The notes under the pieces: generated by a model | Seen by the model: only the letters and a program-made list of their open reading frames with translations | What the model was told of the DNA's origin: nothing | Database searches by the model: none | Shown: positions 1-64,000 of the stretch, one piece after another | Numbering within the stretch: position 1 is the first letter of the stretch | Layout: each line of letters begins with the position of its first letter | Made by a program: the position numbers and the translations under genes | Virus record (IMG/VR): IMGVR_UViG_2574179769_000003 | Coordinates: 13,748 to 77,747 of that record | Reading direction: 5' to 3' (one strand) | DNA: 64,000 nucleotides | From: a virus | Taxonomy: Duplodnaviria > Heunggongvirae > Uroviricota > Caudoviricetes

Positions 1-253
1 CATACGCCACAGCGTTTTTATTTTCATAATAAAATTTAAATTCTTTATTTTTTCCATATTTGTTATTTGCTTCATTAAAATCATTTTTATTTCTAAAAAA
101 CATATCTATATCTTTTATATGTTCGCCATTAAAGATATTTTTAAAACAACCACCTGCTATAATCCCACTTGTTCCAATTAAATATTTTTTTAAAAACAAT
201 AGTTTGAAAAACTCTTCTTCTTCTCTCTCAATATACTCCATTATATCTCCTCC
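1..253 (-). CDS. hypothetical protein, truncated by window edge (no stop before position 1)
   Basis: Minus-strand open frame from ATG (253..251) preceded by GGAGGAGATATA RBS; reads MEYIEREEEEFFKLLFLKKYLIGTSGIIAGG... to the window edge. Absent from the ORF track because it is incomplete. Confidence 0.4.
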
Positions 254-254
254 T

Positions 255-512
255 TTATTTTCCATCGCAACCATCCAAATCTATTGCTTGACCGCATTTA
301 GGACAATATTCAAATTCAGCATATACTATTTCATACCATAGCACTTTTCCATTAGGACAGATGATTTCTATATCAGGTTCTCCTTCTGTCCCAATGTGAA
401 TGGGTATCATGTTTTGAGTATAAAACAATCCAACATTTCTACGCATTGGTATGCATCCTAACTCACTCATTTTAACCATGATTTCATTTTGTAGTTTTGT
501 TTCAGGATTCAT
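255..512 (-). CDS. small protein, possibly VRR-NUC-like nuclease
   Basis: 85 aa ORF; GEPDIEII...YEIV segment loosely resembles the VRR-NUC G-x-PD...E-x-K core; CPKCGQ zinc-ribbon-like tail. Confidence 0.3.
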   Translation of the reverse strand: MNPETKLQNEIMVKMSELGCIPMRRNVGLFYTQNMIPIHIGTEGEPDIEIICPNGKVLWYEIVYAEFEYCPKCGQAIDLDGCDGK

Positions 513-516
513 GGGT

Positions 517-1029
517 TTACCTCATTGCACATTGTACAGGATAGAAACGGTTTTCTTCAAATTTAATAGTTTCATATCTTTTTGTGTTTATGTTATTATT
601 ATGTATAAGAATATCGATTTCATTTTTCTTTTTATACAATTCACCTATTTCAAAACATTCTTCCCAATAGCTATCCCATACCCACATATCAGGCTTTAAA
701 TCTTCAAGTTTGTATGGTTTTATTGTATTATCAGCCAATTTAATATTCTCATTGTTATTTAATAGAATTGCCTTGGCAGTTGCTAAACCGTTATACAATC
801 CAATCATGTAGCTATCTGTTAAGTTATTCTTTTGTGCTTCGATAACTTTATTTAAATAATCAATACCATTAAAATAATCTGTTATTAAATCGTATAAGAA
901 ACCTTTTAAATCATTTACATTGTCATCATCATTGAGCATAAAATTATCGTTTAAGGCATTAACACAATAAATTAAAAATTCCTTTTCACTAACATTATGC
1001 TTTTTTATATATTCTTCTTTACTCGACAT
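517..1029 (-). CDS. hypothetical protein
   Basis: 170 aa ORF, tightly packed in minus-strand operon (4-bp overlap with the next gene). Confidence 0.5.
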   Translation of the reverse strand: MSSKEEYIKKHNVSEKEFLIYCVNALNDNFMLNDDDNVNDLKGFLYDLITDYFNGIDYLNKVIEAQKNNLTDSYMIGLYNGLATAKAILLNNNENIKLADNTIKPYKLEDLKPDMWVWDSYWEECFEIGELYKKKNEIDILIHNNNINTKRYETIKFEENRFYPVQCAMR

Positions 1030-1408
1030 CTTCTTCTACCTCTTTGTTATCTCTTTCGATACACTTATCTATCATATTTTTTATTTCTTCTTTAGTGAAG
1101 TTACATAAACTTACGCAACCGTTTATACTCCAATTCTTATATGCACCAATACCCTTGCCCTGATAACTAAATCCATGTTGTTTAAAACCATATTTGCCAT
1201 TATCTAATGGTTTAAATTCTTCATATTGTAATTCTATATAATAATCATATCTTTTAGATGATTTATAATACTCTAATGGTACTTCGTTTTGAGTTTGTGA
1301 ATATGTAACCACTTCATGTAATGCTTTTTTATATTCTTTAACAACGTCTAACTGCTCCAAGCTATGTAATGTGTCAGCATACTCTAATATTTCTTCTCTA
1401 GTTGGCAT
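1019..1408 (-). CDS. hypothetical protein
   Basis: 129 aa ORF, overlaps its neighbours by a few bp, typical phage operon packing. Confidence 0.5.
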   Translation of the reverse strand: MPTREEILEYADTLHSLEQLDVVKEYKKALHEVVTYSQTQNEVPLEYYKSSKRYDYYIELQYEEFKPLDNGKYGFKQHGFSYQGKGIGAYKNWSINGCVSLCNFTKEEIKNMIDKCIERDNKEVEEDVE

Positions 1409-1661
1409 CTTCTAACCACCCTTTACCTACAAATTTTTTAAATACTTCTTTAGGTGATAAACAATTTTTCCCGCTTTCTTTAATAACTTGGTGGATATGG
1501 TTACAATCAACAATACTACTTAATCCAAATTTCCCTTTAAATAATACGCTTGCAATTACATATTTTTCTTCAACACCCCTATGCAATGTACAATCGGGAC
1601 ATAATTCGTTTAATAATAAGACTAATTTTACTTCCATTCTAAGTTGCTTTTTTTCATTCAT
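1398..1661 (-). CDS. putative HNH-type endonuclease / zinc-binding protein
   Basis: 87 aa; CPDC...H...CNHIH arrangement resembles an HNH/His-Me finger with a Cys pair. Confidence 0.3.
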   Translation of the reverse strand: MNEKKQLRMEVKLVLLLNELCPDCTLHRGVEEKYVIASVLFKGKFGLSSIVDCNHIHQVIKESGKNCLSPKEVFKKFVGKGWLEDAN

Positions 1662-1703
1662 TCTTCATCACTCCTTTTAATTCTCCTTTTTCTATATAAT
1701 TTG

Positions 1704-2000
1704 TTATATTTTCTGGCTTTTTATATACCCTAGCTGATTAGTTGATAATTTTCCCTGTTTTGTATAGCTATGAAACTCATATTGATAAGAAGCAATAAGA
1801 GTATATCCATCTTTACGTATTAATATTTTTCCTTTTTTCCATTCCCTCTTATTTCTAGTCCACACATAAAATTCAACATCTTTATCTAATCCATTTTTTT
1901 CTAAAAATTCTTCATATACCTTATATTGAATTTTATTAAAATCCTCTATGTGTTGCTGTAATTCTTTTTCTTTAATTCTCAATTTCTGTAATTTTTCCAT
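1704..2000 (-). CDS. hypothetical protein
   Basis: 98 aa ORF directly downstream of a consensus minus-strand promoter. Confidence 0.5.
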   Translation of the reverse strand: MEKLQKLRIKEKELQQHIEDFNKIQYKVYEEFLEKNGLDKDVEFYVWTRNKREWKKGKILIRKDGYTLIASYQYEFHSYTKQGKLSTNQLGYIKSQKI

Positions 2001-2153
2001 TTTCTTTCACTTCCATTTTTAACAATTCTTTTTGCTTATGCCTATAATCTATCCCTAACAATTTCTTTTTTCATATTCCTTATATAACATACTTTGCTAA
2101 GTGACATCATAAATAATTTTTTTAGGAAGAACTTAGTTTTCTTCCACGTGTAT

Positions 2154-2182
2154 ACTATACACCAAACACAAGTTGATGTCAA
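2154..2182 (-). promoter_or_regulatory. sigma-70-type promoter (TTGACA-17-TATAGT) embedded in the repeated ACTTTGCTAGTTGACATC motif
   Basis: Minus-strand reading: TTGACA (2182..2177), 17 bp spacer, TATAGT (2159..2154); drives ORF 1704..2000. Confidence 0.6.
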
Positions 2183-2198
2183 CTAGCAAAGTAAAATT

Positions 2199-4350
2199 TT
2201 ATATATTTAACCATGTATTTCTACTTAAGTTTTCTTTTTTTAGTATTGCTCTATTGACCGTATCTAAATCTCCTATATGGAAACACTTTTCTTTCATTCT
2301 TGTAAGCCCAACATAAATCAAATTGCTATTGAGCATATAAGTGTGACTTGATGGTGTAAATAAAATTACCACCTTGGCAGCGGAACCTTGAAATTTATGC
2401 AGCGTACAAGAATATGCTAATTCGACATTTTGCATATCCGTCTTTTCATATCCAACAAGCAAACCATTGAAATCTATTACAATCAAGCCTCTTTTTGTAA
2501 TATCAACTATTACCCCTGATTCACCGTTTGCAATAAACGTTTGTTCGTTGATAAAGTCATAACAATCTTCGCCCCACATTGTTCCCTTTGAAACAAGAAA
2601 AGCTTTTCGATTATTTTTTGTTTGCATTACAATATCGTTAACATAAAAATTTGTGTTATGCGCTTCGATATGAATATCTGACACCTTACGTTCTTTGTTA
2701 GCTATTGGTTGTAACAATCTGTTAATATTTATACACCCATAATCACCTTTGCGATATGATGACAATACAACCACATCTGAGGTAGAATATCTTTCCAATG
2801 TTTTCGCATAAACTTTTTTTTATACAGTCTAATCCAGCCTCCTTGTCATAGTTCATAAATAAATAATCTTTGTTTTCTCCAAATGCAGTAACTTTATTAT
2901 CATATTTTGTTAGATACAGTTTACAATTTCTTACATCAGTAGCTACTTTCATCAATCCACCCTCGCCATATCTAAATACCTTTGTCAGCATGGTTTTAGG
3001 TATTTTTTTTGATGTCAGTAAGTCATGCATTACGTTTCCACAACCTACTGATGGTAACTGGGCAGGGTCACCTATTACTAGTAGTTTGGTTATATTAAAG
3101 TCGATTGCTTCCAATACAGTTTTGAACAAGAATACATCTGCCATCGAAAACTCATCGATTATAAGCACATCGCAATTCAATTTATTAAACGAGTTATATC
3201 TCCATGTAGGCGGTTGATACCCCAATCCAGTATGAATTGTTTCGGCTTTTGATCCAGTATATTCCGATAAAACTTTGGCAGCTTTTCCAGTTGGTGCAAA
3301 CAAAGCAAACCACTTACTCTTATCTGTTAACATATTAATAATAGCTTTTGCTGAAAACGACTTTCCCGTTCCTGAATATCCGACTAAAATACTAAATTGA
3401 GATTTACATAAATTATGAATGCTAGACAACTGATCATCAGTCAATTCGTATTCATCAATAGTTCTGTAATTTTCAGGATTAACTTCGTATATATCATTGA
3501 TTTCTAACGCCTCATTTATTCTGTATTTTATATACATTTCGGCTTCGTATGTAACTTTTCTCGATACAAAAACATCATTATTTTTATCCTTATTGTAATA
3601 AATATCATCATCTTTGATTGCTTCAAAGAAATGTTGTGAACATTCAGGGGTTACACTTTTAACGATTGATAACAATTTTAGAATATTTATTCTAGTACTT
3701 CCGTTATTTTCAGTTTCGGTAAGATTATATAAAATGCACTCTCTACACCTTTGTAAAGAGGTTCTTAAATTATAACCGAACTCAACAATTCTGTTTTTTT
3801 GAAGTTTTAAAAGTAATTCATCTGCACTTTTAAAACCAATTCCACTCAAAGAACACATACATTTATATGGTTCTTGAATAATTTTTTTACGTACAATTTC
3901 GATTGAAGTATACTTGCTGTACATTTTTCTTAATACATTTAATGAAATATATCCTTTAAATTCATTAATAAGGTCAATTAACATAAAATTATCAATTATT
4001 TTATTCTTGATTTTTTCAAATGTAACATCTTTAATACCTTTAACTAATGACAAATCAACATCTTCATTATCCAGAACCATTTGGATAATATTCGGATAAT
4101 GAAGATACAATTCTGAGGCTTGCCTTTCTGTACATATAGTTCTAAGAAATTGATATGTTTCTTGCTGATTCACTGGTTTATCTCTTGATATCGAAACTAC
4201 TTTATATGTTGTTCCATATTTGTTTTTAGTTGGTATTCCAGTAATTTTATAGTCAGTATTTAAATCCAATTCAGATATTTCTCCCATAATAGACACATTT
4301 CCGTAATTATTTGCAATTACCCTAGGATTTGATTTAAAATCAACATTCAT
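2199..4350 (-). CDS. RecD/TraA-like SF1 DNA helicase (two ORFs joined across an A8 homopolymer frameshift near 2806..2813)
   Basis: Walker A LVGYSGTGKSF, Walker B VLIIDEFSM, VIGDPAQLPSV motif; the downstream fragment carries AYSCTLHKFQGS (helicase motif VI) and YVGLTR. Removing one A from the A8 run fuses the frames (DCIKKVYAKTLERYSTSD). Confidence 0.75.
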
Positions 4351-4424
4351 AGCATATATCCTAAAATTTTCTTTAGAGAAGGTACATCTATTTACTTGCC
4401 CTGTAAATACCGTTTCTTTTTCTT

Positions 4425-7400
4425 CTATAGTTTTATCACCTCATAATCATTTAATATTTCTTCTACTTCATCAGTTGCTATCCATTTCCCTTCAGCATCA
4501 GGTCGCTTTTTAAATTCTTTATCTAACTCCTTTATGCTTAAAACCGAAAACTGGTCAAATGGGTTGTCTCTGAATTTTTTTCCTCTTTTAATTCTTGTTT
4601 TTATCTCTTGTCCATTGTTTAAGTTTCTTATAATTAATCTTGGGGTTGTTGGATTATTTCCTATAACAAAATCTATAACTATATAATACATATTGTTTAT
4701 TTCAGAGTTTGAATAATCAGTATATCCTAAATTTTCAATTTCAAATTTTATCTGCTTTACTACTGGCATTGGTTTTGGGCAAACTTTCTCTAAAGTTATT
4801 GATAGTTCTTTCAAAAGGCTCAAATTATCAATATCTCTATATTGTTTTGGAGTAATTTTTTTTGAATACTTCTCTAAATAATATTCCGATATTCCTATTT
4901 TTTCTAATTTAGATTTTGAAATAATTTTAGCGTTTCTTAATTGAATGTATTTATTATAAACTTCTTCCAAATAAACGTTATTGCCAAAATCCGAAAAATA
5001 ATTAAGACCAATCAAAATCCTTGTTTGTCTTTCATCTAATGATGTTTTACTCATATCATCTAATAATTCTATAAAAGAACTATAGTTATTTTTTGCTAAT
5101 TCAAACAACTCTTCTGCGATCTGACCATTACAATATTTTATACTCTCAATGCCTTGATAGATTGAATTTGTTTTCTTATCCATATAAAATTCAGCCTTAG
5201 AATATCCAAATCTTATTCCATTAACATAACAACCTTTTTGGTTTATATAATTTTTAATATTTTTCATTTTATCAGCATCGCTTTTGTAAATATTTAGTGC
5301 AGCAGTAAACGTCTCTAATGGATAATAATGTCGCAAATATCCACAAGCAAATCCTAAGAATGAATATGGATCAGAATGATTCTTACTAAATAAATACGAA
5401 CTTGCATCTTCTATTACTTTTAAAAAATTGACAATTAATTCTTCTGATTCATTCTCTTTCACCCCATAATTTTCTTTCATAGTTTTAAAAAAGCCCTTTT
5501 TTATATCAGGAATATATTTTTCAGTACCAGTTTTTTTAGCAAAACCACGTCTTATTACATCTGCTTGACCCATCGAATATCCACAAAATATATGCAAGAA
5601 TTCTATAACTTGTTCTTGATATACGAGATACCCTAATGTTGGCGCCAGGAATTCATTTAATGCATAATGTCCATTATCTCTATATAATCCTTTAGCTAAA
5701 CTATCACGATAAGATGCGCCCGCAGGCCTTATTGCCCCATTTGCCATAGACATTAAGTCTATATATGAAAAATCTGGATTTTTTTCTCTTATTTTTTCAA
5801 TTACTTCTGGCTTTAATATATCTTTTAAATAATTACCTGCAAAATCTGATTCAAATTGAAAAATCAATGTGGTATCTTTAGCTAAATCTTCCCAAACATT
5901 CATATCAGTAAAATCCATATTTTCAGGTAATAAAAAGTCTATTTTTGCAAGCTTGCAGGTTTTATAAATTAGTCCAACACAGTCTAATCCAAGTACATCC
6001 AGTTTTACATAATTTAAAGAATCAATTTCTTTCATGTTGATTTGTGAAATTGGGTTTTTGTTTGTTTTACTTCTAAACGTTCCAAATTTTCCTTCAATCG
6101 GGTAAGGCGAAACTACTAGTCCAGCAGGATGAGAACCTACAGAAACTATAGTGCCTGATACCAAATCAACATATTTAAATAATTTTGGATATCGTTTTCG
6201 GTATAATTCATCAATTTCAAACTTTTTGTTATCATTTAAGAATACTGCATTGCTAATTTCTTGAGTTTCATTTAGCGACATTCCCAAAGCACGACCGATA
6301 TCCTTAATTGCACCTTTCATTTTGATAGTGTTAAATGTAATAATATCGCAACAATAAAGACCATCTCTTTTAAACAGATAATCTCTTACCATACCTCTGT
6401 CTTCATTAAACCAATCTGTGTCAATATCTGCTAAGGTAATTCTTTCGGTATTCATAAATCTTTCAAAATTCAAATTATATTTAATACTATCTATTTCAGT
6501 AATTCCCAACAGATATGCAATTACACTTCCAGAAACCGACCCTCGTGAGTATCCAAAATTCACTCCTTGTTTTTTTAGATATGACTTGTAATCTTCTTCA
6601 AGCAACAAAAAATCAATTGCCTCATTATGCTTATAAGTTTGCAACTCATAATTAATCCTTTGAATATAGTCTTTGTAATTTGGAAATTTGTTAATCCCCC
6701 TATTTTTTACACCTTCAACAATTTTTTTCAGTAATACACCTTCAGAATCGTCATACAATTTCGGATATTTTTTTGAATAATCTAATCTGAATTCTTCAAC
6801 CATATCACTCATTATGTTTGTATTCTCAATTGCTTGAAGATACACTTCTTCTGGTAATGCATTTTGAATTTTATATGCCTCAACTAACTCATCATATGTT
6901 TTGAAAGACATATCCCAATTATTTTCATCATTTCCAAAGTTCACCCTTTTACCAATCTGCAAAACTCTTCGCCCCTCTAAATCCTCTTTTGTTAAAGCGT
7001 GAGTGTCAGTTCCAGCGATTAACGGTATTCCAGTTGTATCACTTATATTCTTTAAATATTGATTATATTTTTTTGAAAAGCATCATTATGATGTTGCACC
7101 TCTAAAAAACATCTATGCTTGTTTTTTATTAATAAATTTAAAAATCTTTTTTGAATCGCTTTATCTCCCTTTGCAAGAATGCCACCTACGCAAGCTGTAG
7201 TAATGATAATATTGTCGCTGGTTTCTTCCAATTCTTTTAAGCTAATTCTAGGGTGATAATATTTATGATCTTCTTCAAACGCAATTGAAGATAGTTTATT
7301 TAGCTCTTCAACCCCATTGCCATTTTTTGCTATTAAAACACAATGATAATTATCTCGAATCTTCTCAGATAATTCTTCGGTAACATAAAATTCTTCAGCA

Positions 7401-7606
7401 TGAATATACTTCATTCCAGCTTTTTCAATTTCATCTTTTTTATGTTTCCATTCATATATGCATCCATGTTCTGCAAAGCCAAACGACTTCATACCAAGCG
7501 ATTTAGCATAATCAATATATTGATAGTATTTGTTAATACTATCAATATTTGTTACACCATTCGATAAATCTGAATGAACATGATAAAGAACATAATTTTT
7601 AGACAT
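4425..7606 (-). CDS. dnaE: DnaE-type DNA polymerase III alpha subunit with N-terminal PHP domain (frames joined across an A7 run near 7055..7062)
   Basis: PHP motifs YVLYHVHSDLSNG and, in the shifted frame, IAGTDTHAL; polymerase core GYSRGSVSGSVIAYLLGITEID...LADIDTDW. Probable ATG start at 7606..7604 (MSKNYVLYHVHS). One extra A in the A7 run restores a continuous frame. Confidence 0.8.
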
Positions 7607-8789
7607 CTGATAATAACTCCTCAAGCATATTATCAAAATCAATGTCAATTTCATTAGAAGTATTGTTATCACCATTACTAATAGATAGCAAATCAATACC
7701 TCCCTTTTCATTTTCTAATTGTTTTAAATATTCTTTATAAGGCAACAATAAATTAGCACTATAACCACACAACGTTGAGTAATAATAGCTTTGAGTTTTT
7801 ACACTATCCTTATCATCCCAAAACAATTTAGAATCATGACTAAGTTTATACATATCAGTTTTTTCATTGATTTCATCAATTGTATTGATTAATAAATCTT
7901 TCCACTGTTGTAATAATTCTTGTGTTACTTCAACATACACCCAACAGTCTTCAAATATAAATTTTTCTTTTATGTCATCAGGCAAACAGTCTATTGAGTT
8001 ATCTTGCATTACTTTCATTATATATTCATCGACTTGTTCACTATCGTATTTAAAATGTTTTAACCAAACCATTATATTAGACACCAGTGATTCGCCAAGT
8101 TTACATCTTTCGATTTCTCTAACTTTTTTCTTGCCATTTTTTTGTTCTATAGTAACATTTTGATACTTTAGAAAATTCCAGCCAATCTTAATTTTATTTA
8201 ATGGAATACCCAACTGATGAATTCCAATTGCATACAGTGCCAGCTGACCACATTCTTCCAATGCTTTTTTACCTTTATAGATAGTGCTTGTTTTAAAATC
8301 CCCAATTATACAATTACCATCTTTTGTTGTAATCAATATATCAATATATCCTTGCAATACAATATCATGTCTTAACTTTATCAAAATAAATTGCTCAATC
8401 ATTTTTTTATCAACTATTGATTTATGATTTTTAAAAAAATGTGTTAAATCTTCGTTATATTTAATTTTTATATTATTGTTTTTTTCGGAATTATTACGGT
8501 CAAATTTCAAATCAGCCAAATCAATATTTAACATCCAGCCATCTCGAAAACGCTCTATCATATCATTATATTGAATTTTCCCCTCATAATACTCCTCTAA
8601 AACACCGTGTGCTACCCCGCCTAGGGGTGCATACGCACAATTATTATTATCTTCAGGAATATGTTTAACGTATCTTAAAAAATATTCATAATGTGATGTC
8701 ATATAGGAATGCACCCTAGACCAACTCCACAGAAAATCAACAGAGTATTTTTTACATATTCCTGAAAGTTCTTCTTTTGTCTTTCTCAA
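7599..8789 (-). CDS. putative RecB-family PD-(D/E)xK exonuclease
   Basis: 396 aa; IGDFKTSTIYKGKK and QLALYAIGI resemble the DxK and QhxxY motifs of Cas4/RecB-like nucleases; sits inside the replication module. Confidence 0.5.
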   Translation of the reverse strand: MRKTKEELSGICKKYSVDFLWSWSRVHSYMTSHYEYFLRYVKHIPEDNNNCAYAPLGGVAHGVLEEYYEGKIQYNDMIERFRDGWMLNIDLADLKFDRNNSEKNNNIKIKYNEDLTHFFKNHKSIVDKKMIEQFILIKLRHDIVLQGYIDILITTKDGNCIIGDFKTSTIYKGKKALEECGQLALYAIGIHQLGIPLNKIKIGWNFLKYQNVTIEQKNGKKKVREIERCKLGESLVSNIMVWLKHFKYDSEQVDEYIMKVMQDNSIDCLPDDIKEKFIFEDCWVYVEVTQELLQQWKDLLINTIDEINEKTDMYKLSHDSKLFWDDKDSVKTQSYYYSTLCGYSANLLLPYKEYLKQLENEKGGIDLLSISNGDNNTSNEIDIDFDNMLEELLSDV

Positions 8790-9922
8790 TTTTTATTTTT
8801 TAAACTATCTAAGTATTTTTTATGTTCTTTTTCGTCATATTTTATTTTATACTTCATTAAAAATTCGAATATATTACTGCTCTTATCTGCAATAGAATCT
8901 TTGGGATTTAATAAATTATATTTATCATATGTGTAATAAACATTTCTGATACCATAAAATTTTTCGCACATATGACGTATTTCATTAATACTTATATCTT
9001 TATCCAAACTAATGATAATATCTACATTTAAACCAATTAAAATCCTTGCCTGTTCCGAACTTAATGTGTGTCCACTTAAAGCTACTCCAGTTGGATCTTT
9101 TCTAGAATGTCTTTTTAATACACTTTTTTCCGATTCATATACAACTACATAACCATATTTTGTTATATCTTCTTTATTTTCCCATAATCCATATAGGTTA
9201 TGACTTTTTGGGTAAGTAGGAGTAATAAAATATTTTTTTATTCCCAATTCTTCATAATTATCAATAACTGTTCTCTGATTATATCCTAGCAATTTACCAT
9301 CAAGCCAGTATCTTAAGGGAATTATATTTCTCTTATATAAGTGACTATATGCTAACCCGAATTTTTTTATGGTTTGTGGAACAATGCCTTCACGAAACCA
9401 ATCAATATGGATATACGGTATATAATCAATATTCTCCATTTCATCCAAATCTATGTCTTGTACATAAACAGTGCTTCGTTTGATTTTTTTAAACACTTCT
9501 AATGGATCATTAACTTGTTTTTTTACTTTAACATCTTTATTGTATGTTAATGGTATATCAAACAATTTGTGTACATATTTAATTGCTTCTCGAAAATCAA
9601 AATTTTGATTAGTTCTAGAAAAATTATACTGTATCAGTGTAAATATATCTGATTTGATCTCATCATTACTTTTAAAGTATTCTTCTCTTGTATAGTTACG
9701 AACATTAATATATTTATTATTATTAACAACTATACAAGAAGGATTATCTCCATCAATGTTCCCACAAGTAAAATATTCTTTATTTTTATTATATTTAATA
9801 TGATGACATCCAATTTCATTTAGAACATATTCGATCTTACAATTATTAAAAATGTATTCTTTTAGTTCTAATCCTGTCATCTTTAACCCTCTAATAATCC
9901 ATTGGAACGTTTGTGAATCCAA
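8786..9922 (-). CDS. dnaG: DnaG-like DNA primase (zinc-finger + TOPRIM)
   Basis: N-terminal CHH...C...C zinc-binding segment; TOPRIM-like YVVVYESEKSVL ... SLDKD acidic motifs; lies between the helicase loader/helicase and polymerase genes. Confidence 0.55.
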   Translation of the reverse strand: MDSQTFQWIIRGLKMTGLELKEYIFNNCKIEYVLNEIGCHHIKYNKNKEYFTCGNIDGDNPSCIVVNNNKYINVRNYTREEYFKSNDEIKSDIFTLIQYNFSRTNQNFDFREAIKYVHKLFDIPLTYNKDVKVKKQVNDPLEVFKKIKRSTVYVQDIDLDEMENIDYIPYIHIDWFREGIVPQTIKKFGLAYSHLYKRNIIPLRYWLDGKLLGYNQRTVIDNYEELGIKKYFITPTYPKSHNLYGLWENKEDITKYGYVVVYESEKSVLKRHSRKDPTGVALSGHTLSSEQARILIGLNVDIIISLDKDISINEIRHMCEKFYGIRNVYYTYDKYNLLNPKDSIADKSSNIFEFLMKYKIKYDEKEHKKYLDSLKNKN

Positions 9923-11342
9923 CTTCTTTCAAAATATTTCTACTTAAATCATGTTCAACTACTATCTGATATGTATTGGCTGCACCCTCTCTGTTTTTAA
10001 CAATAAATATTATTTGATAATGCTTATTATCAGCCAATCTTACTGGCACCTTTGACAATCCATTTTTACCAGCATACGTATAGATATTTAACGCCCGTTT
10101 ACCGCCTGGTCTTTCATCGTCAAATAATGTTCTTATCATCAAACAGGTACTTGCAGGATCAACAATATTTTTTGCCATACCAATATTGTCTTGAGTATAA
10201 TATCTTTGCATTACACTTCCTTTTGATAATTGAAATGTGATAAGTATATGTACATTTTTACTCTCTGGTTTTACAATATCGTTAATTTCAACCATGTTTT
10301 GTTGCATTTGCAACCATGCATGACTCTCAACCTTTCCTGCATCCATTTTATAAGTGTCTAGTGCAAAATATCTAATACCAAGACTTATGTATTTATTCAT
10401 AATTTTAATAACATTTTTAGTTTTATACTTTTTAAAAGGAATTATAGTAATAACATTATCTTTGTCTTTATTTTCTATCCATTTTGCTGCTTCAAGTAAT
10501 AATTCTTTGGTCTCATTTTTGAAAGAGCCATCTCTAACTGTTTGTTTTTGAAGATCTTTTTTTATAACATTATTGGCCACATATACCAAAAATTCACGTT
10601 GCCATTTTTTTAGTCCATCCTCATTAAGCATAATGACTATTTTCTCATTATTTTCAATAATGCTTGGTATCGTAGAACTTCTTAAAAAAGCAGATTTTCC
10701 AACATTAGAGAGCCCACCAATTAAAGTAATTGAACCCATATATTGTCCGCCAGTTTCATTAGTTAACATCCTCATGTTGTGATATGGTAAACCAACTGCC
10801 AACCCTTCATCTAATTCATCAATTAAATCTCTAATTTTGTAAGATATACTGTATGACTTCATATCTGTATCAGCATTGATGAATATATCATTAAACATAC
10901 ATTCATATTCTTCATAGATTTCTTCAGTTGTACAATCTATAAATTCTTTTAACTTGTTGTCATCAACAATAATTCCCATTTTACAGAGTTTTATTACTAT
11001 GTTCCATTTTTTCAATTCACTAATATATCCATTAAAATTATCTTCAGAAATATATTCGATAGCATTTTTTATAGTATTATAACCGCCAAAATTTTCATAA
11101 ACTGTTTTTAATTTTGGATGTTTTTCTAAATATAAACCAACAGTAATAACATCTAATACATTCTTTTTTTCAATATTATATAAGTCATTCACTATTGCAA
11201 AATATACCTTCCAAGCATTATTGGTAAAATCATTAATGCTTAATTCAACGTTGGATAATAATTCAGGTTTTTTAAATAATATTGAAACTATATTTGCTTC
11301 ACAAGGCAACTTGATTTCAGCAACCTTTTTAATAGTACTCAA
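9891..11342 (-). CDS. dnaB: DnaB-like replicative DNA helicase
   Basis: DnaB N-terminal domain-like start (EANIVSILFKKPELLSNVELSINDFTNNAWKVYFAI); P-loop GGLSNVGKSAF in a RecA-like C-terminal domain. Confidence 0.7.
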   Translation of the reverse strand: MSTIKKVAEIKLPCEANIVSILFKKPELLSNVELSINDFTNNAWKVYFAIVNDLYNIEKKNVLDVITVGLYLEKHPKLKTVYENFGGYNTIKNAIEYISEDNFNGYISELKKWNIVIKLCKMGIIVDDNKLKEFIDCTTEEIYEEYECMFNDIFINADTDMKSYSISYKIRDLIDELDEGLAVGLPYHNMRMLTNETGGQYMGSITLIGGLSNVGKSAFLRSSTIPSIIENNEKIVIMLNEDGLKKWQREFLVYVANNVIKKDLQKQTVRDGSFKNETKELLLEAAKWIENKDKDNVITIIPFKKYKTKNVIKIMNKYISLGIRYFALDTYKMDAGKVESHAWLQMQQNMVEINDIVKPESKNVHILITFQLSKGSVMQRYYTQDNIGMAKNIVDPASTCLMIRTLFDDERPGGKRALNIYTYAGKNGLSKVPVRLADNKHYQIIFIVKNREGAANTYQIVVEHDLSRNILKEVGFTNVPMDY

Positions 11343-11392
11343 CCTTTCTTTTTCATATCCATTTAATATATTTTTTTCTATAATACAACCTC

Positions 11393-11839
11393 TTACCAGT
11401 ATCCTTTTAATTTTTTATTTGTCTTTTTAGTTTTTGGTTTATATTTTGCTTTAAAATTATTTTCCAAATTAGTTAAATCGATTCCTTCTATTTTGCTTTT
11501 GGCTTTTTCAGATTCTTTAATTTTTGTATATAAATTGTTTAAATCACTCTCGACAATCTTTTTAATATATACAAATTTTGAATGTTCATTTTTAAAATTC
11601 TTTGTTTTAATTGCATAATCAATTTTATTTTTATTTAATTTAAACGACAATAAAATGATTTTAAACGGATAATGAGCATTATCCTTAATCTTTCGATTTT
11701 CAATTGCCTTACCCGTTTGCAATCCTTTTAAACCTAAAACAATATTAGAAGGAAGCGACTGATTCTGATCATAATTAAACACATTAAGTTTTACATATTG
11801 ATATAATTCATCCCAATCTTGTTTTTCTTGTTTAGTCAT
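11393..11839 (-). CDS. hypothetical protein
   Basis: 148 aa, basic C-terminus. Confidence 0.45.
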   Translation of the reverse strand: MTKQEKQDWDELYQYVKLNVFNYDQNQSLPSNIVLGLKGLQTGKAIENRKIKDNAHYPFKIILLSFKLNKNKIDYAIKTKNFKNEHSKFVYIKKIVESDLNNLYTKIKESEKAKSKIEGIDLTNLENNFKAKYKPKTKKTNKKLKGYW

Positions 11840-11856
11840 CGCTTCCTCCTTTAATT

Positions 11857-12999
11857 TTATTTAGTCAACTTTAATATCTCTTTAGATAAGTTCAAATCAG
11901 TAATTTCTTGTAAATTAGTAAGTCCATATTTTTTTAGAATTAATAATATTGGAGTAACAACTTCTTTGTTTGTTTTATTTTTTACAATAAATGCTTGAAT
12001 GGTTTCAATATTTTCTTTTAATTCTTTTTCTTCTTTGATAATTTTTTGTTGAACTTCGATTTCTTTCATTCTTTTCTTAATTTCTTCATCTTGCTCCATT
12101 TTTGTTTCATCAAATGATTTATTTGATTTAGCCTGTTCTGCCTTAATTGCATCTGTTAAAGCTTTAATGAATTCAACAGAATCAAACTCTATTTCAGGTA
12201 CAATTTCCGCAAATCTTGAACCAGAGTCGATTACATATGCATCATCTCTAAATTTAATTTTTCGAGATTGCGATTTTAAAGTCTTTTTAATTACTTCGTT
12301 TCCTTTGAAATCTTTTTTTCCTGTTTTTTCTGATGAGATAGTTCTGTCAAAGTATGCCAATGCTAAGAAATGAACTTTCTTTTTTAAACCATTGAAATAA
12401 ACTTTTTCAACATCATTTGTCAATGTCGTATATGTTTCACCACTAACAGTGTCAGTGATTTCTTTTGGTTTCACGTGACCAATTACAATAAAGTTAATAC
12501 CAACTTCTTTAAATTCCCACAAAGCATCAAGCATTAGTTCCAACGCTTTCTTTTGTCCTCTTTGATATCCCTTCCAAGCTGCATCGATTGATTTGACTTT
12601 AGCATCTGGATATTCTTTATTACTTTGACGAATAGATTCAGCTTCTGCTAATTCAATAAAACCATCATATGTATCTATAACAACTACTTTTAAGTCTTTA
12701 TAATCAGTGGTTCTATTTTCAATAATGTCATCTTTAATATCTTCAAAAGTATCCCAATCTGATACGTCTTCAGCAATAATTCCCTCAATGGCATCTGCAC
12801 CACTTTCTTTTCCCATTTCTAAGAATAAATAGCCATCTTCGCCAACTAATTCTTCACAAACCTCTTTAATTAATGTTGTATTGTGAGTAACAATATAGTC
12901 TTTTTGTAATATATGTATGATCGGGGTTATCAACCATAATACATTGTGATTCTTCTTTTCCAACCAATTTAATATCTCTAATGATTTTAGAATATTCAA
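11857..12999 (-). CDS. hypothetical protein; possible Sak4/AAA_24-like recombination ATPase core with an aberrant N-terminus
   Basis: VVVIDTYDGF (Walker-B-like) and FIVIGHVKPKE strands resemble AAA_24. No Walker A is found in any frame at the N-terminus, so the call is weak; an N-terminal frameshift is possible. Confidence 0.3.
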   Translation of the reverse strand: MNILKSLEILNWLEKKNHNVLWLITPIIHILQKDYIVTHNTTLIKEVCEELVGEDGYLFLEMGKESGADAIEGIIAEDVSDWDTFEDIKDDIIENRTTDYKDLKVVVIDTYDGFIELAEAESIRQSNKEYPDAKVKSIDAAWKGYQRGQKKALELMLDALWEFKEVGINFIVIGHVKPKEITDTVSGETYTTLTNDVEKVYFNGLKKKVHFLALAYFDRTISSEKTGKKDFKGNEVIKKTLKSQSRKIKFRDDAYVIDSGSRFAEIVPEIEFDSVEFIKALTDAIKAEQAKSNKSFDETKMEQDEEIKKRMKEIEVQQKIIKEEKELKENIETIQAFIVKNKTNKEVVTPILLILKKYGLTNLQEITDLNLSKEILKLTK

Positions 13000-13014
13000 A
13001 ACTTCTCTCTTTAT

Positions 13015-14049
13015 TTAACTTGTTTTTATGTTTTGTGGATAAATGCAATTTTCATAATCACCATAAATTGACATAGAATATTCAATTTCATTGCTACACT
13101 TTTTTGTACTGTTCTCATCTGTATGGTTATATTCGGTAATCTTAACAATATAACCCAACGATCTTGCTAAACTAGAAATATCATTGGCAAGATGCTTAGA
13201 ATAAATACTAATGCAAATATTATTCCCTCTTGCTATATGCCCCGTATTAATGATTCCACTTAATAAAGCAAGCCTATTTTCAATAGATGAATAAATATAA
13301 ATTTCAGGAACAAACTTCTCTTTTGACCCACGATTATTTAATCCTAATTTCTTAATTACTTCTTTGAAAGTATTCGATTTATCTGTTTCACATACAATAC
13401 TTGCTTGTTTATAATTATCAAAACATCTTGTATGAAGTTTAACATTTAAGGATGAAATCTCATTAGCTAACTCTTCAAATAGCTCATTCTCTGAGTTTGT
13501 AAAAGTATATACATCACCAGTGAACCCACCATTACCCAGCATTAATCCTAGAGCATAGGGCGATAATGGTAATTTATTTTGATTATCAAATTCAATAGGT
13601 AAGTTTATAGGGACACTATATTTATAGTTAAATTTACTTTTTTTATTAATGTTGTTAACGGGAGTTTTATAATCTTTTAAAATTTCCTCCAATGTTACTA
13701 CTTTATAACGATAGTCATTATATTTTCCCATATTTGAACGTTGCTTTGCTGTTTGCACTGTCCATAAATGTTTTAGTCCACATCGTGTAGAAGTACCATC
13801 TTCAAATGTTACTTCATAAACATCTTTTACACCTTGTGGGAAAACTCCAGTTACGGGATATGTTTTACCATCTCTACCATAAACCAAGTCTCCAATTTGA
13901 ATCTCTCCCATTGGTTTCCAACCTGCGCTTGTAAGCACTGGTTCTGAGATAGGTTGTTCTTTACCAATCTTAGGTTCTCCTAATAAGATTGTATTATATG
14001 ATAAAGGATCAACTTTTACGTGATTCTTTTTACCAAATCTTCTAACCAT
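13015..14049 (-). CDS. Hint-domain LAGLIDADG homing endonuclease (free-standing)
   Basis: Hint-like N-terminus (VLTSAGWKPMGEIQIGDLVYGRDGKTYPVTGV); two LAGLIDADG-type motifs LGLMLGNGGF and LLSGIINTGH. The start overlaps the upstream stop (TAATG), so it is a separate gene rather than an in-frame intein. Confidence 0.6.
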   Translation of the reverse strand: MVRRFGKKNHVKVDPLSYNTILLGEPKIGKEQPISEPVLTSAGWKPMGEIQIGDLVYGRDGKTYPVTGVFPQGVKDVYEVTFEDGTSTRCGLKHLWTVQTAKQRSNMGKYNDYRYKVVTLEEILKDYKTPVNNINKKSKFNYKYSVPINLPIEFDNQNKLPLSPYALGLMLGNGGFTGDVYTFTNSENELFEELANEISSLNVKLHTRCFDNYKQASIVCETDKSNTFKEVIKKLGLNNRGSKEKFVPEIYIYSSIENRLALLSGIINTGHIARGNNICISIYSKHLANDISSLARSLGYIVKITEYNHTDENSTKKCSNEIEYSMSIYGDYENCIYPQNIKTS

Positions 14050-15185
14050 TAGTCACCTAATTCTTTCAATAATTTTTCTAAATCTGCCGCTTCTTCATCA
14101 TCCAATTTTGGATCAACTACTTTCATTTCTGTATCTTGTTTTTTATTTGTTGCTTTAGGCAAGATAAATTCTAAATCAGATTCTTCATATTTTTTTCTAT
14201 CAATTTGAAGTTTTGGAGTTTTTGTTCCATCTTCATTAATAATCATTTTGATGTCAGGTTTGATTAACATCATTCTTCGTTCTCTATTTGAACTTACTGA
14301 ACATTTATCCAATGCTTCGTCAAGTTCATATATTCCCATATCAACCATTTGTTTAATATCATCATCCAAATCGTCATATGTAGCTGTTACAATGGTTCCA
14401 CCTTCAATAAATCTTCCTACAAAAGTAATTGCTGTAACGCCCTCTTTAACTTTGAATAATAATCGTATTAATTTTAAATATTTTTCATTATCTGAATTAT
14501 CTATTTTATATTCAAAGTTCACTTTAAATGGATAAGTTTGTTTTACATCAACGCCTTTATAATCTTTAAGGTAATCCGCCACATAACCATCTATTAATAA
14601 ACATCCTTTATCTTTGTCATATTTTTTAACATCTAGGCAGTCCTTATCGAATAATACTGTTTGAGTAAATTTGGCATCATATTCTTCTGGTTTTTTATTT
14701 GAAAGATAGATTGCTTTAATTTCTTTATTTACCACTACATTATCATCATTATTAAATGAATATTTTAAATTTCCTTTGACATTAACAATCATACCTTCTT
14801 CAAGGTTTTCTTTAATATAATTTATAAAATCATAAGAACTCAAAAATTCTTCAATAACTAAATTATCATTAACATCCTTTTTTAAGCCTGCTTTATAGAA
14901 ACAATTTTTACCAATAGTCATTAAAATATCTTTATTGTCTCTATCTTCCCAAGCAATATCAAATCTGTTATCAAAATCATCATATCCATTTTCATCTTTA
15001 CCATGAACATATACTAAATTTTTACGATCTTTTCCATAACCACCCATTGCTTTCCCGTATATCACACCACATTCTTCTCCGCAGTTGATTCCAAGATTTA
15101 GGCTGTTATAAATCCAATCACTCTTTTTTGACTTTTCATCTATTTGGAAAGTAAATTTATTAAATTTAGCAACTTTCCCCACCAA
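14049..15185 (-). CDS. hypothetical protein
   Basis: 378 aa acidic protein in the replication module; no recognisable motifs. Confidence 0.5.
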   Translation of the reverse strand: MVGKVAKFNKFTFQIDEKSKKSDWIYNSLNLGINCGEECGVIYGKAMGGYGKDRKNLVYVHGKDENGYDDFDNRFDIAWEDRDNKDILMTIGKNCFYKAGLKKDVNDNLVIEEFLSSYDFINYIKENLEEGMIVNVKGNLKYSFNNDDNVVVNKEIKAIYLSNKKPEEYDAKFTQTVLFDKDCLDVKKYDKDKGCLLIDGYVADYLKDYKGVDVKQTYPFKVNFEYKIDNSDNEKYLKLIRLLFKVKEGVTAITFVGRFIEGGTIVTATYDDLDDDIKQMVDMGIYELDEALDKCSVSSNRERRMMLIKPDIKMIINEDGTKTPKLQIDRKKYEESDLEFILPKATNKKQDTEMKVVDPKLDDEEAADLEKLLKELGD

Positions 15186-15280
15186 ACTAAAGCTTGATGC
15201 ACCTCTTTTTAATCCATTTTGTTTTCTGCCATTAAATCCTCCATTTTCTTTTTTTTATTTTAAATTTATTTTCAACGTTA

Positions 15281-15556
15281 CTATCGGACTACTTTTTCTT
15301 CGTCATCTTTCACGTTTGAAACTTTTTTGTCATACTCAGCCATAATTGCCATGTATTTATTTTCTGAAATTTCTTCTAAACAATCATGGTCATGCCATTC
15401 GCCACAATTTGTTTGTGTATAATAAATCACACCTTCCTGATCAAAATACCTATATTCATATTTACCGACATTTTTCAAATATGGCTCTAATGATGGTTTT
15501 ACAACATTCTTTTTTATACTATTTTCTAATAGTAGCTTATGCCACTCTTCCATCAA
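15281..15556 (-). CDS. hypothetical protein
   Basis: 91 aa ORF. Confidence 0.4.
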   Translation of the reverse strand: MMEEWHKLLLENSIKKNVVKPSLEPYLKNVGKYEYRYFDQEGVIYYTQTNCGEWHDHDCLEEISENKYMAIMAEYDKKVSNVKDDEEKVVR

Positions 15557-15831
15557 TTAGATTTTTGTTTCAATTTATAAAACCAAGTGCCATCAACAAT
15601 TGTTTTATTTTTATCTAGTTGTTTTTTGACGCTAAAATTTAACTGTCCTTTTCTCAAATAAAATGAGTCAAACAAAGGTATAAATGCGCTTGTATCTATG
15701 TTATTTTCTTTAAGAAATTCATTAGCCAATTCGACCATTTTCTTTTTATGTTCTTTCCAAGTAAAATATTTTTTGTGTAAGGGCGAATCTCTAACAACTT
15801 TAAAGAAACGTTCTTTTCTTTCTTCCATCAA
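15553..15831 (-). CDS. hypothetical protein
   Basis: 92 aa ORF, 4-bp overlaps on both sides. Confidence 0.4.
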   Translation of the reverse strand: MMEERKERFFKVVRDSPLHKKYFTWKEHKKKMVELANEFLKENNIDTSAFIPLFDSFYLRKGQLNFSVKKQLDKNKTIVDGTWFYKLKQKSN

Positions 15832-16757
15832 TCTGCTACTTTCACGAATAGACTAGGCTTAATTAATTTAATTTGATTTGTAATCTCAGCTTGCAAAACT
15901 TTAAAATTTATAGTTGGTTTTTTATAGTCTTGAACAATATTCCAAATTTCTTCATCAATTATAGTGTGATATAGTACACTTAATAAACATGGAATTAATC
16001 TTTTTCTATCATTTATAGGATCAAAATTATCACCATTTATAATTTTTTGATATTCTTTTTCAACTAATGCCTCTGTTACATATTTTTTAGATATTTTTGT
16101 TTCAATAGAAGTTGTATCTTCGTTTAGTTGAGCTTTGGATTTTTTACCAGAGTTATTGAGATACTCACTATGAATTGCTTTTGCCCATGTTTTTCTACCA
16201 TACTTGTTAACATATTGATAATTTTTAATTACAATTCCTTCACCATACCCCATACCTTCTTTAATAAGGTAGGTATTAGAGTTTAATTCTTTAACAATTT
16301 GATCAATTGTAGGATTCTCTAATATATTAATAACTGGAATATAATCAATCTTATATTTATCTAGTAGTGGACTATATTCTTCAAAACTTAAATATCTTAT
16401 ATCTTCGCCTAAATCTTCGCAAACGTCAAATACATAAAATTTATCCCATGCATCATCATTGTAAGTTTTTAGCGAATGGGGTTTTAAAAACTCTCCAAAC
16501 AACCTGTGGTTAGGATGTTCTCTTAAATAATTTGTTATATTTTCATTTTTATTATAATGATTATAAAACCCTTGATTATCTTGAAATAATGTCAGCTCTC
16601 TTCGTCTACTTCCACAACCTAGTGTTCCATCGTCATTTAACCAAATTGAAGCATTAGTTCCATCAATTTTAGGTTGGATAAATACCTTTCCATTTAAAAT
16701 ACCCTCGGTTTCAGAAGTTCCGAGTCTTGCAATATGTTGATACTTTTTAAACTCCAT
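15828..16757 (-). CDS. Rnl2-family RNA ligase (nucleotidyltransferase KxDG motif)
   Basis: IQPKIDGTNASIW (KxDGxN lysine-adenylylation motif), FGEF and FYVFDV motifs; the order matches T4 Rnl2-like ligases. Confidence 0.65.
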   Translation of the reverse strand: MEFKKYQHIARLGTSETEGILNGKVFIQPKIDGTNASIWLNDDGTLGCGSRRRELTLFQDNQGFYNHYNKNENITNYLREHPNHRLFGEFLKPHSLKTYNDDAWDKFYVFDVCEDLGEDIRYLSFEEYSPLLDKYKIDYIPVINILENPTIDQIVKELNSNTYLIKEGMGYGEGIVIKNYQYVNKYGRKTWAKAIHSEYLNNSGKKSKAQLNEDTTSIETKISKKYVTEALVEKEYQKIINGDNFDPINDRKRLIPCLLSVLYHTIIDEEIWNIVQDYKKPTINFKVLQAEITNQIKLIKPSLFVKVAD

Positions 16758-16773
16758 TTACTATTCCTTCTCC

Positions 16774-16986
16774 TTATCTTAATACCAAACTAAATTGTTC
16801 TTTTTTAGATGCTCCAGGCGTAATCCAAATAGGCTGATGGTTATCATCTTCTATTCTAATATCGTGAGTACTGTTCTTAAGCCTTAAAATTTTATAAATC
16901 TTACCTACTGTCAAACTTGGTCTATTTGTTTTCACACATTTCATATATTGATATTTTTTTCTTTTTTTGTTTCTTTCTTTTATCAT
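16774..16986 (-). CDS. hypothetical small basic protein
   Basis: 70 aa ORF. Confidence 0.35.
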   Translation of the reverse strand: MIKERNKKRKKYQYMKCVKTNRPSLTVGKIYKILRLKNSTHDIRIEDDNHQPIWITPGASKKEQFSLVLR

Positions 16987-16987
16987 T

Positions 16988-17012
16988 TATATATATATAT
17001 ATATATATATAT
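16988..17012. repeat. (TA)n dinucleotide microsatellite, ~12 units
   Basis: tatatatatatatatatatatatat read directly in the sequence. Confidence 0.9.
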
Positions 17013-17063
17013 TTCAATATACATTGTTAACATCATTTAACTCATTCTCGATTCATATTAATA

Positions 17064-17600
17064 TTTTCCCATTTTTCTACCTCATTCTTTCTATTTATTT
17101 CTATTCATCAATTTTCTTTTTTTACATATTTTTCCCATTTATACAATTTACAAACTGTATATTTGTTTATTTTCCTAAACATCAAGATACAATAAAACCA
17201 TTCTGATATCTTTAACATATACCAGTACTTGCACTTATTCTTCTACGACACCAATAATTTCAACTTTCTCACATCTGATTTTACCATCTGTTTGATAAGG
17301 TACGCACACACCCATTAGCCATTCGTTTCTAATAAGAACTTTATATATTGTTCGACCTGAAGTTGTTATGTCTCCTTTAACCCAATCTAAAGTTGCTACA
17401 TTTATACCGCACCCACAGCCACTTGTTCTATTGAAATTGACATTTTCTTCTATTACTTCTCCTATTTCAATTTTCCAATTAGGATTTGGTTTATAGCATA
17501 GACCAAATGTTTTATAGGCAATATATCCCTCATCAGTTTTTTCGAAATATTTATTCATAATTTCGATTGCTGATGGTAAGCCTTTTGCATTACTTAAATT
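17064..17600. repeat. copy 1 of a ~0.53 kb direct repeat (3' end of a pentapeptide-repeat gene plus the downstream region); copy 2 at 51062..51605
   Basis: Near-identical to 51062..51605; the differences I found on a read-through comparison are single-base homopolymer length changes (T7/T8, T4/T3, A4/A5, T3/T4, T4/T5). Confidence 0.85.
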
Positions 17601-18125
17601 TGCACCTCTTAAATCTGCATTATTTAAATCTGCATATCTTAAATTTGCATTACTTAATTTTGCACCACTTAAATTTGCATTACTTAATTTTGCACCACTT
17701 AAATCTGCATTATTTAAATCTGCATATCTTAAATTTGCATTACTTAATTTTGCACCACTTAAATTTGCATTACTTAATTTTGCACCACTTAAATTTGCAT
17801 ATCTTAAATTTGCACCACTTAAATCTGCACCTCTTAAATCTGCATTACTTAAATTTGCATTACTTAATTTTGCACCACTTAAATTTGCATATCTTAAATT
17901 TGCACCACTTAAATCTGCATAACTTAAATCTGCATTACTTAAATCTGCATTACTTAAATCTGCATAACTTAAATCTGCATTACTTAAATCTGCATTACTT
18001 AAATTTGCATTAATTAAATTTGCGTCAATTAAATCTGCTCTAGCTCCACCATATTCATTATTTAACCATTTTTCATGAAGATTTAATATTTTATTTAGTT
18101 CTTCTTGTGTTATTTGTTTTAGCAT
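17235..18125 (-). CDS. pentapeptide-repeat protein with a Cys-containing C-terminal domain
   Basis: About 35 tandem A(D/N)LSx pentapeptides encoded by 15-bp DNA repeats (17580..18050); C-terminal domain ...[18 protein letters not shown]...; paralogs at 51278..52110 and 55268..55522. Confidence 0.85.
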
Positions 18126-18156
18126 TTTTATTTTCTCCTTGTTTTTTTAATGTTTC

Positions 18157-18897
18157 TTAGTTTGCTATATATTCAAAACATGGCATTGGTTGAAATTTAA
18201 ATAAATTTTTTTTATGCATTTTATCAATTGTGTTTTTAATATCTAAATCATCTATTTCCTCAGTGCGAATATATTTGTCTAAAATTTCATAGGAAAAACC
18301 AAAATTTTCTTCATCGGTTTTCCCACAAAGTCCATCAGTTGGAACTTTATCTATTAGTATATTGGATAGTCCCAATTCTTTGCCAATAAGTTTTACTTCT
18401 GTCTTTGTAAGTTTTGATAGTGGGCTAAAATCCCCAACACTATCTCCATATCTGGTTGAATATCCTATCCAATCCTCTGATAAATTACAAGTATTGACAA
18501 CTCTGCCATTAACCGATTGAGAATATGCATATAATGTAGCCATTCTAATTCTAGCAGGAAGATTTATAATAGTTTGTTTTGAAACCTCAACACTTGGTGG
18601 AAATTGATTATTAATAGCAGTTACTGCATTAAATATATTCATAACATCAAAACTGATCCCAAGTTGTCCACAAAGAAAATAAGAATAGCTGATATCTTCT
18701 TGTTCTCCACAAGGCATAAGCAATCCTCTTACTCTTTCTTTCCCTAATGCCTCTACACATAAGGCTGCTGCAACTGAAGAGTCAACTCCGCCAGATATTC
18801 CAACAACAGCATTACAATCTTTGCCATTTTTATCAAACCAATCTTTTATAAAAGAAACTATTTCATCTTTTACTTTTTTAGCATCAAACTTATACAT
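18157..18897 (-). CDS. nadE: NH3-dependent NAD+ synthetase (PP-loop ATP pyrophosphatase)
   Basis: VGISGGVDSSVAAALCVEALG PP-loop SGGxDS motif and overall NadE-like layout. Confidence 0.7.
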   Translation of the reverse strand: MYKFDAKKVKDEIVSFIKDWFDKNGKDCNAVVGISGGVDSSVAAALCVEALGKERVRGLLMPCGEQEDISYSYFLCGQLGISFDVMNIFNAVTAINNQFPPSVEVSKQTIINLPARIRMATLYAYSQSVNGRVVNTCNLSEDWIGYSTRYGDSVGDFSPLSKLTKTEVKLIGKELGLSNILIDKVPTDGLCGKTDEENFGFSYEILDKYIRTEEIDDLDIKNTIDKMHKKNLFKFQPMPCFEYIAN

Positions 18898-18898
18898 G

Positions 18899-19303
18899 CT
18901 AAATCACTCCTTTTTCTATTTTTTCAATTAATGTATTAAGATGATCATATACCATAGGCAATCCACCTCTATCGTCTAAATAAGCATTGGCATATATCTT
19001 ACGTCCATTTACTTTTACCATTGAATTACAATTAATCCCATCATAAGGAATTCCATATCTATTGCAATAAGATTTTATTTCGGAAAGTTTATCTACTCCA
19101 TTACCCGTAAAGATAATAATTTGTGCATATCTATCCCATCTTTTTAATAAGTTAATAACATTTGTATATGTTCGTCCAAGCCTATGGAAATCATAAATTG
19201 TATCATCAAAATCTACAGCAATGATTAATTTGCCATATTTTATAAACTCATCTTCTAATCTTTGATAACAATTATCTGGGCTTAAATAATAGTCCATTAT
19301 CAA
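18899..19303 (-). CDS. small HAD-superfamily phosphatase (DxDxT)
   Basis: IIAVDFDDTIYDF motif I, C-terminal YLDDRGG acidic motif; size and motifs are compatible with a nucleotide/polynucleotide phosphatase. Confidence 0.45.
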   Translation of the reverse strand: MIMDYYLSPDNCYQRLEDEFIKYGKLIIAVDFDDTIYDFHRLGRTYTNVINLLKRWDRYAQIIIFTGNGVDKLSEIKSYCNRYGIPYDGINCNSMVKVNGRKIYANAYLDDRGGLPMVYDHLNTLIEKIEKGVI

Positions 19304-19731
19304 ATCTCACTTCTAACTTTCATTAAAATTTTGCCTAGTTTGTTTTCTCCTACAATATCTTTACACTTAGGACACTCACAATTGCCCCAAATATTATCAT
19401 GCCAACCAGTCGTTCCTTCAATCAATTCATGAGGATATGTATCTAATAACTTTTTCTTTAAATATTGGTGTTGAGTAAATTTTGCTTTAACAATTTCATA
19501 CATATATTTTTCTTTTACTTTTTCCCAATCATCTCTTAAAAGTATTTTTCTCCCTAGTTTCTTGGCTTCGACAGGATTTAAATTTTGAAATTTAATCTTT
19601 TCACTAATTCTAGTTATTTTTTGTGCTTGAAAAGCAGCTTCATTATTAAGATAAACTATCCCATCATATTCAATTGGTGTTTCATAATAATTGCTTAAAA
19701 AACGATATTTACCTCTAAAGTTATCAATCAT
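19300..19731 (-). CDS. NADAR (YbiA-like, DUF1768) domain protein
   Basis: FLSNYY...IEYDGIVYLNNEAAFQAQK...GWHDNIWGNC resembles the YbiA/NADAR fold. Confidence 0.55.
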   Translation of the reverse strand: MIDNFRGKYRFLSNYYETPIEYDGIVYLNNEAAFQAQKITRISEKIKFQNLNPVEAKKLGRKILLRDDWEKVKEKYMYEIVKAKFTQHQYLKKKLLDTYPHELIEGTTGWHDNIWGNCECPKCKDIVGENKLGKILMKVRSEI

Positions 19732-21195
19732 TAAAATTCTCCTTTATTTAATCTTTGACGAATTTGTTCAAATGATTCTTCTCTTTTTAACATACCATTG
19801 CTAAACATTTTTTCTAATGACGTATTTTCTGTAGAAACTAAACAATTATATCCATCTACGCATTTATATCCATCTTCTGTTTTAATAACAGCACAACAAC
19901 CTTTATGAGATTTCTTTAATTTTGATGTGTCTGTTTTAGGATTTTTATAAATAGGGAATTTGAAATTTCCAACTTCCCCATAAGTAGCCTTCATAGCAAT
20001 ACCAAATGTATCTCTTGTATTAACAATAAACTTTCCATCATCTTCAAAAATAGCATGGAAGCAGAACGCTCCTACTCCAAATACAATGTTGTTAGCAGCA
20101 AACCCTAGTTTATATAACTCTTCATAGATTTCTTCGACTTTATTTATAGTACATCCATCCCCATAAATAATGCCAATATGAGGATCTAATACTTTATATC
20201 CTTTACTATTGATACTTCCACCAAATGTTTTCCACAAGAGTTTAATTGTTTCAATTGATATTTCAACAATATCTCCGCTATCAGGTCTAATTAATAACTT
20301 TCCATTGTGATTCATAATTTCTTCTTTGCATTGAGGTAAAATATTTTTTACTATATTCCAATAATCATAAGTATCAGATACCATGCTGAATGAAGTATTA
20401 GGATATAATTCTGTTAATAATCTTTTTACAAAAGTGATTTCATCGCCATCAACTGAGAAGTTAGCTCCCATAACTGCATGCTCTGTAGATACAGCTCCAA
20501 TTCCAATATTTTTATCAGCATTATAATATTCTCTAATATATTGCAATGCGGGGATTGTACTTGTCTTATCAAAAGATAACAGCCATGATGCAGATGTTCT
20601 AATAGAATCTTCTAAACATGACATACCTCTCATTCCAAAGTCTGACATAGCCATTCTAGAATCCATATTATCAACTGTTAGATCATAATATTTGTTTGCT
20701 ACTTCCTTATAAATCTTTCCAATAGTAGCGTAATTACATGTTGGCCATAATTCTACTTGTAGAATACATTCTAGCCATTGTACAACCCACGCAAAATCTG
20801 GATGAGTATTTGTCAATTCAATACAAGGAACTCCCATATTAACAATACTTCCTTCAGGCAATGCTCTAATTAGAATGGGTAGATACCCTAATTTATGAAG
20901 ATTTATGATTGCGTCCAAATCATAGTTTCCTTCGCCTAATTGTGTGTCCATATAGGAATTATATTCTCCAATAACCTCATCTATTGGTTTGTTAAAAAAG
21001 TTATTATTAAAAATCTTCGACAAGATACTTTTTGATAAACTCCTGCAAACCAAAGAACACCATTTTATCATACTTCTCTGACATCGCTTTTCTAGGTGTC
21101 CAATAAGAAACCAATTTTGTTAAATCCTTAGGAAACATTCGCAGATGTGTTTGTTTATATGTATCCGACAATAATAAGGTTGTTAAATTTTTCAT
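19731..21195 (-). CDS. nadV: nicotinamide phosphoribosyltransferase family protein (NadV/NAMPT or Namat-like); frames joined across a T5 run near 21010..21020
   Basis: N-terminal fragment LLSDTYKQTH...VFFGLQEFIKKYL matches the NAMPT N-terminus; the main ORF has LIRPDSGD and EHAVMG-region motifs. T5 to T4 fuses the frames (LVEDFNNNFFNKP). Confidence 0.8.
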
Positions 21196-21209
21196 TTCAT
21201 TTTCCTTTC

Positions 21210-22040
21210 TTAAACCTTTATAACTTCAATTTTCTCGTGTTTTCCAGTAAATAAACTATTAGTAGTAAACAGTCTTTCTACTGTGCCATCTTCCAGTGAT
21301 TTAATTAAAGTTCCTCTTTCTCTATCTAAAATACTATTTTCGCAATGACTTACATAAGCATAAATCTTTTTTGCTCCAAGTTCTTTTAATTTATTTGCAC
21401 CATAATACATTGATCCACCATAACTACAAATATCATCAAACATTAATACGGTCTTGTCTTTCAAATCAATTTCGTTTGTAATTATTTCAAGCCCCATAAT
21501 TTTCCCGCTTGTCCAATCACGATGTTTTACTCCATAACAAGTTTTAAACCCACGAAATAAATCTTCGTATTTTTTACTAGCCCCATTATCGGGGAAATAA
21601 ACAATTAAGTCATCTTCATTAATATTTTCGTTAATATTAATATCTCTTAATATAAGTCGTCTTACAAATACATTTAAGTCAAGTAAATATAAATTATCAA
21701 TCAAAGCTTCGCTAACTGGCGAATGTGGATCAATTGATAGCACTTTTTTAAATCCTAATGAATTTATAATATTGGCGAAATATTTTAATGTAAATACATC
21801 TCTCTTTGTCTTGATTCTATCCATTCTTGCGTTAGGAATATATGGCATATGTAATTCATTTTCTTTTCCACCATGCTCTTTTAAATAATTTGTAATATAA
21901 ATTAAAGCAATTAATTCTTCTTCATTTTCATAATACCATTTGATAATATTAACTGTTTTAATTTCGCATGAAGGAGTTAAATGTAATGTGCCATCAGGAA
22001 AATGATTTAGTTTTAATTTACTATCATTAATTAAAATCAT
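21210..22040 (-). CDS. prs: ribose-phosphate pyrophosphokinase family protein (Prs- or Adps-like)
   Basis: VLMFDDICSYGGSMYYGANKLKELGAKKIYAYVSHC corresponds to the PRPP-binding loop of Prs-family enzymes. Confidence 0.7.
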   Translation of the reverse strand: MILINDSKLKLNHFPDGTLHLTPSCEIKTVNIIKWYYENEEELIALIYITNYLKEHGGKENELHMPYIPNARMDRIKTKRDVFTLKYFANIINSLGFKKVLSIDPHSPVSEALIDNLYLLDLNVFVRRLILRDININENINEDDLIVYFPDNGASKKYEDLFRGFKTCYGVKHRDWTSGKIMGLEIITNEIDLKDKTVLMFDDICSYGGSMYYGANKLKELGAKKIYAYVSHCENSILDRERGTLIKSLEDGTVERLFTTNSLFTGKHEKIEVIKV

Positions 22041-22041
22041 T

Positions 22042-22573
22042 TTATATCACCTCTATTTGGCAGGAATTTATTGTTTTAAGTGCATATTTATGATTTTCTG
22101 AAGTTGTTCCAGCACAACACTTTGAATTAATAACAATATGTATTTCTGGACAGAACGTCTTAATTAGCAATGCGTTACTTACTACACAGATATCAGTACA
22201 TAATCCAACAATTTCAATATCAGTAAACTGATGTTTTTTTTACATATTGAGCTAATTTTACTGACCCAAATGTTTTCTTTTCAAATAATTGTTTTGGTTT
22301 AGGTTTAATTAATTTTAATATTTCTCCATTCAAACACCAACCATAGCTCCCCTTAATACAATGAATTATTGGTAAATTTATACCTTCGTTTGTATTGAGA
22401 TAATTCTCGTTATGTGTATCTAAAGTAAATACTATTCTTGAATCAGGCTTGTCTTTATATTCTTTAATTTTATCTATAACATTTGGTAAAATTGCCCTAG
22501 CTTCATTTGTTCCCAAAGAACCATCAATAAAGTCATTTTGCATATCCACCACAATTAATAATTTCTTTTTCAT
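22042..22573 (-). CDS. pncA: isochorismatase-family cysteine hydrolase, nicotinamidase (PncA)-like; frames joined across an A8 run at 22232..22239
   Basis: N-terminus LLIVVDMQNDFIDGSL...TLDTH; the shifted C-terminal part has IVGLCTDICVVSNALL with the catalytic Cys. A7 instead of A8 fuses the frames. Confidence 0.6.
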
Positions 22574-22582
22574 TTCTTTCTC

Positions 22583-23338
22583 CTATTGTTCTAGCATAAC
22601 TAAATTGTTAATATAATCTCTTTCATCTGTAAATAATGGTATGTTATAATCAATAACCCAATTTCCATCACCATCTTTAATACAACAAACACCTCTTTGT
22701 AATTCATTGGGTAATTTATCCCAATGAACACCTTCCTCAACAGACAGTTTCTCTTTTAATTCATCACAATTCAAGCCTTGCATTTCATTATGTGAGAATC
22801 TAGATTGAGCCAATGCTTGAATACTATTTCTAATAGCATCCTGTTGTCTCCAAATCAAGCAGTTCACAACTTCATGCTTAGGCAAATTAAATGCCCTTGA
22901 ATCAAATGAAGCTTTAAAGCATCTCTTTTCCCATAAATTTTCTTCATCTGGAAAATATACCGCACTAAAACAATTTTTTGATTCAACTTCTTGATTGAAA
23001 TATAAAGTGGCTAAAGCTGCACTTGTTGAAACCATTTTTTGAACTTTATTATCAAACCAAGCATCGCTGTTGATATTTTTATAGTCTACTAAAACAAGTG
23101 TTATCTCATCGCTTTGACAATAAGCCAAAACGCATCCTTGAATTTGTTGACATAATTTTTTCATTGTATGCTTCATAACATCACAAAAGTCTATATCAAA
23201 CGGTTTATTTAGACCTTTAGTAAATGTATGGAAAGCTTTGCCATCAACACGAATAATAACAGGCAATCTTCTTAACAGCTTTGTTTGTGATTGATTTTCG
23301 TATTCTTTCATACGATTTCCTAATTTTGTTTTATCCAT
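22583..23338 (-). CDS. Thg1-like protein (tRNA-His guanylyltransferase family, 3'-5' nucleotidyltransferase)
   Basis: RLPVIIRVDGKAFHTFTKGLNKPFD matches the Thg1 palm-domain signature (VRxDGRxFHxF...KPxD). Confidence 0.6.
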   Translation of the reverse strand: MDKTKLGNRMKEYENQSQTKLLRRLPVIIRVDGKAFHTFTKGLNKPFDIDFCDVMKHTMKKLCQQIQGCVLAYCQSDEITLVLVDYKNINSDAWFDNKVQKMVSTSAALATLYFNQEVESKNCFSAVYFPDEENLWEKRCFKASFDSRAFNLPKHEVVNCLIWRQQDAIRNSIQALAQSRFSHNEMQGLNCDELKEKLSVEEGVHWDKLPNELQRGVCCIKDGDGNWVIDYNIPLFTDERDYINNLVMLEQ

Positions 23339-23717
23339 TTAGACTCCTTTAAATCTCCATTTTAATTCTCACTTTCATTAATATTATCGTTAAATAATTC
23401 ACCTAGTTTCTTAAACTCTAGATAGCTAATAGTTAACTCATAGAATAAAACACCTGTTTTTTTGACTAATTTGTTTACCATTTTAACTTCTTCGTTAGTT
23501 AATCCATTTTTTTGTTAAATCAACATACAAATCACAACTATTATTGTTCACAATCATCTTTCTCGATTGCAACTATTTCAGCAATTTTGTGATCAGTCTC
23601 ATCATAAATATCATCGTAACAGCCAGTTAATATTTTTTGCTTTGCATCTTCTAATGAATCAGCTTCAACATACCCCTTGCCAGTACATGTCATATTACAA
23701 GTAAATTTATAATACAT

Positions 23718-24944
23718 CTAACACTCCTCTAACCTTTCATTAATATATTTATCTTCCAAACACTCTGGCAAACTATCTTTTACAACCTCTTGAATGTATT
23801 TAAAACTGTAATCAGATACATCAATTGCAATATCATATAGTTCGTCATGTTCACTTTTAGATAATTTATTTTGTATTTTATATAATAATCTAAGTATTCT
23901 TCTGGTATTAGAGTCTTCAAATTCTGACCAAGCACTTGATTCATTTGATTGTTTTCTCATTTTATCTTTAGCCTCATCTAATATATCCTCTTTATCTTTT
24001 GCTTTAGCTACAATAGCTGATACATTTTCATTAGATTCAAATGTTTTGTACCCCTCTTTTTCTAATAATTTTCCTACACCAGAAGTAGCTACCATAACAT
24101 CATCATCAAGTTTATTTTCCTCATAAAATTTTGCAGTAAATTCTTTTGCAAAGTCATCATCTAAAAAATCTATTATGTCGGCTATTTTCGAAGTATCGGT
24201 ACTACTTCTAACTATCTGTTTGTAAATTTCATCATTACATTCTTCTACCGTAATTGCTGCTTTTGCAGTTAATTTTTTTAAATCATAATAGTTAATAGCC
24301 TTTCTATCACGATCCAATTTAACTTCACATGCATTAAAATTATATCCAAATTGAAAGTTGTCATCTGATTGTACATATAAACCCTCAACGAACATCTTCC
24401 CTTTGAATTTCATATCTAATAGAATTTGTCCATTAACTGTATTAATTACCTTTCCAAAATCATTTTCTATACAAGGAAAATCATTTTTTAAATCTTCAAA
24501 TACTAATGATGAAATGTTATTAATTTTAAATTCTAGATTATTATTATCTAAACATTTTGTTGATTTAACTTTTAATAATTCTGTATTAAAAGTATCAGAA
24601 TATTCAAAGTAAGGTTCCCATAAATATTCGCTATTAGAAATAACAACATTGTGATTATTTCTTAATAAGACCACTAATGCTAATTTATATCCTTCAGCAT
24701 TTCCGCCGATCATTTTATTATTATTAGTTTTATCACCAATTCCAAGAATTAGAGTACTTTTATCAATATATGTATGTTTATTCCCAATTAACAACTCTTC
24801 ATTTTCTACATCATAATTTACATACATTTTATGACCATCTTTTTCACTATCAATTGCGTTTTGAAGAATCTCTCTTATTGCATCACTAATTGTCCAACTA
24901 CTTACATAATTTTTACTCAAACTTAATTCATAGACTTCAGACAT
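23718..24944 (-). CDS. GHKL-type (HATPase_c-like) ATP-binding protein
   Basis: N-box-like ISDAIREILQNAIDS and G-rich IGGNAEGYKLALVV segment near the N-terminus. Confidence 0.45.
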   Translation of the reverse strand: MSEVYELSLSKNYVSSWTISDAIREILQNAIDSEKDGHKMYVNYDVENEELLIGNKHTYIDKSTLILGIGDKTNNNKMIGGNAEGYKLALVVLLRNNHNVVISNSEYLWEPYFEYSDTFNTELLKVKSTKCLDNNNLEFKINNISSLVFEDLKNDFPCIENDFGKVINTVNGQILLDMKFKGKMFVEGLYVQSDDNFQFGYNFNACEVKLDRDRKAINYYDLKKLTAKAAITVEECNDEIYKQIVRSSTDTSKIADIIDFLDDDFAKEFTAKFYEENKLDDDVMVATSGVGKLLEKEGYKTFESNENVSAIVAKAKDKEDILDEAKDKMRKQSNESSAWSEFEDSNTRRILRLLYKIQNKLSKSEHDELYDIAIDVSDYSFKYIQEVVKDSLPECLEDKYINERLEEC

Positions 24945-25132
24945 TAGACAATCAATCTCCCAGTTGTTTTGTCAATTATATTGTAAGCAGTCAAAATTTC
25001 TTTAAAGTCATGGTCACTTTCACATGTTAATATTAACATTTTGACCTGGCTTAGTAATTCATTTAAATTACCCAATTCAGTATTTTTTAATGTAGCTAAT
25101 CTTGATAGTGCAGTTTTATCTTCCTCCGACAA
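24944..25132 (-). CDS. hypothetical protein
   Basis: 62 aa ORF, ATGA overlap with the upstream gene. Confidence 0.35.
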   Translation of the reverse strand: MSEEDKTALSRLATLKNTELGNLNELLSQVKMLILTCESDHDFKEILTAYNIIDKTTGRLIV

Positions 25133-25177
25133 ACATAATTTAACTTCTTCATTGTTTTTATCTATTAACTTAAGCCC

Positions 25178-25708
25178 TTAAATAGCAATAGATAACTCAT
25201 TTTCAGCATAACCATCTGGCAAACAATTTTTAATTTTACTAACATCTATTTTGTATGAATTGGATGCTATTTTTTGAATTAATTTAGTTGCTGCTTCTTT
25301 GTTAGATTTTTCTTTTGCTTGTGTTATTAATTCATTATATTTATCAATTATTCTATTTTTCTTCAAGTCATAATAATTATTTAAAAACTCTTCCATTCTT
25401 TCATTTAGTGTTTTCATTTGCTCTCTTTTCTCCTTTGAATTATTAATTTCTTCTTTATCTTCAAGCCAATATAATAGCTTTTTGATTAATTTGTCTCTTG
25501 CATATACGTGCCCTCTCCCCCAACTAAGATTTCCTTCGGTTAGAGTATTACAATTATATTCCTTAAGCACTTCATCTACTGCGTTTACATATAACGATTC
25601 GACAATATAGAGCGGTACATTATTTTGTATTTTTGAATACATATCGCAAATGTCCTTATATGTTTTAAAGCTTATTAAGTATTGAAGTTTTTTGTTAACA
25701 TTCTTCAT
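25178..25708 (-). CDS. hypothetical protein
   Basis: 176 aa ORF. Confidence 0.45.
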   Translation of the reverse strand: MKNVNKKLQYLISFKTYKDICDMYSKIQNNVPLYIVESLYVNAVDEVLKEYNCNTLTEGNLSWGRGHVYARDKLIKKLLYWLEDKEEINNSKEKREQMKTLNERMEEFLNNYYDLKKNRIIDKYNELITQAKEKSNKEAATKLIQKIASNSYKIDVSKIKNCLPDGYAENELSIAI

Positions 25709-25929
25709 ATATTTATACCATCCTTTTAATTAAAACAGTTCTTTTATCTAATTGATTCGGCAATCAAATTTGTAATATATATAATGGCAACACAAGCCAT
25801 CATGATAATCATATATTTAGAATTATCATGTTTTTCTTGACATATCTTTATGATTGCACAAACAATCCCACCAACTCCTATAACGTACCCAATTGTAGTT
25901 ACAACAACGTCCATTATAAATTTTCTCCT

Positions 25930-26553
25930 TTATTCATATTTTCTGAAAATTCTTTGAAATATATTTCTTGATTTAAGTGTAAAGATTTCTTTATTAAGTT
26001 TCTCAACTATGTTTTTTAGCGAGTAATATGCTTTATCAATGTCATTTTGCAGATTTTCATTATTTCTATACCATTTGTTTGATAAATAGATACTTTCGCC
26101 AGATGTTTTAATCATTGCTAATGATCCGATTTGTGGCAAATCCAAATTATCAAGAAGAATTTTATTGCAGTGAATATTCCCAGCAACTGATGAGTTTCCC
26201 CACATATCGTGATGAATAATATTTGTATCACATTTATTTACAGCTTTAAATTGACAATTTTCATCATCATATTTTATATAATAATATTCAAATGTTTTAT
26301 TTGATAATTCAAAAGGTAAAATATCACCCTCATATATTAATTCATCATTCAAATCTGTTAATCCAGTACACATGTTTATAACCCAATCTTCACCACCAAA
26401 AACATACGATGCTTCAAATTTAATGTCTGAATCTTTATTGCAAACAAACCACATTTCACCCTCAATAACTTGAGAGTAAAATGTTAGATCATAGTAATCT
26501 TCAATATCGCCCTGATAAAATGCTCTAAATTTCTGTTCCATTTTACAAACCAT
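25930..26553 (-). CDS. YopX-family phage protein
   Basis: KFRAFYQGD...MCTGLTDLNDELIYEGDIL matches the YopX signature (KFRAW..., GL.DKNG..IYEGDI). Confidence 0.55.
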   Translation of the reverse strand: MVCKMEQKFRAFYQGDIEDYYDLTFYSQVIEGEMWFVCNKDSDIKFEASYVFGGEDWVINMCTGLTDLNDELIYEGDILPFELSNKTFEYYYIKYDDENCQFKAVNKCDTNIIHHDMWGNSSVAGNIHCNKILLDNLDLPQIGSLAMIKTSGESIYLSNKWYRNNENLQNDIDKAYYSLKNIVEKLNKEIFTLKSRNIFQRIFRKYE

Positions 26554-27238
26554 ATTTAATAGCTATTTCTTTAACAATTGCTATATATCCTTCAATTAGT
26601 TTTTTATCATCTGCAATAACATCTAAACTATTTGTTCTTTCTATTTTAGATTTGCAGACACCTTCTTCTAACATTCTTCTACGTTTGTTAGTCAATCTTG
26701 TTGGCAAATTAACTCCCATTCTACGTTCAAGAAGTTTATAAGACTCATTTCTAACATCCTTAAAAGATACTTCACCATTTGAACTTGTACTTATTTTTCG
26801 TAACAACTTATTAGTTTCATCTCGCCATGATGTGTGATCAATAGCTACAACTTCTCTAATACCCTTAACATCATCTTTGACTTGTTTAAGTTGTTTTTCA
26901 TGTTCATTTTGTTTTAGTTCTAGTGAAATCAATAATCTTAGTTCGGGTGATAAATTCTGTAACTGCAATTGAGTATCACGTGCTTTATTTTCAACTGTTA
27001 CAAAATAATCTCTTGCTTCTTTTCCTCTAACCGAATGAGATTCCATAGATAAGTGTTTGGCAAAGTCTGTTGTTAGCTTATAATCTTTACATTTATTACC
27101 GCTCGACATGATGTCGAACCCCCACCAATCCTTGTTCTCATCATAAAATATATTCTTCTCTATGTTCTTTTTAGCCCATCTTGCAAATTGCGTTGGTGCT
27201 AATTCTAAAAAATCATACAACTTTCTGGCAGTTGTCAT
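26543..27238 (-). CDS. AntA-like phage antirepressor
   Basis: RKLYDFLELAPTQFARWAKKNIEKNIFYDENKDW resembles the AntA N-terminal domain. Confidence 0.5.
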   Translation of the reverse strand: MTTARKLYDFLELAPTQFARWAKKNIEKNIFYDENKDWWGFDIMSSGNKCKDYKLTTDFAKHLSMESHSVRGKEARDYFVTVENKARDTQLQLQNLSPELRLLISLELKQNEHEKQLKQVKDDVKGIREVVAIDHTSWRDETNKLLRKISTSSNGEVSFKDVRNESYKLLERRMGVNLPTRLTNKRRRMLEEGVCKSKIERTNSLDVIADDKKLIEGYIAIVKEIAIKYGL

Positions 27239-27303
27239 ACCGTTTTCATCTATTCCTAAAGCAATCTCGATAGGAGTTTGCTCTGTTGTTTTTAATATAT
27301 TAT

Positions 27304-28275
27304 TTATAATTGTTCATTCCTTTCTTGTTTTTTAATTACATCAAACATTTCTTCAATGTTATTTGTTAGCTTATACCTCTTAGTTGATGTACTGTTTCGA
27401 GCAAACTTACCTTCAACTGCATCTACATACATATTAGAAGATCCTTCTTCTCCTTGGTAAAACTTATCCCATGCAGAATCTGAAATCCATCTACGTACAT
27501 TTAGTTGAGTTAAAGCTAAATTATCAAAGCTAACTACCTTAAAATTTTTAAATAACCAATCGATGTTTCTACTTAATTTAATGATTCTATTTTCTATTTC
27601 AACTCCATTTTTTTCATATAACTTATTTCCTCGTCGAAAATGTTTATAACCTAAAATTAATACTTTTGGATTAGAAAAATTATTGATTAAATATGATAAT
27701 TCTTTGTAGTCAACTAATCCTGCAATAACATGGAATACCACATTTTCTACCTCACCATATACTTCTTTCAAACATTCTGATTCTTTTATAAAAGATACTC
27801 CAATTCCATGAAGATATCCTTTTTCTTGCCAAGACTTTATCTTATCTATATTAGATACAAATTCATCTTGATGAAAAGTAGCATTAGTAACAATTCCTTT
27901 TTTATATAACTTTTCTAGCAATTCATCTAAATGTGGGTAACTAGTCAACATTCCACCGCCGAGCGCTGCTTCAGAACCAGATACCCAACTATTGATAAAA
28001 TCAAAGTTTTCTAGTGGTGCATGTTTACCTTCTGGGGATGAGTTTTCGTGACACATGTCACATCCAAACGTGCAACAATTAGTCACTTTAATGTCCATGT
28101 TCATTGGCATTTTAAAATTAAATTCTTTATCTTCTGTTTGACATATTCTTGTTCCATCAGTATATAATTCAATATTTGCATTGCCATTTCTATATGTTCG
28201 CAATAAACTAACCGTCATAACCATATTCTCCAAATGCCACAACAATTTCACCTGAAGAAGTTGTAAATTCATCAT
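27304..28275 (-). CDS. radical SAM enzyme (CxxxCxxC)
   Basis: VTNCCTFGCDMCHE contains CTFGCDMC = CxxxCxxC; GGGMLTS glycine-rich segment downstream. The true start is probably internal (overlaps the next ORF by 68 bp). Confidence 0.55.
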   Translation of the reverse strand: MMNLQLLQVKLLWHLENMVMTVSLLRTYRNGNANIELYTDGTRICQTEDKEFNFKMPMNMDIKVTNCCTFGCDMCHENSSPEGKHAPLENFDFINSWVSGSEAALGGGMLTSYPHLDELLEKLYKKGIVTNATFHQDEFVSNIDKIKSWQEKGYLHGIGVSFIKESECLKEVYGEVENVVFHVIAGLVDYKELSYLINNFSNPKVLILGYKHFRRGNKLYEKNGVEIENRIIKLSRNIDWLFKNFKVVSFDNLALTQLNVRRWISDSAWDKFYQGEEGSSNMYVDAVEGKFARNSTSTKRYKLTNNIEEMFDVIKKQERNEQL

Positions 28276-28588
28276 AGAATTTTTCTAATTCATAATTATC
28301 ATCATCATAAAACCCAAAATCCAAATCATCTAATAATATTCTAATTGATTTCTTGTCGGTTAAATTATAGTCTTTAATTTTGTTTTTGTAGTATTCTTCT
28401 GTTTTAATAAAATCAAGAGCTTCGTCAATAGTTATAAACGTTTTGTCACCTTTATATAGGTATACATTCTCAGTTGAAACAACTTCTCCACGTTGCCATG
28501 CTTCATAATCTGATTTCAGGCACATTGTTAAACTGTGAGTAGAGCTACTATTTGTCTCAAAAGTGTTATTTCTAATTATTTTCTTCAT
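28208..28588 (-). CDS. hypothetical protein, paralog A (conserved N-terminus MKKIIRNNTFETNSSSTHS)
   Basis: 126 aa; N-terminal ~25 aa nearly identical to the adjacent gene 28604..29092. Confidence 0.5.
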   Translation of the reverse strand: MKKIIRNNTFETNSSSTHSLTMCLKSDYEAWQRGEVVSTENVYLYKGDKTFITIDEALDFIKTEEYYKNKIKDYNLTDKKSIRILLDDLDFGFYDDDNYELEKFYDEFTTSSGEIVVAFGEYGYDG

Positions 28589-28603
28589 TAATTTTCTCCT
28601 TAA

Positions 28604-29092
28604 TTATTCATATTTAACATCACCGATTACAAATCGATCATTTCCGCCAGTTACACCTGAATAATCATAGTCTCCTGTAATCAGTACATCTGTTTTATCA
28701 TCCAATAAGTAGTTTATTAATAAGACACTATCTTCCAAGACTCTGTCTAAGAGATCTGACCCCGCATATTGTGCTTGATGATTAATTAAATAGGTATTTT
28801 TTATTTCTCTATATTCGTGTTCAAACTTTAACTTAGTATTAGGTAATGCTTTTTGTAACGCCTCTTTTAATTTATTTTCCATAAAACATTGAATAGCTAT
28901 AGAATAAAGATAATTTGCTCTACCTTGCATTGAACTCATATCGTCGCCATCAAATGGATAATTATGAAATTCATGTGCCTCAAAGTTAATTTCCTTGGGG
29001 TGAGATATTTTTTTATCTTTAATACAAATCGAAAACGAATGTGATGAACTAGAGTTAGTTTCAAAAGTATTTTTTCTAATAATTCTTTTCAT
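28604..29092 (-). CDS. hypothetical protein, paralog B (N-terminus MKRIIRKNTFETNSSSSHS)
   Basis: 162 aa; tandem paralog of 28208..28588. Confidence 0.5.
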   Translation of the reverse strand: MKRIIRKNTFETNSSSSHSFSICIKDKKISHPKEINFEAHEFHNYPFDGDDMSSMQGRANYLYSIAIQCFMENKLKEALQKALPNTKLKFEHEYREIKNTYLINHQAQYAGSDLLDRVLEDSVLLINYLLDDKTDVLITGDYDYSGVTGGNDRFVIGDVKYE

Positions 29093-29215
29093 TTATAATC
29101 CTTCCTTTCCAATATCTTTATATTGACGATAAATAACTTCTAAATGTTATAACCATCATGTTTCACAAAGCCTGTATTTACAACTAGGGGTTCAATCCTT
29201 TATAAAACCTACTTT

Positions 29216-29911
29216 TTATTTAATTTCTTGCTCAACTCTTTCAAGTCTTTTATTTGCTATGTTGAAATAATTTTTATCAATCTCAATTCCTAAAAATTTT
29301 CTACCTGTTCTGAGCGCAGCTTCACCCGTAGAACCACTTCCTGCAAACCCATCAAATACAATATCGTTTTCATCACTGTGTTTTCTAATACATTGTTCTA
29401 ATAACTCTATTGGTTTTTGATTTTGGTGTAATTGCTTTTTACCACTAACTCTATCAAAGTACCAAACGTCAGTCAGGCGCTTCCCATTAAAAAATTTTCT
29501 TCCTTTGTTTACCAAAATTATCATTTCATATTGTTTTCCAAATTGTGCCTTTAAATCGCCTGCTGTCCAATTGTTTTTAATCCATATAATTATATTCTTT
29601 ATTTTAAAACCAGTCTTTTCTAATTCGGTTTTAAAAAAATCAATTTTATTGGAATTGCAGAACATATACATTGCTGTATTATTTTTCATAATTCTATAGC
29701 ACTCCGATATATATAATTGTATTAACAAGCTATCATTATCGCCACTAATAGGTGTACAAAACATATGTGACTTATCTTTTCTGCGGTTTGTTTTATAATT
29801 CATTAAATATGGTGGATCTGTTACAATTAAATCTACGCTTTCATCAGGTATTTGTTTCATTACCTCTAGACAATCGTCTTGTTTTAGAATAAACTTTTTA
29901 TTATTACTCAA
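29216..29911 (-). CDS. DNA methyltransferase, N6-adenine/N4-cytosine class (DPPY)
   Basis: LIVTDPPYLMNY catalytic motif IV and C-terminal FDGFAGSGSTGEAA SAM-binding motif I (beta-class permutation). Confidence 0.75.
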   Translation of the reverse strand: MSNNKKFILKQDDCLEVMKQIPDESVDLIVTDPPYLMNYKTNRRKDKSHMFCTPISGDNDSLLIQLYISECYRIMKNNTAMYMFCNSNKIDFFKTELEKTGFKIKNIIIWIKNNWTAGDLKAQFGKQYEMIILVNKGRKFFNGKRLTDVWYFDRVSGKKQLHQNQKPIELLEQCIRKHSDENDIVFDGFAGSGSTGEAALRTGRKFLGIEIDKNYFNIANKRLERVEQEIK

Positions 29912-30057
29912 TTTATTACCTTATAATCGAAAATATTTTCTTTAACTAGTATTATTTTATTTCCTTTCTCTTCTTTATTTTCTATATTTGTTTTATTTGA
30001 TATTCTTTGTCTTTTTATCCACGTCTGAATAAAAAGTTTATTTTATTTCTTAATCAA

Positions 30058-30112
30058 CCATTTGTAATTGTAAAGTAATTAATTTTAATAAATCTAAATG
30101 AATTACAAATGG
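30058..30112. promoter_or_regulatory. perfect 12-bp inverted repeat (CCATTTGTAATT ... AATTACAAATGG) between the two methyltransferase genes
   Basis: Arms at 30058..30069 and 30101..30112, 31-bp AT-rich spacer; operator-like. Confidence 0.5.
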
Positions 30113-30132
30113 ATTAATATATCTATTTCTAT

Positions 30133-30732
30133 CTATTTAAATTCCAATAGATGCAATCTAGTAATACCCTTATACCCCTTTTTCCATACAAAGTGAGCAT
30201 ATTCTACACTATCGGTTCCACCATCTTTTGTAAAGCTCATACGTTTTGAATGCACGTATATTTCATATGGCATATTATTTCTTAGCCAGATATTTCTATC
30301 TTTACTTCCAAGAAAATTCAATCTAAGCAACATAATTACATAACCATTTTCACTTACATCACACATTGCTTTTTTGACAAAATCCATTGCTAAATTAAAT
30401 GGCGGATTAGTAAAAATAATATCAGCGTTATAATCGGGTAAAATTTTTGATATGTCTGTATCCAAATAATTTACTCCCTTAAAATTTGCTTTACTATCCA
30501 TTCTTATGTCCAAAGTTTCAATATTCCAAACTGGAAAAACTTTTTTTATAGCTTCTGGATAACTCATATCGTTATCTTTATCTCCACCAGCACAAGGATC
30601 TAATACGTTTTCTATGTTATTCAATTCATTATGATTTCCCTTGAAAACTTTTAAAAAATTAATTATATCCTTTTGAGGTGTTACATAATAATCAAACTTA
30701 TTACGCTCTTTCCCTCTATTTGTACTGCTCAT
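30133..30732 (-). CDS. DNA adenine methyltransferase (NPPF)
   Basis: VLDPCAGGD (motif I) and IIFTNPPFN (motif IV, NPPF). Confidence 0.6.
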   Translation of the reverse strand: MSSTNRGKERNKFDYYVTPQKDIINFLKVFKGNHNELNNIENVLDPCAGGDKDNDMSYPEAIKKVFPVWNIETLDIRMDSKANFKGVNYLDTDISKILPDYNADIIFTNPPFNLAMDFVKKAMCDVSENGYVIMLLRLNFLGSKDRNIWLRNNMPYEIYVHSKRMSFTKDGGTDSVEYAHFVWKKGYKGITRLHLLEFK

Positions 30733-30818
30733 TAATTATAAAAACCTCCAAAACAGTTGGTTTCTTTTAGAAAACTTTTTATATTTTACCTCCATAAATT
30801 ATTAATAAAAGTAATATT

Positions 30819-31397
30819 TTAATTACTAAAACCAAAGTGATTTCTTATTTTGGTTCTTATATTTTTAATGACTCTTGATACTTGAACCTGAGAAATACTA
30901 TATCTTTTTGCAATATCTACTTGATTTTCACCATTAATATATAAATTAAACATTTCTAAATCTCTTGAACTAAAATTTGACTTTAAATACGCTAATATTT
31001 CATTTAACAATACATGATTATTTTGGTTTGAAAACTTGTTAAATTTATATTGTATTAATTCTATAAATTCTGTTGGCTTACCATTTTCGTTTCTTATTTC
31101 ACTATTTAACGACATTGCCCCAATCGTTTTAAATTTACAATTTTTATTTCTATTATAATAATGGTTAATTCTATATTTTATTGGCTTTGTTAAAAAATAT
31201 GAAAACTTAACATTTTTTTCCACATCAAATTTTTGACAATAAGAAAGATAAGTTGTTAAACAATAATCAATTAAATCTTGTGGTGGTGTATGATAATTTT
31301 TCCTATTGTACTTATTTACCATCCATATAAACAAAGGATAGTTTTTTTTCAACAAATTCATCAATACACTCTCCTTTAAAGTTAAGCACAACTCCAA
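30819..31397 (-). CDS. phage-encoded sigma-70-family sigma factor
   Basis: C-terminal region-4 HTH LSSRDLEMFNLYINGENQVDIAKRYSISQVQVSRVIKNIRTKIR; region-2-like N-terminal half. Confidence 0.6.
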   Translation of the reverse strand: MELCLTLKESVLMNLLKKNYPLFIWMVNKYNRKNYHTPPQDLIDYCLTTYLSYCQKFDVEKNVKFSYFLTKPIKYRINHYYNRNKNCKFKTIGAMSLNSEIRNENGKPTEFIELIQYKFNKFSNQNNHVLLNEILAYLKSNFSSRDLEMFNLYINGENQVDIAKRYSISQVQVSRVIKNIRTKIRNHFGFSN

Positions 31398-31401
31398 CCT
31401 C

Positions 31402-32279
31402 CTATTTTTCTAATAGTTTGCTAATATCAATCATATTATTATTGCTTCCACTAACAGTTGGTAATTCTCCATCCCATTTTTCAATCCATTGTTCAATTAA
31501 AATTTGATCTGTCAACTGACTTGTCTTAACAGCATTTGCATTTGCTTCGCCTTGAGCTTTAATCAACTTTGTTTCCGCTTCTTTTTGAGCTATTTGCTTG
31601 TTTTGCTCTGCTGTTTCTACATTTTTCTTAGCAACAGCTTCTTGTTTGATTGCATTTTCAATTTCAGCTCCAGCATCCATATCTTTTATGGTTAGATCTT
31701 TAAAGTTACGCCTTCTGAAGCATATTTTTCTTTCAATAAATTACTTGCTTTACCAATAACTTCATTACGTTTGTCACCTAAAATATCAATAATATTATAT
31801 TGAGTACATACTTCTGATAAAGCACTTTGAGCATAGTTGGCAATAATATTTTTATTTAATGCTTCTAACGTCTTATATCCCTTATATACTTTAAACGCAT
31901 CTTTACTAGATACCTGGTATTTAATATTTACTACCATTTCCAAAAATTGAGCATCTGAAGTTTGAACTTTAATTTTTTCTCCTGTTCTTTCTTGGACAGT
32001 TGTATCAATTTCATAAATAGTATCAAATGGTGTTTTAAAGTGTACCCCCTCACCTAAAGTGTTTTCACTAGTTCCACTAAATGAACTATATTTAACGCCA
32101 ACTGTATTTGCTGGAACAACTGCAACACACATTGAACTAATAAATAAAACTAACGGAATTAATGCATATAATCCTCTTTTATTTGGCTTAAATTTTTCTT
32201 CTGTAAAATCAAATAGCCCCCATACAACTAAACTAACAACTGTAATTAATAAAATAGCCTGTAAAGTAAATTTAAACAT
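31402..32279 (-). CDS. SPFH/band-7 (prohibitin/HflC-like) membrane protein; frames joined near 31682..31690
   Basis: N-terminal TM helix then SPFH core (GVKYSSFSG...QERTGEKIKVQTSDAQFLEMVVNIKYQV); the shifted C-terminal fragment FKDLTIKDMDAGAEIENAIKQEAVAKK... is the typical SPFH C-terminal coiled-coil. Confidence 0.6.
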
Positions 32280-32309
32280 TTTTCTTTTCCTCTTCTTTCG
32301 TTTTTTTTA

Positions 32310-32765
32310 TTATCCTAAATAAAGTAAAAATTTATATATATCTTTAGTTACTTTCATTAATTTTAAATCCTTTATTTTTTGACTGTTTTCTATGTAAAGA
32401 TCAACTTGTTTTAAAACAAGTTCATTTGATTTAAGTTCTGGACACACCACTGCCAATACAGTTGGATTGTCTATGATTTCTTTAAAAGTACTGTTTTCAT
32501 AAATCTGATAATTACCCACAGCTATTGATACATCAGACTCAATCTTTTTGTTTTCTTCTATATATATATCTATTTTTTTATCTACATTAAAAACATCAAT
32601 ATAATAGACAATGATATCTAGTATCAAAAATCCAAGGATAATAGCCAATGCAACATTTAATATTGCTCCAGTAAAATATAGTCCTTCATATTTGCAATTC
32701 CGACTTGTTTTTTTAAATAAAATAACCGCCAATATTAACGATATAATAAAGATTAAACTTAACAT
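32310..32765 (-). CDS. hypothetical membrane protein
   Basis: 151 aa with two predicted TM segments. Confidence 0.45.
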   Translation of the reverse strand: MLSLIFIISLILAVILFKKTSRNCKYEGLYFTGAILNVALAIILGFLILDIIVYYIDVFNVDKKIDIYIEENKKIESDVSIAVGNYQIYENSTFKEIIDNPTVLAVVCPELKSNELVLKQVDLYIENSQKIKDLKLMKVTKDIYKFLLYLG

Positions 32766-32855
32766 TTTTTTCCTCTTTCCTGTTTTTTTACAACTCTGCT
32801 TTTAAAACTCTCTTTAAACTGATTAATTACCTTGTTTAATAAAGATGAAATTTTA

Positions 32856-33533
32856 TTAATTTTTATTGCTCAATAATAATCGCAATGCTTCTCGTCCTCT
32901 TGGTGTTACTAATGTTTGAACACCTACAGCTTTGTTGTTTGCATATTCTTTGATCTCAAAATATCCATTTTCCACATGTTTTGCATAAGGTTTGGTATTT
33001 CCTCTTTTATCTTTATAAATATATTTTTTATCATACAAATACTCCATCAACACCTTTTGCTTAACATGAATCTCTTTTGCTGTATCTCTAAAATTTGTTA
33101 GTAAATTTCTGTCAACTAAAGCATCGAAGTATTCTCCTTTGGGCTTTAATTCTTTGTTCTCAAGCATTAGAGCTTCCACTTGTTTTCTAGAAATTTCCAA
33201 AGCTCTATTCATAATAAATTCAGGACTATTTAACTTGGTTTCCATGTTATTGAATGCCTCAATATATTTGAACTTCCACTCTAGAGCCTCTTTCCCAGTA
33301 AATCCCATAGCCAACAATGTGAATCCATCCCTATTCATTGTAAACATTGGGTATTTTTTACCACGATTCTCATACTCACTTTCAAAGAATACTAATTTGG
33401 CTGCCGAATTTTCGGCCACCAAATTTCTTATACTTTCCAATACATGTCTATGTCTTTTTCCAAAGTTTTCTGCAACTTGTAAGCTAGTTACTAACATTTG
33501 ATTATTTTCATATTTAATTATTACTTCGTTCAT
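32856..33533 (-). CDS. Rha-family phage regulatory protein / antirepressor with KilAC-like C-terminus
   Basis: LVTSLQVAENFGKRHRHVLESIRNL...FTMNRDGFTLLAMGFTGKEALEWKFKYIEAFN matches Phage_pRha. Confidence 0.65.
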   Translation of the reverse strand: MNEVIIKYENNQMLVTSLQVAENFGKRHRHVLESIRNLVAENSAAKLVFFESEYENRGKKYPMFTMNRDGFTLLAMGFTGKEALEWKFKYIEAFNNMETKLNSPEFIMNRALEISRKQVEALMLENKELKPKGEYFDALVDRNLLTNFRDTAKEIHVKQKVLMEYLYDKKYIYKDKRGNTKPYAKHVENGYFEIKEYANNKAVGVQTLVTPRGREALRLLLSNKN

Positions 33534-33545
33534 CTGTTCTCTATT

Positions 33546-34334
33546 TTATCCTTTCCAGTCTTCTGGACTTACAATTAAGCCATTAACTCTAAATTTCTGA
33601 TTATCTAAAAATTCATTAATTTGATCAGTTGTTGTACATAAGTATAATGAATTAATAATGTTATCAAATTTTTTGACAATTTGTTTTCTTTCTTCTTTAA
33701 AATCGTTTACCGTTTTCTGTTTCTCATTTTTCTCATCTGTTGTTAGATAACCATCACTATCTAGAAAATTAACTGTGGTTAAAAAATTACTATATGCTAA
33801 CAAGTTGGAAGAATCATTACTACAATCTCTACCTAATAAATTTTGAATATCTTTTTGTAATAATTCTGCGTGTTTTTTAGCTAATTTGTTTACTTCTATT
33901 TGTTTAGTAAGTTCCTCAATTTTCTTACTGTACTCATCTCTAGCAGATGTAATTTTATAATTTTTAACATTCCTAATAATATTTAATGCTAAATCTCTAA
34001 TTCTTTTTAATTCATTGTTTTCCATATTTTTCATCTCTCCTTCTTTATTACTGTATATTTCTAACTGATCTTCTTCAAAGCAAAGACGCCAAAATCTACA
34101 AAAGTTATTTTCAATAATTAGAACATCATATTTATAGATCATTCTCTCATTAAGTCCCCATATATTCATTACTTCACCAATTCCATGCTTTGTTTTTACC
34201 CTATCTCCAGGTTTAAATAATGGTTCGCTAATTGTATTTACTTTAGGAATGTCTTTTCTTAAATTAAATGAAAATATTTTTGTTTGACCATCATAGACTG
34301 TAATATGATCTTTTTTTTCTTTGTCAAACTTCAT
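33546..34334 (-). CDS. hypothetical coiled-coil protein
   Basis: 262 aa ORF. Confidence 0.45.
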   Translation of the reverse strand: MKFDKEKKDHITVYDGQTKIFSFNLRKDIPKVNTISEPLFKPGDRVKTKHGIGEVMNIWGLNERMIYKYDVLIIENNFCRFWRLCFEEDQLEIYSNKEGEMKNMENNELKRIRDLALNIIRNVKNYKITSARDEYSKKIEELTKQIEVNKLAKKHAELLQKDIQNLLGRDCSNDSSNLLAYSNFLTTVNFLDSDGYLTTDEKNEKQKTVNDFKEERKQIVKKFDNIINSLYLCTTTDQINEFLDNQKFRVNGLIVSPEDWKG

Positions 34335-34363
34335 ACAATCTCTCCTTTCGTAAAATCGCTATT

Positions 34364-35155
34364 TTAATTAGTCTGCTCAATCATTGGCAGTATATTATTC
34401 TCTTTTAGTAAGTTATATAAGAACAACCGTCCTTTTTGAGTCCACTTTGTGTTCAATTTAGCATCAGATCGACCATCATTTCTTTTAATAAGAATTGTTT
34501 CAGATTGAGTGTACCCCTTATCTTGGAATTTGCTATATAATAACCATTGCCCCGATTGCTTATATTGAATTTTTAGCTCATTTAAAATTTTATTAAACGC
34601 TTTACCACTCTTTCCATAATCTTTAGCAATTTGAGAAATGGTCACTAATCTATCACTTTTCAAAATAAGATCACAATAATCTACTTTTGGCTTCATTTCA
34701 CAAATTTGTTGAGTTTGAATTCTGTTTTGTAATTCCAATCTTTCATTTTCCTCAACTTGTTCAATTAGTTGGATTAAAGCCTCTTTGTATGTCATAGGTA
34801 AAGCTTTTGGTTTTGCTTCTCTTGATTTAAAATAATGCTCAACTAACGAATCGTACACTTCCCACGCTTTATCAGTATTTAAAGACTTAGCATGAAGAAA
34901 TGCACCTCGCTCTGTCCAAAGGTAAAGTGTTTTGGCGTTTTTTAAACCATCTTGAATTTCAAGACAGTTAACAAAATCCTTTTTTTCTTTCCCCTCAAGT
35001 TTGAAATAATGCTTCTCTTCAACATATCTATCCTTATTGTTATTAAAATTATAAGAAATAATTTTGTTCGTTGTTCCATAACCTTTTGCTAATCTATTTG
35101 TTGTTAAAACTCTTTGGTTTTTATATTCAACAATTTGCAATCCTTCTATAATCAT
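34364..35155 (-). CDS. KilA-N/ORF6N + KilAC-domain antirepressor
   Basis: N-terminus LQIVEYKNQRVLTTNRLAKGYG (ORF6N-like); C-terminus LVTISQIAKDYGKSGKAFNKILNELKIQYKQSGQWLLYSKFQDKGY (KilAC-like). Confidence 0.6.
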   Translation of the reverse strand: MIIEGLQIVEYKNQRVLTTNRLAKGYGTTNKIISYNFNNNKDRYVEEKHYFKLEGKEKKDFVNCLEIQDGLKNAKTLYLWTERGAFLHAKSLNTDKAWEVYDSLVEHYFKSREAKPKALPMTYKEALIQLIEQVEENERLELQNRIQTQQICEMKPKVDYCDLILKSDRLVTISQIAKDYGKSGKAFNKILNELKIQYKQSGQWLLYSKFQDKGYTQSETILIKRNDGRSDAKLNTKWTQKGRLFLYNLLKENNILPMIEQTN

Positions 35156-35170
35156 CTACCTCCTCTTTGT

Positions 35171-35404
35171 TTACCGTGCTTTAATAATACAGAATTGATT
35201 ATCTAACATATCTCTTGGAGTAATGACATATTTACCTCTCAAGCAATCCCTAGAATAGCAATCAATTTCTACATTATTAAACCCGTTACCTTCAATGTCT
35301 TTAATAATATTATCTGTACCAAATAATTTTATCCATTTAGGATTTATGCTTACATTGCCATATCTTCTTAAATTTCTATAAACCCACTCGTCAAACAGCT
35401 TCAC
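35171..35404 (-). CDS. hypothetical protein
   Basis: 77 aa ORF. Confidence 0.35.
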   Translation of the reverse strand: MKLFDEWVYRNLRRYGNVSINPKWIKLFGTDNIIKDIEGNGFNNVEIDCYSRDCLRGKYVITPRDMLDNQFCIIKAR

Positions 35405-35416
35405 TTTTAACTCCTT

Positions 35417-36235
35417 TTAAAATTTTGAACATGTGTTCCAAATTTCTTGTTGAAGTTTAACAACATCATTTTCAAATAACTTACAAGCAATTTCATACAA
35501 CTGAGGAATTTTGTGTAACCCTCTATCCATTTTATTTTTAATTTTTGGTTTAATGTTTTTATATTTATCAGAATCCATCCTCCGATTTAAGTCCATTTTA
35601 TATTTCATTTCAAATTCATGATAAAGCAGATTGTATCTTTCGCTATACTTATCGCTACCTTGTCTAATAATTTGAGTAATTCTTCTACGCTTTTCAGCTA
35701 AGTCAATATCATCAACTAATCCGCCTATTACATCTTCTTTATACATAACTTCCTTTGTTAATTCTTTATTTTCTAACCGTAAATTTTGACGCTCAGTTTC
35801 TTCTTCAATCCATCTCTTAGCTCGTTCAATTGGATTTTCGATCATATAGCTATCTTTAACTGTTCTAATCGAATAATTTCCCGTTTTTCTAATAGTAGGC
35901 AACACATCTTTGGCTACCCAAATTTGAAACTTCTTAGCAATATTATTATTTGCTTTCATAGCTAATAAATAAAATACTGGTTCAGGGATAAAAATGTCTT
36001 CCCCCACAAGTGGGGGAACGCCGAATTCGCTTAAGAAATTTTTAATTCTTTCCCACCTGATACTTGTATATTGTTTACCTTTTTTATTTTGAGTTTGAGT
36101 AAATCCTAATCCTCTAGCAGCATCTTCTAAACTTACTGAAATACTGCCATCATCATTGTACTTTACCCCAATATCCAATCCTAATTCTTTGTTTTTAAAT
36201 ATTTGTAATTCACACAATTCCAAAATTGCCTCCAT
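35417..36235 (-). CDS. Bro-N-domain antirepressor
   Basis: ELQIFKNKELGLDIGV... and FQIWVAKDVLPTIRKTGNY (the Bro-N W...VLPxIRKTG signature). Confidence 0.6.
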   Translation of the reverse strand: MEAILELCELQIFKNKELGLDIGVKYNDDGSISVSLEDAARGLGFTQTQNKKGKQYTSIRWERIKNFLSEFGVPPLVGEDIFIPEPVFYLLAMKANNNIAKKFQIWVAKDVLPTIRKTGNYSIRTVKDSYMIENPIERAKRWIEEETERQNLRLENKELTKEVMYKEDVIGGLVDDIDLAEKRRRITQIIRQGSDKYSERYNLLYHEFEMKYKMDLNRRMDSDKYKNIKPKIKNKMDRGLHKIPQLYEIACKLFENDVVKLQQEIWNTCSKF

Positions 36236-36237
36236 TC

Positions 36238-36630
36238 TTATTCTACAACCTTTAATACATTTGTAATTTCACCATTAAATTTATCTGAGTAATTAAAATC
36301 ACCCCATACATTAATTGCCAATGGATATGTTTCAGCAGCAGTTTCTCTGTTTACTAATACTTCGACCATTGAATTATCTGAACGATGATAGCATCCATTG
36401 ATCGTATCTTTATCGGCTTTTTCATCTAACTTGATAACTTTAAGCTCCCTTTTATTATCAAATTCAATGATAAATTTATCTCCGATGTTTCCGTACTTAC
36501 TCCCTAAGGCAACTCCTATGTATCCATCAATTGAATACAACAATCCATCTTCACCAACATTAATTAATCCACTCTTATTAATTAATTGGTACTGAGGAGA
36601 AGTTTTATCAGTGATTTTTTGGTAAGGCAT
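36238..36630 (-). CDS. hypothetical protein
   Basis: 130 aa ORF. Confidence 0.45.
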   Translation of the reverse strand: MPYQKITDKTSPQYQLINKSGLINVGEDGLLYSIDGYIGVALGSKYGNIGDKFIIEFDNKRELKVIKLDEKADKDTINGCYHRSDNSMVEVLVNRETAAETYPLAINVWGDFNYSDKFNGEITNVLKVVE

Positions 36631-36687
36631 CCATGATTTGTACCAGGATCCAGTTACACATACTCCTAATTTAACAGTTGGGATTCT

Positions 36688-36921
36688 TCAATTAGTTTTT
36701 TCTGAAATTAACTCATTTATTGAATTGATTTCACCAACTAACTTATTTAGCTCGTCTTTTAACCCCTCGTATTCAACTTTATCTTTTTTTAAAGATTCCA
36801 ATTCATGTTTGAGATGTTGATAATTACTAATATCTCTTTGATAATCCAAATAACTAATAAAGCTAGATACTAGCATAATAATCAGAACTGAAATTCCACC
36901 AATTATATATTTAAATTTCAT
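36688..36921 (-). CDS. small membrane/coiled-coil protein
   Basis: 77 aa; one N-terminal TM helix followed by a charged coiled-coil. Confidence 0.4.
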   Translation of the reverse strand: MKFKYIIGGISVLIIMLVSSFISYLDYQRDISNYQHLKHELESLKKDKVEYEGLKDELNKLVGEINSINELISEKTN

Positions 36922-36974
36922 AGTTCTCTCCTTTTTTATTTGAAGTCTTATTGGCCAAATATTTCTTCGCTGAT

Positions 36975-37030
36975 GTTCATTCGTGGAATCGAACCACCAT
37001 AGATTTAATCTACTGCACCTAACATGAACA
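36975..37030 (-). other. tRNA-like element, ~58 nt, lacking one arm (acceptor + single arm + T-arm); degenerate tRNA or att-site remnant
   Basis: Minus-strand reading: acceptor TGTTCAT/ATGAACA (7 bp) with T-arm GGTGG-TTCGATT-CCACG; only 25 nt lie between the acceptor and T stem; no CCA. Confidence 0.3.
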
Positions 37031-37486
37031 TTTTATGATGATTAATACACGTTCTGTGATTTTATGGTACTCATAGTTTTAATCATCATGATTGACAACA
37101 AATTAATAAGGGGGCTATCAATTTATTGTCAGATTTGTTAATCTCAACTACAGTGTGAGCTAACTCAATATAGCTGGTGGGGCGATTGTTCCCACATCTC
37201 ATCGGATATTACAAAATACCCTAACTTTACATATTGCTATGTGTGATAGCCATCTTTCTATCCTCAGCTACTTTGATTGATAAAACAGTCTACCCAAACA
37301 TTTACAGCATTATGTCTATAATGTTTCTTCACTTACTGTCATGTACATGGTTTAATCCATTAGCTTCCCTTGGCAAACTTGTCTAGAATTATTTACCAAG
37401 ATAGTACCCCTAATCAATTAATAGCTACCAATCAAAACTATTAGTTGATTTCAAATATTTTTTTTTGAGATGAGTTTTTGCAATTA

Positions 37487-37550
37487 CAAGGAGTTGAACC
37501 TTGTTATAGTGGAAGAACTATAGCTGCCTGCAATTGCACATTGTTAAGTA
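37487..37550 (-). other. tRNA-like element, ~60 nt, lacking one arm
   Basis: Minus-strand reading: acceptor TGCAATT/AATTGCA, T-arm CAAGG-TTCAACT-CCTTG, one internal hairpin TATAG/CTATA; too short for a canonical tRNA. Confidence 0.3.
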
Positions 37551-37617
37551 TCATTCAAGAATGGGAAGAAATTCACTGAACAATACTTAACTATCAATAA
37601 AAGAAAGGATTAATAGT

Positions 37618-37690
37618 GCCCTAGAAGAATCGAACTCCTACGAAAACCGTTGAACACATAGTCAGTCACTTTGCTAAGTGACATCTTGTA
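37618..37690 (-). other. tRNA-like fragment (T-arm AGGAG-TTCGATT-CTTCT + AGGGCAC 3' acceptor strand) with no matching 5' acceptor strand; overlaps a copy of the repeated GCTAAGTGAC motif
   Basis: T-arm consensus is present but the complementary 5' acceptor strand GTGCCCT is not found upstream. Confidence 0.25.
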
Positions 37691-37697
37691 TTAAAAA

Positions 37698-37774
37698 TAT
37701 GGTGGACGTTATCGGATTTGAACCGATCAACTGAGAATTATGAGTTCTCTGCTCTAACCTATTGAGCTAAACGT
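37698..37774 (-). tRNA. tRNA-Met (anticodon CAU; elongator or Ile2-type), CCA encoded
   Basis: Hand-folded cloverleaf: acceptor GGACGTT/AACGTCC, D-arm GCTC-AATAGGTTA-GAGC, anticodon arm GAGAA-CTCATAA-TTCTC, T-arm ATCGG-TTCAAAT-CCGAT, discriminator A, CCA. Confidence 0.8.
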
Positions 37775-37802
37775 CCAAATTGTAGAAAATAATTTCTACA
37801 AA

Positions 37803-38066
37803 CTATTTCTTTTTAAATACAACTCTATGTTCAATTAAATTGCCATTTGTTAAATCGAATATAATTTTCAATGAATTGTTACTTGATTTAACAAAAATTT
37901 CATTCAATGTATCTTTATTTACATCATGTTTATTTAACAAATCTTGTAATGAAAGAAATGTTAACTTTTGCCTAAAACTACTTGTTCCATTAGTAAATCT
38001 ATATGTATTGTCCTTAATGTTATTATTGTCAGCATATATTCTTTTTATATCTTTAAGATTGATCAA
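37803..38066 (-). CDS. hypothetical protein
   Basis: 87 aa ORF. Confidence 0.35.
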   Translation of the reverse strand: MINLKDIKRIYADNNNIKDNTYRFTNGTSSFRQKLTFLSLQDLLNKHDVNKDTLNEIFVKSSNNSLKIIFDLTNGNLIEHRVVFKKK

Positions 38067-38134
38067 AATTTTTTTCCTCCTATATCATTTTACTTTGCTA
38101 AGTGACGCTATACTTTTGAATAATAATCAAGGTT

Positions 38135-38848
38135 TTATTTGCCTTGATTATTATAATAATCTTCTATCAGGTTTCTATAAGTTATTTCCCAATAGAAACC
38201 TGAATTTTTGTACCCTTCATTTTCAAAAGGGTCTCTATCTTTTCGTTGTTTTACTTTGTTTTTCTGAAAGTTTTCTTCTTTCAAATTGGAGCAAACAAAA
38301 TTTACGATACCTGATATTCTAAGTTCATCTATTGAACACTTAAACAAATTAGCGACATCATCTCTTATAAATCTACCAATAGATTTTCTTAAATAATTCT
38401 CGTATTGAGAATCGTTTTCAAATTTTTTTGACACATTATTTATGTGTACTGTTTTAAATATATAGTCTTTATAGCACTTCAAAGGAAATGCTTTGTACCC
38501 ACTATATCTTGTATGAACAAACTCTAAAGACTTAAGAATTTCTACAAGATTTCTAGATACAGCTATTTCATTTTCGTCTATTTCTAAAGTTATATTTTTT
38601 TTAAAATATTCACCATCTCCTAGCATAACAAGCTCATTTTTTTTAATAATTGATGATTTTCTTATTTTAGAAATGGTTTTCAACTCTAAACCCTCATATA
38701 ATGCTAACAATATTGCCTTTTTCTCATTTGACAAATTGCTATTTTCTAATACCTTATAAAACCTTGAGTCTGATATAAATTTTATACCATCCTCAATTAT
38801 ATTGCCATATTCAAATCTTTTATCGTACTGTATGTAATTGAGTTCCAT
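38135..38848 (-). CDS. hypothetical protein
   Basis: 237 aa ORF. Confidence 0.45.
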   Translation of the reverse strand: MELNYIQYDKRFEYGNIIEDGIKFISDSRFYKVLENSNLSNEKKAILLALYEGLELKTISKIRKSSIIKKNELVMLGDGEYFKKNITLEIDENEIAVSRNLVEILKSLEFVHTRYSGYKAFPLKCYKDYIFKTVHINNVSKKFENDSQYENYLRKSIGRFIRDDVANLFKCSIDELRISGIVNFVCSNLKEENFQKNKVKQRKDRDPFENEGYKNSGFYWEITYRNLIEDYYNNQGK

Positions 38849-38883
38849 TTCTCCTTGAATAACTAAATAAGAGAAATATTTGT

Positions 38884-39117
38884 TTAAAAGGATCTGAAAG
38901 TTTTTTTTGTTCCCCTATTGTAGTTTTCCATACATTCTAATAACTCATCTGGAGTAAAATGACTTATTTTTTTTCCAACAAGCATTTCAAACTTGTTTAC
39001 TATTTTTGTATATATAGAAAAATACTCATTGTCTTTATTAAAATCAGGGTTATCTTCCAAAATATATTGAACATAATTATCAAAATTAGTTATATAATCT
39101 TTCTTCATTTTGTCCAT
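38884..39117 (-). CDS. hypothetical protein
   Basis: 77 aa ORF downstream of a consensus promoter. Confidence 0.4.
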   Translation of the reverse strand: MDKMKKDYITNFDNYVQYILEDNPDFNKDNEYFSIYTKIVNKFEMLVGKKISHFTPDELLECMENYNRGTKKTFRSF

Positions 39118-39131
39118 CTCCTTTCGTCAAT

Positions 39132-39161
39132 ATAATAGCACACAATACAACTTGATGTCAA
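39132..39161 (-). promoter_or_regulatory. sigma-70-type promoter (TTGACA-18-TATTAT) inside a copy of the GCTAGTTGACATCAA repeat
   Basis: Minus-strand reading: TTGACA 39161..39156, TATTAT 39137..39132. Confidence 0.55.
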
Positions 39162-39179
39162 CTAGCAAAGTAAAATTTT

Positions 39180-40161
39180 TTACATTTTTAACAAAACCTG
39201 TTTAGAATCGCTTGTACCATGAGTATAAACATTCATAGTTACAGTTGATCCTAAAGAATGCCCACACTGCTCTTGTACAAAAGCCAAATCCTTAGTTGTT
39301 CTATATAGTTCGCTCGTGTAAAAATGTCGCAGCATATGTGGAGTAATGGTGCCTTGAGAATATTTTTTAAAAGCCTTAATAATATTATCCTCTTTAATTC
39401 TATCACCACTTCTTGTTAGAAATAATGCATCACATTTTGGACTTAAATAACTTCTGTATTTAAGCCACTCTTGAATAGCATCAGAAGCAGATTTTGACAT
39501 ATAAACCACTTCGTATTCTTCTTTGATGTAAGAGCCTTTCCTTAACACATCAATATAAGGTAAGTCTTCATCTAAATGCACGTCGTTCAAATCTAGTCCA
39601 CACAACTCAACTTCTCTCAAACCTGTTCCTTTTAGAACTTGGTATATCGAAAAGTATTTATTTTTTGATATTAAATTAGGAATTTTTTTTCAAGTTATTT
39701 TCTAACATAATTAAATCTTCTGTTTTGGGCAACTTGTTTGAATTTTTTTTATGTTTAGTTTTACATACAACTGTAACACTCCTTTTTATTGGAGTATTCT
39801 CAATTATTCTTTCTTCAACAAGGTAATTGAAGAAAGATGCTAATTGATTTATTTTAGTGTTTACTGTAGAATGCTTATACTTCTTTACTTCTATTAAATA
39901 AATCAGATATTCTCTTACAGTTCCTGGTGTTACAATATTAATATCATCAAAACTGTCTATAACATTCTTTTCCAAACACCATTGAATAAAATTATTGATA
40001 GTGCTTAGATAATTTAACAATGCCTGATTACTTCTTACAGTACTATTGTTAAAATAATTTGCAAACTGTTTTGGAAATTTATACTGATTAAGCAATTTAT
40101 TTAATTTAGTTTTATTTTGTAGTTGCTTTTCATCTTTATACATATTTATATTCCTTTCCAC
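39180..40161 (-). CDS. tyrosine recombinase/integrase (SAM-like N-domain + catalytic domain; frames joined across an A8 run at 39683..39690)
   Basis: C-terminal ORF has ITPHMLRHFYTS (HxxR) and CGHSLGSTVTMNVYTH (catalytic Tyr); the N-terminal ORF 39676..40161 resembles the Phage_int_SAM domain. Confidence 0.7.
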
Positions 40162-40166
40162 ATAAT

Positions 40167-40484
40167 TTATTTTTCTGCAAACTTATGTATTTCCTTATAA
40201 ATTAGAGTTTTTTCTAATTTTCCCAATTCTAATTCAGTTTTATTTCCATCTATTATCAAGTAGTATTTTAATTTGTTTCCCTGTTTTAAAACACTTAATA
40301 ATACTTTTTCTGCTTTAAAGACTTTATTTCCCAAATCTTTGTTAGTTAAAACATTTTTCATTCTATTGTTTCTTAATAGAATTACGATCCCTTCTTTATC
40401 ATATTTAACACATTTACCAATAATATCTCTGCAAAATGTTTTAAATACTCTTACATCATATTTGTTTAATAATTCACAATTCAT
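40167..40484 (-). CDS. hypothetical protein
   Basis: 105 aa ORF. Confidence 0.4.
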   Translation of the reverse strand: MNCELLNKYDVRVFKTFCRDIIGKCVKYDKEGIVILLRNNRMKNVLTNKDLGNKVFKAEKVLLSVLKQGNKLKYYLIIDGNKTELELGKLEKTLIYKEIHKFAEK

Positions 40485-40595
40485 TTTAACTTCCCCCTGA
40501 TTATTCTATTTTTTATTTACTTTACGTATAAAAAACTTATTATAAACCAATAATAGAATTGTCAATAATATTTATATTTTTTATTATTGATTAAC

Positions 40596-40645
40596 GGACT
40601 AAACAAGGGAGTTGTCGAAGGTTTCTGTTTAGTCCTTTTTTGTTT
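40596..40645 (+). terminator. Rho-independent terminator-like hairpin (10-bp stem GGACTAAACA/TGTTTAGTCC, 20-nt loop, T6 tail), oriented for plus-strand transcripts
   Basis: Perfect stem followed by TTTTTTGTTTT on the plus strand; there is no plus-strand gene upstream. Confidence 0.5.
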
Positions 40646-40927
40646 TCCTCTTTGCTGATAAAACAAAGATGGTAAAGCAACTAACTTAACAATACCCTTA
40701 TTCATTTTATTAGTAAAGAGGAATAGCGTATAATATCATTTTATATACGTGAAATACATATTTATAACAAATATTTAACTAATTAAGAATAATACAAGGT
40801 ATAAAAAAGTTTCTTTATTCAATAACGTAAATATATTCATTTATTTCACCTCCCATATTCAAATTTTAACATAATTCTTATTTTTTTCATTATTCTGGGA
40901 AAATTTCCCATATTTAGGGAAGATTTT

Positions 40928-41635
40928 TCAACGTTTAACTTTTTTTCTTAAAATTTCATGAATTATATCAATAACCTTATTCTCATATTTCTCACTGATC
41001 GGTATTTTAATATCATCATTTAGAACAAAGAAATGTTTTTGATTATTGAAATTTGTAACATGTTTGTAGTTAACTATATAAGATGTGTGACATCTTATAA
41101 AATCAAATTTCTTTAGCTCGGCTTCTATTGTTGAAAGCTTAGCTCTTCTTTTTATATGGCTTCCATCAATAAAATTGTAATAAACATAATTTGACTTCGA
41201 TTCAACATAAATAATGTCAGTTAGTTTAACTATTTTTCCTTCCAAAATAAAACGCATTTCTCTTATTCTTTTCCACTCATTAAGAACTGTGACAGCTTTT
41301 ATTAAGTCTGTTCTGTAATATTCTGAACTTTTTCTAATATATGCTCGAGGGAAAGCGATTATAGAATCATGAACATAGTTATCATGAGAAGATATAAACA
41401 CTGTATCTATATTGTCATGTCCTTCATTCCAGTATTCAATGGCTAAATCAATCCCATTTACCCCATCTCCAAGCTCAATATCCAAGAATAAGATTTCAAC
41501 ATCATTGTTTAAGATAAAATTTTTGTCATAGTAAGTCATTAATTCGATTTGCACATTAAAATTCTCATAAAATCTAAGCAAATCATTTTTAAGTTTTACT
41601 GCAAATTCAAGATCATCATCAACTATTAATATCAT
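40928..41635 (-). CDS. LytTR-family response regulator (REC + LytTR DNA-binding domain; AgrA/ComE-like)
   Basis: REC: MILIVDDD...ILFLDIELGDGVNGIDLA; LytTR: IIYVESKSNYVYYNF...FIRCHTSYIVNYKHV. Confidence 0.75.
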   Translation of the reverse strand: MILIVDDDLEFAVKLKNDLLRFYENFNVQIELMTYYDKNFILNNDVEILFLDIELGDGVNGIDLAIEYWNEGHDNIDTVFISSHDNYVHDSIIAFPRAYIRKSSEYYRTDLIKAVTVLNEWKRIREMRFILEGKIVKLTDIIYVESKSNYVYYNFIDGSHIKRRAKLSTIEAELKKFDFIRCHTSYIVNYKHVTNFNNQKHFFVLNDDIKIPISEKYENKVIDIIHEILRKKVKR

Positions 41636-41667
41636 AGAATTCCTCCTACAATATTATGTTGAAAAAC

Positions 41668-42969
41668 TTAATTTTTATTCAGAGTTTGTTGAAACATTTT
41701 TGTTGGAGATTTACCATAATCAGCACACATAGCATTAAATGTTTCCATAACCATACCCCACTCTTCTTCTCTAACACGTGATATTAGTGAATCATTTTTA
41801 TTTTGTTTTCTTGAATTAAGGTAAATCCCATATTTATACTGAAGCTGTTTATACAATTGTTTCCAAATAGTTCCAATATAATGATTAGTTTGAGCTGCTA
41901 ACATCCTTACACCTGCATTTAATTTATTTCTATCGTTCCAAGTAAGAATTTCAGATTTTAACGCCTTAACGTCTGTTTCCAACAACTCATTCTGTTCTTG
42001 TAAAACTTTATTAGATGCTAACAGTTCTGTTACCATGGCTCTTTTAGTATCTTCACTAAAATTACTAAAACGTGATTCTATAAATTTTTCTTCTGATCCA
42101 TATTCTATTGCACCACCTGTTTTGCGAATTGATGGTAAAACCTCACTTGTTACCCATTGTTTAAATTCCCTTGCTTGAGATAATTTGCTAGACAATATTA
42201 GTGAATATAATCCAGATTCATTAATAGCAGTTAGTCCTCTGTTTGGAATGTCTAAAGTAACGAATCGTGACTTTAGCATTCTAAACTTATCATCCTCATC
42301 TACATGATCGTCAATTGCCTTTCTAGCATTTGAATATCCTAAAACATCACAAATTTCTTTTCCAATAAAAAATACTACATTGTTAATATTCAAGCACCTT
42401 ATTTTAAATCCTCTAAAATTAAAAATGTCAAATTCTAAATTTTCTATTTCTTGGTCTATCTTTACTTCATTATTTTTATCTTTATATGGTTCTACTGTGC
42501 CACCTGTTTTGCGAATATCACGAAGATAACTTTTAATTTTTGACTTAATTTCTTTTGCAATAGGCTTACGTGACTGCATCAATACCTCATATAAGCCATC
42601 TTCAGTAAGAAACCACATGTTTTGAGTTTTTCTAGCTTTTGATTTGGTTTTGTCTGATGGTGAAATTGCTCCATAAAATGAATTAAACGTACTTTTATTA
42701 GAATTATTGCCTTCATTTGTGATAGGAAAATTTTTCCTATCATATAAATTACACACTCCTTTTATCTTTTCGTCTGAATCAATATTTTTAATCATTTTAG
42801 ATATATCTCTTGAAGTTCTTTTTGCATTAGTAAAAGCATAATCAATCCATTCTGCAACATCTCTTGCTAAAAACAATGGATTCTCAACTGTGTTATATAG
42901 ATTAATTTTCTTCCCTAGAATTTCTACTGATTCAATTAAATTAAATGTTTGTAAACTTGTTTCTTTCAT
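41668..42969 (-). CDS. BRO-family protein with two Bro-N domains
   Basis: First Bro-N near the N-terminus; second: FNFRGFKIRCLNINNVVFFIGKEICDVLGY ... WVTSEVLPSIRKTGG. Confidence 0.65.
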   Translation of the reverse strand: MKETSLQTFNLIESVEILGKKINLYNTVENPLFLARDVAEWIDYAFTNAKRTSRDISKMIKNIDSDEKIKGVCNLYDRKNFPITNEGNNSNKSTFNSFYGAISPSDKTKSKARKTQNMWFLTEDGLYEVLMQSRKPIAKEIKSKIKSYLRDIRKTGGTVEPYKDKNNEVKIDQEIENLEFDIFNFRGFKIRCLNINNVVFFIGKEICDVLGYSNARKAIDDHVDEDDKFRMLKSRFVTLDIPNRGLTAINESGLYSLILSSKLSQAREFKQWVTSEVLPSIRKTGGAIEYGSEEKFIESRFSNFSEDTKRAMVTELLASNKVLQEQNELLETDVKALKSEILTWNDRNKLNAGVRMLAAQTNHYIGTIWKQLYKQLQYKYGIYLNSRKQNKNDSLISRVREEEWGMVMETFNAMCADYGKSPTKMFQQTLNKN

Positions 42970-43215
42970 TATTTTTTCTCCTTTTATTTATTGATTTTTG
43001 CATAAAAAAAAAGAACATTTAAAAATTTAAACATTCTTTCATTTTTATATTTTTTTTAAACTTTTTTTTACTTTTTTCTTGGCTCTACCCATAAAGCAAA
43101 AAGTAATACTCCAAAAAATAACAAATATAACATTTTTCTTCTCCTTTTTTCTACTAATTTATTTAGATCTATTACAATCCTTATCAAACTGTTCACTTTA
43201 ATCCTTTTTTTATTT

Positions 43216-43243
43216 TTGAACCAAATATATATTATGTTATAAT
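43216..43243 (+). promoter_or_regulatory. candidate plus-strand promoter TTGAAC-16-TATAAT for the ImmA-like gene
   Basis: TTGAAC, 16-bp spacer, TATAAT ~70 bp upstream of the ATG at 43312. Confidence 0.4.
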
Positions 43244-43311
43244 ATACTTGTTGTCAAACGCAGTATTAACAATATGAAAGATTAATAACAAAAAAAAGAA
43301 AGGATTTAATT

Positions 43312-43746
43312 ATGAACGATACTAATAATATAGTTGCTCAAGTTTGCGACTTACTTAAAATAAAGACTCCTAAAATTGTTGTATCTCCTAAAAAAATGTT
43401 AACTAAAACAATGTTAGCATTATACGAAACTGAGCACAATACCATATATTTAAAGAATAAAACAATTGATTTAGACATGATTTTTACTATTGCCCACGAA
43501 CTAAGACATGTTTGGCAGCTTAAACCAGAAAATAAAAATCGTTTCTTTAACAACTATAAAGAGCGAACAGAAATTGATTTATTAGAATACAACAAACAAC
43601 TTCCAGAAGTGGATGCAAATGCTTTTGCTTCTATTACAATAATAGAGTTATTTCAATGTATGCCTTTATACAAAGGAATGGATCAAGAAATTGTTAAGCT
43701 CATAAAAACTAGAATTCAAGAAATATATAAAGAGATGAACTCATAG
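43312..43746 (+). CDS. ImmA/IrrE-family zinc metallopeptidase domain protein (HExxH)
   Basis: TIAHELRHVWQ HExxH motif; 144 aa; one of the few plus-strand genes in this part of the window. Confidence 0.65.
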   Translation: MNDTNNIVAQVCDLLKIKTPKIVVSPKKMLTKTMLALYETEHNTIYLKNKTIDLDMIFTIAHELRHVWQLKPENKNRFFNNYKERTEIDLLEYNKQLPEVDANAFASITIIELFQCMPLYKGMDQEIVKLIKTRIQEIYKEMNS

Positions 43747-43747
43747 T

Positions 43748-43779
43748 AAAAAAAAGAAACCAGAGTTTCTTTTTTTATT
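43748..43779. terminator. bidirectional Rho-independent terminator (A-run, AAGAAAC/GTTTCTT stem, T-run) between convergent genes
   Basis: aaaaaaaagaaaccagagtttctttttttattt lies between the plus ORF ending at 43746 and the minus ORF ending at 43779. Confidence 0.65.
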
Positions 43780-44132
43780 TAAGATAGATCAAACACATAT
43801 TTGTTGTCAAATTTGCTATTGAACAATCTGTTTATATCGCAAACATCCATTTTTTCATCAAAAGAATATAAATAGCAGAAAGTACTATCTTCATATTTGA
43901 TCTCAAGAGAATACAGATATTGTTCTTTGTATTCACCATCGGTTTCTTTGAAATATTCGTAACTTTTATATGTTGCATCAATATTTAATTCTTTTAATGC
44001 CTCACATATGTTCACTTCTATTTTTATTTTTTTGCATGTGGAAAGATTTTTTTGAATATATTCCCAATAATCATTTTCTAATATAAAAAGTGTTGTTGCT
44101 CTACTTTTAAAAATAGTATACTTAACTTCCAT
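43779..44132 (-). CDS. hypothetical protein
   Basis: 117 aa ORF. Confidence 0.45.
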   Translation of the reverse strand: MEVKYTIFKSRATTLFILENDYWEYIQKNLSTCKKIKIEVNICEALKELNIDATYKSYEYFKETDGEYKEQYLYSLEIKYEDSTFCYLYSFDEKMDVCDINRLFNSKFDNKYVFDLS

Positions 44133-44348
44133 ATATTAATACCTCATTTCATATATTCATATATTCAATTTTATATTTAATTGTTGTGTTCCTTTCTTTT
44201 TATATTATATTTTGTAATATTCTATTTTACAAACATAATATTATAAACTCTTGTCCTCATTCTGCTCACATATCCTTTATATAATTATTCTTATATTAAG
44301 TTTGTTATTTAGATTTTAGCATTTGATTTACCTAAAAACACGTCCAAT

Positions 44349-44597
44349 TTAAACATATTGTTTTCCTCCTAAATAGTTCATTCTATTTTCCATAATAGCC
44401 ATTAAACAAGGCAAAGTTCCCTTGTCTCTAAATTCAATTTCTTCTGCTTTTACAAGGTGTTTTTCGTCACCGTTAAAACTAGTAACCTCGTATTCTTTTG
44501 AGTCACCAACGTTAAATACAAAGGTTATAACAAATAGTTTTTTCTTATTTTTATGTGTAACTACATCTCCCAATTGCATATAAATTCCTCCTTTCAT
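44349..44597 (-). CDS. hypothetical protein
   Basis: 82 aa ORF. Confidence 0.4.
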   Translation of the reverse strand: MKGGIYMQLGDVVTHKNKKKLFVITFVFNVGDSKEYEVTSFNGDEKHLVKAEEIEFRDKGTLPCLMAIMENRMNYLGGKQYV

Positions 44598-44612
44598 TAA
44601 AATTATATTTTT

Positions 44613-44930
44613 TTATCTATCTTCATTATTTTTTAAAGAATTTAACACTAGCTCCATTCGATCAAGCATTAATTTATTAAAACATAAATTGATATTTTTG
44701 TAAGTTTTATATGTATTATCTAAATTTGTAAAAATGAGTAAAATTAACCATATTGAAAACCCTTCTTTTACAATTGCCAAATATATAAGTCCATAACTAA
44801 TTCCATTTATTAATAACGATGAATATATAATTATTTGATCTTTTAAATTTAATTCTTTAAATTTCCAATATGTTCTTCTAATATAAAAATGATAACAACG
44901 ATATAATTTAAACATATTCAACAACTCCAT
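44613..44930 (-). CDS. hypothetical membrane protein
   Basis: 105 aa with hydrophobic segments. Confidence 0.4.
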   Translation of the reverse strand: MELLNMFKLYRCYHFYIRRTYWKFKELNLKDQIIIYSSLLINGISYGLIYLAIVKEGFSIWLILLIFTNLDNTYKTYKNINLCFNKLMLDRMELVLNSLKNNEDR

Positions 44931-45099
44931 TTCTTAACATCTCAACATCCTCAATTTCCATAACATCAGTTGTATTGTTAATTGTTTCAATATATATACA
45001 CCCGTAATTATGTAAATGACATTTAGCTATAGTATCATTATATTGATTTCGTAGAGATGGAATATTTAAATATTCTTCATAAGTCAAATTGACAACCAT
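44908..45099 (-). CDS. hypothetical protein
   Basis: 63 aa ORF. Confidence 0.3.
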   Translation of the reverse strand: MVVNLTYEEYLNIPSLRNQYNDTIAKCHLHNYGCIYIETINNTTDVMEIEDVEMLRNGVVEYV

Positions 45100-45109
45100 G
45101 TTCTCACCT

Positions 45110-46378
45110 TCAATTTATTCTTATTTTATCTTTGATGACTTCATCTTTTGTTTCAGTAATCATCGTCCAAGAATTAATATATTTTTTAGCATAATACAAG
45201 GAAAACTTACTGTTTGTTACTTTAGCATAAGACATTGCCATGTCTAATACATCTAATATTTTGTCTGGAAAATATCTTAATGGAACTTTTGAACTTTCTT
45301 CTATTAATTTTCTGACATTTTCTTCTGAAACTAAAACACCATGAAACTTTTCTAAATGTTTTATTTTCTTTTCAATCATTGAAAATACTTTGTCTTTATG
45401 AGGCTCCTCGACGTTTACTTGTCTAAAACGTCTGTTTAATGCAGCATCTGATTGAATAAATTTGTATTCATCTTTTGTAGTAGCGATTATAAATTTGTAT
45501 CCCTCTTGACACAATACAGGCTTTAACATCTCTCCTAATCCAAAACTGTTTTCACCTACTCCTGCTTGTACTATTTGGTGTCCTTCATCAATAAAAGTAA
45601 TAACCTTTTTGTCTTTTATTGATTTCAAATAATTATCTATTTTTTCTTCAAACTCACCACGATATTTAGTTCCAGCAACAATACTTGTTAAATTTAATTT
45701 AACAACAGTATAATCTTTCAAATTCCCTTGATTTTTACCAAACTTTAATTTCCGTGCTAACTCTTCAACAATTGCAGTTTTACCAACTCCAGCATATCCA
45801 GTAATAGCTATATTAGATTTAGTTTGACAAGAAAGTCCGACTAAAATTTGTAACACCTCATCATCTCTTTCTAAAATCAGTTTTTCTTCTTTTGGTTCAT
45901 AAACTTCTACAAAATTAAATGTTTTTATTTTACTTAAATTATTTATTTTTTCTTCCTCATATTTAATCAACTGATGTATAATGTCTTTAAAATTTACTTG
46001 ATATTTTTTTAACAATTCATATGCTATACTCTCTTCATCTTCCAACAACACAATTGTTAAAATATCTAAGCTGACTTTATCTTTATCTAACTCTTTGACT
46101 GTTTCAACTGCTATATTGAAAATACTTGTTAGTTTTTGACTATATTCTAAACAAAAAGGTTTATTGTCACTTGTTCCAAGCAGTCTTTTTACATCGTTAT
46201 ATACATCTTTATAATATATGTCATCTCTTTCTAACAATTCTTTTAATTTTGAATCACTTATTTTTAATAATGATAATAACAGATGTTCACTACCAACATT
46301 ATTATGTCCTAAATCAAAAGCAATACTTTCACCTACAACAATTGCTTTTTGGGCTTGTTCATCAAATTTTGTTAACAT
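45110..46378 (-). CDS. Clp N-domain + single AAA+ module ATPase (ClpC/ClpB-like fragment architecture)
   Basis: Clp_N-like QKAIVVGESIAFDLGHNNVGSEHLLLSLL; Walker A ITGYAGVGKTAIV; Walker B KVITFIDEGHQI. Confidence 0.6.
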   Translation of the reverse strand: MLTKFDEQAQKAIVVGESIAFDLGHNNVGSEHLLLSLLKISDSKLKELLERDDIYYKDVYNDVKRLLGTSDNKPFCLEYSQKLTSIFNIAVETVKELDKDKVSLDILTIVLLEDEESIAYELLKKYQVNFKDIIHQLIKYEEEKINNLSKIKTFNFVEVYEPKEEKLILERDDEVLQILVGLSCQTKSNIAITGYAGVGKTAIVEELARKLKFGKNQGNLKDYTVVKLNLTSIVAGTKYRGEFEEKIDNYLKSIKDKKVITFIDEGHQIVQAGVGENSFGLGEMLKPVLCQEGYKFIIATTKDEYKFIQSDAALNRRFRQVNVEEPHKDKVFSMIEKKIKHLEKFHGVLVSEENVRKLIEESSKVPLRYFPDKILDVLDMAMSYAKVTNSKFSLYYAKKYINSWTMITETKDEVIKDKIRIN

Positions 46379-46396
46379 GTTTCATTCTCTTCTCCT

Positions 46397-46873
46397 TTAC
46401 AACAAATCCTCAATTGCTATATTAAATGTTCCTAATATCATTTTATTATCATTATTAGCAAAGCTAATTTCTTGCTCTAAATAGTTAATTAATTTTAATT
46501 CCATACTATAAACACCATTTGTGTGTCTAACATTAGCAAAACCATTGTATTTGAAATCACAACTAATATAATCATCATTCATCATATCTTTTAACTCAAC
46601 TGATTTTAATAAATATTTACAAACTTCATTACAATATTTTTTTACAATATTTTTTAAATGATCATCAATTATTTTTAAACTTTCTTTAAATTCTTTTGCA
46701 ATTAATCCAACAGCTTGCTGAATATCGTGTCTAGTTGGATTTTTAAAATATACTATTATCCAATCGTCGTAATCACCAAACCTGTCTTTATTTCTAGGAA
46801 ATGTTTTACAATTCCAACAAAAATCTCCATCAGTATCAACTTTAAATATTAACATTTTAATATCATCTTTCAT
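46397..46873 (-). CDS. hypothetical protein
   Basis: 158 aa ORF. Confidence 0.45.
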   Translation of the reverse strand: MKDDIKMLIFKVDTDGDFCWNCKTFPRNKDRFGDYDDWIIVYFKNPTRHDIQQAVGLIAKEFKESLKIIDDHLKNIVKKYCNEVCKYLLKSVELKDMMNDDYISCDFKYNGFANVRHTNGVYSMELKLINYLEQEISFANNDNKMILGTFNIAIEDLL

Positions 46874-46876
46874 TTA

Positions 46877-47146
46877 TCACCACTCCAACCTTTTCCCAAA
46901 TGTAATAACCTGACCAATTTCTCCATCAGACATTTCGACATTCATAATTGCACAAATTGAACCATTCTCGTCAACACCTTTAAAATTCTTTTCAATTAAG
47001 CCAATTGTTTCTTTTTTAGAAAACTGTCTAGTCTCCATTTGACTCATGTGTAAATCATTAGACAGTTCACAATAATCGCTGTGTTTACTTTGCGAAGATT
47101 TATTTTGAGTAACCTTTTTGTCAATTATCATATTAACCCTCCACAA
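46877..47146 (-). CDS. hypothetical protein
   Basis: 89 aa ORF. Confidence 0.4.
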   Translation of the reverse strand: MWRVNMIIDKKVTQNKSSQSKHSDYCELSNDLHMSQMETRQFSKKETIGLIEKNFKGVDENGSICAIMNVEMSDGEIGQVITFGKRLEW

Positions 47147-47978
47147 CTGTAATTGCGTTTTCTATAGTTGGTACAATGCCATGTTCTTTTAGTGTCTTAT
47201 AGATAAACAACACCCCGTCTTTAGTCCATGCGTTAAATTTTCTTTTACCTACAATTTCCTTATTTTCCCACATATTTTTAAAAGTTGATATCATATACTC
47301 TTCTTCGCTTCCTTCGTACTGTTTGGTTAAAGTCCATACTCCACCTACTTTTTTCTGAATCTTAAATTGGTTTAATAGTTTGTTAAATGAAATGGCACTC
47401 ATTCCATAACACTGAGCAATTTCACTAGCCAAATATCTATCTTTAGACCCCTGTAACAGTTCCATTAAACTTGTCTTTTCTACATTTTCATTTTTTAACC
47501 GTTCGTTCTTTTCTTCTAAAGCAATAAGTTTACTGTTAGCCACAATCAATGCTCTCGACATAATTTCATCATCTGTCATATTTTCTTGTCCATATATATA
47601 ACCGCCATGTTTCCTAATAGATGGTAGCACATCATGTGTTATCCACTTTTTAAATCTTGTAACATTATCTGTTTGAAGTTTACTACCCATTATCAACGAG
47701 TACATTCCTGGTTCATTAATTAAAGTTGGATATGCTCTTTTATTGTTGTTACCGTAAAATATATTTGACGATAGGCTATCATTCCCTAAGGTGGAAATTT
47801 TATCATCTTTATCCAATTTCCTCATAGCGCTTATAGGATCAGTATATTCTAAAGCTTCAGCTAAATCTTTTCCCACAAACCAAGGATCACCATCAATTAA
47901 AATCGACCTAATTTGATGACCTTCAAACTCAAAATTAAATATTTCATTTTCTTTATTTTTAATTACTATTTCATTCAT
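47133..47978 (-). CDS. Bro-N + KilAC antirepressor
   Basis: NFEFEGHQIRSILIDGDPWFVGKDLAEAL and WITHDVLPSIRKHGGY (Bro-N); QCYGMSAISFNKLLNQFKIQKKVGGVWTL (KilAC-like). Confidence 0.65.
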   Translation of the reverse strand: MNEIVIKNKENEIFNFEFEGHQIRSILIDGDPWFVGKDLAEALEYTDPISAMRKLDKDDKISTLGNDSLSSNIFYGNNNKRAYPTLINEPGMYSLIMGSKLQTDNVTRFKKWITHDVLPSIRKHGGYIYGQENMTDDEIMSRALIVANSKLIALEEKNERLKNENVEKTSLMELLQGSKDRYLASEIAQCYGMSAISFNKLLNQFKIQKKVGGVWTLTKQYEGSEEEYMISTFKNMWENKEIVGKRKFNAWTKDGVLFIYKTLKEHGIVPTIENAITVVEG

Positions 47979-48000
47979 TTTTTATTTTCTGTCCCCTAAC

Positions 48001-48681
48001 TTATTTGCAATGTGTAGTTATATCTACTACACTAGTTTTATTAACTTTGTCAATTATATTAACTTCTAACTCTATTATATTTGAATAGATACTACTGTTT
48101 TTTATGATTGTATGTTTTAACAGCTGCTTTCTTATTATTTTTTTATTAGGTTTTGAAATTTTAAAATAACAAACTACAACACCTGTTTGAGTAACTTTCA
48201 TTTCTTTAAAACTTAAATGGAATCCTAATTTTTCAAAATGTAATTTGGCATCGTTTATTGTGTCAAAAAAACCATAATACTCATCATCTTTATGAACGTC
48301 AACTTTACGAGACAATATAAATTTAATTGTATGTTCGACAATTGGTTCAGATAAATCTCTCATACTTTTTAAAATCAATTTTTTATTCTTACCACAGTAA
48401 ATATCCATATCTCTTATTATACATTCTGTTATGAGTTGTCTTTTTACATTCATATTGTCCACAACTAAAGTGTGTCTATCCCATGAATATGATTTTTTAG
48501 AATCTTCAATTATCCTGATTGTTTCATCATCACCTTTAGTTAGAACGAATATAACTTCATTTCCATTAAAGCAACCCAATTTAATTAATTCTAATCTTTT
48601 ATTTGGCTTAACTTTTAATACAACACAATTTTCATTATTTTCTTCAATCGTAACCAATTCACATAACTTTTTCATCATCAT
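48001..48681 (-). CDS. hypothetical protein
   Basis: 226 aa ORF. Confidence 0.45.
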   Translation of the reverse strand: MMMKKLCELVTIEENNENCVVLKVKPNKRLELIKLGCFNGNEVIFVLTKGDDETIRIIEDSKKSYSWDRHTLVVDNMNVKRQLITECIIRDMDIYCGKNKKLILKSMRDLSEPIVEHTIKFILSRKVDVHKDDEYYGFFDTINDAKLHFEKLGFHLSFKEMKVTQTGVVVCYFKISKPNKKIIRKQLLKHTIIKNSSIYSNIIELEVNIIDKVNKTSVVDITTHCK

Positions 48682-48761
48682 TTTCCCTCATTTTTTTCTT
48701 TCTGAAATGTCAAATTTTATTAATTTTAAATTAAACCTTTAACTTTTATTAAAACCTCCTT

Positions 48762-49082
48762 TTAATAAAGTAAATCATGAACTAAGCGAGTAATTCTTGT
48801 TTCCATTTCCTCGTAAGTACATATTTCATTGTTTTCAAATGGTGGATAAAGCAAAATATCATCAAACTGACTTTGTTCTATGTTCCAATCTCCACCTGAA
48901 GCATGACATAAATCCCCATTTGATCTAATGCCTAAATTATCCAATCTCATTTGAGAGATTATTAATCCTCTAACATATCTTGATAATTTGCTACCATCTG
49001 CAAGCATATAATTGCCCTTTCTTTTATCAATTTTCCAAATACTTCTTATTTTTATTATTTTTTCAAAATCACTTCTTCTCAC
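48762..49082 (-). CDS. hypothetical protein, possible HNH-like nuclease
   Basis: 106 aa; ...NGDLCHASGGDWN... is weakly HNH-like. A 14-codon remnant of its C-terminus plus the downstream RBS is duplicated at 55750..55830. Confidence 0.3.
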   Translation of the reverse strand: MRRSDFEKIIKIRSIWKIDKRKGNYMLADGSKLSRYVRGLIISQMRLDNLGIRSNGDLCHASGGDWNIEQSQFDDILLYPPFENNEICTYEEMETRITRLVHDLLY

Positions 49083-49224
49083 AACGTACCTCCTTATAAA
49101 ACGCTTGTTTTATTCGTATACGAAATATTCTTCTAATCCATATTCAGTAAGTATTTTCCAAACATTCTTACAAGCACTATGATTATCTAACCAACCTATT
49201 AGTGCCCAAATATTAGTATCATCT

Positions 49225-49485
49225 TCACATTCTTGTTGTAACTGTTCGTCCACTAACATTTTCATAATTCCCATAATAATCGCAACGCACTAACTCTCTA
49301 GGATCATTTACATTTCCATATGTCAATTTTTCAACCAACTCTTCAATATTAATATTGTCAGCAAAGTGCAGAGCGTTAAAAAGATAGTCTACACATGAAA
49401 ATTTAAACACTGTATTATCTATATAGTTAATCTCTTGATATAAATTCAACAAAACTGTATAGTCATCTTTTGCTAAACTATGCAA
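49225..49485 (-). CDS. hypothetical protein
   Basis: 86 aa ORF. Confidence 0.35.
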   Translation of the reverse strand: MHSLAKDDYTVLLNLYQEINYIDNTVFKFSCVDYLFNALHFADNINIEELVEKLTYGNVNDPRELVRCDYYGNYENVSGRTVTTRM

Positions 49486-49559
49486 TTTTTGGTTATTTGT
49501 TCTTTTCTATTAAATTATTGTTATGTATTTTTACCATATTTTTCCTCATATCCAACAAA

Positions 49560-49995
49560 TACAGTTAATCCACTTCTTTGTTTAGTAAATTTTCTACCGC
49601 CTGATTAAAAATATTTGTTAGCTTTCTACTTTCTTTGATAAGGCTAAGTTTTGTAATAGAAGTTTTACGACTTTTTTATGTTATGTTTCTTTCTATATTG
49701 TCTTTTATAATAAGCCCAATCAACAATATTTGTATTGTCCATTTCTTTATAAATAGCTTTACAAGCTAGAATTTTCTTCCTTGGTTTATCACCTATAAGT
49801 TCACAAACTTCATCAATTGCCTTGTCAATTGGATGTTGTCTAATTAATACAGTTGCGATTTTCCATCTTTTAATTTAATTTCCTTAGTTTTAGTTCCTGG
49901 TTCATTTATAGGGGTTGAGAATAACTTATTAAAAGTATCTTTAGTAGACTGTATATCAGAACTATATTCTGTTATGGGCTTGTTTTGTAATTCCT
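49560..49995 (-). pseudogene. frameshifted 3' portion of the KilA-N/ORF6N antirepressor gene whose intact 5' part is ORF 49996..50472
   Basis: Region without ORFs >60 aa; manual translation gives two adjacent frames (…KELQNKPITEYSSDIQSTKDTF… and …LIRQHPIDKAIDEVCELIGDKPRKKILACKAIYKEMDN…) directly 3' of the ORF6N ORF. Confidence 0.4.
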
Positions 49996-50472
49996 TTAGT
50001 ACAGAAGTTTGGAATGACGTAATGCACCCATTTCAGTCCAAAGATAAAAAGTGTTAACGTTTCTAGACACGAAGGGACAATTAGTCACTTCGCCATCTGT
50101 GACAAGGGTATCACTTTTACTATTTTCTGCGAAGTCAGTAATATTGACCTTGCGTTTAAATTTCTTGAGCTCATCACCTTTTAACATAAAATAATCCTTG
50201 CCATCTCTGAATCTATCTTTATTTCTTTGAAAATTCTTTTTAATATTTTCAACATTTGTTCCATAACAAGCAGCCAGTTGTTTAGTTGTTAAAACTCTTT
50301 CGCTATCGTGCTCTAGAATTTGCAAACAGTTTATATTATTTGTATTAGTATTTTCTATTTCATTTGATATATCATTAATATTACCATTAATTTTATTTAC
50401 TAACTCTTCTAAGTTTTTCGTTTGATTTATATTTTGATTTATATAATTTTCCATTTTTTTATATCTATCCAT
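49996..50472 (-). CDS. KilA-N/ORF6N-domain antirepressor, N-terminal part
   Basis: LQILEHDSERVLTTKQLAACYGTNVENIKKNFQRNKDRF...FYLWTEMGALRHSKLL parallels the N-terminus of 34364..35155. Confidence 0.5.
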   Translation of the reverse strand: MDRYKKMENYINQNINQTKNLEELVNKINGNINDISNEIENTNTNNINCLQILEHDSERVLTTKQLAACYGTNVENIKKNFQRNKDRFRDGKDYFMLKGDELKKFKRKVNITDFAENSKSDTLVTDGEVTNCPFVSRNVNTFYLWTEMGALRHSKLLY

Positions 50473-50575
50473 TTCTTCCTAAGTTTAAATATAATCTTCT
50501 GTAACAGTTACTGTTACGATAGTTCTTTTAACTACATCTAATTTTTTCAAAAGTTGTTCATTTTTTATATAAAGA

Positions 50576-51068
50576 TCAGTCAAATTTTTTTTCAATACCA
50601 TCAAATAACAGTTTTTTAATTTCTTCATAATTATTAATAAAACCTTTTACAAGTATTATAATTTCAATTAAAGCTTTATTATCTAACCGAGTAGAAATAT
50701 TAGGATTTTCACAAGAAATTTTATAACCTAACTTAGTGGATTCTGAATAAATCGCAAAAAGATCGCCATTCAAAAGAATTTCAAAATCGTTACAACCACG
50801 TTTTTTATATGTGAAAAAATGACTATTACTAGTTGTAAATATAGCTTTTTCTGATCTAAAACCACTACTGTAAATATCTTCAAGTTTTAATTTACTTCTA
50901 ATTTTTTAATAAAATTTTTATTTCATCTTTTAATGGAACAATTTTTGGTATTAGTTCTTTACATTCTTCTGCCAATCTAGTCCATTCAATCTGTTCTAAT
51001 TTATTTTTTGTGTTTAAAAGATTATCAATTTCGTTTAAGAAATCATTATAATTTTTAATATTTTCCAT
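50576..51068 (-). CDS. hypothetical protein, apparently one ~160 aa gene broken by a frameshift in a T/A run near 50890..50910
   Basis: A 56-aa ORF (ATG at 51068, MENIKNYNDFLNEIDNLL...) continues after a frame change into the 65-aa ORF 50576..50773 with an in-frame upstream extension. Confidence 0.35.
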
Positions 51069-51605
51069 TTTTCTACCTCATTCTTTCTATTTATTTCTAT
51101 TCATCAATTTTCTTTTTTTTACATATTTTTCCCATTTATACAATTTACAAACTGTATATTTGTTTATTTCCTAAACATCAAGATACAATAAAAACCATTC
51201 TGATATCTTTAACATATACCAGTACTTGCACTTATTCTTCTACGACACCAATAATTTCAACTTTCTCACATCTGATTTTACCATCTGTTTGATAAGGTAC
51301 GCACACACCCATTAGCCATTCGTTTTCTAATAAGAACTTTATATATTGTTCGACCTGAAGTTGTTATGTCTCCTTTAACCCAATCTAAAGTTGCTACATT
51401 TATACCGCACCCACAGCCACTTGTTCTATTGAAATTGACATTTTCTTCTATTACTTCTCCTATTTCAATTTTCCAATTAGGATTTGGTTTATAGCATAGA
51501 CCAAATGTTTTTATAGGCAATATATCCCTCATCAGTTTTTTCGAAATATTTATTCATAATTTCGATTGCTGATGGTAAGCCTTTTGCATTACTTAAATTT
51601 GCATA
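51062..51605. repeat. copy 2 of the ~0.53 kb direct repeat (see 17064..17600)
   Basis: Same sequence as copy 1 except for homopolymer length differences. Confidence 0.85.
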
Positions 51606-52110
51606 TCTTAAATTTGCACCACTTAATTTTGCACCACTTAAATTTGCATCAGTTAAATTTGCACCACTTAAATTTGCCATCAGTTAAATTTGCATATCTT
51701 AAATTTGCATATCTTAAATTTGCATATCTTAAATTTGCACCACTTAATTTTGCACCACTTAAATTTGCATCAGTTAAATTTGCACCACTTAAATTTGCAT
51801 CAGTTAAATTTGCATATCTTAAATTTGCATATCTTAAATTTGCATATCTTAAATTTGCATATCTTAAATTTGCACCACTTAAATTTGCATCAGTTAAATT
51901 TGCACCACTTAAATTTGCATCAGTTAAATTTGCACCTCTTAAATCTGCATTACTTAAATTTGCATTAATTAAATTTGCGTCAATTAAATCAGTATAACTC
52001 AAATCAGCTTTTACACTTTCTTTTTCCCCTTTTAACCACTTTTTATGAAGTTCTAATATTTTATCTAAATCTTCTCTTGTAATTTTTCTTAATTCACTGT
52101 TATCTAACAT
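51278..52110 (-). pseudogene. pentapeptide-repeat protein paralog, split into three ORFs by frameshifts (51649..52110, 51489..51680, 51278..51532)
   Basis: Same N-terminus (ELRKITREDLDKILELHKKWL), A(N/D)LSx repeats and C-terminal domain as 17235..18125; the frame breaks coincide with homopolymer differences against copy 1. Confidence 0.7.
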
Positions 52111-52285
52111 AATTTATCCTTCCTTTTCGTTAAAATCTCTCTTTTAATCAAACAATATTTGTTCTAAAACTTTAGCATAAACTGTAATTAATGCGTCGCT
52201 AAATTCATCAAATTCTTCTAAACTTTCACTTTCAATTTCTAAATTATATTTTTCAATTTCTTTATGCAAATCATCTTCAAAGTTA

Positions 52286-52870
52286 TTATTTTTTTTTAAC
52301 AAGTTCTAAATATTCTTTATCGTCTCGCTCAACATAATATATGTAATTGCTACTTAGCTCCAAACATTTTATTAACATTTGCAAATAAATACTCAGTTGT
52401 TTGATATTAACTTTGTTCATGTTCATCTTATAATTTGCAATATAATCAAGTTTGTTGTAATAATGATTTAATTTTTCTATGTTATGATTAGGCAAAGTAT
52501 CCTCAATATAATATCCAAAATTTCCACTATCATTTTGATAATGAATTAGGTAAACTTTGTTTTCATTATCAAGATCAGTCTTTTCAAAACTTATAATTAT
52601 TACTTTTTTCATCATATAATTTACATCATTGTCTACCAAGTTCAATAATTCATTCACATAATCACTTTCTATATCACTAATTTCTTTATAATAATGTGTA
52701 TAACTATTACCATTAATACAAGTGTGTTTGTACAAAATCCATTTACCAACATCATTTATATGCAAATTACTTGTCTCACTGCAATTGATTGAATCAAATA
52801 TAAATTTGTTTACCTCGTTTTTTAATTCTAATTTCCTATAATAGTTTAATTCGTTGTTTGTATTTTTCAT
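52286..52870 (-). CDS. hypothetical protein
   Basis: 194 aa ORF. Confidence 0.45.
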   Translation of the reverse strand: MKNTNNELNYYRKLELKNEVNKFIFDSINCSETSNLHINDVGKWILYKHTCINGNSYTHYYKEISDIESDYVNELLNLVDNDVNYMMKKVIIISFEKTDLDNENKVYLIHYQNDSGNFGYYIEDTLPNHNIEKLNHYYNKLDYIANYKMNMNKVNIKQLSIYLQMLIKCLELSSNYIYYVERDDKEYLELVKKK

Positions 52871-53126
52871 TATTCTATACCTTTTATTTCACATTCCTCA
52901 ATTTTCCATTCTATAAAACCATTGCAATATTCAGTTTTAAACCAATCATTGTCGTTAATTTCAGCGTTACTAATTTGCCTAAACTGATTTTTTTTCAATC
53001 ATATATAAATTTGATTGCACAATGTTTATGTGCATATACTCCTAAAATACTTGATTCACGTATGCAATTACTATCTTCATATGTTTCTACAACGATGTAT
53101 GCTTTCATTTTTTGTATTTCCTTTCT

Positions 53127-53567
53127 CTAAATTATCTCTATTTTTTCTCTTGTAGAACTAAATTTTTTATTTTGATTTATTACGATACTATCTAACAATT
53201 CGATTTCCATTAAATCAGCAACCTGCTTCATTGTTTTATATATTTTAATATCATCTTTTGATAATAATAAATTGCCACTAGGATGATTGTGAGCTAAAAC
53301 AAATTTGCTTGCATTAGATAAAATAATGCGTTTTACAATTTCTCTTGGACAGGCAATTGTTTGATCAATTGCCCCTCTAGAAACTTCAAAATAATTTATA
53401 ATTGTATTATCTATATTGAGATTAATTAAAATTAAAACTTCTTCAGGTTCACATGCCAAAGAAGTATTTGTTACTAAAAAATTTCTAATATCACTTGGGT
53501 TCTTGATTTTTTCATTGTACTTAAATTCTTTTTCTTTAACTAAATAAAGTCTTCCTTTATAACACAT
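53127..53567 (-). CDS. radC: RadC-like JAB/MPN-domain protein
   Basis: FVLAHNHPSGNLLLSKDDIKIYKTMKQVADLMEIELLDSIVI corresponds to the RadC HNHPSG...S..D signature. Confidence 0.65.
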   Translation of the reverse strand: MCYKGRLYLVKEKEFKYNEKIKNPSDIRNFLVTNTSLACEPEEVLILINLNIDNTIINYFEVSRGAIDQTIACPREIVKRIILSNASKFVLAHNHPSGNLLLSKDDIKIYKTMKQVADLMEIELLDSIVINQNKKFSSTREKIEII

Positions 53568-53609
53568 TTTCTTACCTCTACTTTCTTTCTAAAATATAAA
53601 ATTTATTTA

Positions 53610-53951
53610 TTATTCTTGGTAATCAACATCCATACCCAAATAGTACATGTCTTCTTTACCATTCCAAAAATGGTTTGATAAATCTTCTAAGGTTTTAACC
53701 CCCATTTTTAACGCTTTAAAATCTGCTAAAACATCTTCATTAGTATAATTACAATAAGGATTCATTGATATTGCTAGCAAAAATTTATTATTTCGTTTAA
53801 TAATTTTATATTTACTTGTTCTTTTGGCAATAGGGTATGCATGAATTTGTAACCCATAAAAATTAGGAAAGTTTTTGGTATTATGCTCGCTCCAATCTGT
53901 TAATAAAATTTTTGTACCATCTTTCATGGTAGTTTTTTCTATAATTTTCAT
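53610..53951 (-). CDS. hypothetical protein
   Basis: 113 aa ORF. Confidence 0.4.
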   Translation of the reverse strand: MKIIEKTTMKDGTKILLTDWSEHNTKNFPNFYGLQIHAYPIAKRTSKYKIIKRNNKFLLAISMNPYCNYTNEDVLADFKALKMGVKTLEDLSNHFWNGKEDMYYLGMDVDYQE

Positions 53952-53954
53952 TTT

Positions 53955-54632
53955 TTATCTTTCTTTCTTTAAAAAAACAGCATCATTCTGATTAGTTGGG
54001 TTAGTCAATGGCATCAATAGTGCAAAATTGCCAGTTAAAGTATCTGTCAAATATAAAATTTTATATGTATCATATTCAATTTTTAATTCATTCGCCCCTA
54101 AAATTTCAAATATCTCTTTGATAAAATTTAAGTTATAAAAATTTGAACCATCAAAGGTACAACGAATTATTTTTTCATATTCTTTACTTTTATTTAGCTT
54201 AACAGCTGTGGTAACATCTTTGTATACTAGTTCTGCAATATTTTTTCTGTCATTGCTAATTATCCTTGATATCTCAGGATAATTTAATTTTTTAATATTT
54301 TCATCTTCTGCATTTTTTAAAAATGGTAAACTATTGTCATTTTTGTATAAGCAAAACAATTTAATACGATCTGAAAAACATACATAATCATGATTGTTAA
54401 TGTTTTGGATGTCAGCATATCCAAGAATAGGACGATCTCCTTTTCTTAATTTGTTCAAAAACGACAATCGTTTTTTTAATGCTTTTTTTTCTGATGGGTT
54501 AGACACTTTACTAAGCATAATCTTTTCTTCTTGTTTAGCTATCAACCAATTTACATCATTTGTATCTAAGCAACTTTCTTCTAATGTTGCTTTTATTTTT
54601 TTTAATTTTAATAATATTGTTGTTTCTTCCAT
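53955..54632 (-). CDS. hypothetical protein
   Basis: 225 aa ORF. Confidence 0.45.
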   Translation of the reverse strand: MEETTILLKLKKIKATLEESCLDTNDVNWLIAKQEEKIMLSKVSNPSEKKALKKRLSFLNKLRKGDRPILGYADIQNINNHDYVCFSDRIKLFCLYKNDNSLPFLKNAEDENIKKLNYPEISRIISNDRKNIAELVYKDVTTAVKLNKSKEYEKIIRCTFDGSNFYNLNFIKEIFEILGANELKIEYDTYKILYLTDTLTGNFALLMPLTNPTNQNDAVFLKKER

Positions 54633-54654
54633 TTTATAACCTTCCTTTTTTTTA

Positions 54655-54891
54655 TTATTTAAATATAAAACTAAAAACGCTTTTTATATAAATTTTTCCA
54701 ACAATGATAAATATAATTAAATTAAATATTTTAAATAATATCTGGTATTTAACAATTGTTTTTTCTATTTTCCAATCAACTAAGCAACAAACTAATGTTA
54801 TTGTTAAAGTTGGAATTAATAAAACAATTACAAACATTTGTAAATATGTTAAATTACTCATTAAAAACCCCCTCTTTTTCAACAAGCACAC
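54655..54891 (-). CDS. hypothetical membrane protein
   Basis: 78 aa with two hydrophobic helices. Confidence 0.35.
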   Translation of the reverse strand: MCLLKKRGFLMSNLTYLQMFVIVLLIPTLTITLVCCLVDWKIEKTIVKYQILFKIFNLIIFIIVGKIYIKSVFSFIFK

Positions 54892-55135
54892 AACACGCTA
54901 GTGCCCGATTTTCGCTATTATTTAATAAATAATGTTCAACTAAGTACATTTCTTGTGTACGTTCGTTTACTAAAAATTCTAATTCACTTTCTAATTCATT
55001 GTTGCTAATGGTGTGATACTCAAAAGCATACAAATCTATTTTTTGTGTATATGTGTTATAATAATAAAATTCTGTATTACACATAAATTCTTTAATTAGA
55101 TATAGATTTACTGCTTTGTTTTTATTTCTTTTCAT
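54854..55135 (-). CDS. hypothetical protein
   Basis: 93 aa ORF. Confidence 0.35.
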   Translation of the reverse strand: MKRNKNKAVNLYLIKEFMCNTEFYYYNTYTQKIDLYAFEYHTISNNELESELEFLVNERTQEMYLVEHYLLNNSENRALACCVLVEKEGVFNE

Positions 55136-55267
55136 TCACAATTAACCAGATGTAAAATCACCTAGTTCCCCCTTTTTTTTATACTTTTAAATTAAAGCTC
55201 ACAAACGTTTTTTATATCCTAGTATCTATCAAAAAAAAATCCATAGGTTTAGTGTATTTTGTAGCGC

Positions 55268-55522
55268 CTAATTTGCTGGCAAAATACGTAAGCCTTTTGC
55301 ACAGCTTAAATCTGTATATCTTAAATCTGTATTAAATAATTTTGCACAATTTAAAATTGCATATCTTAATTTTGTGTTAGTTAAATTTGTACCACTTAAA
55401 TCTTTGTTGGTTAAATCATAACAATTTAAATCTGCTCTAACTCCACCCTCTTCATCATTTAACCATTTTTCATAAAGCTTTAAGATTTTATTTAATTCTT
55501 TTTGTGTTATTTGCTTTTTCAT
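55268..55522 (-). CDS. short pentapeptide-repeat protein paralog
   Basis: MKKQITQKELNKILKLYEKWLNDEEGGVRADL N-terminus is homologous to the two larger pentapeptide proteins; followed by DLSGTNLTNTKLRYAILNCAKLFNTDLRYTDLS repeats. Confidence 0.6.
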   Translation of the reverse strand: MKKQITQKELNKILKLYEKWLNDEEGGVRADLNCYDLTNKDLSGTNLTNTKLRYAILNCAKLFNTDLRYTDLSCAKGLRILPAN

Positions 55523-55558
55523 TTTCTTTTTCTCCTTGTGTTTTTTTTGTTACCAATT

Positions 55559-55747
55559 TTAATACTTACAATAAACATCAAATGTTTGACTATCACTTGT
55601 TTTAACGTCAAACCATGTAAAACCTATATTTTTTCCAGAACTTCCAAGGATGTTAAACTCTAATACTTCCTCATGTTCTTCTACTTCTTCAATTTCACTT
55701 TCTGTTAAAATTTCTTTTTCTAACAGAAATTTTAATCTTTTGTTCAT
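55559..55747 (-). CDS. hypothetical protein
   Basis: 62 aa ORF with strong RBS. Confidence 0.35.
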   Translation of the reverse strand: MNKRLKFLLEKEILTESEIEEVEEHEEVLEFNILGSSGKNIGFTWFDVKTSDSQTFDVYCKY

Positions 55748-55838
55748 GTTAAAACCTCCCTTTAATAAAGTAAATCGTCAACTAAACGAGCAACTCTTTT
55801 TTTCATGTCCTCATAAGTACATATCTATATTAAACTTC

Positions 55839-56306
55839 CTATTTCTCTCCCAAAAGTTCGTAAACTTTGTTGTTTATTTTGGGAATTATAATTTTATTTA
55901 TTCTTTTGTATTCCTCATCATTTTTTAAAATATCTTGACAAGGATTTTCAGAAATATGCGCTCCACCAAGATGCAGCATATCGCTATATTCTCTAAATAT
56001 GTACAAAGATTTCATTAACTCTAACAGTTGCCAAATCTCATTGTTAGTTAAAGTGATTTTAGAAAAATATTCAATAAACGAATCATGTATATTTTCTTTT
56101 AAAAATAAACGATCAAAATGAGTGTGTTCTTTTATGTCAGAATAATTTTTATTAAATTTTTCAACATAACCTAAACCCCAGTACCAACCACAATCAAATG
56201 AGGCTTCTTCTAACCACACCTTGTTATCATCTAAATCTTTACCCAATAAATAATATTTTTTCTTAAATTTATTAATTACTTGTTTGTTGATTATTTGCTT
56301 TTTCAT
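55839..56306 (-). CDS. hypothetical protein
   Basis: 155 aa ORF. Confidence 0.45.
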   Translation of the reverse strand: MKKQIINKQVINKFKKKYYLLGKDLDDNKVWLEEASFDCGWYWGLGYVEKFNKNYSDIKEHTHFDRLFLKENIHDSFIEYFSKITLTNNEIWQLLELMKSLYIFREYSDMLHLGGAHISENPCQDILKNDEEYKRINKIIIPKINNKVYELLGEK

Positions 56307-56321
56307 TTTCTTTTTTTCCTC

Positions 56322-56591
56322 CTATTTAACAAAAATGCAAATTGTGTTTTTTACATCATCACAAATAGCAATTTCTACAACTTTTTTATTTAGTAAAGCT
56401 GGTTTTAAATCTTCTGCTTTACCTCTGTAAATAATTTTTAAATCTTTTTTTACAATTACATTTTCTGTTACAAGTTTAGACACATTGTCTAATGTAACAT
56501 TGTTAGTTTTATTAGAATTAATATTAAAATTACAACCTAATATAGTTATAATTATTAAAATTATTGTTATTTTTTTCATTCTTACCCTCAC
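56322..56591 (-). CDS. putative lipoprotein
   Basis: Signal peptide with lipobox MKKITIILIIITILGC. Confidence 0.45.
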   Translation of the reverse strand: MRVRMKKITIILIIITILGCNFNINSNKTNNVTLDNVSKLVTENVIVKKDLKIIYRGKAEDLKPALLNKKVVEIAICDDVKNTICIFVK

Positions 56592-56696
56592 AATTTACTT
56601 TGCTAGTTTACTCTATGTTAACATTAAACTTGAGTTGATGTCAACTAGCAAAGTAGAATTAATTATTAAAAAAGAAGTTCTACTAAAAAACTTCTT

Positions 56697-56921
56697 TTAA
56701 ATATTCTTTTTAGCGTACTCGTTAAGAATTAAAAATAATTCTAAGTTTTCCTTACTTAAATTGTTGTTGTCATACCATTTTTCAACTTGCTTTAGCATAA
56801 CATTATTGTTTTTATCAACAATGATAAGATCAAGTTCTATTTCATTAACAATTTTATCATTGTCAATAAATTGCAATGTAGCATTATAGCCATTTTTCCA
56901 TATTGCTTTAATTTTTATCAC
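56697..56921 (-). CDS. hypothetical protein
   Basis: 74 aa ORF. Confidence 0.35.
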   Translation of the reverse strand: MIKIKAIWKNGYNATLQFIDNDKIVNEIELDLIIVDKNNNVMLKQVEKWYDNNNLSKENLELFLILNEYAKKNI

Positions 56922-56936
56922 CTCTTATTTTTAATC

Positions 56937-57302
56937 TTACCATAAATTTGAATTAATGTCTTTAACTTGTACCGCTACACTTTCTTGATTTAAAGTAGTT
57001 TTTAATATACTAACAACCCTTTTTAAGTTATCAATATATTTATTTTCTGCTTTTTCGTCAAACATGATTGTTTTTATAATCAAGGTTGTTTCTCTAATCT
57101 TAATTCCGTTTTCATGTTTATAGATGCCTCTACCCTCGTAGATAGTAGCTCCTTCAACATCATTGTTTAGTAATGTGTTTTCTACCATCTTATAAGCCTC
57201 TATGGTAGAAATTTTTTGATTTTTTGTGTCTTTGTCATTTAATCCAACATATAACGTATATTCTTTCATTTTCTTTTTCTCCTTTTTTATAATTTTTTGC
57301 AA
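56937..57302 (-). CDS. hypothetical protein
   Basis: 121 aa ORF. Confidence 0.4.
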   Translation of the reverse strand: MQKIIKKEKKKMKEYTLYVGLNDKDTKNQKISTIEAYKMVENTLLNNDVEGATIYEGRGIYKHENGIKIRETTLIIKTIMFDEKAENKYIDNLKRVVSILKTTLNQESVAVQVKDINSNLW

Positions 57303-57318
57303 GAAAAAAAAGAACTTT

Positions 57319-57531
57319 TTAAAGTTCTTCTAATAAACTAAATGCTATATCATCTTCATTGACAAATATGTAAGCGTCTCTCATATCTGACATTTCATAA
57401 AATAAACTTCCTGGGTAATACTTTTTTATTGTATGTTCTACATTATATTCACAATCACAATTTTTAAACATGTCAATAAGTTCATCTTTTTCAAACTTAT
57501 CGACTGCTTCGTCACTTATATAAGTTTTCAT
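57319..57531 (-). CDS. hypothetical protein
   Basis: 70 aa ORF. Confidence 0.35.
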   Translation of the reverse strand: MKTYISDEAVDKFEKDELIDMFKNCDCEYNVEHTIKKYYPGSLFYEMSDMRDAYIFVNEDDIAFSLLEEL

Positions 57532-57555
57532 TGTTTTTCCTCCATTTTTAATTAT

Positions 57556-58011
57556 TTAATTTAATTCTTCAAACCAATAATGAAAGGCCAACGCCTCCCA
57601 ATGACACCCAGCCACCCCCGTGTATCCATCATAAAAACATAGATTACGCTCACCATCACAAATCTTGTACCCAAAATAATATGGGTTGTTTGGAAATTGT
57701 TTATCATATGTATCAATATTCCTAACTTCATAATATTTTGGTAATTCATTGTAAAAAGTGTTCGTGATAAATTCGTATATATCTATATAAGCACTCCATT
57801 CATCATATGACATATCTTCTTCACCAAATGCAAATGCACGAGGGCGATCTAATGTCAATACGCCTTCTATATCATTGAGATTTATAGTTTCTTTTGTTAC
57901 GATATCAAAAAACCACTTGTACCCAATATAGTTGAAGTATTTAGAAATCAAATTTATATTTTTTTGATATTCTTTTAACTCTTCTCCTTTTAATTTGAAG
58001 ATATTTTTCAT
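57556..58011 (-). CDS. hypothetical protein (first gene of the leftward operon)
   Basis: 151 aa ORF at the edge of the divergent control region. Confidence 0.45.
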   Translation of the reverse strand: MKNIFKLKGEELKEYQKNINLISKYFNYIGYKWFFDIVTKETINLNDIEGVLTLDRPRAFAFGEEDMSYDEWSAYIDIYEFITNTFYNELPKYYEVRNIDTYDKQFPNNPYYFGYKICDGERNLCFYDGYTGVAGCHWEALAFHYWFEELN

Positions 58012-58484
58012 TAATTCTTCCTCCTTAAATTAATTTTATTTTTAATTAATAACGCCAATCAGTTAGCTTTTAATGTATGAAAAATACAACTTTTTGATGT
58101 ATAGTTTAAACATTTATTGATAATTATATTGTATCTTTGTTTCTCTTAATTATCAACAAATTTTAAACATCAACCAAAGAAGAGCTTTTTTGATTGGCAT
58201 TATGGTATTAAAAATAAAATGTTTATTTTTAATTTTTATGTTAAAAACCAAGATTGAATTAACCTTGGTTGCAATGATTTAAATTTGATTAGTTAAGTAG
58301 GTACTTGTAAATAATAAATACAAGCGTATCTAATCACCCGATACTATCAAGGATTTTCACCATCTCAAGCCAATCATTATTGCTATGTTATCACAACATT
58401 GCAACTACTGTTTAGGGTATTAGGAATCTAACGACTTTCTAACTCTCTAAATATATTGGTAGAGATTTGATATCAAGTATCTAA

Positions 58485-58538
58485 TTGTCAATGAACTAAT
58501 AAGAAATAATTACCCAATCTCCCAAAGTTCATTGACAA
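58485..58538. promoter_or_regulatory. 13-bp perfect inverted repeat (TTGTCAATGAACT ... AGTTCATTGACAA) overlapping the -35 of the plus-strand promoter; operator-like
   Basis: Arms at 58485..58497 and 58526..58538. Confidence 0.55.
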
Positions 58539-58560
58539 TTATTGATTAATAATATATAAT
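58532..58560 (+). promoter_or_regulatory. consensus sigma-70 promoter TTGACA-17-TATAAT (plus strand)
   Basis: TTGACA 58532..58537, TATAAT 58555..58560. Confidence 0.65.
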
Positions 58561-58586
58561 CGTAATTGACCTTTAGGGGTCTGGTT

Positions 58587-58637
58587 GGTTAATCGTTTCA
58601 GTTTTTGCGGACTTTCAACGATTAACCCTTTTTTTTT
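58587..58637 (+). terminator. promoter-proximal hairpin + T9 (GGTTAATCGTT ... AACGATTAACC); intrinsic terminator or end of a ~70-nt small RNA
   Basis: 11-bp perfect stem, 19-nt loop, followed by CTTTTTTTTT; begins ~25 nt after the predicted TSS of the 58532..58560 promoter. Confidence 0.5.
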
Positions 58638-58704
58638 ATTTCTTGTGATATTTGTAAGTTTAGGATTGATTCGATCAATCTTATCTCTCCTACCTTACAA
58701 CTTA

Positions 58705-58733
58705 ATTATACACGAATTACTTGTATTTGTCAA
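58705..58733 (-). promoter_or_regulatory. consensus sigma-70 promoter TTGACA-17-TATAAT (minus strand) with conserved downstream leader AAGTTGTAAGGTAGGAG
   Basis: Minus-strand reading: TTGACA 58733..58728, TATAAT 58710..58705; points into the leftward gene block. Confidence 0.6.
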
Positions 58734-58951
58734 GTATTCCTTGTATTTTTTTGAGGATTTCTTTTTTTTATAACTTCCTTAGATTTCAAATCATCCTCAA
58801 TCAATTTTTTAATATAGCCTGCTTTATTGTCTAAATTATCAAGATAATCAAGTATTTCTTTATCTTTATTTTTAGAAAATTTGATAGTGATAACTTTAGA
58901 ATTTTTTTTATCACTTTTAGCATTGGCTTTTCTTTTAGCTTCACTCACCAT
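58730..58951 (-). CDS. small basic protein, possibly ribbon-helix-helix DNA-binding
   Basis: 73 aa; KVITIKFSKNKDKEILDYLDNL...AGYIKKLIEDDL resembles a CopG/RHH fold; flanked by the two duplicated minus-strand promoters. Confidence 0.4.
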   Translation of the reverse strand: MVSEAKRKANAKSDKKNSKVITIKFSKNKDKEILDYLDNLDNKAGYIKKLIEDDLKSKEVIKKRNPQKNTRNT

Positions 58952-59086
58952 AATATCACCTCGCTATATTTATTATAGCACAATTCAACGCTATGGTTCA
59001 TAAGGCTTTTATTTGTAAGATATTGACATTTAGCTAAGTCAAGTTTTTGATCTTTTGACTTAACCTTTCCTTTACCTTACAACTAT

Positions 59087-59115
59087 ATTATACATGACAA
59101 ACGCTAAAAAGTCAA
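59087..59115 (-). promoter_or_regulatory. sigma-70 promoter TTGACT-17-TATAAT (minus strand), paralogous to 58705..58733 including the leader ATAGTTGTAAGGTAAAGG
   Basis: Minus-strand reading: TTGACT 59115..59110, TATAAT 59092..59087; drives ORF 58730..58951. Confidence 0.6.
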
Positions 59116-59198
59116 TACTTTTTTATAAATTATTTAATTATTTTAATGAATTATTATATATTAAATTAAATCAATTTATTAAAACGATCAAATATGGT

Positions 59199-59227
59199 TT
59201 GACAATTAAATAATACAAGTATATTAT
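59199..59227 (+). promoter_or_regulatory. sigma-70 promoter TTGACA-17-TATTAT for the rightward HTH gene
   Basis: TTGACA 59199..59204, TATTAT 59222..59227, RBS TAGGAGG, ATG at 59250. Confidence 0.6.
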
Positions 59228-59249
59228 TAATTATAGGAGGTATTATATT

Positions 59250-59792
59250 ATGTCTAAAGAAATTATTTTTAAATATAACAACAATAACCAATTAAAAAAA
59301 ACTATTAAAGAAATAGCTTTGTATAATGATATTAAAATGTCTAGTATAGCTAACAACCTAAACATTAGCAATAGTCAATTAACAAATACTTTAAATAAAA
59401 AAAATATTAACTTTAATGATATTAAAAAGATATTAGACGTAGTTGGATATGATTTAGTGTTAGAATTTAGACCTAAAGACAACTTTAGTATCAAAAATAA
59501 ATTACCTGATACAATTAGTATAAATACGAATAACAATATGGAAATCAACACAGATATTGTTGACGATGATATATTGGCATTGCTAAATGATACAATCAAA
59601 TATGGCTACAGTGGTATAAACGTTGTAGATAATTGGTTGGAAAATAACGGTTACATTATAAATAGCAAGTTGTTTGATAGTGATGGTAAGATATTAGATA
59701 ATGCTAGAGCGCTATTGGTTAAAGGTGTATCGTTTGGAAAAACCAACGAACTAATTAAGAAGAAAGTCTTTATTAAAGATAAGAAGTTGTAG
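59250..59792 (+). CDS. XRE-family helix-turn-helix transcriptional regulator (CI/Cro-like position)
   Basis: HTH segment IKEIALYNDIKMSSIANNLNISNSQLTNTLNKKN...DIKKILDVVGYDLVLEF; first gene of the rightward transcription unit. Confidence 0.55.
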   Translation: MSKEIIFKYNNNNQLKKTIKEIALYNDIKMSSIANNLNISNSQLTNTLNKKNINFNDIKKILDVVGYDLVLEFRPKDNFSIKNKLPDTISINTNNNMEINTDIVDDDILALLNDTIKYGYSGINVVDNWLENNGYIINSKLFDSDGKILDNARALLVKGVSFGKTNELIKKKVFIKDKKL

Positions 59793-59799
59793 CCTATGC

Positions 59800-61000
59800 T
59801 AGTATAGTCCTTTTACATGCTATAAGCTATTTATTTAACGTATAAAGGCTAAAATGATATTATAGTAGGTAAGCTAAGGTATATAGGTAATGTGGCTTAG
59901 AATGGAAATATTTGATTTATAGAGTATGTGAGTAGAGATATGATAATTGTAATAGTAGATATGCTAATGTAGTAATGTGGATATAGGATACACATAAAAA
60001 CATAGAGTGATGTAAGCTACATATACAGAAAATATTATAGCAATGTACCAATATAACATATTAATGTAATATATTAATGTAGTGCTCCAATATAGTATAT
60101 TAGTACTATGCTATAGTAATATTACAGTTATAGTAGATAGAGTTAGTGGGTTAGTTAGATGAATCTGGTTAATTGACTTGATATGGTTGATTGATATGGT
60201 TGGTTGGATTGGATATGTAGTGTAATTGACATAACTGTATTAATGTAATAGTACAGTAGTACAGTTGATAGTGTCAACTAATATAGTCGGTATATAGATA
60301 TAATTACTACTAAAAGTAGTTTTCGATACCGTTTCTAAGCTGATACCAATTAACAACCCTATCATCAACCAGACCAACTCACCAACTCAATAAATTGTAT
60401 TAAAATCAGTACAATACAATAAATAATACTGTACTACTATAAGTAGTATGGTATTTTATTTTAGATAACCCGGGGTATATCGAACTTTTCAAGCTATTTA
60501 AAACTGCTTAAAATCGCCTATCTACCCCATTTTTCTACCACACGATCACCCCAAATTTCACCGACCGATTAAAATTTACTATCCAACAACCATAAAAATC
60601 ACCCTATTTTAACTTTTTCAAAAAAATACAATTTTGCATCATATTTGTCCACAAACCTATCGGTAACTTATCGGTATAACTACCTTAAATACCCCTACTT
60701 TATTACCATAATCTTCGTATATTCTAACCATAACTATCCAACCATCTAATTAGCAATTTATTGTATTTTACAATTAATCATTAAATCACCTTTTCACTTT
60801 ATCCCTAAACATCCGTATTATCTCCGAAGAACAAAAAGTTGTATATTTTGATTTAAAACCGACCTTTAAAATACCTATTTCTATCCTTATTAATATATTG
60901 ACTTATTTGCGAAATTTTTCAGCATTATTAACAACATTAAAACCTAATTTACCGAATCGGTATATCCGAACCTGAAATAGTCAAATTTTAAATCCCAAAA
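59800..61000. other. 1.2 kb ORF-free region with extreme strand asymmetry (C-poor until ~60300, then G-poor), internal inverted and direct repeats and TATCGGTA/TACCGATA iteron-like motifs; candidate origin of replication or long non-coding locus
   Basis: No ORF >60 aa in any frame; left half is almost only A/G/T (TAG/GTA-rich), right half A/C/T; repeated words (GATATGGTTG x2, AGTACAGT x2 with inverted partner TACTGTACTACT at 60430, TATCGGTA x2-3, GATACCG x2). Confidence 0.4.
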
Positions 61001-61042
61001 AATCAAACTTGCAATTTTGATATATTTTTTTACTTTGCTAGT

Positions 61043-61071
61043 TGACATCAACTTATATTTAGTGTATAGTG
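61043..61071 (+). promoter_or_regulatory. sigma-70 promoter TTGACA-17-TATAGT inside a copy of the ACTTTGCTAGTTGACATCAACTT repeat (plus strand)
   Basis: TTGACA 61043..61048, TATAGT 61066..61071; an inverted partner of the repeat lies at 61131..61146. Confidence 0.6.
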
Positions 61072-61439
61072 ATTGTAGTAACGATAGCTGGATTGTTTTT
61101 CAGTCCAGTTTAAATTCAAATATATAATGTTACTTAGCAAAGTAGATATTAGCTTATTAAATCAATTTTAAGAAACGTTTTATTGATTTGTGACTATTTA
61201 TACCTATTCAATTAAATGTTTCTTAGAATTAAAATATAAGCCATATTTAGATATATGACTATTTTGGTGATGACATATATATTTGATATGAATAATTACT
61301 AAATCTAATCGAAAGGAGAAATATTATGAATACAGGTTAATCTATTACAATAATTCAATCTATCTTAATTTATGATATGGTTATCTACTGTCATCCTACT
61401 CAGTAATTAACAAGATAGCAGAAAATATAATACGTCCAA

Positions 61440-61600
61440 TCCCGAATCGAGTTTACGTCAGTAAACGACGATAAGGGTTGGCGAGCGCCGAGCACGTTAG
61501 TGCGAAGGTAAGACAAGTGAAGCGCAGCGAAACGATTCTCTTTCTGTTCTTTTTGAAAGGGTAAAAGCATTCTCTGTGCGCCCCCATATAACAATTTGTA
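61440..61600 (+). ncRNA. GC-rich structured element (candidate cis-regulatory RNA or small RNA) in the 5' leader of the rightward early operon
   Basis: ~50% GC island inside ~25% GC flanks; hairpins GTTTAC-GTCA-GTAAAC, GCGCAG...CTGTGCGC and GAGGC...GCCTC; lies between the 61043 promoter and the first gene, preceded by a 4-codon mini-ORF (ATGAATACAGGTTAA) with RBS. Confidence 0.35.
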
Positions 61601-61821
61601 TCTATTTCATTTATTTTAAGAGGCAAGGGTACGCCAGTAACCGCCTCGAATATCTCATTTATATTGAAAGTAACAAAAAGATTATATTTGTATATTTAAT
61701 TTGGCATTACATTTGAATAAAAAATATTTACTTTTTGCCAAGCGAGGTATAAAAAATATTAACCTTTTGTCTTAATTTAAGTATAAAAAATATTAACTTA
61801 TTGTCAAAAAGGAGGAAATCA

Positions 61822-62601
61822 ATAATAAAAGATCAAACAAAAAAAGATAATTTCATAATCATTCCCAAACATATTATTCAAGAAGGTGTCAAAAATAATA
61901 TTTACTTAATGACTTACATTTATCTTATGTATAGAAAAAATGGCAATGACGGTGTTGAATTTTCAAAAAAATCGTATTATTCGTTTATGGGAATAAAAAA
62001 GCCACAATTAAAAAAACAAGCTGATATTATTTTGGGTGATATATTAGAAAAATACAGCAATGCAATTATTAATATTGTTGATTTGAGTTTAAACGACTTA
62101 ATTAACATTAAGCTCAATGTTGTAGATAGTAAAAAAAAATTTAAGGAATTGCATCCTGAAAAAAATGTATTTAAATTTGCTAAAATATATTTTGACGAAA
62201 TAGATTTAATTATTGAGCAGGAAAAAAAATCTGAATTATCAGTATCAGCAAAAAAAATATTCCTATTCTTATCCTACCATCGCCTAAAGATGATTAAAAG
62301 AAATGGCGCCTTAGTAGAAACAGCTCCTGAAATTTCATATTTTCGTATAAATGATTTATCAGAACAGATAAATATAAGTATGCGAACTATATCACGTATG
62401 CTTAAAATCTTAAGCGATATTAAAATTATCAAGACTAATCAAACAAAAACATTAAAAATCCCAGACACCACTTTTTTTATCAAGGGGTATATCATCGTGG
62501 CGGATTACCATTCTCGGGATATTAAATACTCAGCAGAAGAAAATCTCAAATATGGTGTTGAGTATGTAAATAACAAACTGAACGAAAGGAGGAAATTATA
62601 G
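61822..62601 (+). CDS. putative replication initiation / replisome-organizer-like protein (HTH); probable ATA start
   Basis: ORF track begins at TTG 61801, but the RBS AAGGAGG (61809..61815) is followed 6 nt later by ATA ATA (61822); C-terminal HTH-like ISMRTISRMLKILSDIKIIK; position typical for a replication initiator. Confidence 0.4.
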   Translation: MIKDQTKKDNFIIIPKHIIQEGVKNNIYLMTYIYLMYRKNGNDGVEFSKKSYYSFMGIKKPQLKKQADIILGDILEKYSNAIINIVDLSLNDLINIKLNVVDSKKKFKELHPEKNVFKFAKIYFDEIDLIIEQEKKSELSVSAKKIFLFLSYHRLKMIKRNGALVETAPEISYFRINDLSEQINISMRTISRMLKILSDIKIIKTNQTKTLKIPDTTFFIKGYIIVADYHSRDIKYSAEENLKYGVEYVNNKLNERRKL

Positions 62602-62614
62602 TGCATAAAGATGA

Positions 62615-62975
62615 TGAGTTATTTTTGGATGGATTAATAGAATCTGTAAATAACAAGTCAAGATATAAGGATTTATCCTATAAATCTGTTAATACCGCAT
62701 GGAAATCGGACATATTTAAAGATGTTAAATTTTTAGCATTGGAAAATCAGATCGCATTAAATCAGCAGTTTAGAAAAATCTATACAATATTTAACAATTT
62801 AAGCAAGATGTCTGTTAGCGATATTCAAAAAGAATATTGTAAAAATAAGAGTTTCGCAAAATGTTATCCATTAGACGCAATCGAGGCTGATGCTAAATAT
62901 AAAGAATTATTTAAACAAATTATAGATGCTTTAAAAGATAAAAATAAGGAAATTAAACCAAAGGAGGAAAATTAA
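62615..62975 (+). CDS. hypothetical protein (GTG start after GGAGGA RBS)
   Basis: 124 aa ORF; GGAGGAAATTATAGTG start context. Confidence 0.45.
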
Positions 62976-62976
62976 A

Positions 62977-63816
62977 ATAGAATTACAAGTTTTTAAAAAT
63001 AATGAATTTGGCGAAGTGAGAAGTTTATTAATTAATGGAGAACCTTACTTTGTTGGAAAAGATGTATGTTTGGCATTTGGAGATACTAACCATAAAAGAT
63101 CTTTATCAAAAATTGATGAGAATGATAAAGATACATATAGGGTTGATACTTCTGGAGGCAAACAAAACATGGTTATTATTAACGAAAGTGGTTTGTATTC
63201 TTTATTATTTGCCATGCAACCTCAAAAAGCCAAGGGGGTGTCACAAAACGAACCCCTTATACAGCAGCGTATTGAAAAATTACGTGAATTTAAAAGATGG
63301 GTAACTCATGATGTTTTGCCTACTATTCGTAAAACTGGAGGCTATGCTAATAATGAAGAAATTTTTGTTGAGTCATATTTTCCTGAGATGGACGAAGCCT
63401 CAAAACAATTTATGGTCAATTCACTAGTTCAAATTAAAGAGAAAAATAAACTCATACAAAAGCAAAAAGAAGAAATTGCTTATAAGGAAGAAGTTATTAT
63501 CAATTTAGTTGACGATGTTTCGCTTGCTGAAAAACGTCAAGTTCTTAATCGTGTTGTTAGACATAATAAAGCTAATGCACAAAAACGATGGAATACTCTT
63601 TATCGTGAATTTGATAATAAATACCATATTAGAGTTTATAGCAGAATGGAAGCATACAATAAACACAACAAACCTAAATGCAAGAATAGAGTCGACTATA
63701 TTGATAAAGTAATGGGTAAATTGCCCGAGCTTTACGAAATCGCATGTAAACTCTATGAGAACGATGTTAAAGAACTGGTACAGGAAATGTATGAGCTTAA
63801 CAATATTAAAAATTAA
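62977..63816 (+). CDS. Bro-N-domain antirepressor; start must be the ATA at 62977
   Basis: Bro-N conserved N-terminus ELQVFKNNEFGEVRSLLINGEPYFVGKDV lies upstream of the first GTG/ATG (63016); the frame opens at 62935 and contains no ATG/GTG/TTG; AAGGAGGA RBS 8 nt before the ATA; WVTHDVLPTIRKTGGY motif downstream. Confidence 0.6.
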   Translation: MELQVFKNNEFGEVRSLLINGEPYFVGKDVCLAFGDTNHKRSLSKIDENDKDTYRVDTSGGKQNMVIINESGLYSLLFAMQPQKAKGVSQNEPLIQQRIEKLREFKRWVTHDVLPTIRKTGGYANNEEIFVESYFPEMDEASKQFMVNSLVQIKEKNKLIQKQKEEIAYKEEVIINLVDDVSLAEKRQVLNRVVRHNKANAQKRWNTLYREFDNKYHIRVYSRMEAYNKHNKPKCKNRVDYIDKVMGKLPELYEIACKLYENDVKELVQEMYELNNIKN

Positions 63817-63834
63817 ACTAAAGGAGGATAAGGA

Positions 63835-64000
63835 ATAGCCGTTTATTTAGATAACGCTGCTAAGAGTAAGCCTAAAAAAGAGGTCTTGGACGTTATCGTT
63901 AAATCATTACACGAAGACTGGTATAACCCCTCTTCTCTTTACCATCCTGCCCAGGAGGTAAAAAAGAAACTTGAAGATGCCAGGTCAGTGATTGCAAAAA
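63835..64000 (+). CDS. cysteine desulfurase (NifS/IscS family, class V aminotransferase), N-terminal part, continues beyond window; ATA start
   Basis: AVYLDNAAKSKPKKEVLDVIVKSLHEDWYNPSSLYHPAQEVKKKLEDARSVIAK matches the NifS/IscS N-terminus; the frame opens at 63832 with only ATA (63835) available, 6 nt after AAGGAGGA. Confidence 0.6.
   Translation, partial: MAVYLDNAAKSKPKKEVLDVIVKSLHEDWYNPSSLYHPAQEVKKKLEDARSVIAK

Follow-up and report, generated by a model that had tools for sequence, protein, structure and literature searches.

A radical SAM enzyme and its serine-tagged partner proteins in viruses of bacteria and archaea

What does a radical SAM (rSAM) enzyme do in a phage that encodes it directly behind two small proteins with almost the same N-terminus and no recognisable family? 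The question is raised by a 64,000-nucleotide stretch of a Caudoviricetes genome (IMG/VR record IMGVR_UViG_2574179769_000003; hereafter the window), which carries, on the minus strand, all six open reading frames just where an initial annotation had placed them. The rSAM superfamily is very large and most of its members have no known chemistry.

Gene layout and the shared N-terminal tag

The genes and motifs considered here are as follows.

28604..29092, minus strand: A-type tagged protein gene, 162 aa; N-terminal tag MKRIIRKNTFETNSSSSHS, then an alpha/beta domain
29018..29092, minus strand: DNA coding for the A-type tag, residues 1-25; the sole stretch alignable to the B-type protein
28208..28588, minus strand: B-type tagged protein gene, 126 aa, pI 4.45 (acidic); tag MKKIIRNNTFETNSSSTHS, an unrelated tail and a conserved C-terminal AFG-YG motif
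28514..28588, minus strand: DNA coding for the B-type tag, residues 1-25, from alignment with the A-type tag
27304..28218, minus strand: rSAM gene, 304 aa; phrog_16999 match, CX3CX2C motif and homologue alignment
28051..28074, minus strand: codons of the CX3CX2C cluster (C49, C53 and C56 of the 304-aa protein); invariant alignment columns
29216-29911, minus strand: N6_N4 DNA methylase gene (PF01555, E = 3.6e-39)
30133-30732, minus strand: DNA methyltransferase gene containing TNPPF (phrog_799, E = 3e-48)
30819-31397, minus strand: sigma-70/ECF-type sigma factor gene (TIGR02937, 54.1 bits against a cut-off of 42.9)

Read along the minus strand, the 162-aa gene is followed by the 126-aa gene and then by the rSAM gene. 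The rSAM reading frame as listed spans 27304-28275; translation probably begins at the ATG at 28218, for a product of 304 aa; NCBI chose this start for protein P0009, and it has a GGAGAA Shine-Dalgarno sequence 7 nt upstream. This start codon lies 8 nt ahead of the stop of the 126-aa gene and so overlaps the end of the B-type gene, which itself has an AAGGAG ribosome-binding site; the module genes are translationally coupled. Promoter and terminator scans returned nothing above chance.

The near-identity of the two N-termini, pointed out in the initial annotation, is borne out: alignment of the 162-aa and 126-aa proteins is confined to residues 1-25, where 18 of 25 positions are identical and 23 of 25 similar (E = 7e-7), and defines an N-terminal module of about 25 residues, R..FETNSSSxHS, common to both. 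To call the two proteins paralogs was nonetheless an overstatement, as the A and B families have no detectable homology beyond the tag (hhalign probability 0.1%). The serine codons of the two tags differ (TCT AGT TCA TCA versus AGT AGC TCT ACT), and the likeness therefore reflects selection on the peptide rather than recent duplication of DNA. Translated in six frames, the window contains the motif just twice. Among about 137 A-type and 32 B-type sequences the loop of the tag is invariant; the loop glutamate varies, being A in fused forms (see below), S in RM378 and M in phiYS40. Predicted structures place the tag at the periphery: residues 1-15 are irregular or form a hairpin with a pLDDT of 68-78 against about 95 in the core; a deep model leaves these residues without regular structure while a shallow model gives them short strands.

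The A-type domain presents conserved polar residues of the kind found in enzymes (FGW, K..YL, I/V-D-H and G-N-D-N), in split and fused forms alike. In the alignment of 32 B-type sequences R6, E11, N13, S14-16 and H18 are invariant, and C23, E102, G113, A118, F119, G120, Y122 and G123 near-invariant; these proteins have the loop but none of the remaining conserved residues of the A domain. The 162-aa protein matches phrog_28997 (E = 3.2e-10) and the 126-aa protein no PHROG. Neither gives a match in Pfam, NCBIfam or PADLOC scans, sequence-profile searches of the PDB with both alignments yielded nothing meaningful, and Foldseek against BFVD returned a single uncharacterised phage protein. No RNA-binding or nucleotide-binding domain was detected among the known domains covered by the curated-library and PDB searches, and PADLOC models of known anti-phage defence systems matched none of the rSAM, A and B proteins at E <= 0.1. 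Several folds were considered for the tagged proteins and rejected for want of a fold match: SGNH hydrolase, for which the motif order is also wrong; 2H phosphoesterase, for which there is a single H-x-S motif; and Toprim, DEDD, PHP and PP-loop, whose patterns misfit. The small proteins that the initial annotation could not recognise thus match nothing in the curated libraries and solved folds tested.

The radical SAM enzyme and its linkage to tagged proteins

The rSAM protein matches phrog_16999 (E = 1.2e-36) and has 361 homologues. Its cluster motif, C-TFG-C-DM-C (CX3CX2C), is that of a single [4Fe-4S] cluster; C49, C53 and C56 are invariant in 27 homologues and are the only invariant cysteines of the alignment. 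Other conserved features are some 40 aa of beta-rich sequence at the N-terminus and a C-terminal region with SFDNLA..Q, FYQGDDG and YID.V...FA.NS, and many residues stay invariant in hosts as far apart as archaea and cyanobacteria. Against PF04055 the window protein reaches 17.5 bits, under the gathering cut-off of 29.5, while a precomputed PF04055 match exists for many homologues and for all fused relatives; the family profile aligns with the rSAM core of GDGT-MAS (E = 4e-5). The best similarities, all weak and confined to the core, are to peptide and protein maturases, MoaA and viperin, and NCBIfam matches cover the first ~100 core residues only, far below cut-offs (AlbA, 16.9 bits against 850).

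Assignment to a known class was rejected in each case. The NrdG2 model of NrdG and PFL-AE activases (TIGR02495) gives 17-23 bits against a cut-off of 131 on relatives and leaves the window protein unmatched, and the only window reading frames above 500 aa are a DNA polymerase and a helicase, with no NrdD-sized gene; an NrdG-type activase, which the initial annotation had named as a contrary case, with its NrdD partner just outside the window, is therefore not what the window encodes. SPASM/twitch maturases (anSME, AlbA, SkfB, PqqE and MftC) were excluded by the lack of invariant auxiliary-cluster cysteines and by scores far below cut-offs. The QueE models of 7-deazaguanine modification reach ~13-21 bits, again far below cut-offs, and neither QueC, QueD or FolE nor DpdA is found among the conserved neighbour clusters. 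Viperin-like models (NF038283 and TIGR04278) peak at 39.7 bits against a cut-off of 180, on fused relatives, with the window protein unmatched, and the His-Xaa-Ser (Hxs) system gives a sub-threshold core match only.

The module was defined as a T-N-S-S-S-x-H loop within the first ~25 residues of a partner protein together with a rSAM of this family, either within 5-6 kb on the same strand or fused to it; both small proteins of the window carry the loop, and the window holds such a module. All 86 of the 86 rSAM-anchored loci first examined have one to six tagged genes, on the same strand and nearly always directly upstream, with at least three in 15 of the 86. Starting from the tag, the rSAM lies within 5 kb at 75 of 80 viral loci, while 70 of 80 genome loci were positive on a first scan and three more on a relaxed one. 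The tag was never seen on other proteins in these loci, and a few cellular rSAM homologues, such as that at L111, are solitary, with no tagged gene. The module is near-obligately tied to this rSAM family in both directions. The A domain and the rSAM also occur fused in one polypeptide (726 matches, for example gp146c of Salmonella phage Arash); 115 of the best 120 of these 726 begin with (F/L/H)ATNSSS(S/T)H, and no second tagged protein was found near fused members at the loci examined. Two-way linkage and widespread fusion support the original suggestion that the three gene products act as one functional unit, the small ones being substrates or partner subunits of the rSAM.

The A-type profile matches 1230 representative clusters and a relative of the rSAM is encoded on 531 IMG/VR contigs. 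Carriers include Lak megaphages, Microcystis phage Ma-LMM01, Thermus and Rhodothermus phages and Methanomassiliicoccaceae contigs, and the PHROG families trace to phage genomes such as Ma-LMM01 (gp128 and gp130). Compared by megablast with GenBank phages, the 4-kb region had no match, and neither a description of the module in the literature searched nor an annotation in the curated libraries searched was found; it looks like a new, uncharacterised system. The invariant seven-residue partner loop, the near-obligate linkage, the natural fusion and a culturable carrier in Salmonella phage Arash all provide handles for its study. Once its reaction is solved, a new post-translational modification or cofactor could come to light, or a new phage strategy such as RNA repair, counter-defence or host takeover, and annotations such as 'Fe-S oxidoreductase' and 'methyltransferase' would be corrected.

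Candidate roles of the module

We tentatively favour, as plausible rather than probable, a reading in which the rSAM is a dedicated maturase acting on, or through, the serine-rich tag. The three genes would then be a self-contained mobile module, in which a portable 'serine finger' of some 20-25 residues (a short strand, the T-N-S-S-S-x-H loop and a second strand) heads at least two unrelated domains, A-type and B-type. The finger would dock on the rSAM, whose 5'-deoxyadenosyl radical may take a hydrogen from an invariant loop residue, most plausibly a serine; that residue would become a catalytic group, cross-link or radical needed by the attached domain. The tagged proteins would be clients of the enzyme, which would act in trans in the window and in cis in the fused relatives, and the A-type domain with its enzyme-like polar residues may be the effector.

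Several observations argue for such a maturase. The tag alone is common to otherwise unrelated proteins and its loop is invariant; one rSAM per one to six tagged genes is a ratio of an enzyme to its clients; and the linkage in both directions, the coupling and the fusion bind the two components together. The weak similarity of the rSAM core to maturases, MoaA and viperin points the same way, as does the position of the tag, peripheral in models and with lower pLDDT than the core. Most of the genes next to the module differ from locus to locus, so that it is autonomous. On the other side, the chemistry is wholly inferred. Fused members with no second tagged protein would require the enzyme to modify itself, which is unusual, and one would sooner expect a functional domain than a substrate to be permanently fused. 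The family lacks the auxiliary clusters of anSME, known rSAM enzymes that oxidise protein Ser or Cys carry such clusters, and the inconstancy of the loop glutamate and the solitary cellular homologues also count against a maturase.

A bolder form of the maturase reading, which we regard as doubtful, has the T-N-S-S-S-x-H finger give rise to a new protein-derived cofactor or protein radical, installed in trans or in cis by a minimal single-cluster rSAM. It would be a portable catalytic module of bacterial and archaeal viruses, possibly for RNA repair or for countering host ribonuclease-based immunity, and would represent a new class of rSAM-dependent protein maturation whose client has a new fold.

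The main alternative, possible though we think it rather unlikely, is a hetero-oligomeric rSAM enzyme to which the tagged proteins belong as subunits or domains rather than substrates, the tag being a docking strand or catalytic loop, with RNA or tRNA as the most plausible substrate (repair, or protective modification against host ribonuclease defences), or else a nucleotide. The widespread fusion of A domain and rSAM with no other tagged gene near, and the polar residues that the A domain keeps in both arrangements, are what subunits would lead one to expect, and a universal substrate fits the many invariant rSAM residues across such distant hosts. In several deep lineages, RNA-repair genes also recur near the module and on its strand. 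Of 257 related loci, 24 have an RNA ligase-like gene; it begins or ends 15 nt from the rSAM in L257, in phage Arash it is two genes away, and in the Methanomassiliicoccaceae loci L006 and L103 only RlaP lies between it and the rSAM; RlaP and a P-loop kinase-HD protein each occur at further loci. This neighbourhood weakly suggests a role of the module in phage RNA repair or counter-defence. Only about 10-20% of loci, however, show this association, and a shared early-gene region may account for it. One to six tagged genes per rSAM would be odd for obligate subunits, the B-type proteins have the loop without the other A-domain residues, and the searches above detected no known RNA- or nucleotide-binding domain.

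That the tag is instead a targeting or assembly peptide, for capsid packaging or homotypic A-B pairing, with the rSAM merely co-targeted or co-assembled, is improbable. Targeting peptides are typically portable N-terminal modules found on unrelated domains, and the rSAM itself bears the tag in fused forms, but the invariance of T-N-S-S-S-x-H among archaeal, cyanobacterial, thermophilic and gut viruses goes far beyond targeting signals, the tag is confined to the module's own proteins and there is no consistent link to structural genes among the loci.

Slightly less credible still is the leading idea of the initial annotation, a DNA hypermodification cassette that would unite the rSAM and small proteins with the two adjacent DNA methyltransferases. 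Phages do employ rSAM enzymes such as QueE in DNA base modification, the two methyltransferase genes lie directly upstream in the window, and the close relative L255 retains N6_N4 methylases beside the module. The methyltransferase and sigma factor genes are genuine but are not conserved alongside the module: methyltransferase homologues occur at 22 and 5 of the 257 related loci and a sigma factor homologue at none (0/257), which leaves the proposed link unsupported. Nor are nucleotide-metabolism, glycosylase or transferase genes found as conserved neighbours, and the QueE and viperin models fall far short.

A classical system, either an NrdG/PFL-type activase with a glycyl-radical partner or a RiPP precursor-maturase pair making a small bioactive peptide (the latter also raised at the outset), is highly improbable: the rSAM is small, single-cluster and activase-like, the B-type proteins end in a near-invariant Gly-rich AFGYYG and there are weak matches to peptide maturases, but NrdG2 scores stay near 20 bits, the window has no NrdD- or PFL-sized gene, the B-type motif is not RVxG[FWY] and is absent from A-type and fused forms, and the partners are folded proteins (95-262 aa, roughly 100-260) with conserved domains and an N-terminal conserved part, set among mostly singleton neighbours with no SPASM domain in the enzyme and no conserved protease, exporter or transporter near the module among related loci.

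Comparison with known systems

One close parallel is with the anaerobic sulfatase-maturating enzyme (anSME/AtsB), encoded beside its client, the Ser-type sulfatase AtsA, in which a short invariant Ser motif near the N-terminus joins the active site; the phage module likewise ties a single rSAM closely to proteins whose N-terminal loop is Ser-rich and invariant. The two differ: anSME has a SPASM domain with two auxiliary clusters whereas the phage rSAM has three invariant cysteines only, anSME clients carry (C/S)xPxR in place of TNSSSxH, the fold of the tagged proteins matches no sulfatase and no solved structure in our tests, and the module is phage-borne and often fused.

PFL-AE and NrdG are likewise small rSAM enzymes with a single cluster, and the protein loop on which they act has to reach into their active site; their substrates include small stand-alone radical domains such as GrcA/YfiD, and the B protein with its 126 aa is close to GrcA in size. 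The tag however contains no invariant glycine, there is neither RVxG[FWY] nor a GRE catalytic subunit, and NrdG2 scores lie far below cut-off. The PqqE/PqqD/PqqA and MftC/MftB/MftA systems combine a rSAM maturase, gene-adjacent and sometimes fused accessory domains and ribosomal precursors with invariant modified residues, and PqqE/MftC-type models are among the weak best matches of the phage enzyme. Those enzymes have SPASM auxiliary clusters and an RRE domain and act on short precursors near the C-terminus, while the phage partners are folded and carry their invariant loop at the N-terminus. The rSAM and A-type families of the module were already clustered as phrog_16999 ('Fe-S oxidoreductase') and phrog_28997 (unknown function), to which PHROGs attaches no specific function and no record of their link, shared tag or fusion.

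The tagged module and its setting

All six genes that the initial annotation had placed in this region, namely a radical SAM (rSAM) gene, two small genes, two DNA methyltransferase genes and a sigma factor gene, are present as described. The small genes encode proteins of 162 and 126 aa, referred to here as A-type and B-type, which have in common an N-terminal tag of some 25 residues. At 25-31%, the GC content of the window is low; almost all of its genes lie on the minus strand. Its relevant features are:

2743-4350: RecD/Dda-like helicase
4425-6962: DNA polymerase
9891-11342: DnaB-like helicase
19731-21071, minus: nicotinamide phosphoribosyltransferase, 446 aa (phrog_448, E = 1.7e-141)
26543-27238, 35417-36235, 41668-42969 and 47133-47978: at least four dispersed anti-repressor paralogs (AntA/Ant, phrog_130/373)
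27304-28218, minus: rSAM gene
28208-28588, minus: B-type tagged gene, 126 aa
28604-29092, minus: A-type tagged gene, 162 aa
Flanking gene: PF01555 N6/N4 DNA methylase
Flanking gene: phrog_799 DNA methyltransferase with an NPPF motif
Flanking gene: sigma-70/ECF-type sigma factor
31402-32279, minus: two adjoining SPFH/Band 7 ORFs, 195 and 92 aa (phrog_200, PF01145)
37700-37776, minus: tRNA-Met (CAT), the sole tRNA gene of the window

The window is a large phage-like element, and probably an integrated prophage, since the flagged genes encode proteins identical to the Thomasclavelia cocleata NCBI records CWE04_11440 and CWE04_11430, found on a ~359-kb contig. Its nicotinamide phosphoribosyltransferase may serve NAD+ salvage of the type that phages deploy against NAD-depleting defences. 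The two Band 7 ORFs cover successive stretches of phrog_200 (positions 46-249 and 258-362), and because the gene in a close relative, locus L255, is a single ORF of 291 aa, the window copy looks to have been split by a frameshift or stop, whether as a pseudogene, through sequencing error or by recoding.

Translation of the rSAM gene most likely starts at 28218 to give a protein of 304 aa; this is the start in the corresponding NCBI protein, and a GGAGAA Shine-Dalgarno sequence lies 7 nt upstream of it. This ATG precedes the stop of the 126-aa gene by 8 nt, and the two genes are therefore translationally coupled. The rSAM protein belongs to phrog_16999 ('Fe-S oxidoreductase') and carries a CX3CX2C cluster motif (C-TFG-C-DM-C); only these three cysteines are invariant, so it lacks a SPASM or twitch auxiliary cluster. 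A conserved 40-residue β-rich segment (Y.NGN...DGT) forms its N-terminus, and its C-terminal half has many invariant polar residues. Its best similarities, to GDGT-MAS (E = 4e-5), SkfB, PqqE, QueE, MoaA, viperin, WgkB and MftC, are all sub-threshold and confined to the first ~100 core residues.

One tag on two different families

The near-identical N-termini reported for the 126- and 162-aa proteins, with divergence thereafter, were borne out: the alignment is confined to the first 25 residues, of which 18 are identical (E = 7e-7). As the serine codons of the two tags differ, what is maintained is the peptide rather than the DNA sequence. Tagged genes were gathered from related loci, the tag was cut off and the tails were clustered, which placed the window proteins in separate subfamilies. 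The A-type subfamily comprises 76 distinct sequences of 144-262 aa (consensus ...HSICI..P..F..GEFGWE...KASYLY...YIDH...TGNDN...Y.KGN) and the B-type 66, mostly of 95-160 aa (...HSITMC..SDY..W..GE...TTP.G..VVAFGYYG.D, ending at the C-terminus). Profile-profile comparison of the tails found no relationship (probability 0.1%). The term paralogs hence goes too far: judged by sequence, the two proteins are different families with one tag in common. The second tagged gene of six loci in the group L018-L024 (e.g. L018 5567-5713) is a truncated B-type of only 48 aa, and the B partner may be decaying in this one lineage.

The invariant positions of both subfamilies fall in the tag, being E11, N13, S14, S15, S16 and H18 in the A-type, with R6, F10 and T12 near-invariant, and R6, E11, N13, S14-16 and H18 in the B-type. 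In distant relatives the glutamate is replaced by alanine (fused forms), serine (Rhodothermus phage RM378) or methionine (Thermus phage phiYS40), but the T-N-S-S-S core is kept. A portable, invariant N-terminal loop is found on unrelated domains.

The A-type protein has no match in Pfam, NCBIfam, PADLOC or PDB sequences, and the B-type none in Pfam or PDB. An AF2 model of the A-type protein from a 137-sequence alignment is a confident α/β structure (pLDDT 89.9, pTM 0.85) in which residues 1-15 are without regular secondary structure and of lower confidence (68-78). A shallower model has short strands in the tag region and, if these hold, the tag would form a hairpin tipped by TNSSS.

Linkage to a single rSAM family

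The 86 rSAM-anchored loci first examined all contain one to six tagged genes, on the rSAM strand and nearly always directly upstream. The order A-B-rSAM, that of the window, is the commonest (55/86), while 15 of these loci have at least three tagged genes for a single rSAM. Among 80 genome-derived loci, tagged genes were found in 70 on a first scan and in three more on a relaxed scan, the remainder being contigs cut short or cellular copies that stand alone, L111 among them. The reverse search, using the tag alone, found a co-directional rSAM gene no more than 5 kb away in 75 of 80 viral loci; the misses include two with an rSAM just beyond the fetched flank and two short or truncated stretches. 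Ubiquity in these neighbourhoods is limited to the tagged family and the rSAM, found in 80 of 81 distinct architectures from the first 89 loci and in 162 of 162 from the complete set of 171. The genes that directly flank the module are for the most part peculiar to each locus. Homologues of the window's two methyltransferases and of its sigma factor occur at 22/257, 5/257 and 0/257 loci, respectively. Because linkage is near-universal while these genes vary, the functional unit is the tagged proteins plus the rSAM, next to which the methyltransferases and sigma factor lie as neighbours rather than partners. The loop is tied to one particular single-cluster rSAM.

Several individual loci deserve mention. 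On an 80-kb viral contig (L001 3882-6014), four tandem tagged genes (185, 128, 148 and 178 aa) precede the rSAM, with a 61-aa Cys-rich ORF (phrog_4331) directly upstream of them. In a Christensenellaceae MAG (L111 5992-6879, 220-kb contig) the rSAM homologue stands alone, with no tagged gene within 6 kb, between genes that on reading their sequences are ATP-grasp-like, α/β hydrolase-like and BirA-like; this is a rare cellular copy without the tag. In one lineage of large gut phages (L002-L005 and ~17 gut-phage loci, e.g. L002 8473-9582), the module is followed at 2-3 kb by a gene resembling adenylosuccinate synthetase (PF00709), which may encode a PurZ-type enzyme serving 2-aminoadenine genomes. 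Other genes that recur near gut-phage modules encode PAPS-reductase/PP-loop proteins and a P-loop kinase-HD protein.

The module is widespread. At E ≤ 1e-3 the A-type profile matches 1230 representative clusters (50% identity); those listed are almost all 140-200 aa and matched over most of their length. A word-indexed search returned 361 rSAM homologues. Relatives of the rSAM are encoded on 531 IMG/VR contigs, most of those listed being 50-210 kb, and on 112 stretches among 185,579 species-representative genomes, mostly gut MAGs and several Methanomassiliicoccaceae or Methanobrevibacter. Deposited phages with relatives are Prevotella Lak megaphages, Microcystis phage Ma-LMM01 and its kin, Rhodothermus phage RM378, Thermus phages phiYS40 and TMA, and Salmonella phage Arash.

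The A domain can also occur fused to the rSAM. In Arash, a culturable carrier of the system, gp146c (OQ632216; L089 4491-5921) joins an A-type domain (MYLTQIRYGFATNSSSSHS...YIDHES...LGGNDN) to an rSAM, contradicting its annotation as 'methyltransferase'; gp143c, annotated as an RNA ligase, lies two genes downstream. The fusion family has 726 matches at E ≤ 1e-10, including Methylobacterium, Thermoanaerobaculia and Promethearchaeota records; the best 120 are 435-570 aa with coverage of at least 92%, and 115 of them begin (F/L/H)ATNSSS(S/T)H. Split and fused A domains have in common R6, F10, T12-S16, H18, FGW, K..YL, (I/V)DH and G(G/N)NDN. Three inspected fused loci and Arash have no second tagged gene, and their context resembles a mobile element or phage.

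Possible roles of the tag

The module is an rSAM enzyme with dedicated protein partners. PHROGs had already grouped the gene families but assigns them no specific function, and deposited annotations read 'hypothetical', 'Fe-S oxidoreductase' or 'methyltransferase'; no record of the common tag, the two client families, their obligate linkage or the fusion was found in the curated libraries or literature searched.

We tentatively favour a model in which the tag would act as a 'serine finger': it would dock on the rSAM, and one residue of its loop, probably a serine, would undergo radical chemistry and so mature the attached domain, in trans in the window and in cis in the fused forms. This would account for the tag-only similarity, the extreme invariance, the many clients and the enzyme-like A domain. 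Its weaknesses are that self-modifying fusions would, to our knowledge, be unusual and that we know of few precedents for two-electron oxidation without auxiliary clusters.

The main rival, which we consider somewhat less likely, is that A and B are subunits of an enzyme whose substrate is RNA or a nucleotide. In its favour are the fusion itself and a recurrent, though minority, association of the module with RNA-repair genes of the same orientation: 24/257 loci have an RNA ligase-like gene, which in L257 is only 15 nt away from the rSAM, in the Methanomassiliicoccaceae loci L006 and L103 has just RlaP in between, and in Arash lies two genes from the fused rSAM. RlaP and a kinase-HD protein are found in further loci. 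Three other readings are less likely still: DNA hypermodification together with the methyltransferases, a role of the tag in targeting, and a classical system of the activase or RiPP type.

Should the tag prove to be a new cofactor precursor, the module would be more than another rSAM with dedicated partners. Among known systems, the serine-finger model comes closest to the anaerobic sulfatase-maturating enzyme and its Ser-type sulfatases, and to the activases of glycyl-radical enzymes and their finger loops.

Follow-up and report, generated by a model that had tools for sequence, protein, structure and literature searches.

A conserved non-coding control region with a strand-specific mini-hairpin cluster upstream of a winged-helix gene in an SPbeta-like prophage

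What is a GC-rich island doing in the middle of a long leader that encodes next to nothing? The question is raised by a 64-kb stretch of viral DNA (the window), in which a consensus promoter is followed by some 730 nt of leader before the next gene. The original prediction likened this leader to an attenuator, a riboswitch, a put-like antitermination RNA, or a small RNA gene. As described below, the region is a conserved, multipart, non-coding control region and more than a chance blip in GC content. As to its function, the reading favored here, with a probability of roughly 0.4, is that the island is a signal for single-strand priming, exposed by transcription, in a replication origin beside a Rep-like gene. 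The matter is of some importance because SPbeta-like phages, which are large temperate phages with a minimal RNA polymerase of their own, have essentially no mapped origins of replication or early control circuits. The region offers a concrete candidate, with a promoter, a mini-ORF, a mini-hairpin cluster, and phased repeats, all upstream of a gene for a rare winged-helix family.

The phage and its gene neighborhood

The window is identical to a stretch of PHNQ01000039.1 (358 kb) from Thomasclavelia cocleata GCA_002803405.1 and, judging by gene content, is part of a large SPbeta-like prophage of this gut bacterium. The prophage has a GC content of ~27%, and related viral contigs are ~124 kb in length. 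The relatives encode YonJ-, YonG-, and HU-like proteins, as well as a protein of 602 to 928 aa that has a faint match to an RdRP family and, in an Enterocloster phage, carries the annotation RNA-dependent RNA polymerase. This protein fits a YonO-type single-subunit RNA polymerase, and it is the combination of these genes that leads to the phage being classed as SPbeta-like.

How are the genes around the leader arranged? The leftward block, from 1 to 58 kb of the window, encodes a Pol III alpha-like polymerase, RecD2-like and DnaB-like helicases, and a PD-(D/E)XK nuclease; it constitutes the early/replication module. After the leader comes the rightward operon, which is syntenic with SPbeta yonP-yonO-yonN...yonG and contains the winged-helix Rep/DnaD-like gene, a Bro antirepressor, an aminotransferase, and the YonO-type RNA polymerase. 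The label "rightward early genes" given to this operon originally is therefore a misnomer, since the replication genes sit in the leftward block and the rightward operon leads to the polymerase. The leader lies inside the prophage, where the divergent gene blocks meet and at the minimum of the cumulative GC skew, a measure that is confounded here with gene orientation. No cluster of DnaA boxes was found, and the yonR-yonP and yonN-yonK gaps of SPbeta contain no homologue of the island.

Conservation among related loci

A set of 50,697 phage genomes searched by BLAST held no homologue of the region, and exact-pattern scans with the first two cores yielded chance matches only (L004 to L006). Homologues of the downstream 266-aa protein are extremely rare, forming 6 clusters in 5.8 billion proteins. 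These homologues, together with the presence of a YonO-like neighbor, were used to gather the loci compared here (L002, L003, L007 to L011, and L022 to L030). The layout recurs in about 11 related loci, representing about 7 distinct sequences, in the order promoter, AAGGAG site, island, A+T-rich tract, and winged-helix gene. Searches with a profile of the island core give a single copy for each related locus, invariably on the operon strand, and none in the distant YonO-encoding relatives L012 to L021, the rest of the window, or SPbeta.

Within the leader, footprinting identifies the Shine-Dalgarno (SD)/mini-ORF block and the island as the most conserved parts, with 88 to 98% identity versus 35 to 70% nearby. 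It is this conservation of the SD block and island, in single copy and on the same strand across loci, that makes the region more than a product of chance. The homology to L002 starts at the left edge of the island and that to L003 stops in the middle of it; the island is thus conserved itself and joins modules that are otherwise mosaic. The features of the region are listed in Table 1.

Table 1. Features of the leader region, in coordinates of the window
Feature	Positions	Strand	Details
Consensus sigma-A-type promoter	61042-61070	+	TTGACA (61042-61047), 17-nt spacer, TATAGT (61065-61070); 11/12 matches
5'-proximal hairpin of the predicted transcript	61087-61109	+	GCUGGAUUG-UUUUU-CAGUCCAGU; in the MFE and centroid structures of the whole-leader fold
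SD site and 4-codon mini-ORF	61311-61340	+	SD GAAAGGAG (61311-61318); ATG AAT ACA GGT TAA, MNTG (61326-61340)
P1, long imperfect hairpin	61433-61483	+	Clade A only; apical-stem UA/CG/AU and UA/CG changes in L002, L023, and L030
P2, hairpin GCAC-GTTA-GTGC	61492-61503 (in 61487-61509)	+	Inside a 3-bp outer helix (GCC/GGU)
Invariant core	61516-61535	+	AGTGAAGCGCAGCGAAACGA; holds mini-hairpin unit GCGCAGC (61522-61528)
3' extension	61585-61650	+	AAUUUGUAU block and P4 hairpin GAGGC...GCCUC (61620-61647); 90% identity to L002
Three direct repeats	61715-61805	+	GTATAAAAAATATTAAC-N-TTGTC; 25 nt each at a spacing of 32-34 bp; surrounding DNA 73% A+T; array reaches the gene start
Gene for predicted dual winged-helix DNA-binding protein	61801-62601	+	Candidate Rep/DnaD-like protein, 266 aa

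Promoter and untranslated leader

The promoter is present as originally described, except that the coordinates first given, 61043-61071, were off by one. A scan found 45 promoter-like sites versus the 43.4 expected from shuffles of this 25% GC DNA, so that the match by itself proves nothing. However, 10 of the 11 related loci have an equivalent promoter, also with 11 of 12 matches, 420 to 806 nt 5' of the island; it is kept in L003, L024, L002, L023, L030, L007, and L009 to L011.

Could the leader encode a protein after all? The claim that about 730 nt without ORFs follow the promoter holds, in that positions 61071-61800 contain short, non-conserved ORFs only. The island core has stops in all three plus-strand frames, and the minus-strand ORFs of 57 to 64 aa are broken between homologues by a 1-nt indel (CCG-AGC versus CCGAAGC). 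Together these rule out a protein-coding role. Transcription attenuation, one of the roles first proposed, is not supported either, since there are no plus-strand intrinsic terminators in 61079-64000 of the window, nor from the leader up to the YonO-like gene in the window, L009, or L024.

The mini-ORF, led by its SD site, was found where the original prediction had placed it. Ten of the 11 loci retain the AAGGAG, whether or not a start codon follows, at 115 to 290 nt 3' of the promoter; in the remaining locus the SD is missing. The block as a whole is 88% identical to that of L003. Seven of the 11 loci encode a peptide (MNTG, MNIG, MNMS, MNKRWG, MNQ, or MN; 2 to 6 codons), and three, L002, L023, and L022, have no AUG after the SD. 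Why keep a ribosome binding site (RBS) with so little to translate? Because the sequence and length of the peptide vary while the RBS is kept, the arrangement suggests that ribosome loading, and not the peptide, would be its purpose. A regulatory leader peptide was rejected on the same evidence of varying sequence and length and of missing start codons.

There is a precedent for such an arrangement. In Bacillus, an RBS or hairpin near the 5' end stabilizes long, even untranslated, downstream RNA, the classic case being STAB-SD. The leader described here resembles these 5' stabilizers in having an SD of the GAAAGGAG(G) type that is distant from the real gene start, kept regardless of coding potential and sometimes lacking a start codon, and in having a 5' hairpin too. 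It differs from them in that the seven loci with a peptide have an AUG-AAU start and a stop after 2 to 6 codons. The stem of the 5' hairpin, CUGGAU/AUCCAG, is retained in L003 with a different loop. By analogy, this conserved hairpin fits the logic of a 5' stabilizer and may protect the transcript.

The GC-rich island

The GC-rich segment first noticed in the AT-rich leader is borne out: GC content reaches 43 to 50% at about 61400-61650 (100-nt windows) versus 17 to 25% in the flanks. Compared to shuffled sequences, the plus strand folds well, with z scores of -2.7 (241 nt), -3.06 (148 nt), and -5.2 (whole leader), while the minus strand does no better than shuffles (z, -0.7 and -1.6). Among the relatives, the island of L022 also folds significantly as RNA (z, -2.4); those of L002, L007, and L008 do not (z, +0.2 to +0.8), and in most homologues the island folds as RNA no better than shuffles.

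Does the predicted structure leave a trace in the evolution of the sequence? A covariance model was built from the predicted fold of the window, and all copies of the island were realigned to it. In P1 and P2, 88.7% of cells are paired versus 24 to 38% when the partner is slid by 1 to 3 columns, and 13 pairs changed on both sides, a count that covers all rows and includes clade B rows force-fitted to P1. The confidently aligned clade A rows alone give fewer but clear compensatory changes: the apex of P1 shows UA/CG/AU and UA/CG, a CG pair of P2 becomes GC, and a G.U of the outer helix becomes G-C. Two more P2 changes, CG to UA and AU to G.U, come from clade B. In L024, one G-C pair of P1 is replaced by G.U. 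The wobble pairs (G.U as RNA, G.T as DNA) are valid on the plus strand only. What had been proposed as a structured element 3' of the promoter is, therefore, a conserved, strand-specific, non-coding element whose P1 and P2 stems show compensatory changes among homologous loci.

P2 is the more widespread of the hairpins. It is 100% paired in 9 distinct sequences, with a second pair that may be CG, UA, or GC and a third that is AU or G.U, and it is duplicated in L003 and L024. Its loops, GTTA, GCTA, GGTA, and GTA, are of the G(N)NA kind closed by C-G. The 3' extension has a narrower distribution, being absent from L003, L023, L030, and clade B; in L002, the closing pair of P4 has changed from C-G to U-A.

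What kind of element could this be? A scan of Rfam 15 with the window and 8 + 3 relatives, at the gathering threshold and at an E value of ≤10, gave no match to the island, and ARAGORN found no tRNA or tmRNA fragment in it. The island is thus not an rRNA or tRNA remnant or an attP core, the latter being further disfavored by its location inside the prophage. The Rfam scan supports neither a known RNA family nor acquired host rRNA; no described riboswitch, aptamer, or leader family was matched. A riboswitch or other compact structured RNA is also disfavored by the unstructured islands of L002, L007, and L008, and by the fact that the universal part of the element is purine-rich and mostly unpaired. 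A put-like RNA fails because no double hairpin is common to both clades, clade B consisting of P2 and a linear core. Thus, of the RNA reading as first put forward, a real, conserved, non-coding element bearing stems stands, and the attenuator, riboswitch, and put-like classes do not.

The invariant core and the mini-hairpin motif

The most constant part of the island is the 20-mer core. Its form is AGTG-(A/T)-AGCG-(loop)-AGCGAAACGA, purine-rich and largely unpaired, and it is found in all family members except those of the L003/L024 type; in L022 it is only approximate (GTAGCGTAGCGTAGTGA). The sole variable positions are those of the loop of a GC-[G(N)NA]-GC unit, which reads C, T, TA, TT, or CT.

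Such units are known from another context. The mini-hairpin DNA motif, GCGNAGC/GCGNNAGC, has the form GC-G(N)NA-GC, with two G-C pairs and a sheared G-A closing pair (PMC13037366). It is extraordinarily stable as DNA and far weaker as RNA, r(GCGAAAGC) having a Tm of 39°C, and it occurs in genomes at a frequency below expectation (PMC13037366). Mini-hairpin units are frequent at phage replication initiation sites; examples include GCGAAAGC at the primase start of G4, GCGTTAGC in St-1/alpha3, and ssiA of RSF1010 (PMC13037366).

The unit in the core of the window conforms to this motif, and the loops of P2 are of the same type. The relatives carry the variants GCGTAGC, GCGTAAGC, GCGAAGC, GCGTTAGC, and GCGGAGC, with 2 to 4 units per ~110-nt island, all on the plus strand and none on the minus strand. 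The window's own island has one. Over the whole window there are 2 units per strand (~0.03 per kb) versus 1.4 expected, which is no enrichment. A single unit in the window matches what composition would predict, so the argument rests on the clustering and conservation of the units across the family. With all units of the islands and the G.T-bearing stems on the plus strand, the element matches G4-type single-strand initiation signals (ssi) in strandedness. On its sequence, the GC island is best viewed as a cluster of mini-hairpins confined to one strand, of a kind tied to single-strand initiation and origins.

Two other patterns in the core were considered. NAG triplets with a TRAP-like periodicity of 5 nt do occur in a run of 5 to 6, which is real but short and is better explained by overlapping GCG-N-AGCGAA units. 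The pyrimidine tract that follows the core (CUCUUGUAU / UGUUCUUUUUGAAA) bears what we take to be a weak resemblance to boxA; this tract is not kept in L023 or L030.

A transcription-activated origin?

How might a promoter, an untranslated leader, and a mini-hairpin cluster work together? From the conservation, strandedness, covariation, motif identity, architecture, and synteny described here, we infer the following. The host-type promoter would produce a long untranslated transcript, with the 5' hairpin and the strong RBS, with its start-stop mini-ORF of 2 to 6 codons, shielding it from 5'-exonucleolytic decay. The plus strand, being the non-template strand, would be single-stranded while the purine-rich RNA is made or hybridized to the template. 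The plus strand could then fold into SSB-resistant mini-hairpins, with G(N)NA loops closed by C-G, and these may act as a G4-type ssi, serving as a priming signal. Finally, the dual winged-helix protein would bind the three phased direct repeats in the adjoining A+T-rich tract.

The repeats deserve a closer look. They are also triplicated in L002, where they show coordinated sequence changes, and they covary with the downstream protein; other variants of this protein are accompanied by different repeats or none. Phased direct repeats, an A+T-rich tract, and an adjoining gene of candidate Rep identity make up an iteron-type arrangement. The predicted structure of the protein does not tell an initiator of the RepE/RepA/Pi class from a regulator.

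Known replication signals provide several points of comparison. The island is like the G4-type ssi (G4, St-1, alpha3, and plasmid ssi) in having one-strand hairpin clusters with GCGNNAGC/GCGNAGC units in a non-coding phage region, and the 20-mer also occurs in the intergenic region of a microvirus, on the viral strand. Unlike those elements, which belong to single-stranded DNA phages and enterobacterial plasmids, it is found in a ~124-kb double-stranded temperate phage of the Erysipelotrichales and inside a promoter-driven leader; its sequence is not homologous to that of the G4 origin, and its role in priming is a prediction. If it is indeed a priming signal, the mini-hairpin logic of G4 would extend to large double-stranded DNA phages of gut Firmicutes and be linked there to transcription.

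The ssoA origins of rolling-circle plasmids are similar in their length of ~100 to 160 nt, their folding on one strand, and their flexible position relative to rep. In ssoA, RSB is followed some 50 nt further on by the CS-6 sequence TAGCGT, which occupies a terminal loop. Most family members have TAGCGT ~35 to 40 nt 3' of GCGCCGAG (61485-61492 in the window), which shares CCGAG with RSB. The hexamer is present in L002, L023, L007 to L011, and L022, outside the main hairpin loop, and not in the window (AGCGCA), L003, or L024. The full RSB, TTATGCCGAGAAAATTT, is absent, only CCGAG/GCCGAG being held in common. A BLAST search of 72,556 plasmids gave no match to the L002 island and, for the L008 island, only short matches in unannotated DNA, none of them linked to an annotated sso.

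A functional precedent is the origin of lactococcal phage c2, in which the untranslated PE1-T transcript is essential. There, too, the origin is non-coding and lies between divergent gene blocks, the first promoter of one side yielding an untranslated transcript whose sequence or structure matters, and relatives are described as diverse in sequence and conserved in function. The two are not similar in sequence. The c2 origin has no RBS after PE1 and needs no phage protein, unlike the strong RBS/mini-ORF and the conserved adjoining winged-helix gene found here.

DNA or RNA?

Could the island instead act as RNA? A cis-acting leader RNA, in which the hairpin and the invariant purine tract would bind a conserved host or phage factor in the manner of lambda nut (boxB plus boxA) or the LoaP leader hairpin, is the main rival, somewhat less probable than the origin reading. 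Such an RNA would control elongation, processing, or stability, and hence the expression of the winged-helix gene and the YonO-type polymerase. It stays viable in that nothing about the promoter, the 5' hairpin, the RBS, or the covarying stems with their plus-strand G.U pairs is at odds with it. The island is the most conserved part of a leader that lies 3' of a same-strand promoter, the folds of the window (z, -3.1) and L022 are significant, and GNRA-like loops are common in RNA too (PMC13037366). There are also precedents for small leader hairpins that recruit antiterminators. The lambda nut, HK022 put, and LoaP leader hairpins share with this region a small conserved hairpin and a linear element in a long phage operon leader. 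They differ in that, here, there are no predicted downstream terminators, no put-like double hairpin (~65 nt), no UNCG loop, and no identified N-, Q-, or LoaP-like gene.

Several findings weigh against the leader RNA. There are no terminators for it to overcome in the window, L009, or L024, and several of the homologous islands are thermodynamically unstructured, P1 being missing from clade B altogether. The loops GUUA, GCUA, and GUA are not GNRA, and the Rfam scan gave no match even below threshold. Moreover, outside the family, the 20-mer is antisense to DnaD-like genes in L034 and intergenic in a microvirus. The single-strand DNA reading is favored because most homologues are unstructured as RNA and RNA mini-hairpins are far less stable than those of DNA, and because variation in the 20-mer is confined to the mini-hairpin loop and the units cluster on the plus strand. 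An origin in particular is favored by the occurrence of the 20-mer in a microvirus intergenic region and near DnaD_N/RecD2-like and Toprim-DnaB genes. If, on the other hand, the element does turn out to be RNA, it would be a new leader motif controlling entry into late gene expression.

Three further explanations are made less likely by the evidence against each. An improbable one is that the island specifies a trans-acting small RNA, processed or independently transcribed, such as an immunity RNA like P4 CI/P1 c4. GC-rich hairpins within an AT-rich leader and a downstream antirepressor gene of the Bro/Ant type would suit such an RNA, as would a TATAAT at 61426-61431, 7 nt before P1, that is kept in the window, L003, L024, and L002. 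This putative -10 box has no -35 element and has degenerated in L023 and L030, the island is not followed by a terminator, and the Rfam C4 family gave no match. When the conserved core was scanned for duplexes with either strand of the window, the best value was -27.9 kcal/mol, within the -25 to -36 of shuffled cores.

Even less probable is a DNA packaging (pac) element or other double-stranded protein-binding site. In SPbeta the genome is opened between yonR and yonP, and this interval is the syntenic gap; in L032 the motif adjoins the gene for the terminase large subunit, and the SP6-like matches are near CCTAAGG arrays typical of genome ends. A double-stranded site, however, predicts neither compensatory stem changes nor strand-specific G.T wobble nor one-strand mini-hairpins, and SPbeta, which has no island, shares the upstream strand-biased blocks (59.6 to 61.0 kb in the window), which are better pac candidates.

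Least credible of all is a hairpin promoter or recognition element for the YonO-type polymerase: the promoters of the N4 virion RNA polymerase are mini-hairpins with 3-nt GGA/GAA loops (PMC13037366), the island does lie in an operon encoding a YonO-like enzyme, and the literature knows no YonO-recognized promoter, but the YonO-dependent start of SPbeta is upstream of yonK and downstream of yonO and not at this site, the motif occurs in phages with no YonO (the microvirus and SP6-like phages with a T7-type RNAP), and the distant YonO-encoding relatives L012 to L021 do not have the island.

Matches outside the family

How far does the motif extend? One speculation, which we consider rather unlikely, is that mini-hairpin clusters form an unrecognized, cross-phylum class of single-strand priming signals, exposed by transcription, in mobile elements as different as Firmicute SPbeta-like phages, microviruses, SP6-like phages, and Lactiplantibacillus and Aeromonas plasmids. 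The purine-rich transcript, driven by the promoter and stabilized by ribosomes, would form an R-loop, and the non-template strand displaced by it would fold into SSB-resistant hairpins to which primase is recruited. If true, this would be a transcription-coupled origin design undescribed for large temperate phages of Gram-positive bacteria. A profile search (E ≤ 1e-3) returned nothing linking the outside loci to the island family, so the wider distribution is suggestive and not established.

A scan of IMG/VR for the 20-mer found 14 loci, 5 known and 9 new, where ~3 to 4 would be expected by chance; two matches in high-GC DNA look coding or fortuitous. Some of the others are in suggestive places. 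In the microvirus (L039), which encodes an F capsid protein and a Rep protein, the 20-mer has the gene-sense orientation. In L034, two DnaD_N genes and a RecD2-like helicase lie 120 nt away from it and on the other strand, and in L037, it lies 470 nt upstream of a Toprim-DnaB primase-helicase. The GCGTTAGC variant of the mini-hairpin occurs in L022, L034, L035, and L045, and GCGAAGC occurs in L007/L008. In the SP6-like phage L038, similar purine-rich repeats precede the 20-mer. Finally, a Lactiplantibacillus plasmid and conjugative plasmids from Aeromonas contain short, near-exact matches to the clade B core in DNA that carries no annotation.

The region upstream of the leader

Near-perfect consensus promoters cluster ahead of the leader on both strands (see table). 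A perfect 16-nt inverted repeat (TAATTGTCAATGAACT / AGTTCATTGACAATTA) overlaps one of them, which is a 12/12 match. The promoters flank two genes, of which one encodes a Cro/CI-type helix-turn-helix (HTH) protein and the other a product that, at a guess from its sequence, may be a ribbon-helix-helix protein. Together, the promoters and the two genes probably form the lysis-lysogeny switch.

Between this cluster and the leader promoter lies a pair of blocks with extreme strand bias. The first is C-poor and G-rich (G 19-25%, C 3-9%), while the second is G-poor and C-rich (G 3-8%, C 19-31%) and carries many ATCGGTA/TACCGA repeats. All relatives have a C-poor and C-rich pair upstream of the leader promoter, with extremes of 40% C and 1% G. 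What might such blocks do? In SPbeta, a shorter strand-biased pair with TCGTA/TACGAT repeats occupies the yonR-yonP gap, to which the pac/opening point has been mapped. The blocks in the window are a candidate pac region or, alternatively, a candidate bidirectional Rho-type insulator. Within the C-poor block, a run of GG tracts of the GGTTGGTTGGATTGG type (ggttgattgatatggttggttggattggatatg) at 60190-60215 could fold into a two-tetrad G-quadruplex.

The related locus L002 also has a C-depleted block, 460 nt long (420-880), but there it lies inside the leader, between the Shine-Dalgarno (SD) sequence and the island, whereas the comparable block of the window is upstream of the promoter. This difference in placement shows that the non-coding modules are shuffled among relatives.

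Features of the prophage and of plasmid loci carrying island-like sequence
Feature	Location	Strand	Remarks
Skipping-rope RNA (Rfam RF02924)	window 37169-37272	-	48.9 bits, above gathering score
tRNA-Met gene	window 37700-37776	-
Near-perfect consensus promoters	window 58482-58560, 58705-58733, 59087-59115, 59199-59227	both	clustered
73-aa gene	window 58730-58951	-	flanked by promoter cluster
180-aa Cro/CI-type HTH gene	window 59250-59792	+	flanked by promoter cluster
Strand-biased block pair	window 59600-61000		ORF-free; hinge hairpin 60425-60455
Purine-rich stretches, 2-4 GCGN(N)AGC units	L045 1940-2040; L046 1990-2200		unannotated DNA

The winged-helix gene

The strong SD of the winged-helix gene that follows the leader, AAAGGAGG (61808-61815), is succeeded by ATA ATA AAA. 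Canonical starts are limited to TTG 61801, which lies 5' of the SD, and ATG 61909, the start in the public annotation (230 aa); the actual start codon is likely non-canonical. Some relatives carry tandem winged-helix paralogues 3' of the island, three in L003 (8455-10768) and at least two in L024 (4197-5753), and in both loci the GCAC-GTTA-GTGC hairpin is duplicated, replacing the invariant 3' core.

Other non-coding RNAs and island-like sequences

The yonN-yonK gap of SPbeta (L031 19153-20833) spans 1.68 kb without annotation, at 42% GC, and corresponds to the unannotated non-coding RNA mentioned at the start of the late operon dependent on the phage RNA polymerase YonO (PMC5467207). Elsewhere in the prophage, the skipping-rope RNA and the tRNA-Met gene are 430 nt apart.

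Outside the family, the purine-rich plasmid stretches with GCGN(N)AGC mini-hairpin units are near-identical over 23-34 nt to the island of clade B, the relatives that lack P1. One of these stretches lies on a plasmid of Lactiplantibacillus plantarum, and the rest lie on Aeromonas MOBF conjugative plasmids, close to genes for a DNA methylase, a DUF3560 protein and an antitoxin. An unrelated high-GC viral contig (L005 11905-11955) contains three tandem copies of a P2-like unit, GCACGTTAGTGC(G/A)AAG.

Follow-up and report, generated by a model that had tools for sequence, protein, structure and literature searches.

ATA as the probable initiation codon of three neighbouring genes in an SPbeta-like prophage of Thomasclavelia cocleata

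The window analysed here, a stretch of DNA of 64 kb, belongs to an SPbeta-like prophage of ~125 kb carried by the gut bacterium Thomasclavelia cocleata (Erysipelotrichales). SPbeta signature genes occur in conserved order, with YonJ, an HU-like protein and YonG downstream; YopX is found in the window and YorH in the related locus L062 (relatives are numbered with the prefix L; related contigs measure 78-126 kb). The term SPbeta-like here refers to these signature genes and their order. The window uses the standard code 11 with TGA as stop; recoding of TGA (code 4/25) was rejected, since ORFs were not lengthened by TGA read-through. At the end of the window the following features were recognized:

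61715..61805, + strand: tandem repeats, three 25-nt direct copies of G[T/A]ATAAAAAATATT[T/A]AC..TTG.C, spacing 32-34 nt
61808..61815, + strand: extended Shine-Dalgarno sequence (SD) AAAGGAGG of the replication-organiser-like (rep-like) gene, 6-nt spacer, then ATA ATA (61822/61825)
61822..62601, + strand: rep-like gene, 259 aa, read from ATA 61822, second ATA 61825, stop TAG 62599-62601
62601..62975, + strand: 124-aa gene, no function assigned, GTG 62601 located 8 nt after AAAGGAGG (62585-62592)
62960..62967, + strand: extended SD AAAGGAGG of the Bro-N gene, 9-nt spacer to ATA 62977
62977..63816, + strand: Bro-N / anti-repressor gene, 279 aa, read from ATA 62977
63820..63827, + strand: extended SD AAAGGAGG of the desulfurase-like gene, 7-nt spacer
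63835..64000, + strand: 5′ part of a gene for a PLP-dependent class-V aminotransferase / cysteine-desulfurase-like protein, read from ATA 63835

As far as this can be known from sequence, ATA very probably is the genuine initiation codon of three of these neighbouring genes (61822, 62977 and 63835), in each case behind a strong SD. All three codons lie 6-9 nt 3′ of AAAGGAGG (spacers of 6, 9 and 7 nt for the rep-like, Bro-N and desulfurase-like genes), which is complementary to the 16S 3′ end, and the spacers fall within the range of 5-10 nt. At each gene the ATA coincides with the N-terminus of the protein family and there is no usable canonical codon. Only 8 instances of AAAGGAGG exist in the window on both strands, and 4 of these are the ribosome binding sites of the four consecutive genes. 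The leaders are unstructured, with minimum free energies of -0.6 to -4.3 kcal/mol, the same as for shuffled sequences. The preliminary description had counted three or four consecutive genes with ATA as the only plausible start; SD, spacing and N-terminus bear this out for three, and the supposed fourth, with the sequence ATAGTG, was ruled out as an ATA start because it has an ordinary GTG (62601) that shares its G with the upstream TAG stop (TAGTG). L004 has this GTG as well.

The 2 kb preceding the rep-like gene, a first cistron, contain no ORF (59.7-61.9 kb), and an Rfam search there yielded no match even at E<=1. A promoter-like element TTGGCA-16-AATATT occurs at 61701, followed by the three tandem repeats, which look like promoter or operator elements. 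The third copy ends 3 nt before the SD and contains TTG 61801, the start chosen in the ORF track, which sits 5′ of the SD of this gene. The protein has weak DnaD-like helicase-loader / HTH matches (phrog_7882/1835, E about 1e-4). Its ATA 61822 lies 8 codons 5′ of the conserved motif DNFIIIP, occupies the same alignment column as ATG in the orthologue from L004 (72% identity) and is also present in L001 and L016; initiation may instead use the second ATA at 61825. Conservation of the start column is partial, with ATA in 3 lineages versus ATG in 4. An ATG at the aligned position in relatives had been named beforehand as an observation that would speak against ATA initiation. It was found for the rep-like gene only (L004, L009, L012/L038/L040, L005), where it confirms the position of the start and does not refute ATA, because the lineage of the window (the window itself and L016), L002 and L014 keep ATA together with an intact SD.

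The Bro-N frame opens at 62935 after TAA 62932 and its first canonical codon is GTG 63016; the TAA of the upstream gene (62973-62975) ends 1 nt before ATA 62977. This codon had been considered the only candidate in the open frame. ATA 62938, ATA 62944 and ATT 62971 are in frame as well, and what stands is that 62977 alone has a workable SD spacing and is conserved in L014-L016. Formally, the start may alternatively be ATT 62971, which has a 3-nt spacer and is lost in L015 (TGT). In the ATA-started protein, alignments to PHROG anti-repressor profiles begin at residue 2-3, and homologues start with M-x-ELQVF at the ATA position. The arrangement of SD, 8/9 nt and ATA is kept in L016, L015 and L014 and is thus conserved in 4/4 lineages. 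Over the 13 codons preceding GTG 63016, 6 synonymous changes were counted versus 1 non-synonymous change. A DNA search of the GenBank phage and PLSDB plasmid collections returned only short Bro-N matches with 69-78% identity.

In the desulfurase frame, an in-frame TAA (63829) is followed by the opening codon GGA (63832), ATA 63835 and the motif YLDNAA. The entire gene encodes 377 aa (L001 10820-11953), and residues 3-355 of the ATA-started protein match positions 1-369 of the 371 positions of the Pfam profile Aminotran_5. An identical ATA-started protein exists in RefSeq (WP_092351452.1). All ~27 phage-clade copies, down to about 50% identity, start with ATA or ATT and never with ATG, despite a synonymous divergence close to saturation (pS 0.6-0.9). 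ATA is used in the lineages of the window/L016, L014, L004, L002 and L005-8/L031, ATT-ATA in L009/L039 and L012/L038/L040/L043-45/L058, and ATT in L010/11/60 and L013/41/42. In contrast, in ~25 cellular homologues the codon next to IYLD is ATG (in a few TTG/GTG). Among annotated phages, a protein search gave no close homologue (best 40% identity), and an IMG/VR scan with a single protein query gave no match; the related IMG/VR loci were obtained by an alignment-based scan.

Directly observed in the present analysis are thus the codon with its position and spacing, the degree to which it is conserved, and purifying selection upstream. The Logan assembly L001 differs from the window by 0 substitutions over 10,985 shared nt and by 3 intergenic homopolymer indels. 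In the diverged relative L016, all 3 ATAs are kept despite synonymous changes nearby. For the codons located 5′ of any canonical start, pN/pS amounts to 0.05-0.3, indicating purifying selection.

Further non-canonical starts were sought along the window. Since a naive SD-weighted start caller over-called ATT/ATA, candidates were retained only with homology backing:

2743..4428, - strand: RecD2-like helicase gene, N-terminal part, ATA 4428-4426 located 7 nt after GAGGTGA (4442-4436)
9891..11384, - strand: DnaB-like helicase gene, ATT 11384 or ATA 11381, alternative TTG 11342 abutting its SD
26543..27310, - strand: AntA-type anti-repressor gene, ATT 27310 or ATA 27307, SD AGAAAGGA (27325-27318)

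The RecD2-like gene probably starts at ATA 4428-4426 and would be the fourth well-supported case, 57 kb from the three-gene group. Its ATA and the TAG that ends the Pol III alpha gene overlap (ATAG); read from there, phrog_4412 aligns with residues 2-546 and OB_YrrC with 7-85. The Met of ATG-started homologues (45-49% identity) aligns with ATA 4428, and the same context is found in L062. For the AntA-like gene, ATT 27310 or ATA 27307 is the likely start, with weaker support than in the other cases; the ATA overlaps the upstream TAA (ATAA) and the alignment to phrog_373 reaches 15 residues 5′ of the first ATG (27238). For the DnaB-like gene, a start at ATT 11384 or ATA 11381 is possible: the NCBI annotation of the same assembly gives 497 aa, corresponding to ATT 11384, and domain matches do not separate these two codons from TTG 11342. 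ATA starts are hence enriched yet not genome-wide, with 4 well-supported and 2 possible instances among ~90 genes. As ~85 of the ~90 genes in the window start with ATG, GTG or TTG, a "systematic" AUA initiation is not supported.

Among the other explanations, translational coupling holds up best, but we still regard it as improbable as the main route. Ribosomes arriving from an adjacent or overlapping stop codon would re-initiate at ATA instead of 30S subunits binding de novo. The single nucleotide between the upstream TAA and the Bro-N ATA fits this, as do the overlaps in the RecD2-like (ATAG), AntA-like (ATAA) and L004 desulfurase (ATAA) genes, which have the same geometry as ATGA/TAATG stop-start junctions, and the ATG-TGA or ATG-TAA directly 5′ of ATA in L002, L005/L031 and L015. 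These junctions differ from ATGA in using ATA and in having an SD upstream. On the other hand, the rep-like gene, being a first cistron, has no partner, and the desulfurase ATA in the window follows the Bro-N stop at a distance of 18 nt, behind an SD of its own. Moreover, the ATG-stop motif is missing from the window and, where present, only 1-3 nt from the SD; we judged these mini-ORFs between SD and ATA incidental, being too near the SD. In E. coli, an SD-less AUAA junction gave no coupled initiation (PMC9955659). Coupling may supplement SD-driven initiation at ATA but would hardly replace it.

Translation might also begin at the next canonical codon (ATG 61909/61927, GTG 63016, TTG 63886 or a later ATG), with the ATAs being incidental and the proteins N-terminally shortened. 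Gene callers shorten these genes by 17-51 codons, and Prodigal-type callers and part of RefSeq indeed give such products (224 aa, 266/248 aa and 326/360 aa). We consider this even less probable than coupling: the downstream codons lack an SD, GTG 63016 is replaced by GTA in L016 and TTG 63886 by TTA in L002, L005, L014 and L016, and the skipped codons vary mostly synonymously, with a conserved protein sequence, and encode the family N-terminal motifs YLDNAA..WYNPSS, ELQVF..EFGEVR and DNFIIIP.

It is very improbable that a special decoding is involved, i.e. that ATA is reassigned to Met or that AUA is rendered fully efficient by some factor of the phage or host, for instance a tRNA dedicated to it. 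The host does belong to the sister group of the Mollicutes, a phage tRNA with the anticodon CAT is located at 37700-37776, and ~4-6 ATA starts per ~90 genes compare with <0.3% of Listeria core genes having rare non-canonical or flexible starts (PMC13068326). Yet 13 internal ATA codons of the desulfurase gene align with I (126), V (41) and L (25), never with M; a search of 11 related loci revealed no further tRNA, and 30 large ORFs no translation-factor gene. The tRNA(CAT) itself was rejected as an AUA initiator, as its G1:C72 pair and the GAGAA/UUCUC anticodon stem point to an elongator (Met or lysidine-Ile2 type).

Least credible of all is that the ATAs are sequencing or assembly errors, or recent G-to-A start mutations in a degenerating prophage, the latter being an alternative listed in the preliminary description: several homopolymer frameshifts versus relatives exist in the assembly (Pol III alpha A7 vs A8, the RecD2-like gene, ORF 15254) and the rep-like gene has ATG in some relatives, but L001 agrees without a single substitution, ATA/ATT recurs across dozens of independent metagenome, isolate and IMG/VR assemblies, ORFs are intact, SDs are conserved, pN/pS before the canonical starts is well below 1, and the desulfurase clade has ATA/ATT fixed and never ATG, though one transition away.

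A start-codon regulatory mechanism, also considered in that description, fits best among the alternatives given there. The ordinary initiator fMet-tRNA (anticodon CAU) would pair with AUA with a third-position mismatch. An extended SD of 8-9 nt (AAAGGAGGA), 6-9 nt 5′ in an unstructured leader, would keep the 30S subunit in register, and this anchoring would let the near-cognate AUA be accepted despite IF3 proofreading. The expected outcome is attenuated translation, at perhaps ~10-30% of AUG, which may also vary with conditions (IF3, ppGpp, nutrient state). The affected products would be the replication organiser, the anti-repressor and the PLP enzyme, behind apparently strong tandem promoters. 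From work on other Bacillota we infer that the initiator tRNA decodes AUA, as well as the degree of attenuation and any use in regulation.

In S. aureus, Ribo-Ret and reporters identified AUA starts in infC, ccpN (conserved with B. subtilis) and citZ and an AUU start in cvfC1, all with an extended SD and with an output of about 10%, up to 30%, of AUG (PMC13009471). The genes studied here share with these S. aureus/B. subtilis examples (Nat Commun 2026) the phylum Bacillota, AUA/AUU at the true N-terminus, an unusually long SD, a short fixed spacer, a codon conserved among orthologues, and having been missed by gene finders. They differ in being phage genes instead of host regulators, in their arrangement (three successive genes of a single operon plus at least one elsewhere), in being deduced from sequence, and in the fixation of ATA/ATT throughout a phage clade in one gene family. 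The arrangement is thus already known in kind from other Bacillota and is here extended to prophage genes; it is not as "very unusual" as initially stated, all the more since the desulfurase ATA start is already in RefSeq.

The autoregulated AUU/AUA start of infC, the gene for IF3, and the AUU of E. coli pcnB are similar in that a class-II near-cognate start limits translation via discrimination by IF3. In contrast to infC, none of the three genes here codes for IF3 (they specify a DnaD-like/HTH protein, a Bro-N anti-repressor and an Aminotran_5 enzyme), and there is no sign of a feedback loop; a dependence on IF3 is presumed here. In Listeria monocytogenes, rsbW ATG was changed to ATA/ATT; as for the rep-like gene, lineages differ in the start codon at a single site, and translation from ATA was reduced yet detectable, with start strength in the order ATG>ATA>ATT (PMC13068326). 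These are recent strain-level mutations, whereas the ATA described here has been kept by lineages whose synonymous divergence is saturated. mRNAs with non-AUG starts respond with particular sensitivity to ppGpp and to limiting nutrients (PMC5499595). In E. coli, AUA gave just 1-2% of the AUG output (10.1101/063800); because of this weakness and the failed AUAA coupling there, the efficiency assumed for T. cocleata is an extrapolation from S. aureus and Listeria. For SPbeta-like phages and Erysipelotrichales, a literature search yielded no description of ATA starts.

For annotation, the consequences are immediate. Gene callers trim 13-51 residues from ATA-started proteins, including catalytic-fold N-termini, in nearly every public assembly, and the annotated products are inconsistent in length: a single Bro-N gene is given 292, 266 or 248 aa, the desulfurase 377, 360 or 326 aa. 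If ATA/ATT starts anchored by an SD were recognised, the annotation of an entire family of phage proteins would be corrected.

The ATA starts described here leave the current understanding of initiation unchallenged. They extend the Bacillota attenuator of a weak start codon plus extended SD to temperate phages and show a weak codon maintained clade-wide and the toggling between ATG and ATA among lineages, which suggests that replication and anti-repression genes have their expression tuned through the choice of start codon. A more far-reaching idea, rather unlikely at present, is that AUA/AUU forms a regularly used start class (~5% of phage genes) in this SPbeta-like phage family or its Erysipelotrichales hosts, positively maintained, as judged from the absence of ATG in the desulfurase clade despite saturated synonymous divergence, and acting as a switch governed by IF3, ppGpp or growth state that would gate replication, anti-repressor and helicase genes in strongly transcribed operons. 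If true, such a switch would make prophage induction or early lytic development depend on the translational state of the host.

The ATA start behind a strong Shine-Dalgarno (SD) sequence, proposed in the preliminary description for three or four consecutive genes, was borne out for three of them, with added support from comparative data:

59800-61800: ORF-free, repeat-rich region (~2 kb) ahead of the rep-like gene, where strand and GC skew switch
AAAGGAGG at 61808-15, spacer 6 nt, ATA 61822 (and ATA 61825): replication-organiser-like (rep-like) gene
AAAGGAGG at 62960-67, spacer 9 nt, ATA 62977: Bro-N (anti-repressor) gene
AAAGGAGG at 63820-27, spacer 7 nt, ATA 63835, in-frame TAA two codons before: cysteine-desulfurase-like gene

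Four of the eight instances of AAAGGAGG on both strands of the entire window are the ribosome-binding sites of four consecutive genes, whose leaders are all essentially without structure. The fourth gene (124 aa, between the rep-like and Bro-N genes), also suggested to start at ATA, has an ordinary GTG start at 62601 that shares its G with the upstream TAG and is kept in L004 (L numbers denote related loci or assemblies). The TTG 61801 chosen by the ORF track does precede the rep-like SD, as had been noticed. It lies within the third of three 25-nt tandem repeats (61715-61805) that terminate the ORF-free region and, from their sequence, look like tandem promoters or operators. The statement that the Bro-N frame offers only one ATA fails literally, as ATA 62938, ATA 62944 and ATT 62971 are in frame too, but none of these has usable SD spacing.

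The ATA codons of the three genes are real. L001, assembled by Logan from run ERR1212030, agrees with the window's final 10,985 bases except for three intergenic homopolymer indels, with no substitutions. All three ATA codons persist with their SDs, amid synonymous changes, in the diverged relative L016 (SRR27200918), where the Bro-N GTG used by gene callers is GTA, leaving 48 codons without a canonical start. For Bro-N, the SD, an 8-9-nt spacer and the ATA are kept in all four lineages (window, L016, L015 and L014); ATT 62971 is TGT in L015. Of the changes in the 13 codons before GTG 63016, six are synonymous and one is not; the match to PHROG anti-repressor profiles begins at residue 2-3 of the ATA-started form, and the usual N-terminus of homologues is M-x-(E/D)-L-Q-(V/I)-F.

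Desulfurase orthologues of the phage clade were compared in L002/3, L004, L005-8, L014, L016, L031 (a complete Coprobacillaceae chromosome), L038 (Faecalibacillus intestinalis), five IMG/VR and nine metagenome contigs. All of these orthologues have AAAGGAGGA or TAAGGAGGA in their DNA, usually followed by an in-frame stop and then by ATA, ATT-ATA or ATT immediately 5′ of the [A/T/S]-[I/V]-YLDNAAK codons; none has an ATG start. In about 25 cellular homologues picked up by the same scans, the codon beside the IYLD motif is ATG or, in a few, TTG/GTG. Public protein calls of the closest relatives are nearly all truncated, beginning at codon 18 or Met46. The codons 5′ of any canonical start show pS of 0.4-0.9 and pN/pS of 0.05-0.3 between lineages and are therefore translated, and the Pfam Aminotran_5 match opens at residue 3, counted from the ATA. 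Since ATG is wholly absent though one transition away, with synonymous sites near saturation, the alignments suggest that the weak start codon is maintained. In L031 (CP139560.1, Coprobacillaceae bacterium CR2/5/TPMF4; ~4040-4060) the orthologue is frameshifted ~14 codons after the ATA, which either marks it as a pseudogene or reflects a homopolymer error.

Whether homologues have ATG at the same positions, a check proposed at the outset, thus received a divided answer: none was found for the phage-clade desulfurase, whereas the rep-like gene has ATG in exact alignment with ATA 61822 in L004 (72% identity) and at the equivalent N-terminus in L009, L012/L038/L040 and L005. In L002 and L014 the rep-like start is ATA, after GAGG or AAGGAG. 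On this distribution, the rep-like start has toggled at least twice between ATG and ATA, which is tuning and not decay. A gap comparable to the ORF-free region is found in L002, L004, L005 and L016; the region may be a replication origin and/or a promoter-operator array. It has no Rfam match and includes a G+C-rich patch (61430-61590).

The window (G+C ~28%) uses the standard bacterial code, and its ORFs are not lengthened when TGA is read as sense. Positions 4052-10606 are 100% identical to contig PHNQ01000039.1 (358,638 bp; GCA_002803405.1), whose proteins in this stretch carry the name Thomasclavelia cocleata (Erysipelotrichales, Coprobacillaceae). Between 1 and 58 kb the genes are on the minus strand, and the ATA-gene region opens a plus-strand operon after the ORF-free region. 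Its genes make up the repertoire of a large temperate phage, with replication and repair genes (Pol III alpha, the DnaB-like and RecD2-like helicases, a PD-(D/E)XK nuclease and the RNA ligase listed below), YopX and several anti-repressors, besides:

15828-16757: RNA ligase
17235-18125: pentapeptide-repeat protein
18157-23338, minus strand: NAD-salvage/tRNA-repair-type cluster (NAD synthase, NAPRTase, PRPP-synthetase-like, Thg1-like tRNA-His guanylyltransferase)
37169-37272, minus strand: skipping-rope RNA (RF02924, 48.9 bits), ~430 nt downstream of the tRNA
37700-37776, minus strand: tRNA with anticodon CAT, G1:C72 pair, ileX-like

The cluster, the nearby RNA ligase and the pentapeptide-repeat protein may have counter-defence roles. 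With YonJ, an HU-like protein, YonG and a terminase-like gene encoded past the window end in this contig family, and related IMG/VR contigs of 78-126 kb, this content underlies the label SPbeta-like prophage.

In this assembly, several minus-strand genes are split at A-runs (~2743-2819, ~7052-7085, ~15185-15254, ~38884-38914, ~39676-39689), either through homopolymer assembly errors or strain-specific frameshifts. Pol III alpha comprises 184+845 aa here, whereas other strains have it intact at 1060 aa (WP_092351395.1; A7 versus A8); -1 slippage would also be possible at its A AAA AAT site. In L062 the RecD2-like gene spans 716 aa and the ORF at 15254 has GCAGAAAAAC where the window has GCAGAAAAC; a tyrosine-recombinase-like gene is also split. 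Two same-frame minus-strand ORFs (36921-36688 and 36687-36238) are separated by a lone TGA; a nonsense mutation, read-through or recoding could account for it. An AAA_24 ATPase with a Hint/LAGLIDADG (intein-type) insertion is a single 731-aa ORF in L062 (3555-5750); its window counterpart (11857-15185, minus strand) has separate Hom_end/LAGLIDADG (14049-13015) and AAA_24 (12999-11857) ORFs.

A screen for long open stretches ahead of the first canonical codon gave further AUA/AUU-type (AUH) cases:

ATA 4428, minus strand: RecD2-like helicase, 7 nt after GAGGTGA, overlapping the Pol III alpha stop (ATAG)
ATT 11384: DnaB-like helicase, from NCBI annotation; possible
ATT 27310 or ATA 27307: AntA-type anti-repressor, where the ATA shares bases with the upstream stop (ATAA); likely

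The RecD2-like protein is aligned by phrog_4412 from residue 2, and the Met of its ATG-started homologues (45-49% identity) aligns with ATA 4428. In relatives, HNH and NUMOD4 homing-endonuclease ORFs lack a canonical start before their conserved N-termini. L004 and L005 have an uninterrupted 930-aa phrog_8308 gene beside the desulfurase. A group-I-intron-like element (L001 13749-14063, ~2.7 kb past the window end; RF00028, 29.8 bits, E=1e-5, below gathering) breaks this gene in the window's phage, and at the same site in L002 (8813-9869) and L006 (8852-9902) stand HNH_3 or NUMOD4 ORFs for which ATA or ATT are the sole options. Several relatives have, in two different genes, an ATG-stop mini-ORF (ATG TGA, ATG TAA or ATGTAA) between SD and ATA (L002 5860-5868; L005/L031 5860-5868 and equivalent; L015 ~390-400), which is not present in the window and could be incidental or a 'start-stop' element.

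Systematic AUA initiation does not apply, as most of the ~90 window genes start at ATG and some at TTG/GTG, with ordinary SDs. AUH starts are nevertheless enriched (~4-6/90 genes, counting these cases with the three genes), given that rare non-canonical or flexible starts concern <0.3% of Listeria core genes (PMC13068326). Start-codon decay, also considered initially, is not supported, given ATA codons kept across relatives and purifying pN/pS upstream. Reassignment of ATA to Met is ruled out, since the internal ATA codons of the desulfurase pair in alignments with Ile, Val or Leu, in no case with Met. The phage tRNA(CAT) is ruled out as initiator because its G1:C72 pair and weak anticodon stem mark an elongator; it may be a lysidine tRNA-Ile2 reading ATA instead of a Met tRNA. 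Initiation at Bro-N, and where start and stop overlap as ATAA/ATAG, may be aided by termination coupling, but this cannot account for the first cistron, the rep-like gene, and AUAA without SD failed in E. coli (PMC9955659).

From these exclusions and from precedents elsewhere, we infer that the normal initiator tRNA would initiate at the near-cognate ATA, anchored by the SD. In S. aureus, AUA starts in infC, ccpN and citZ and AUU in cvfC1, all with extended SDs, were shown experimentally and yield ~10% of the output from AUG, rising to 30% depending on medium; B. subtilis has the same AUA in ccpN (PMC13009471). The phage pattern matches these. Listeria reporters rank ATG>ATA>ATT (PMC13068326), ATA output in E. 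coli is 1-2% of that from AUG (10.1101/063800), and ppGpp and nutrient limitation preferentially shut down non-AUG mRNAs (PMC5499595).

The desulfurase in exactly this ATA-started form (WP_092351452.1, 377 aa) is already in RefSeq, as is the ATT-started Faecalibacillus homologue. Bro-N is annotated as 292 aa (ATA 62938), 266 aa (GTG) and 248 aa (TTG), the SD-supported 279-aa form being absent among these; the ATA-started rep-like protein was not found in the protein collection searched, nor ATA starts in these phages in the literature search. The ATA starts belong to a known kind, of which the phage members are new. Among the alternatives raised in the preliminary description, regulation at the start codon is the best reading, and SD-anchored initiation at ATA would throttle translation, possibly in a condition-sensitive manner.
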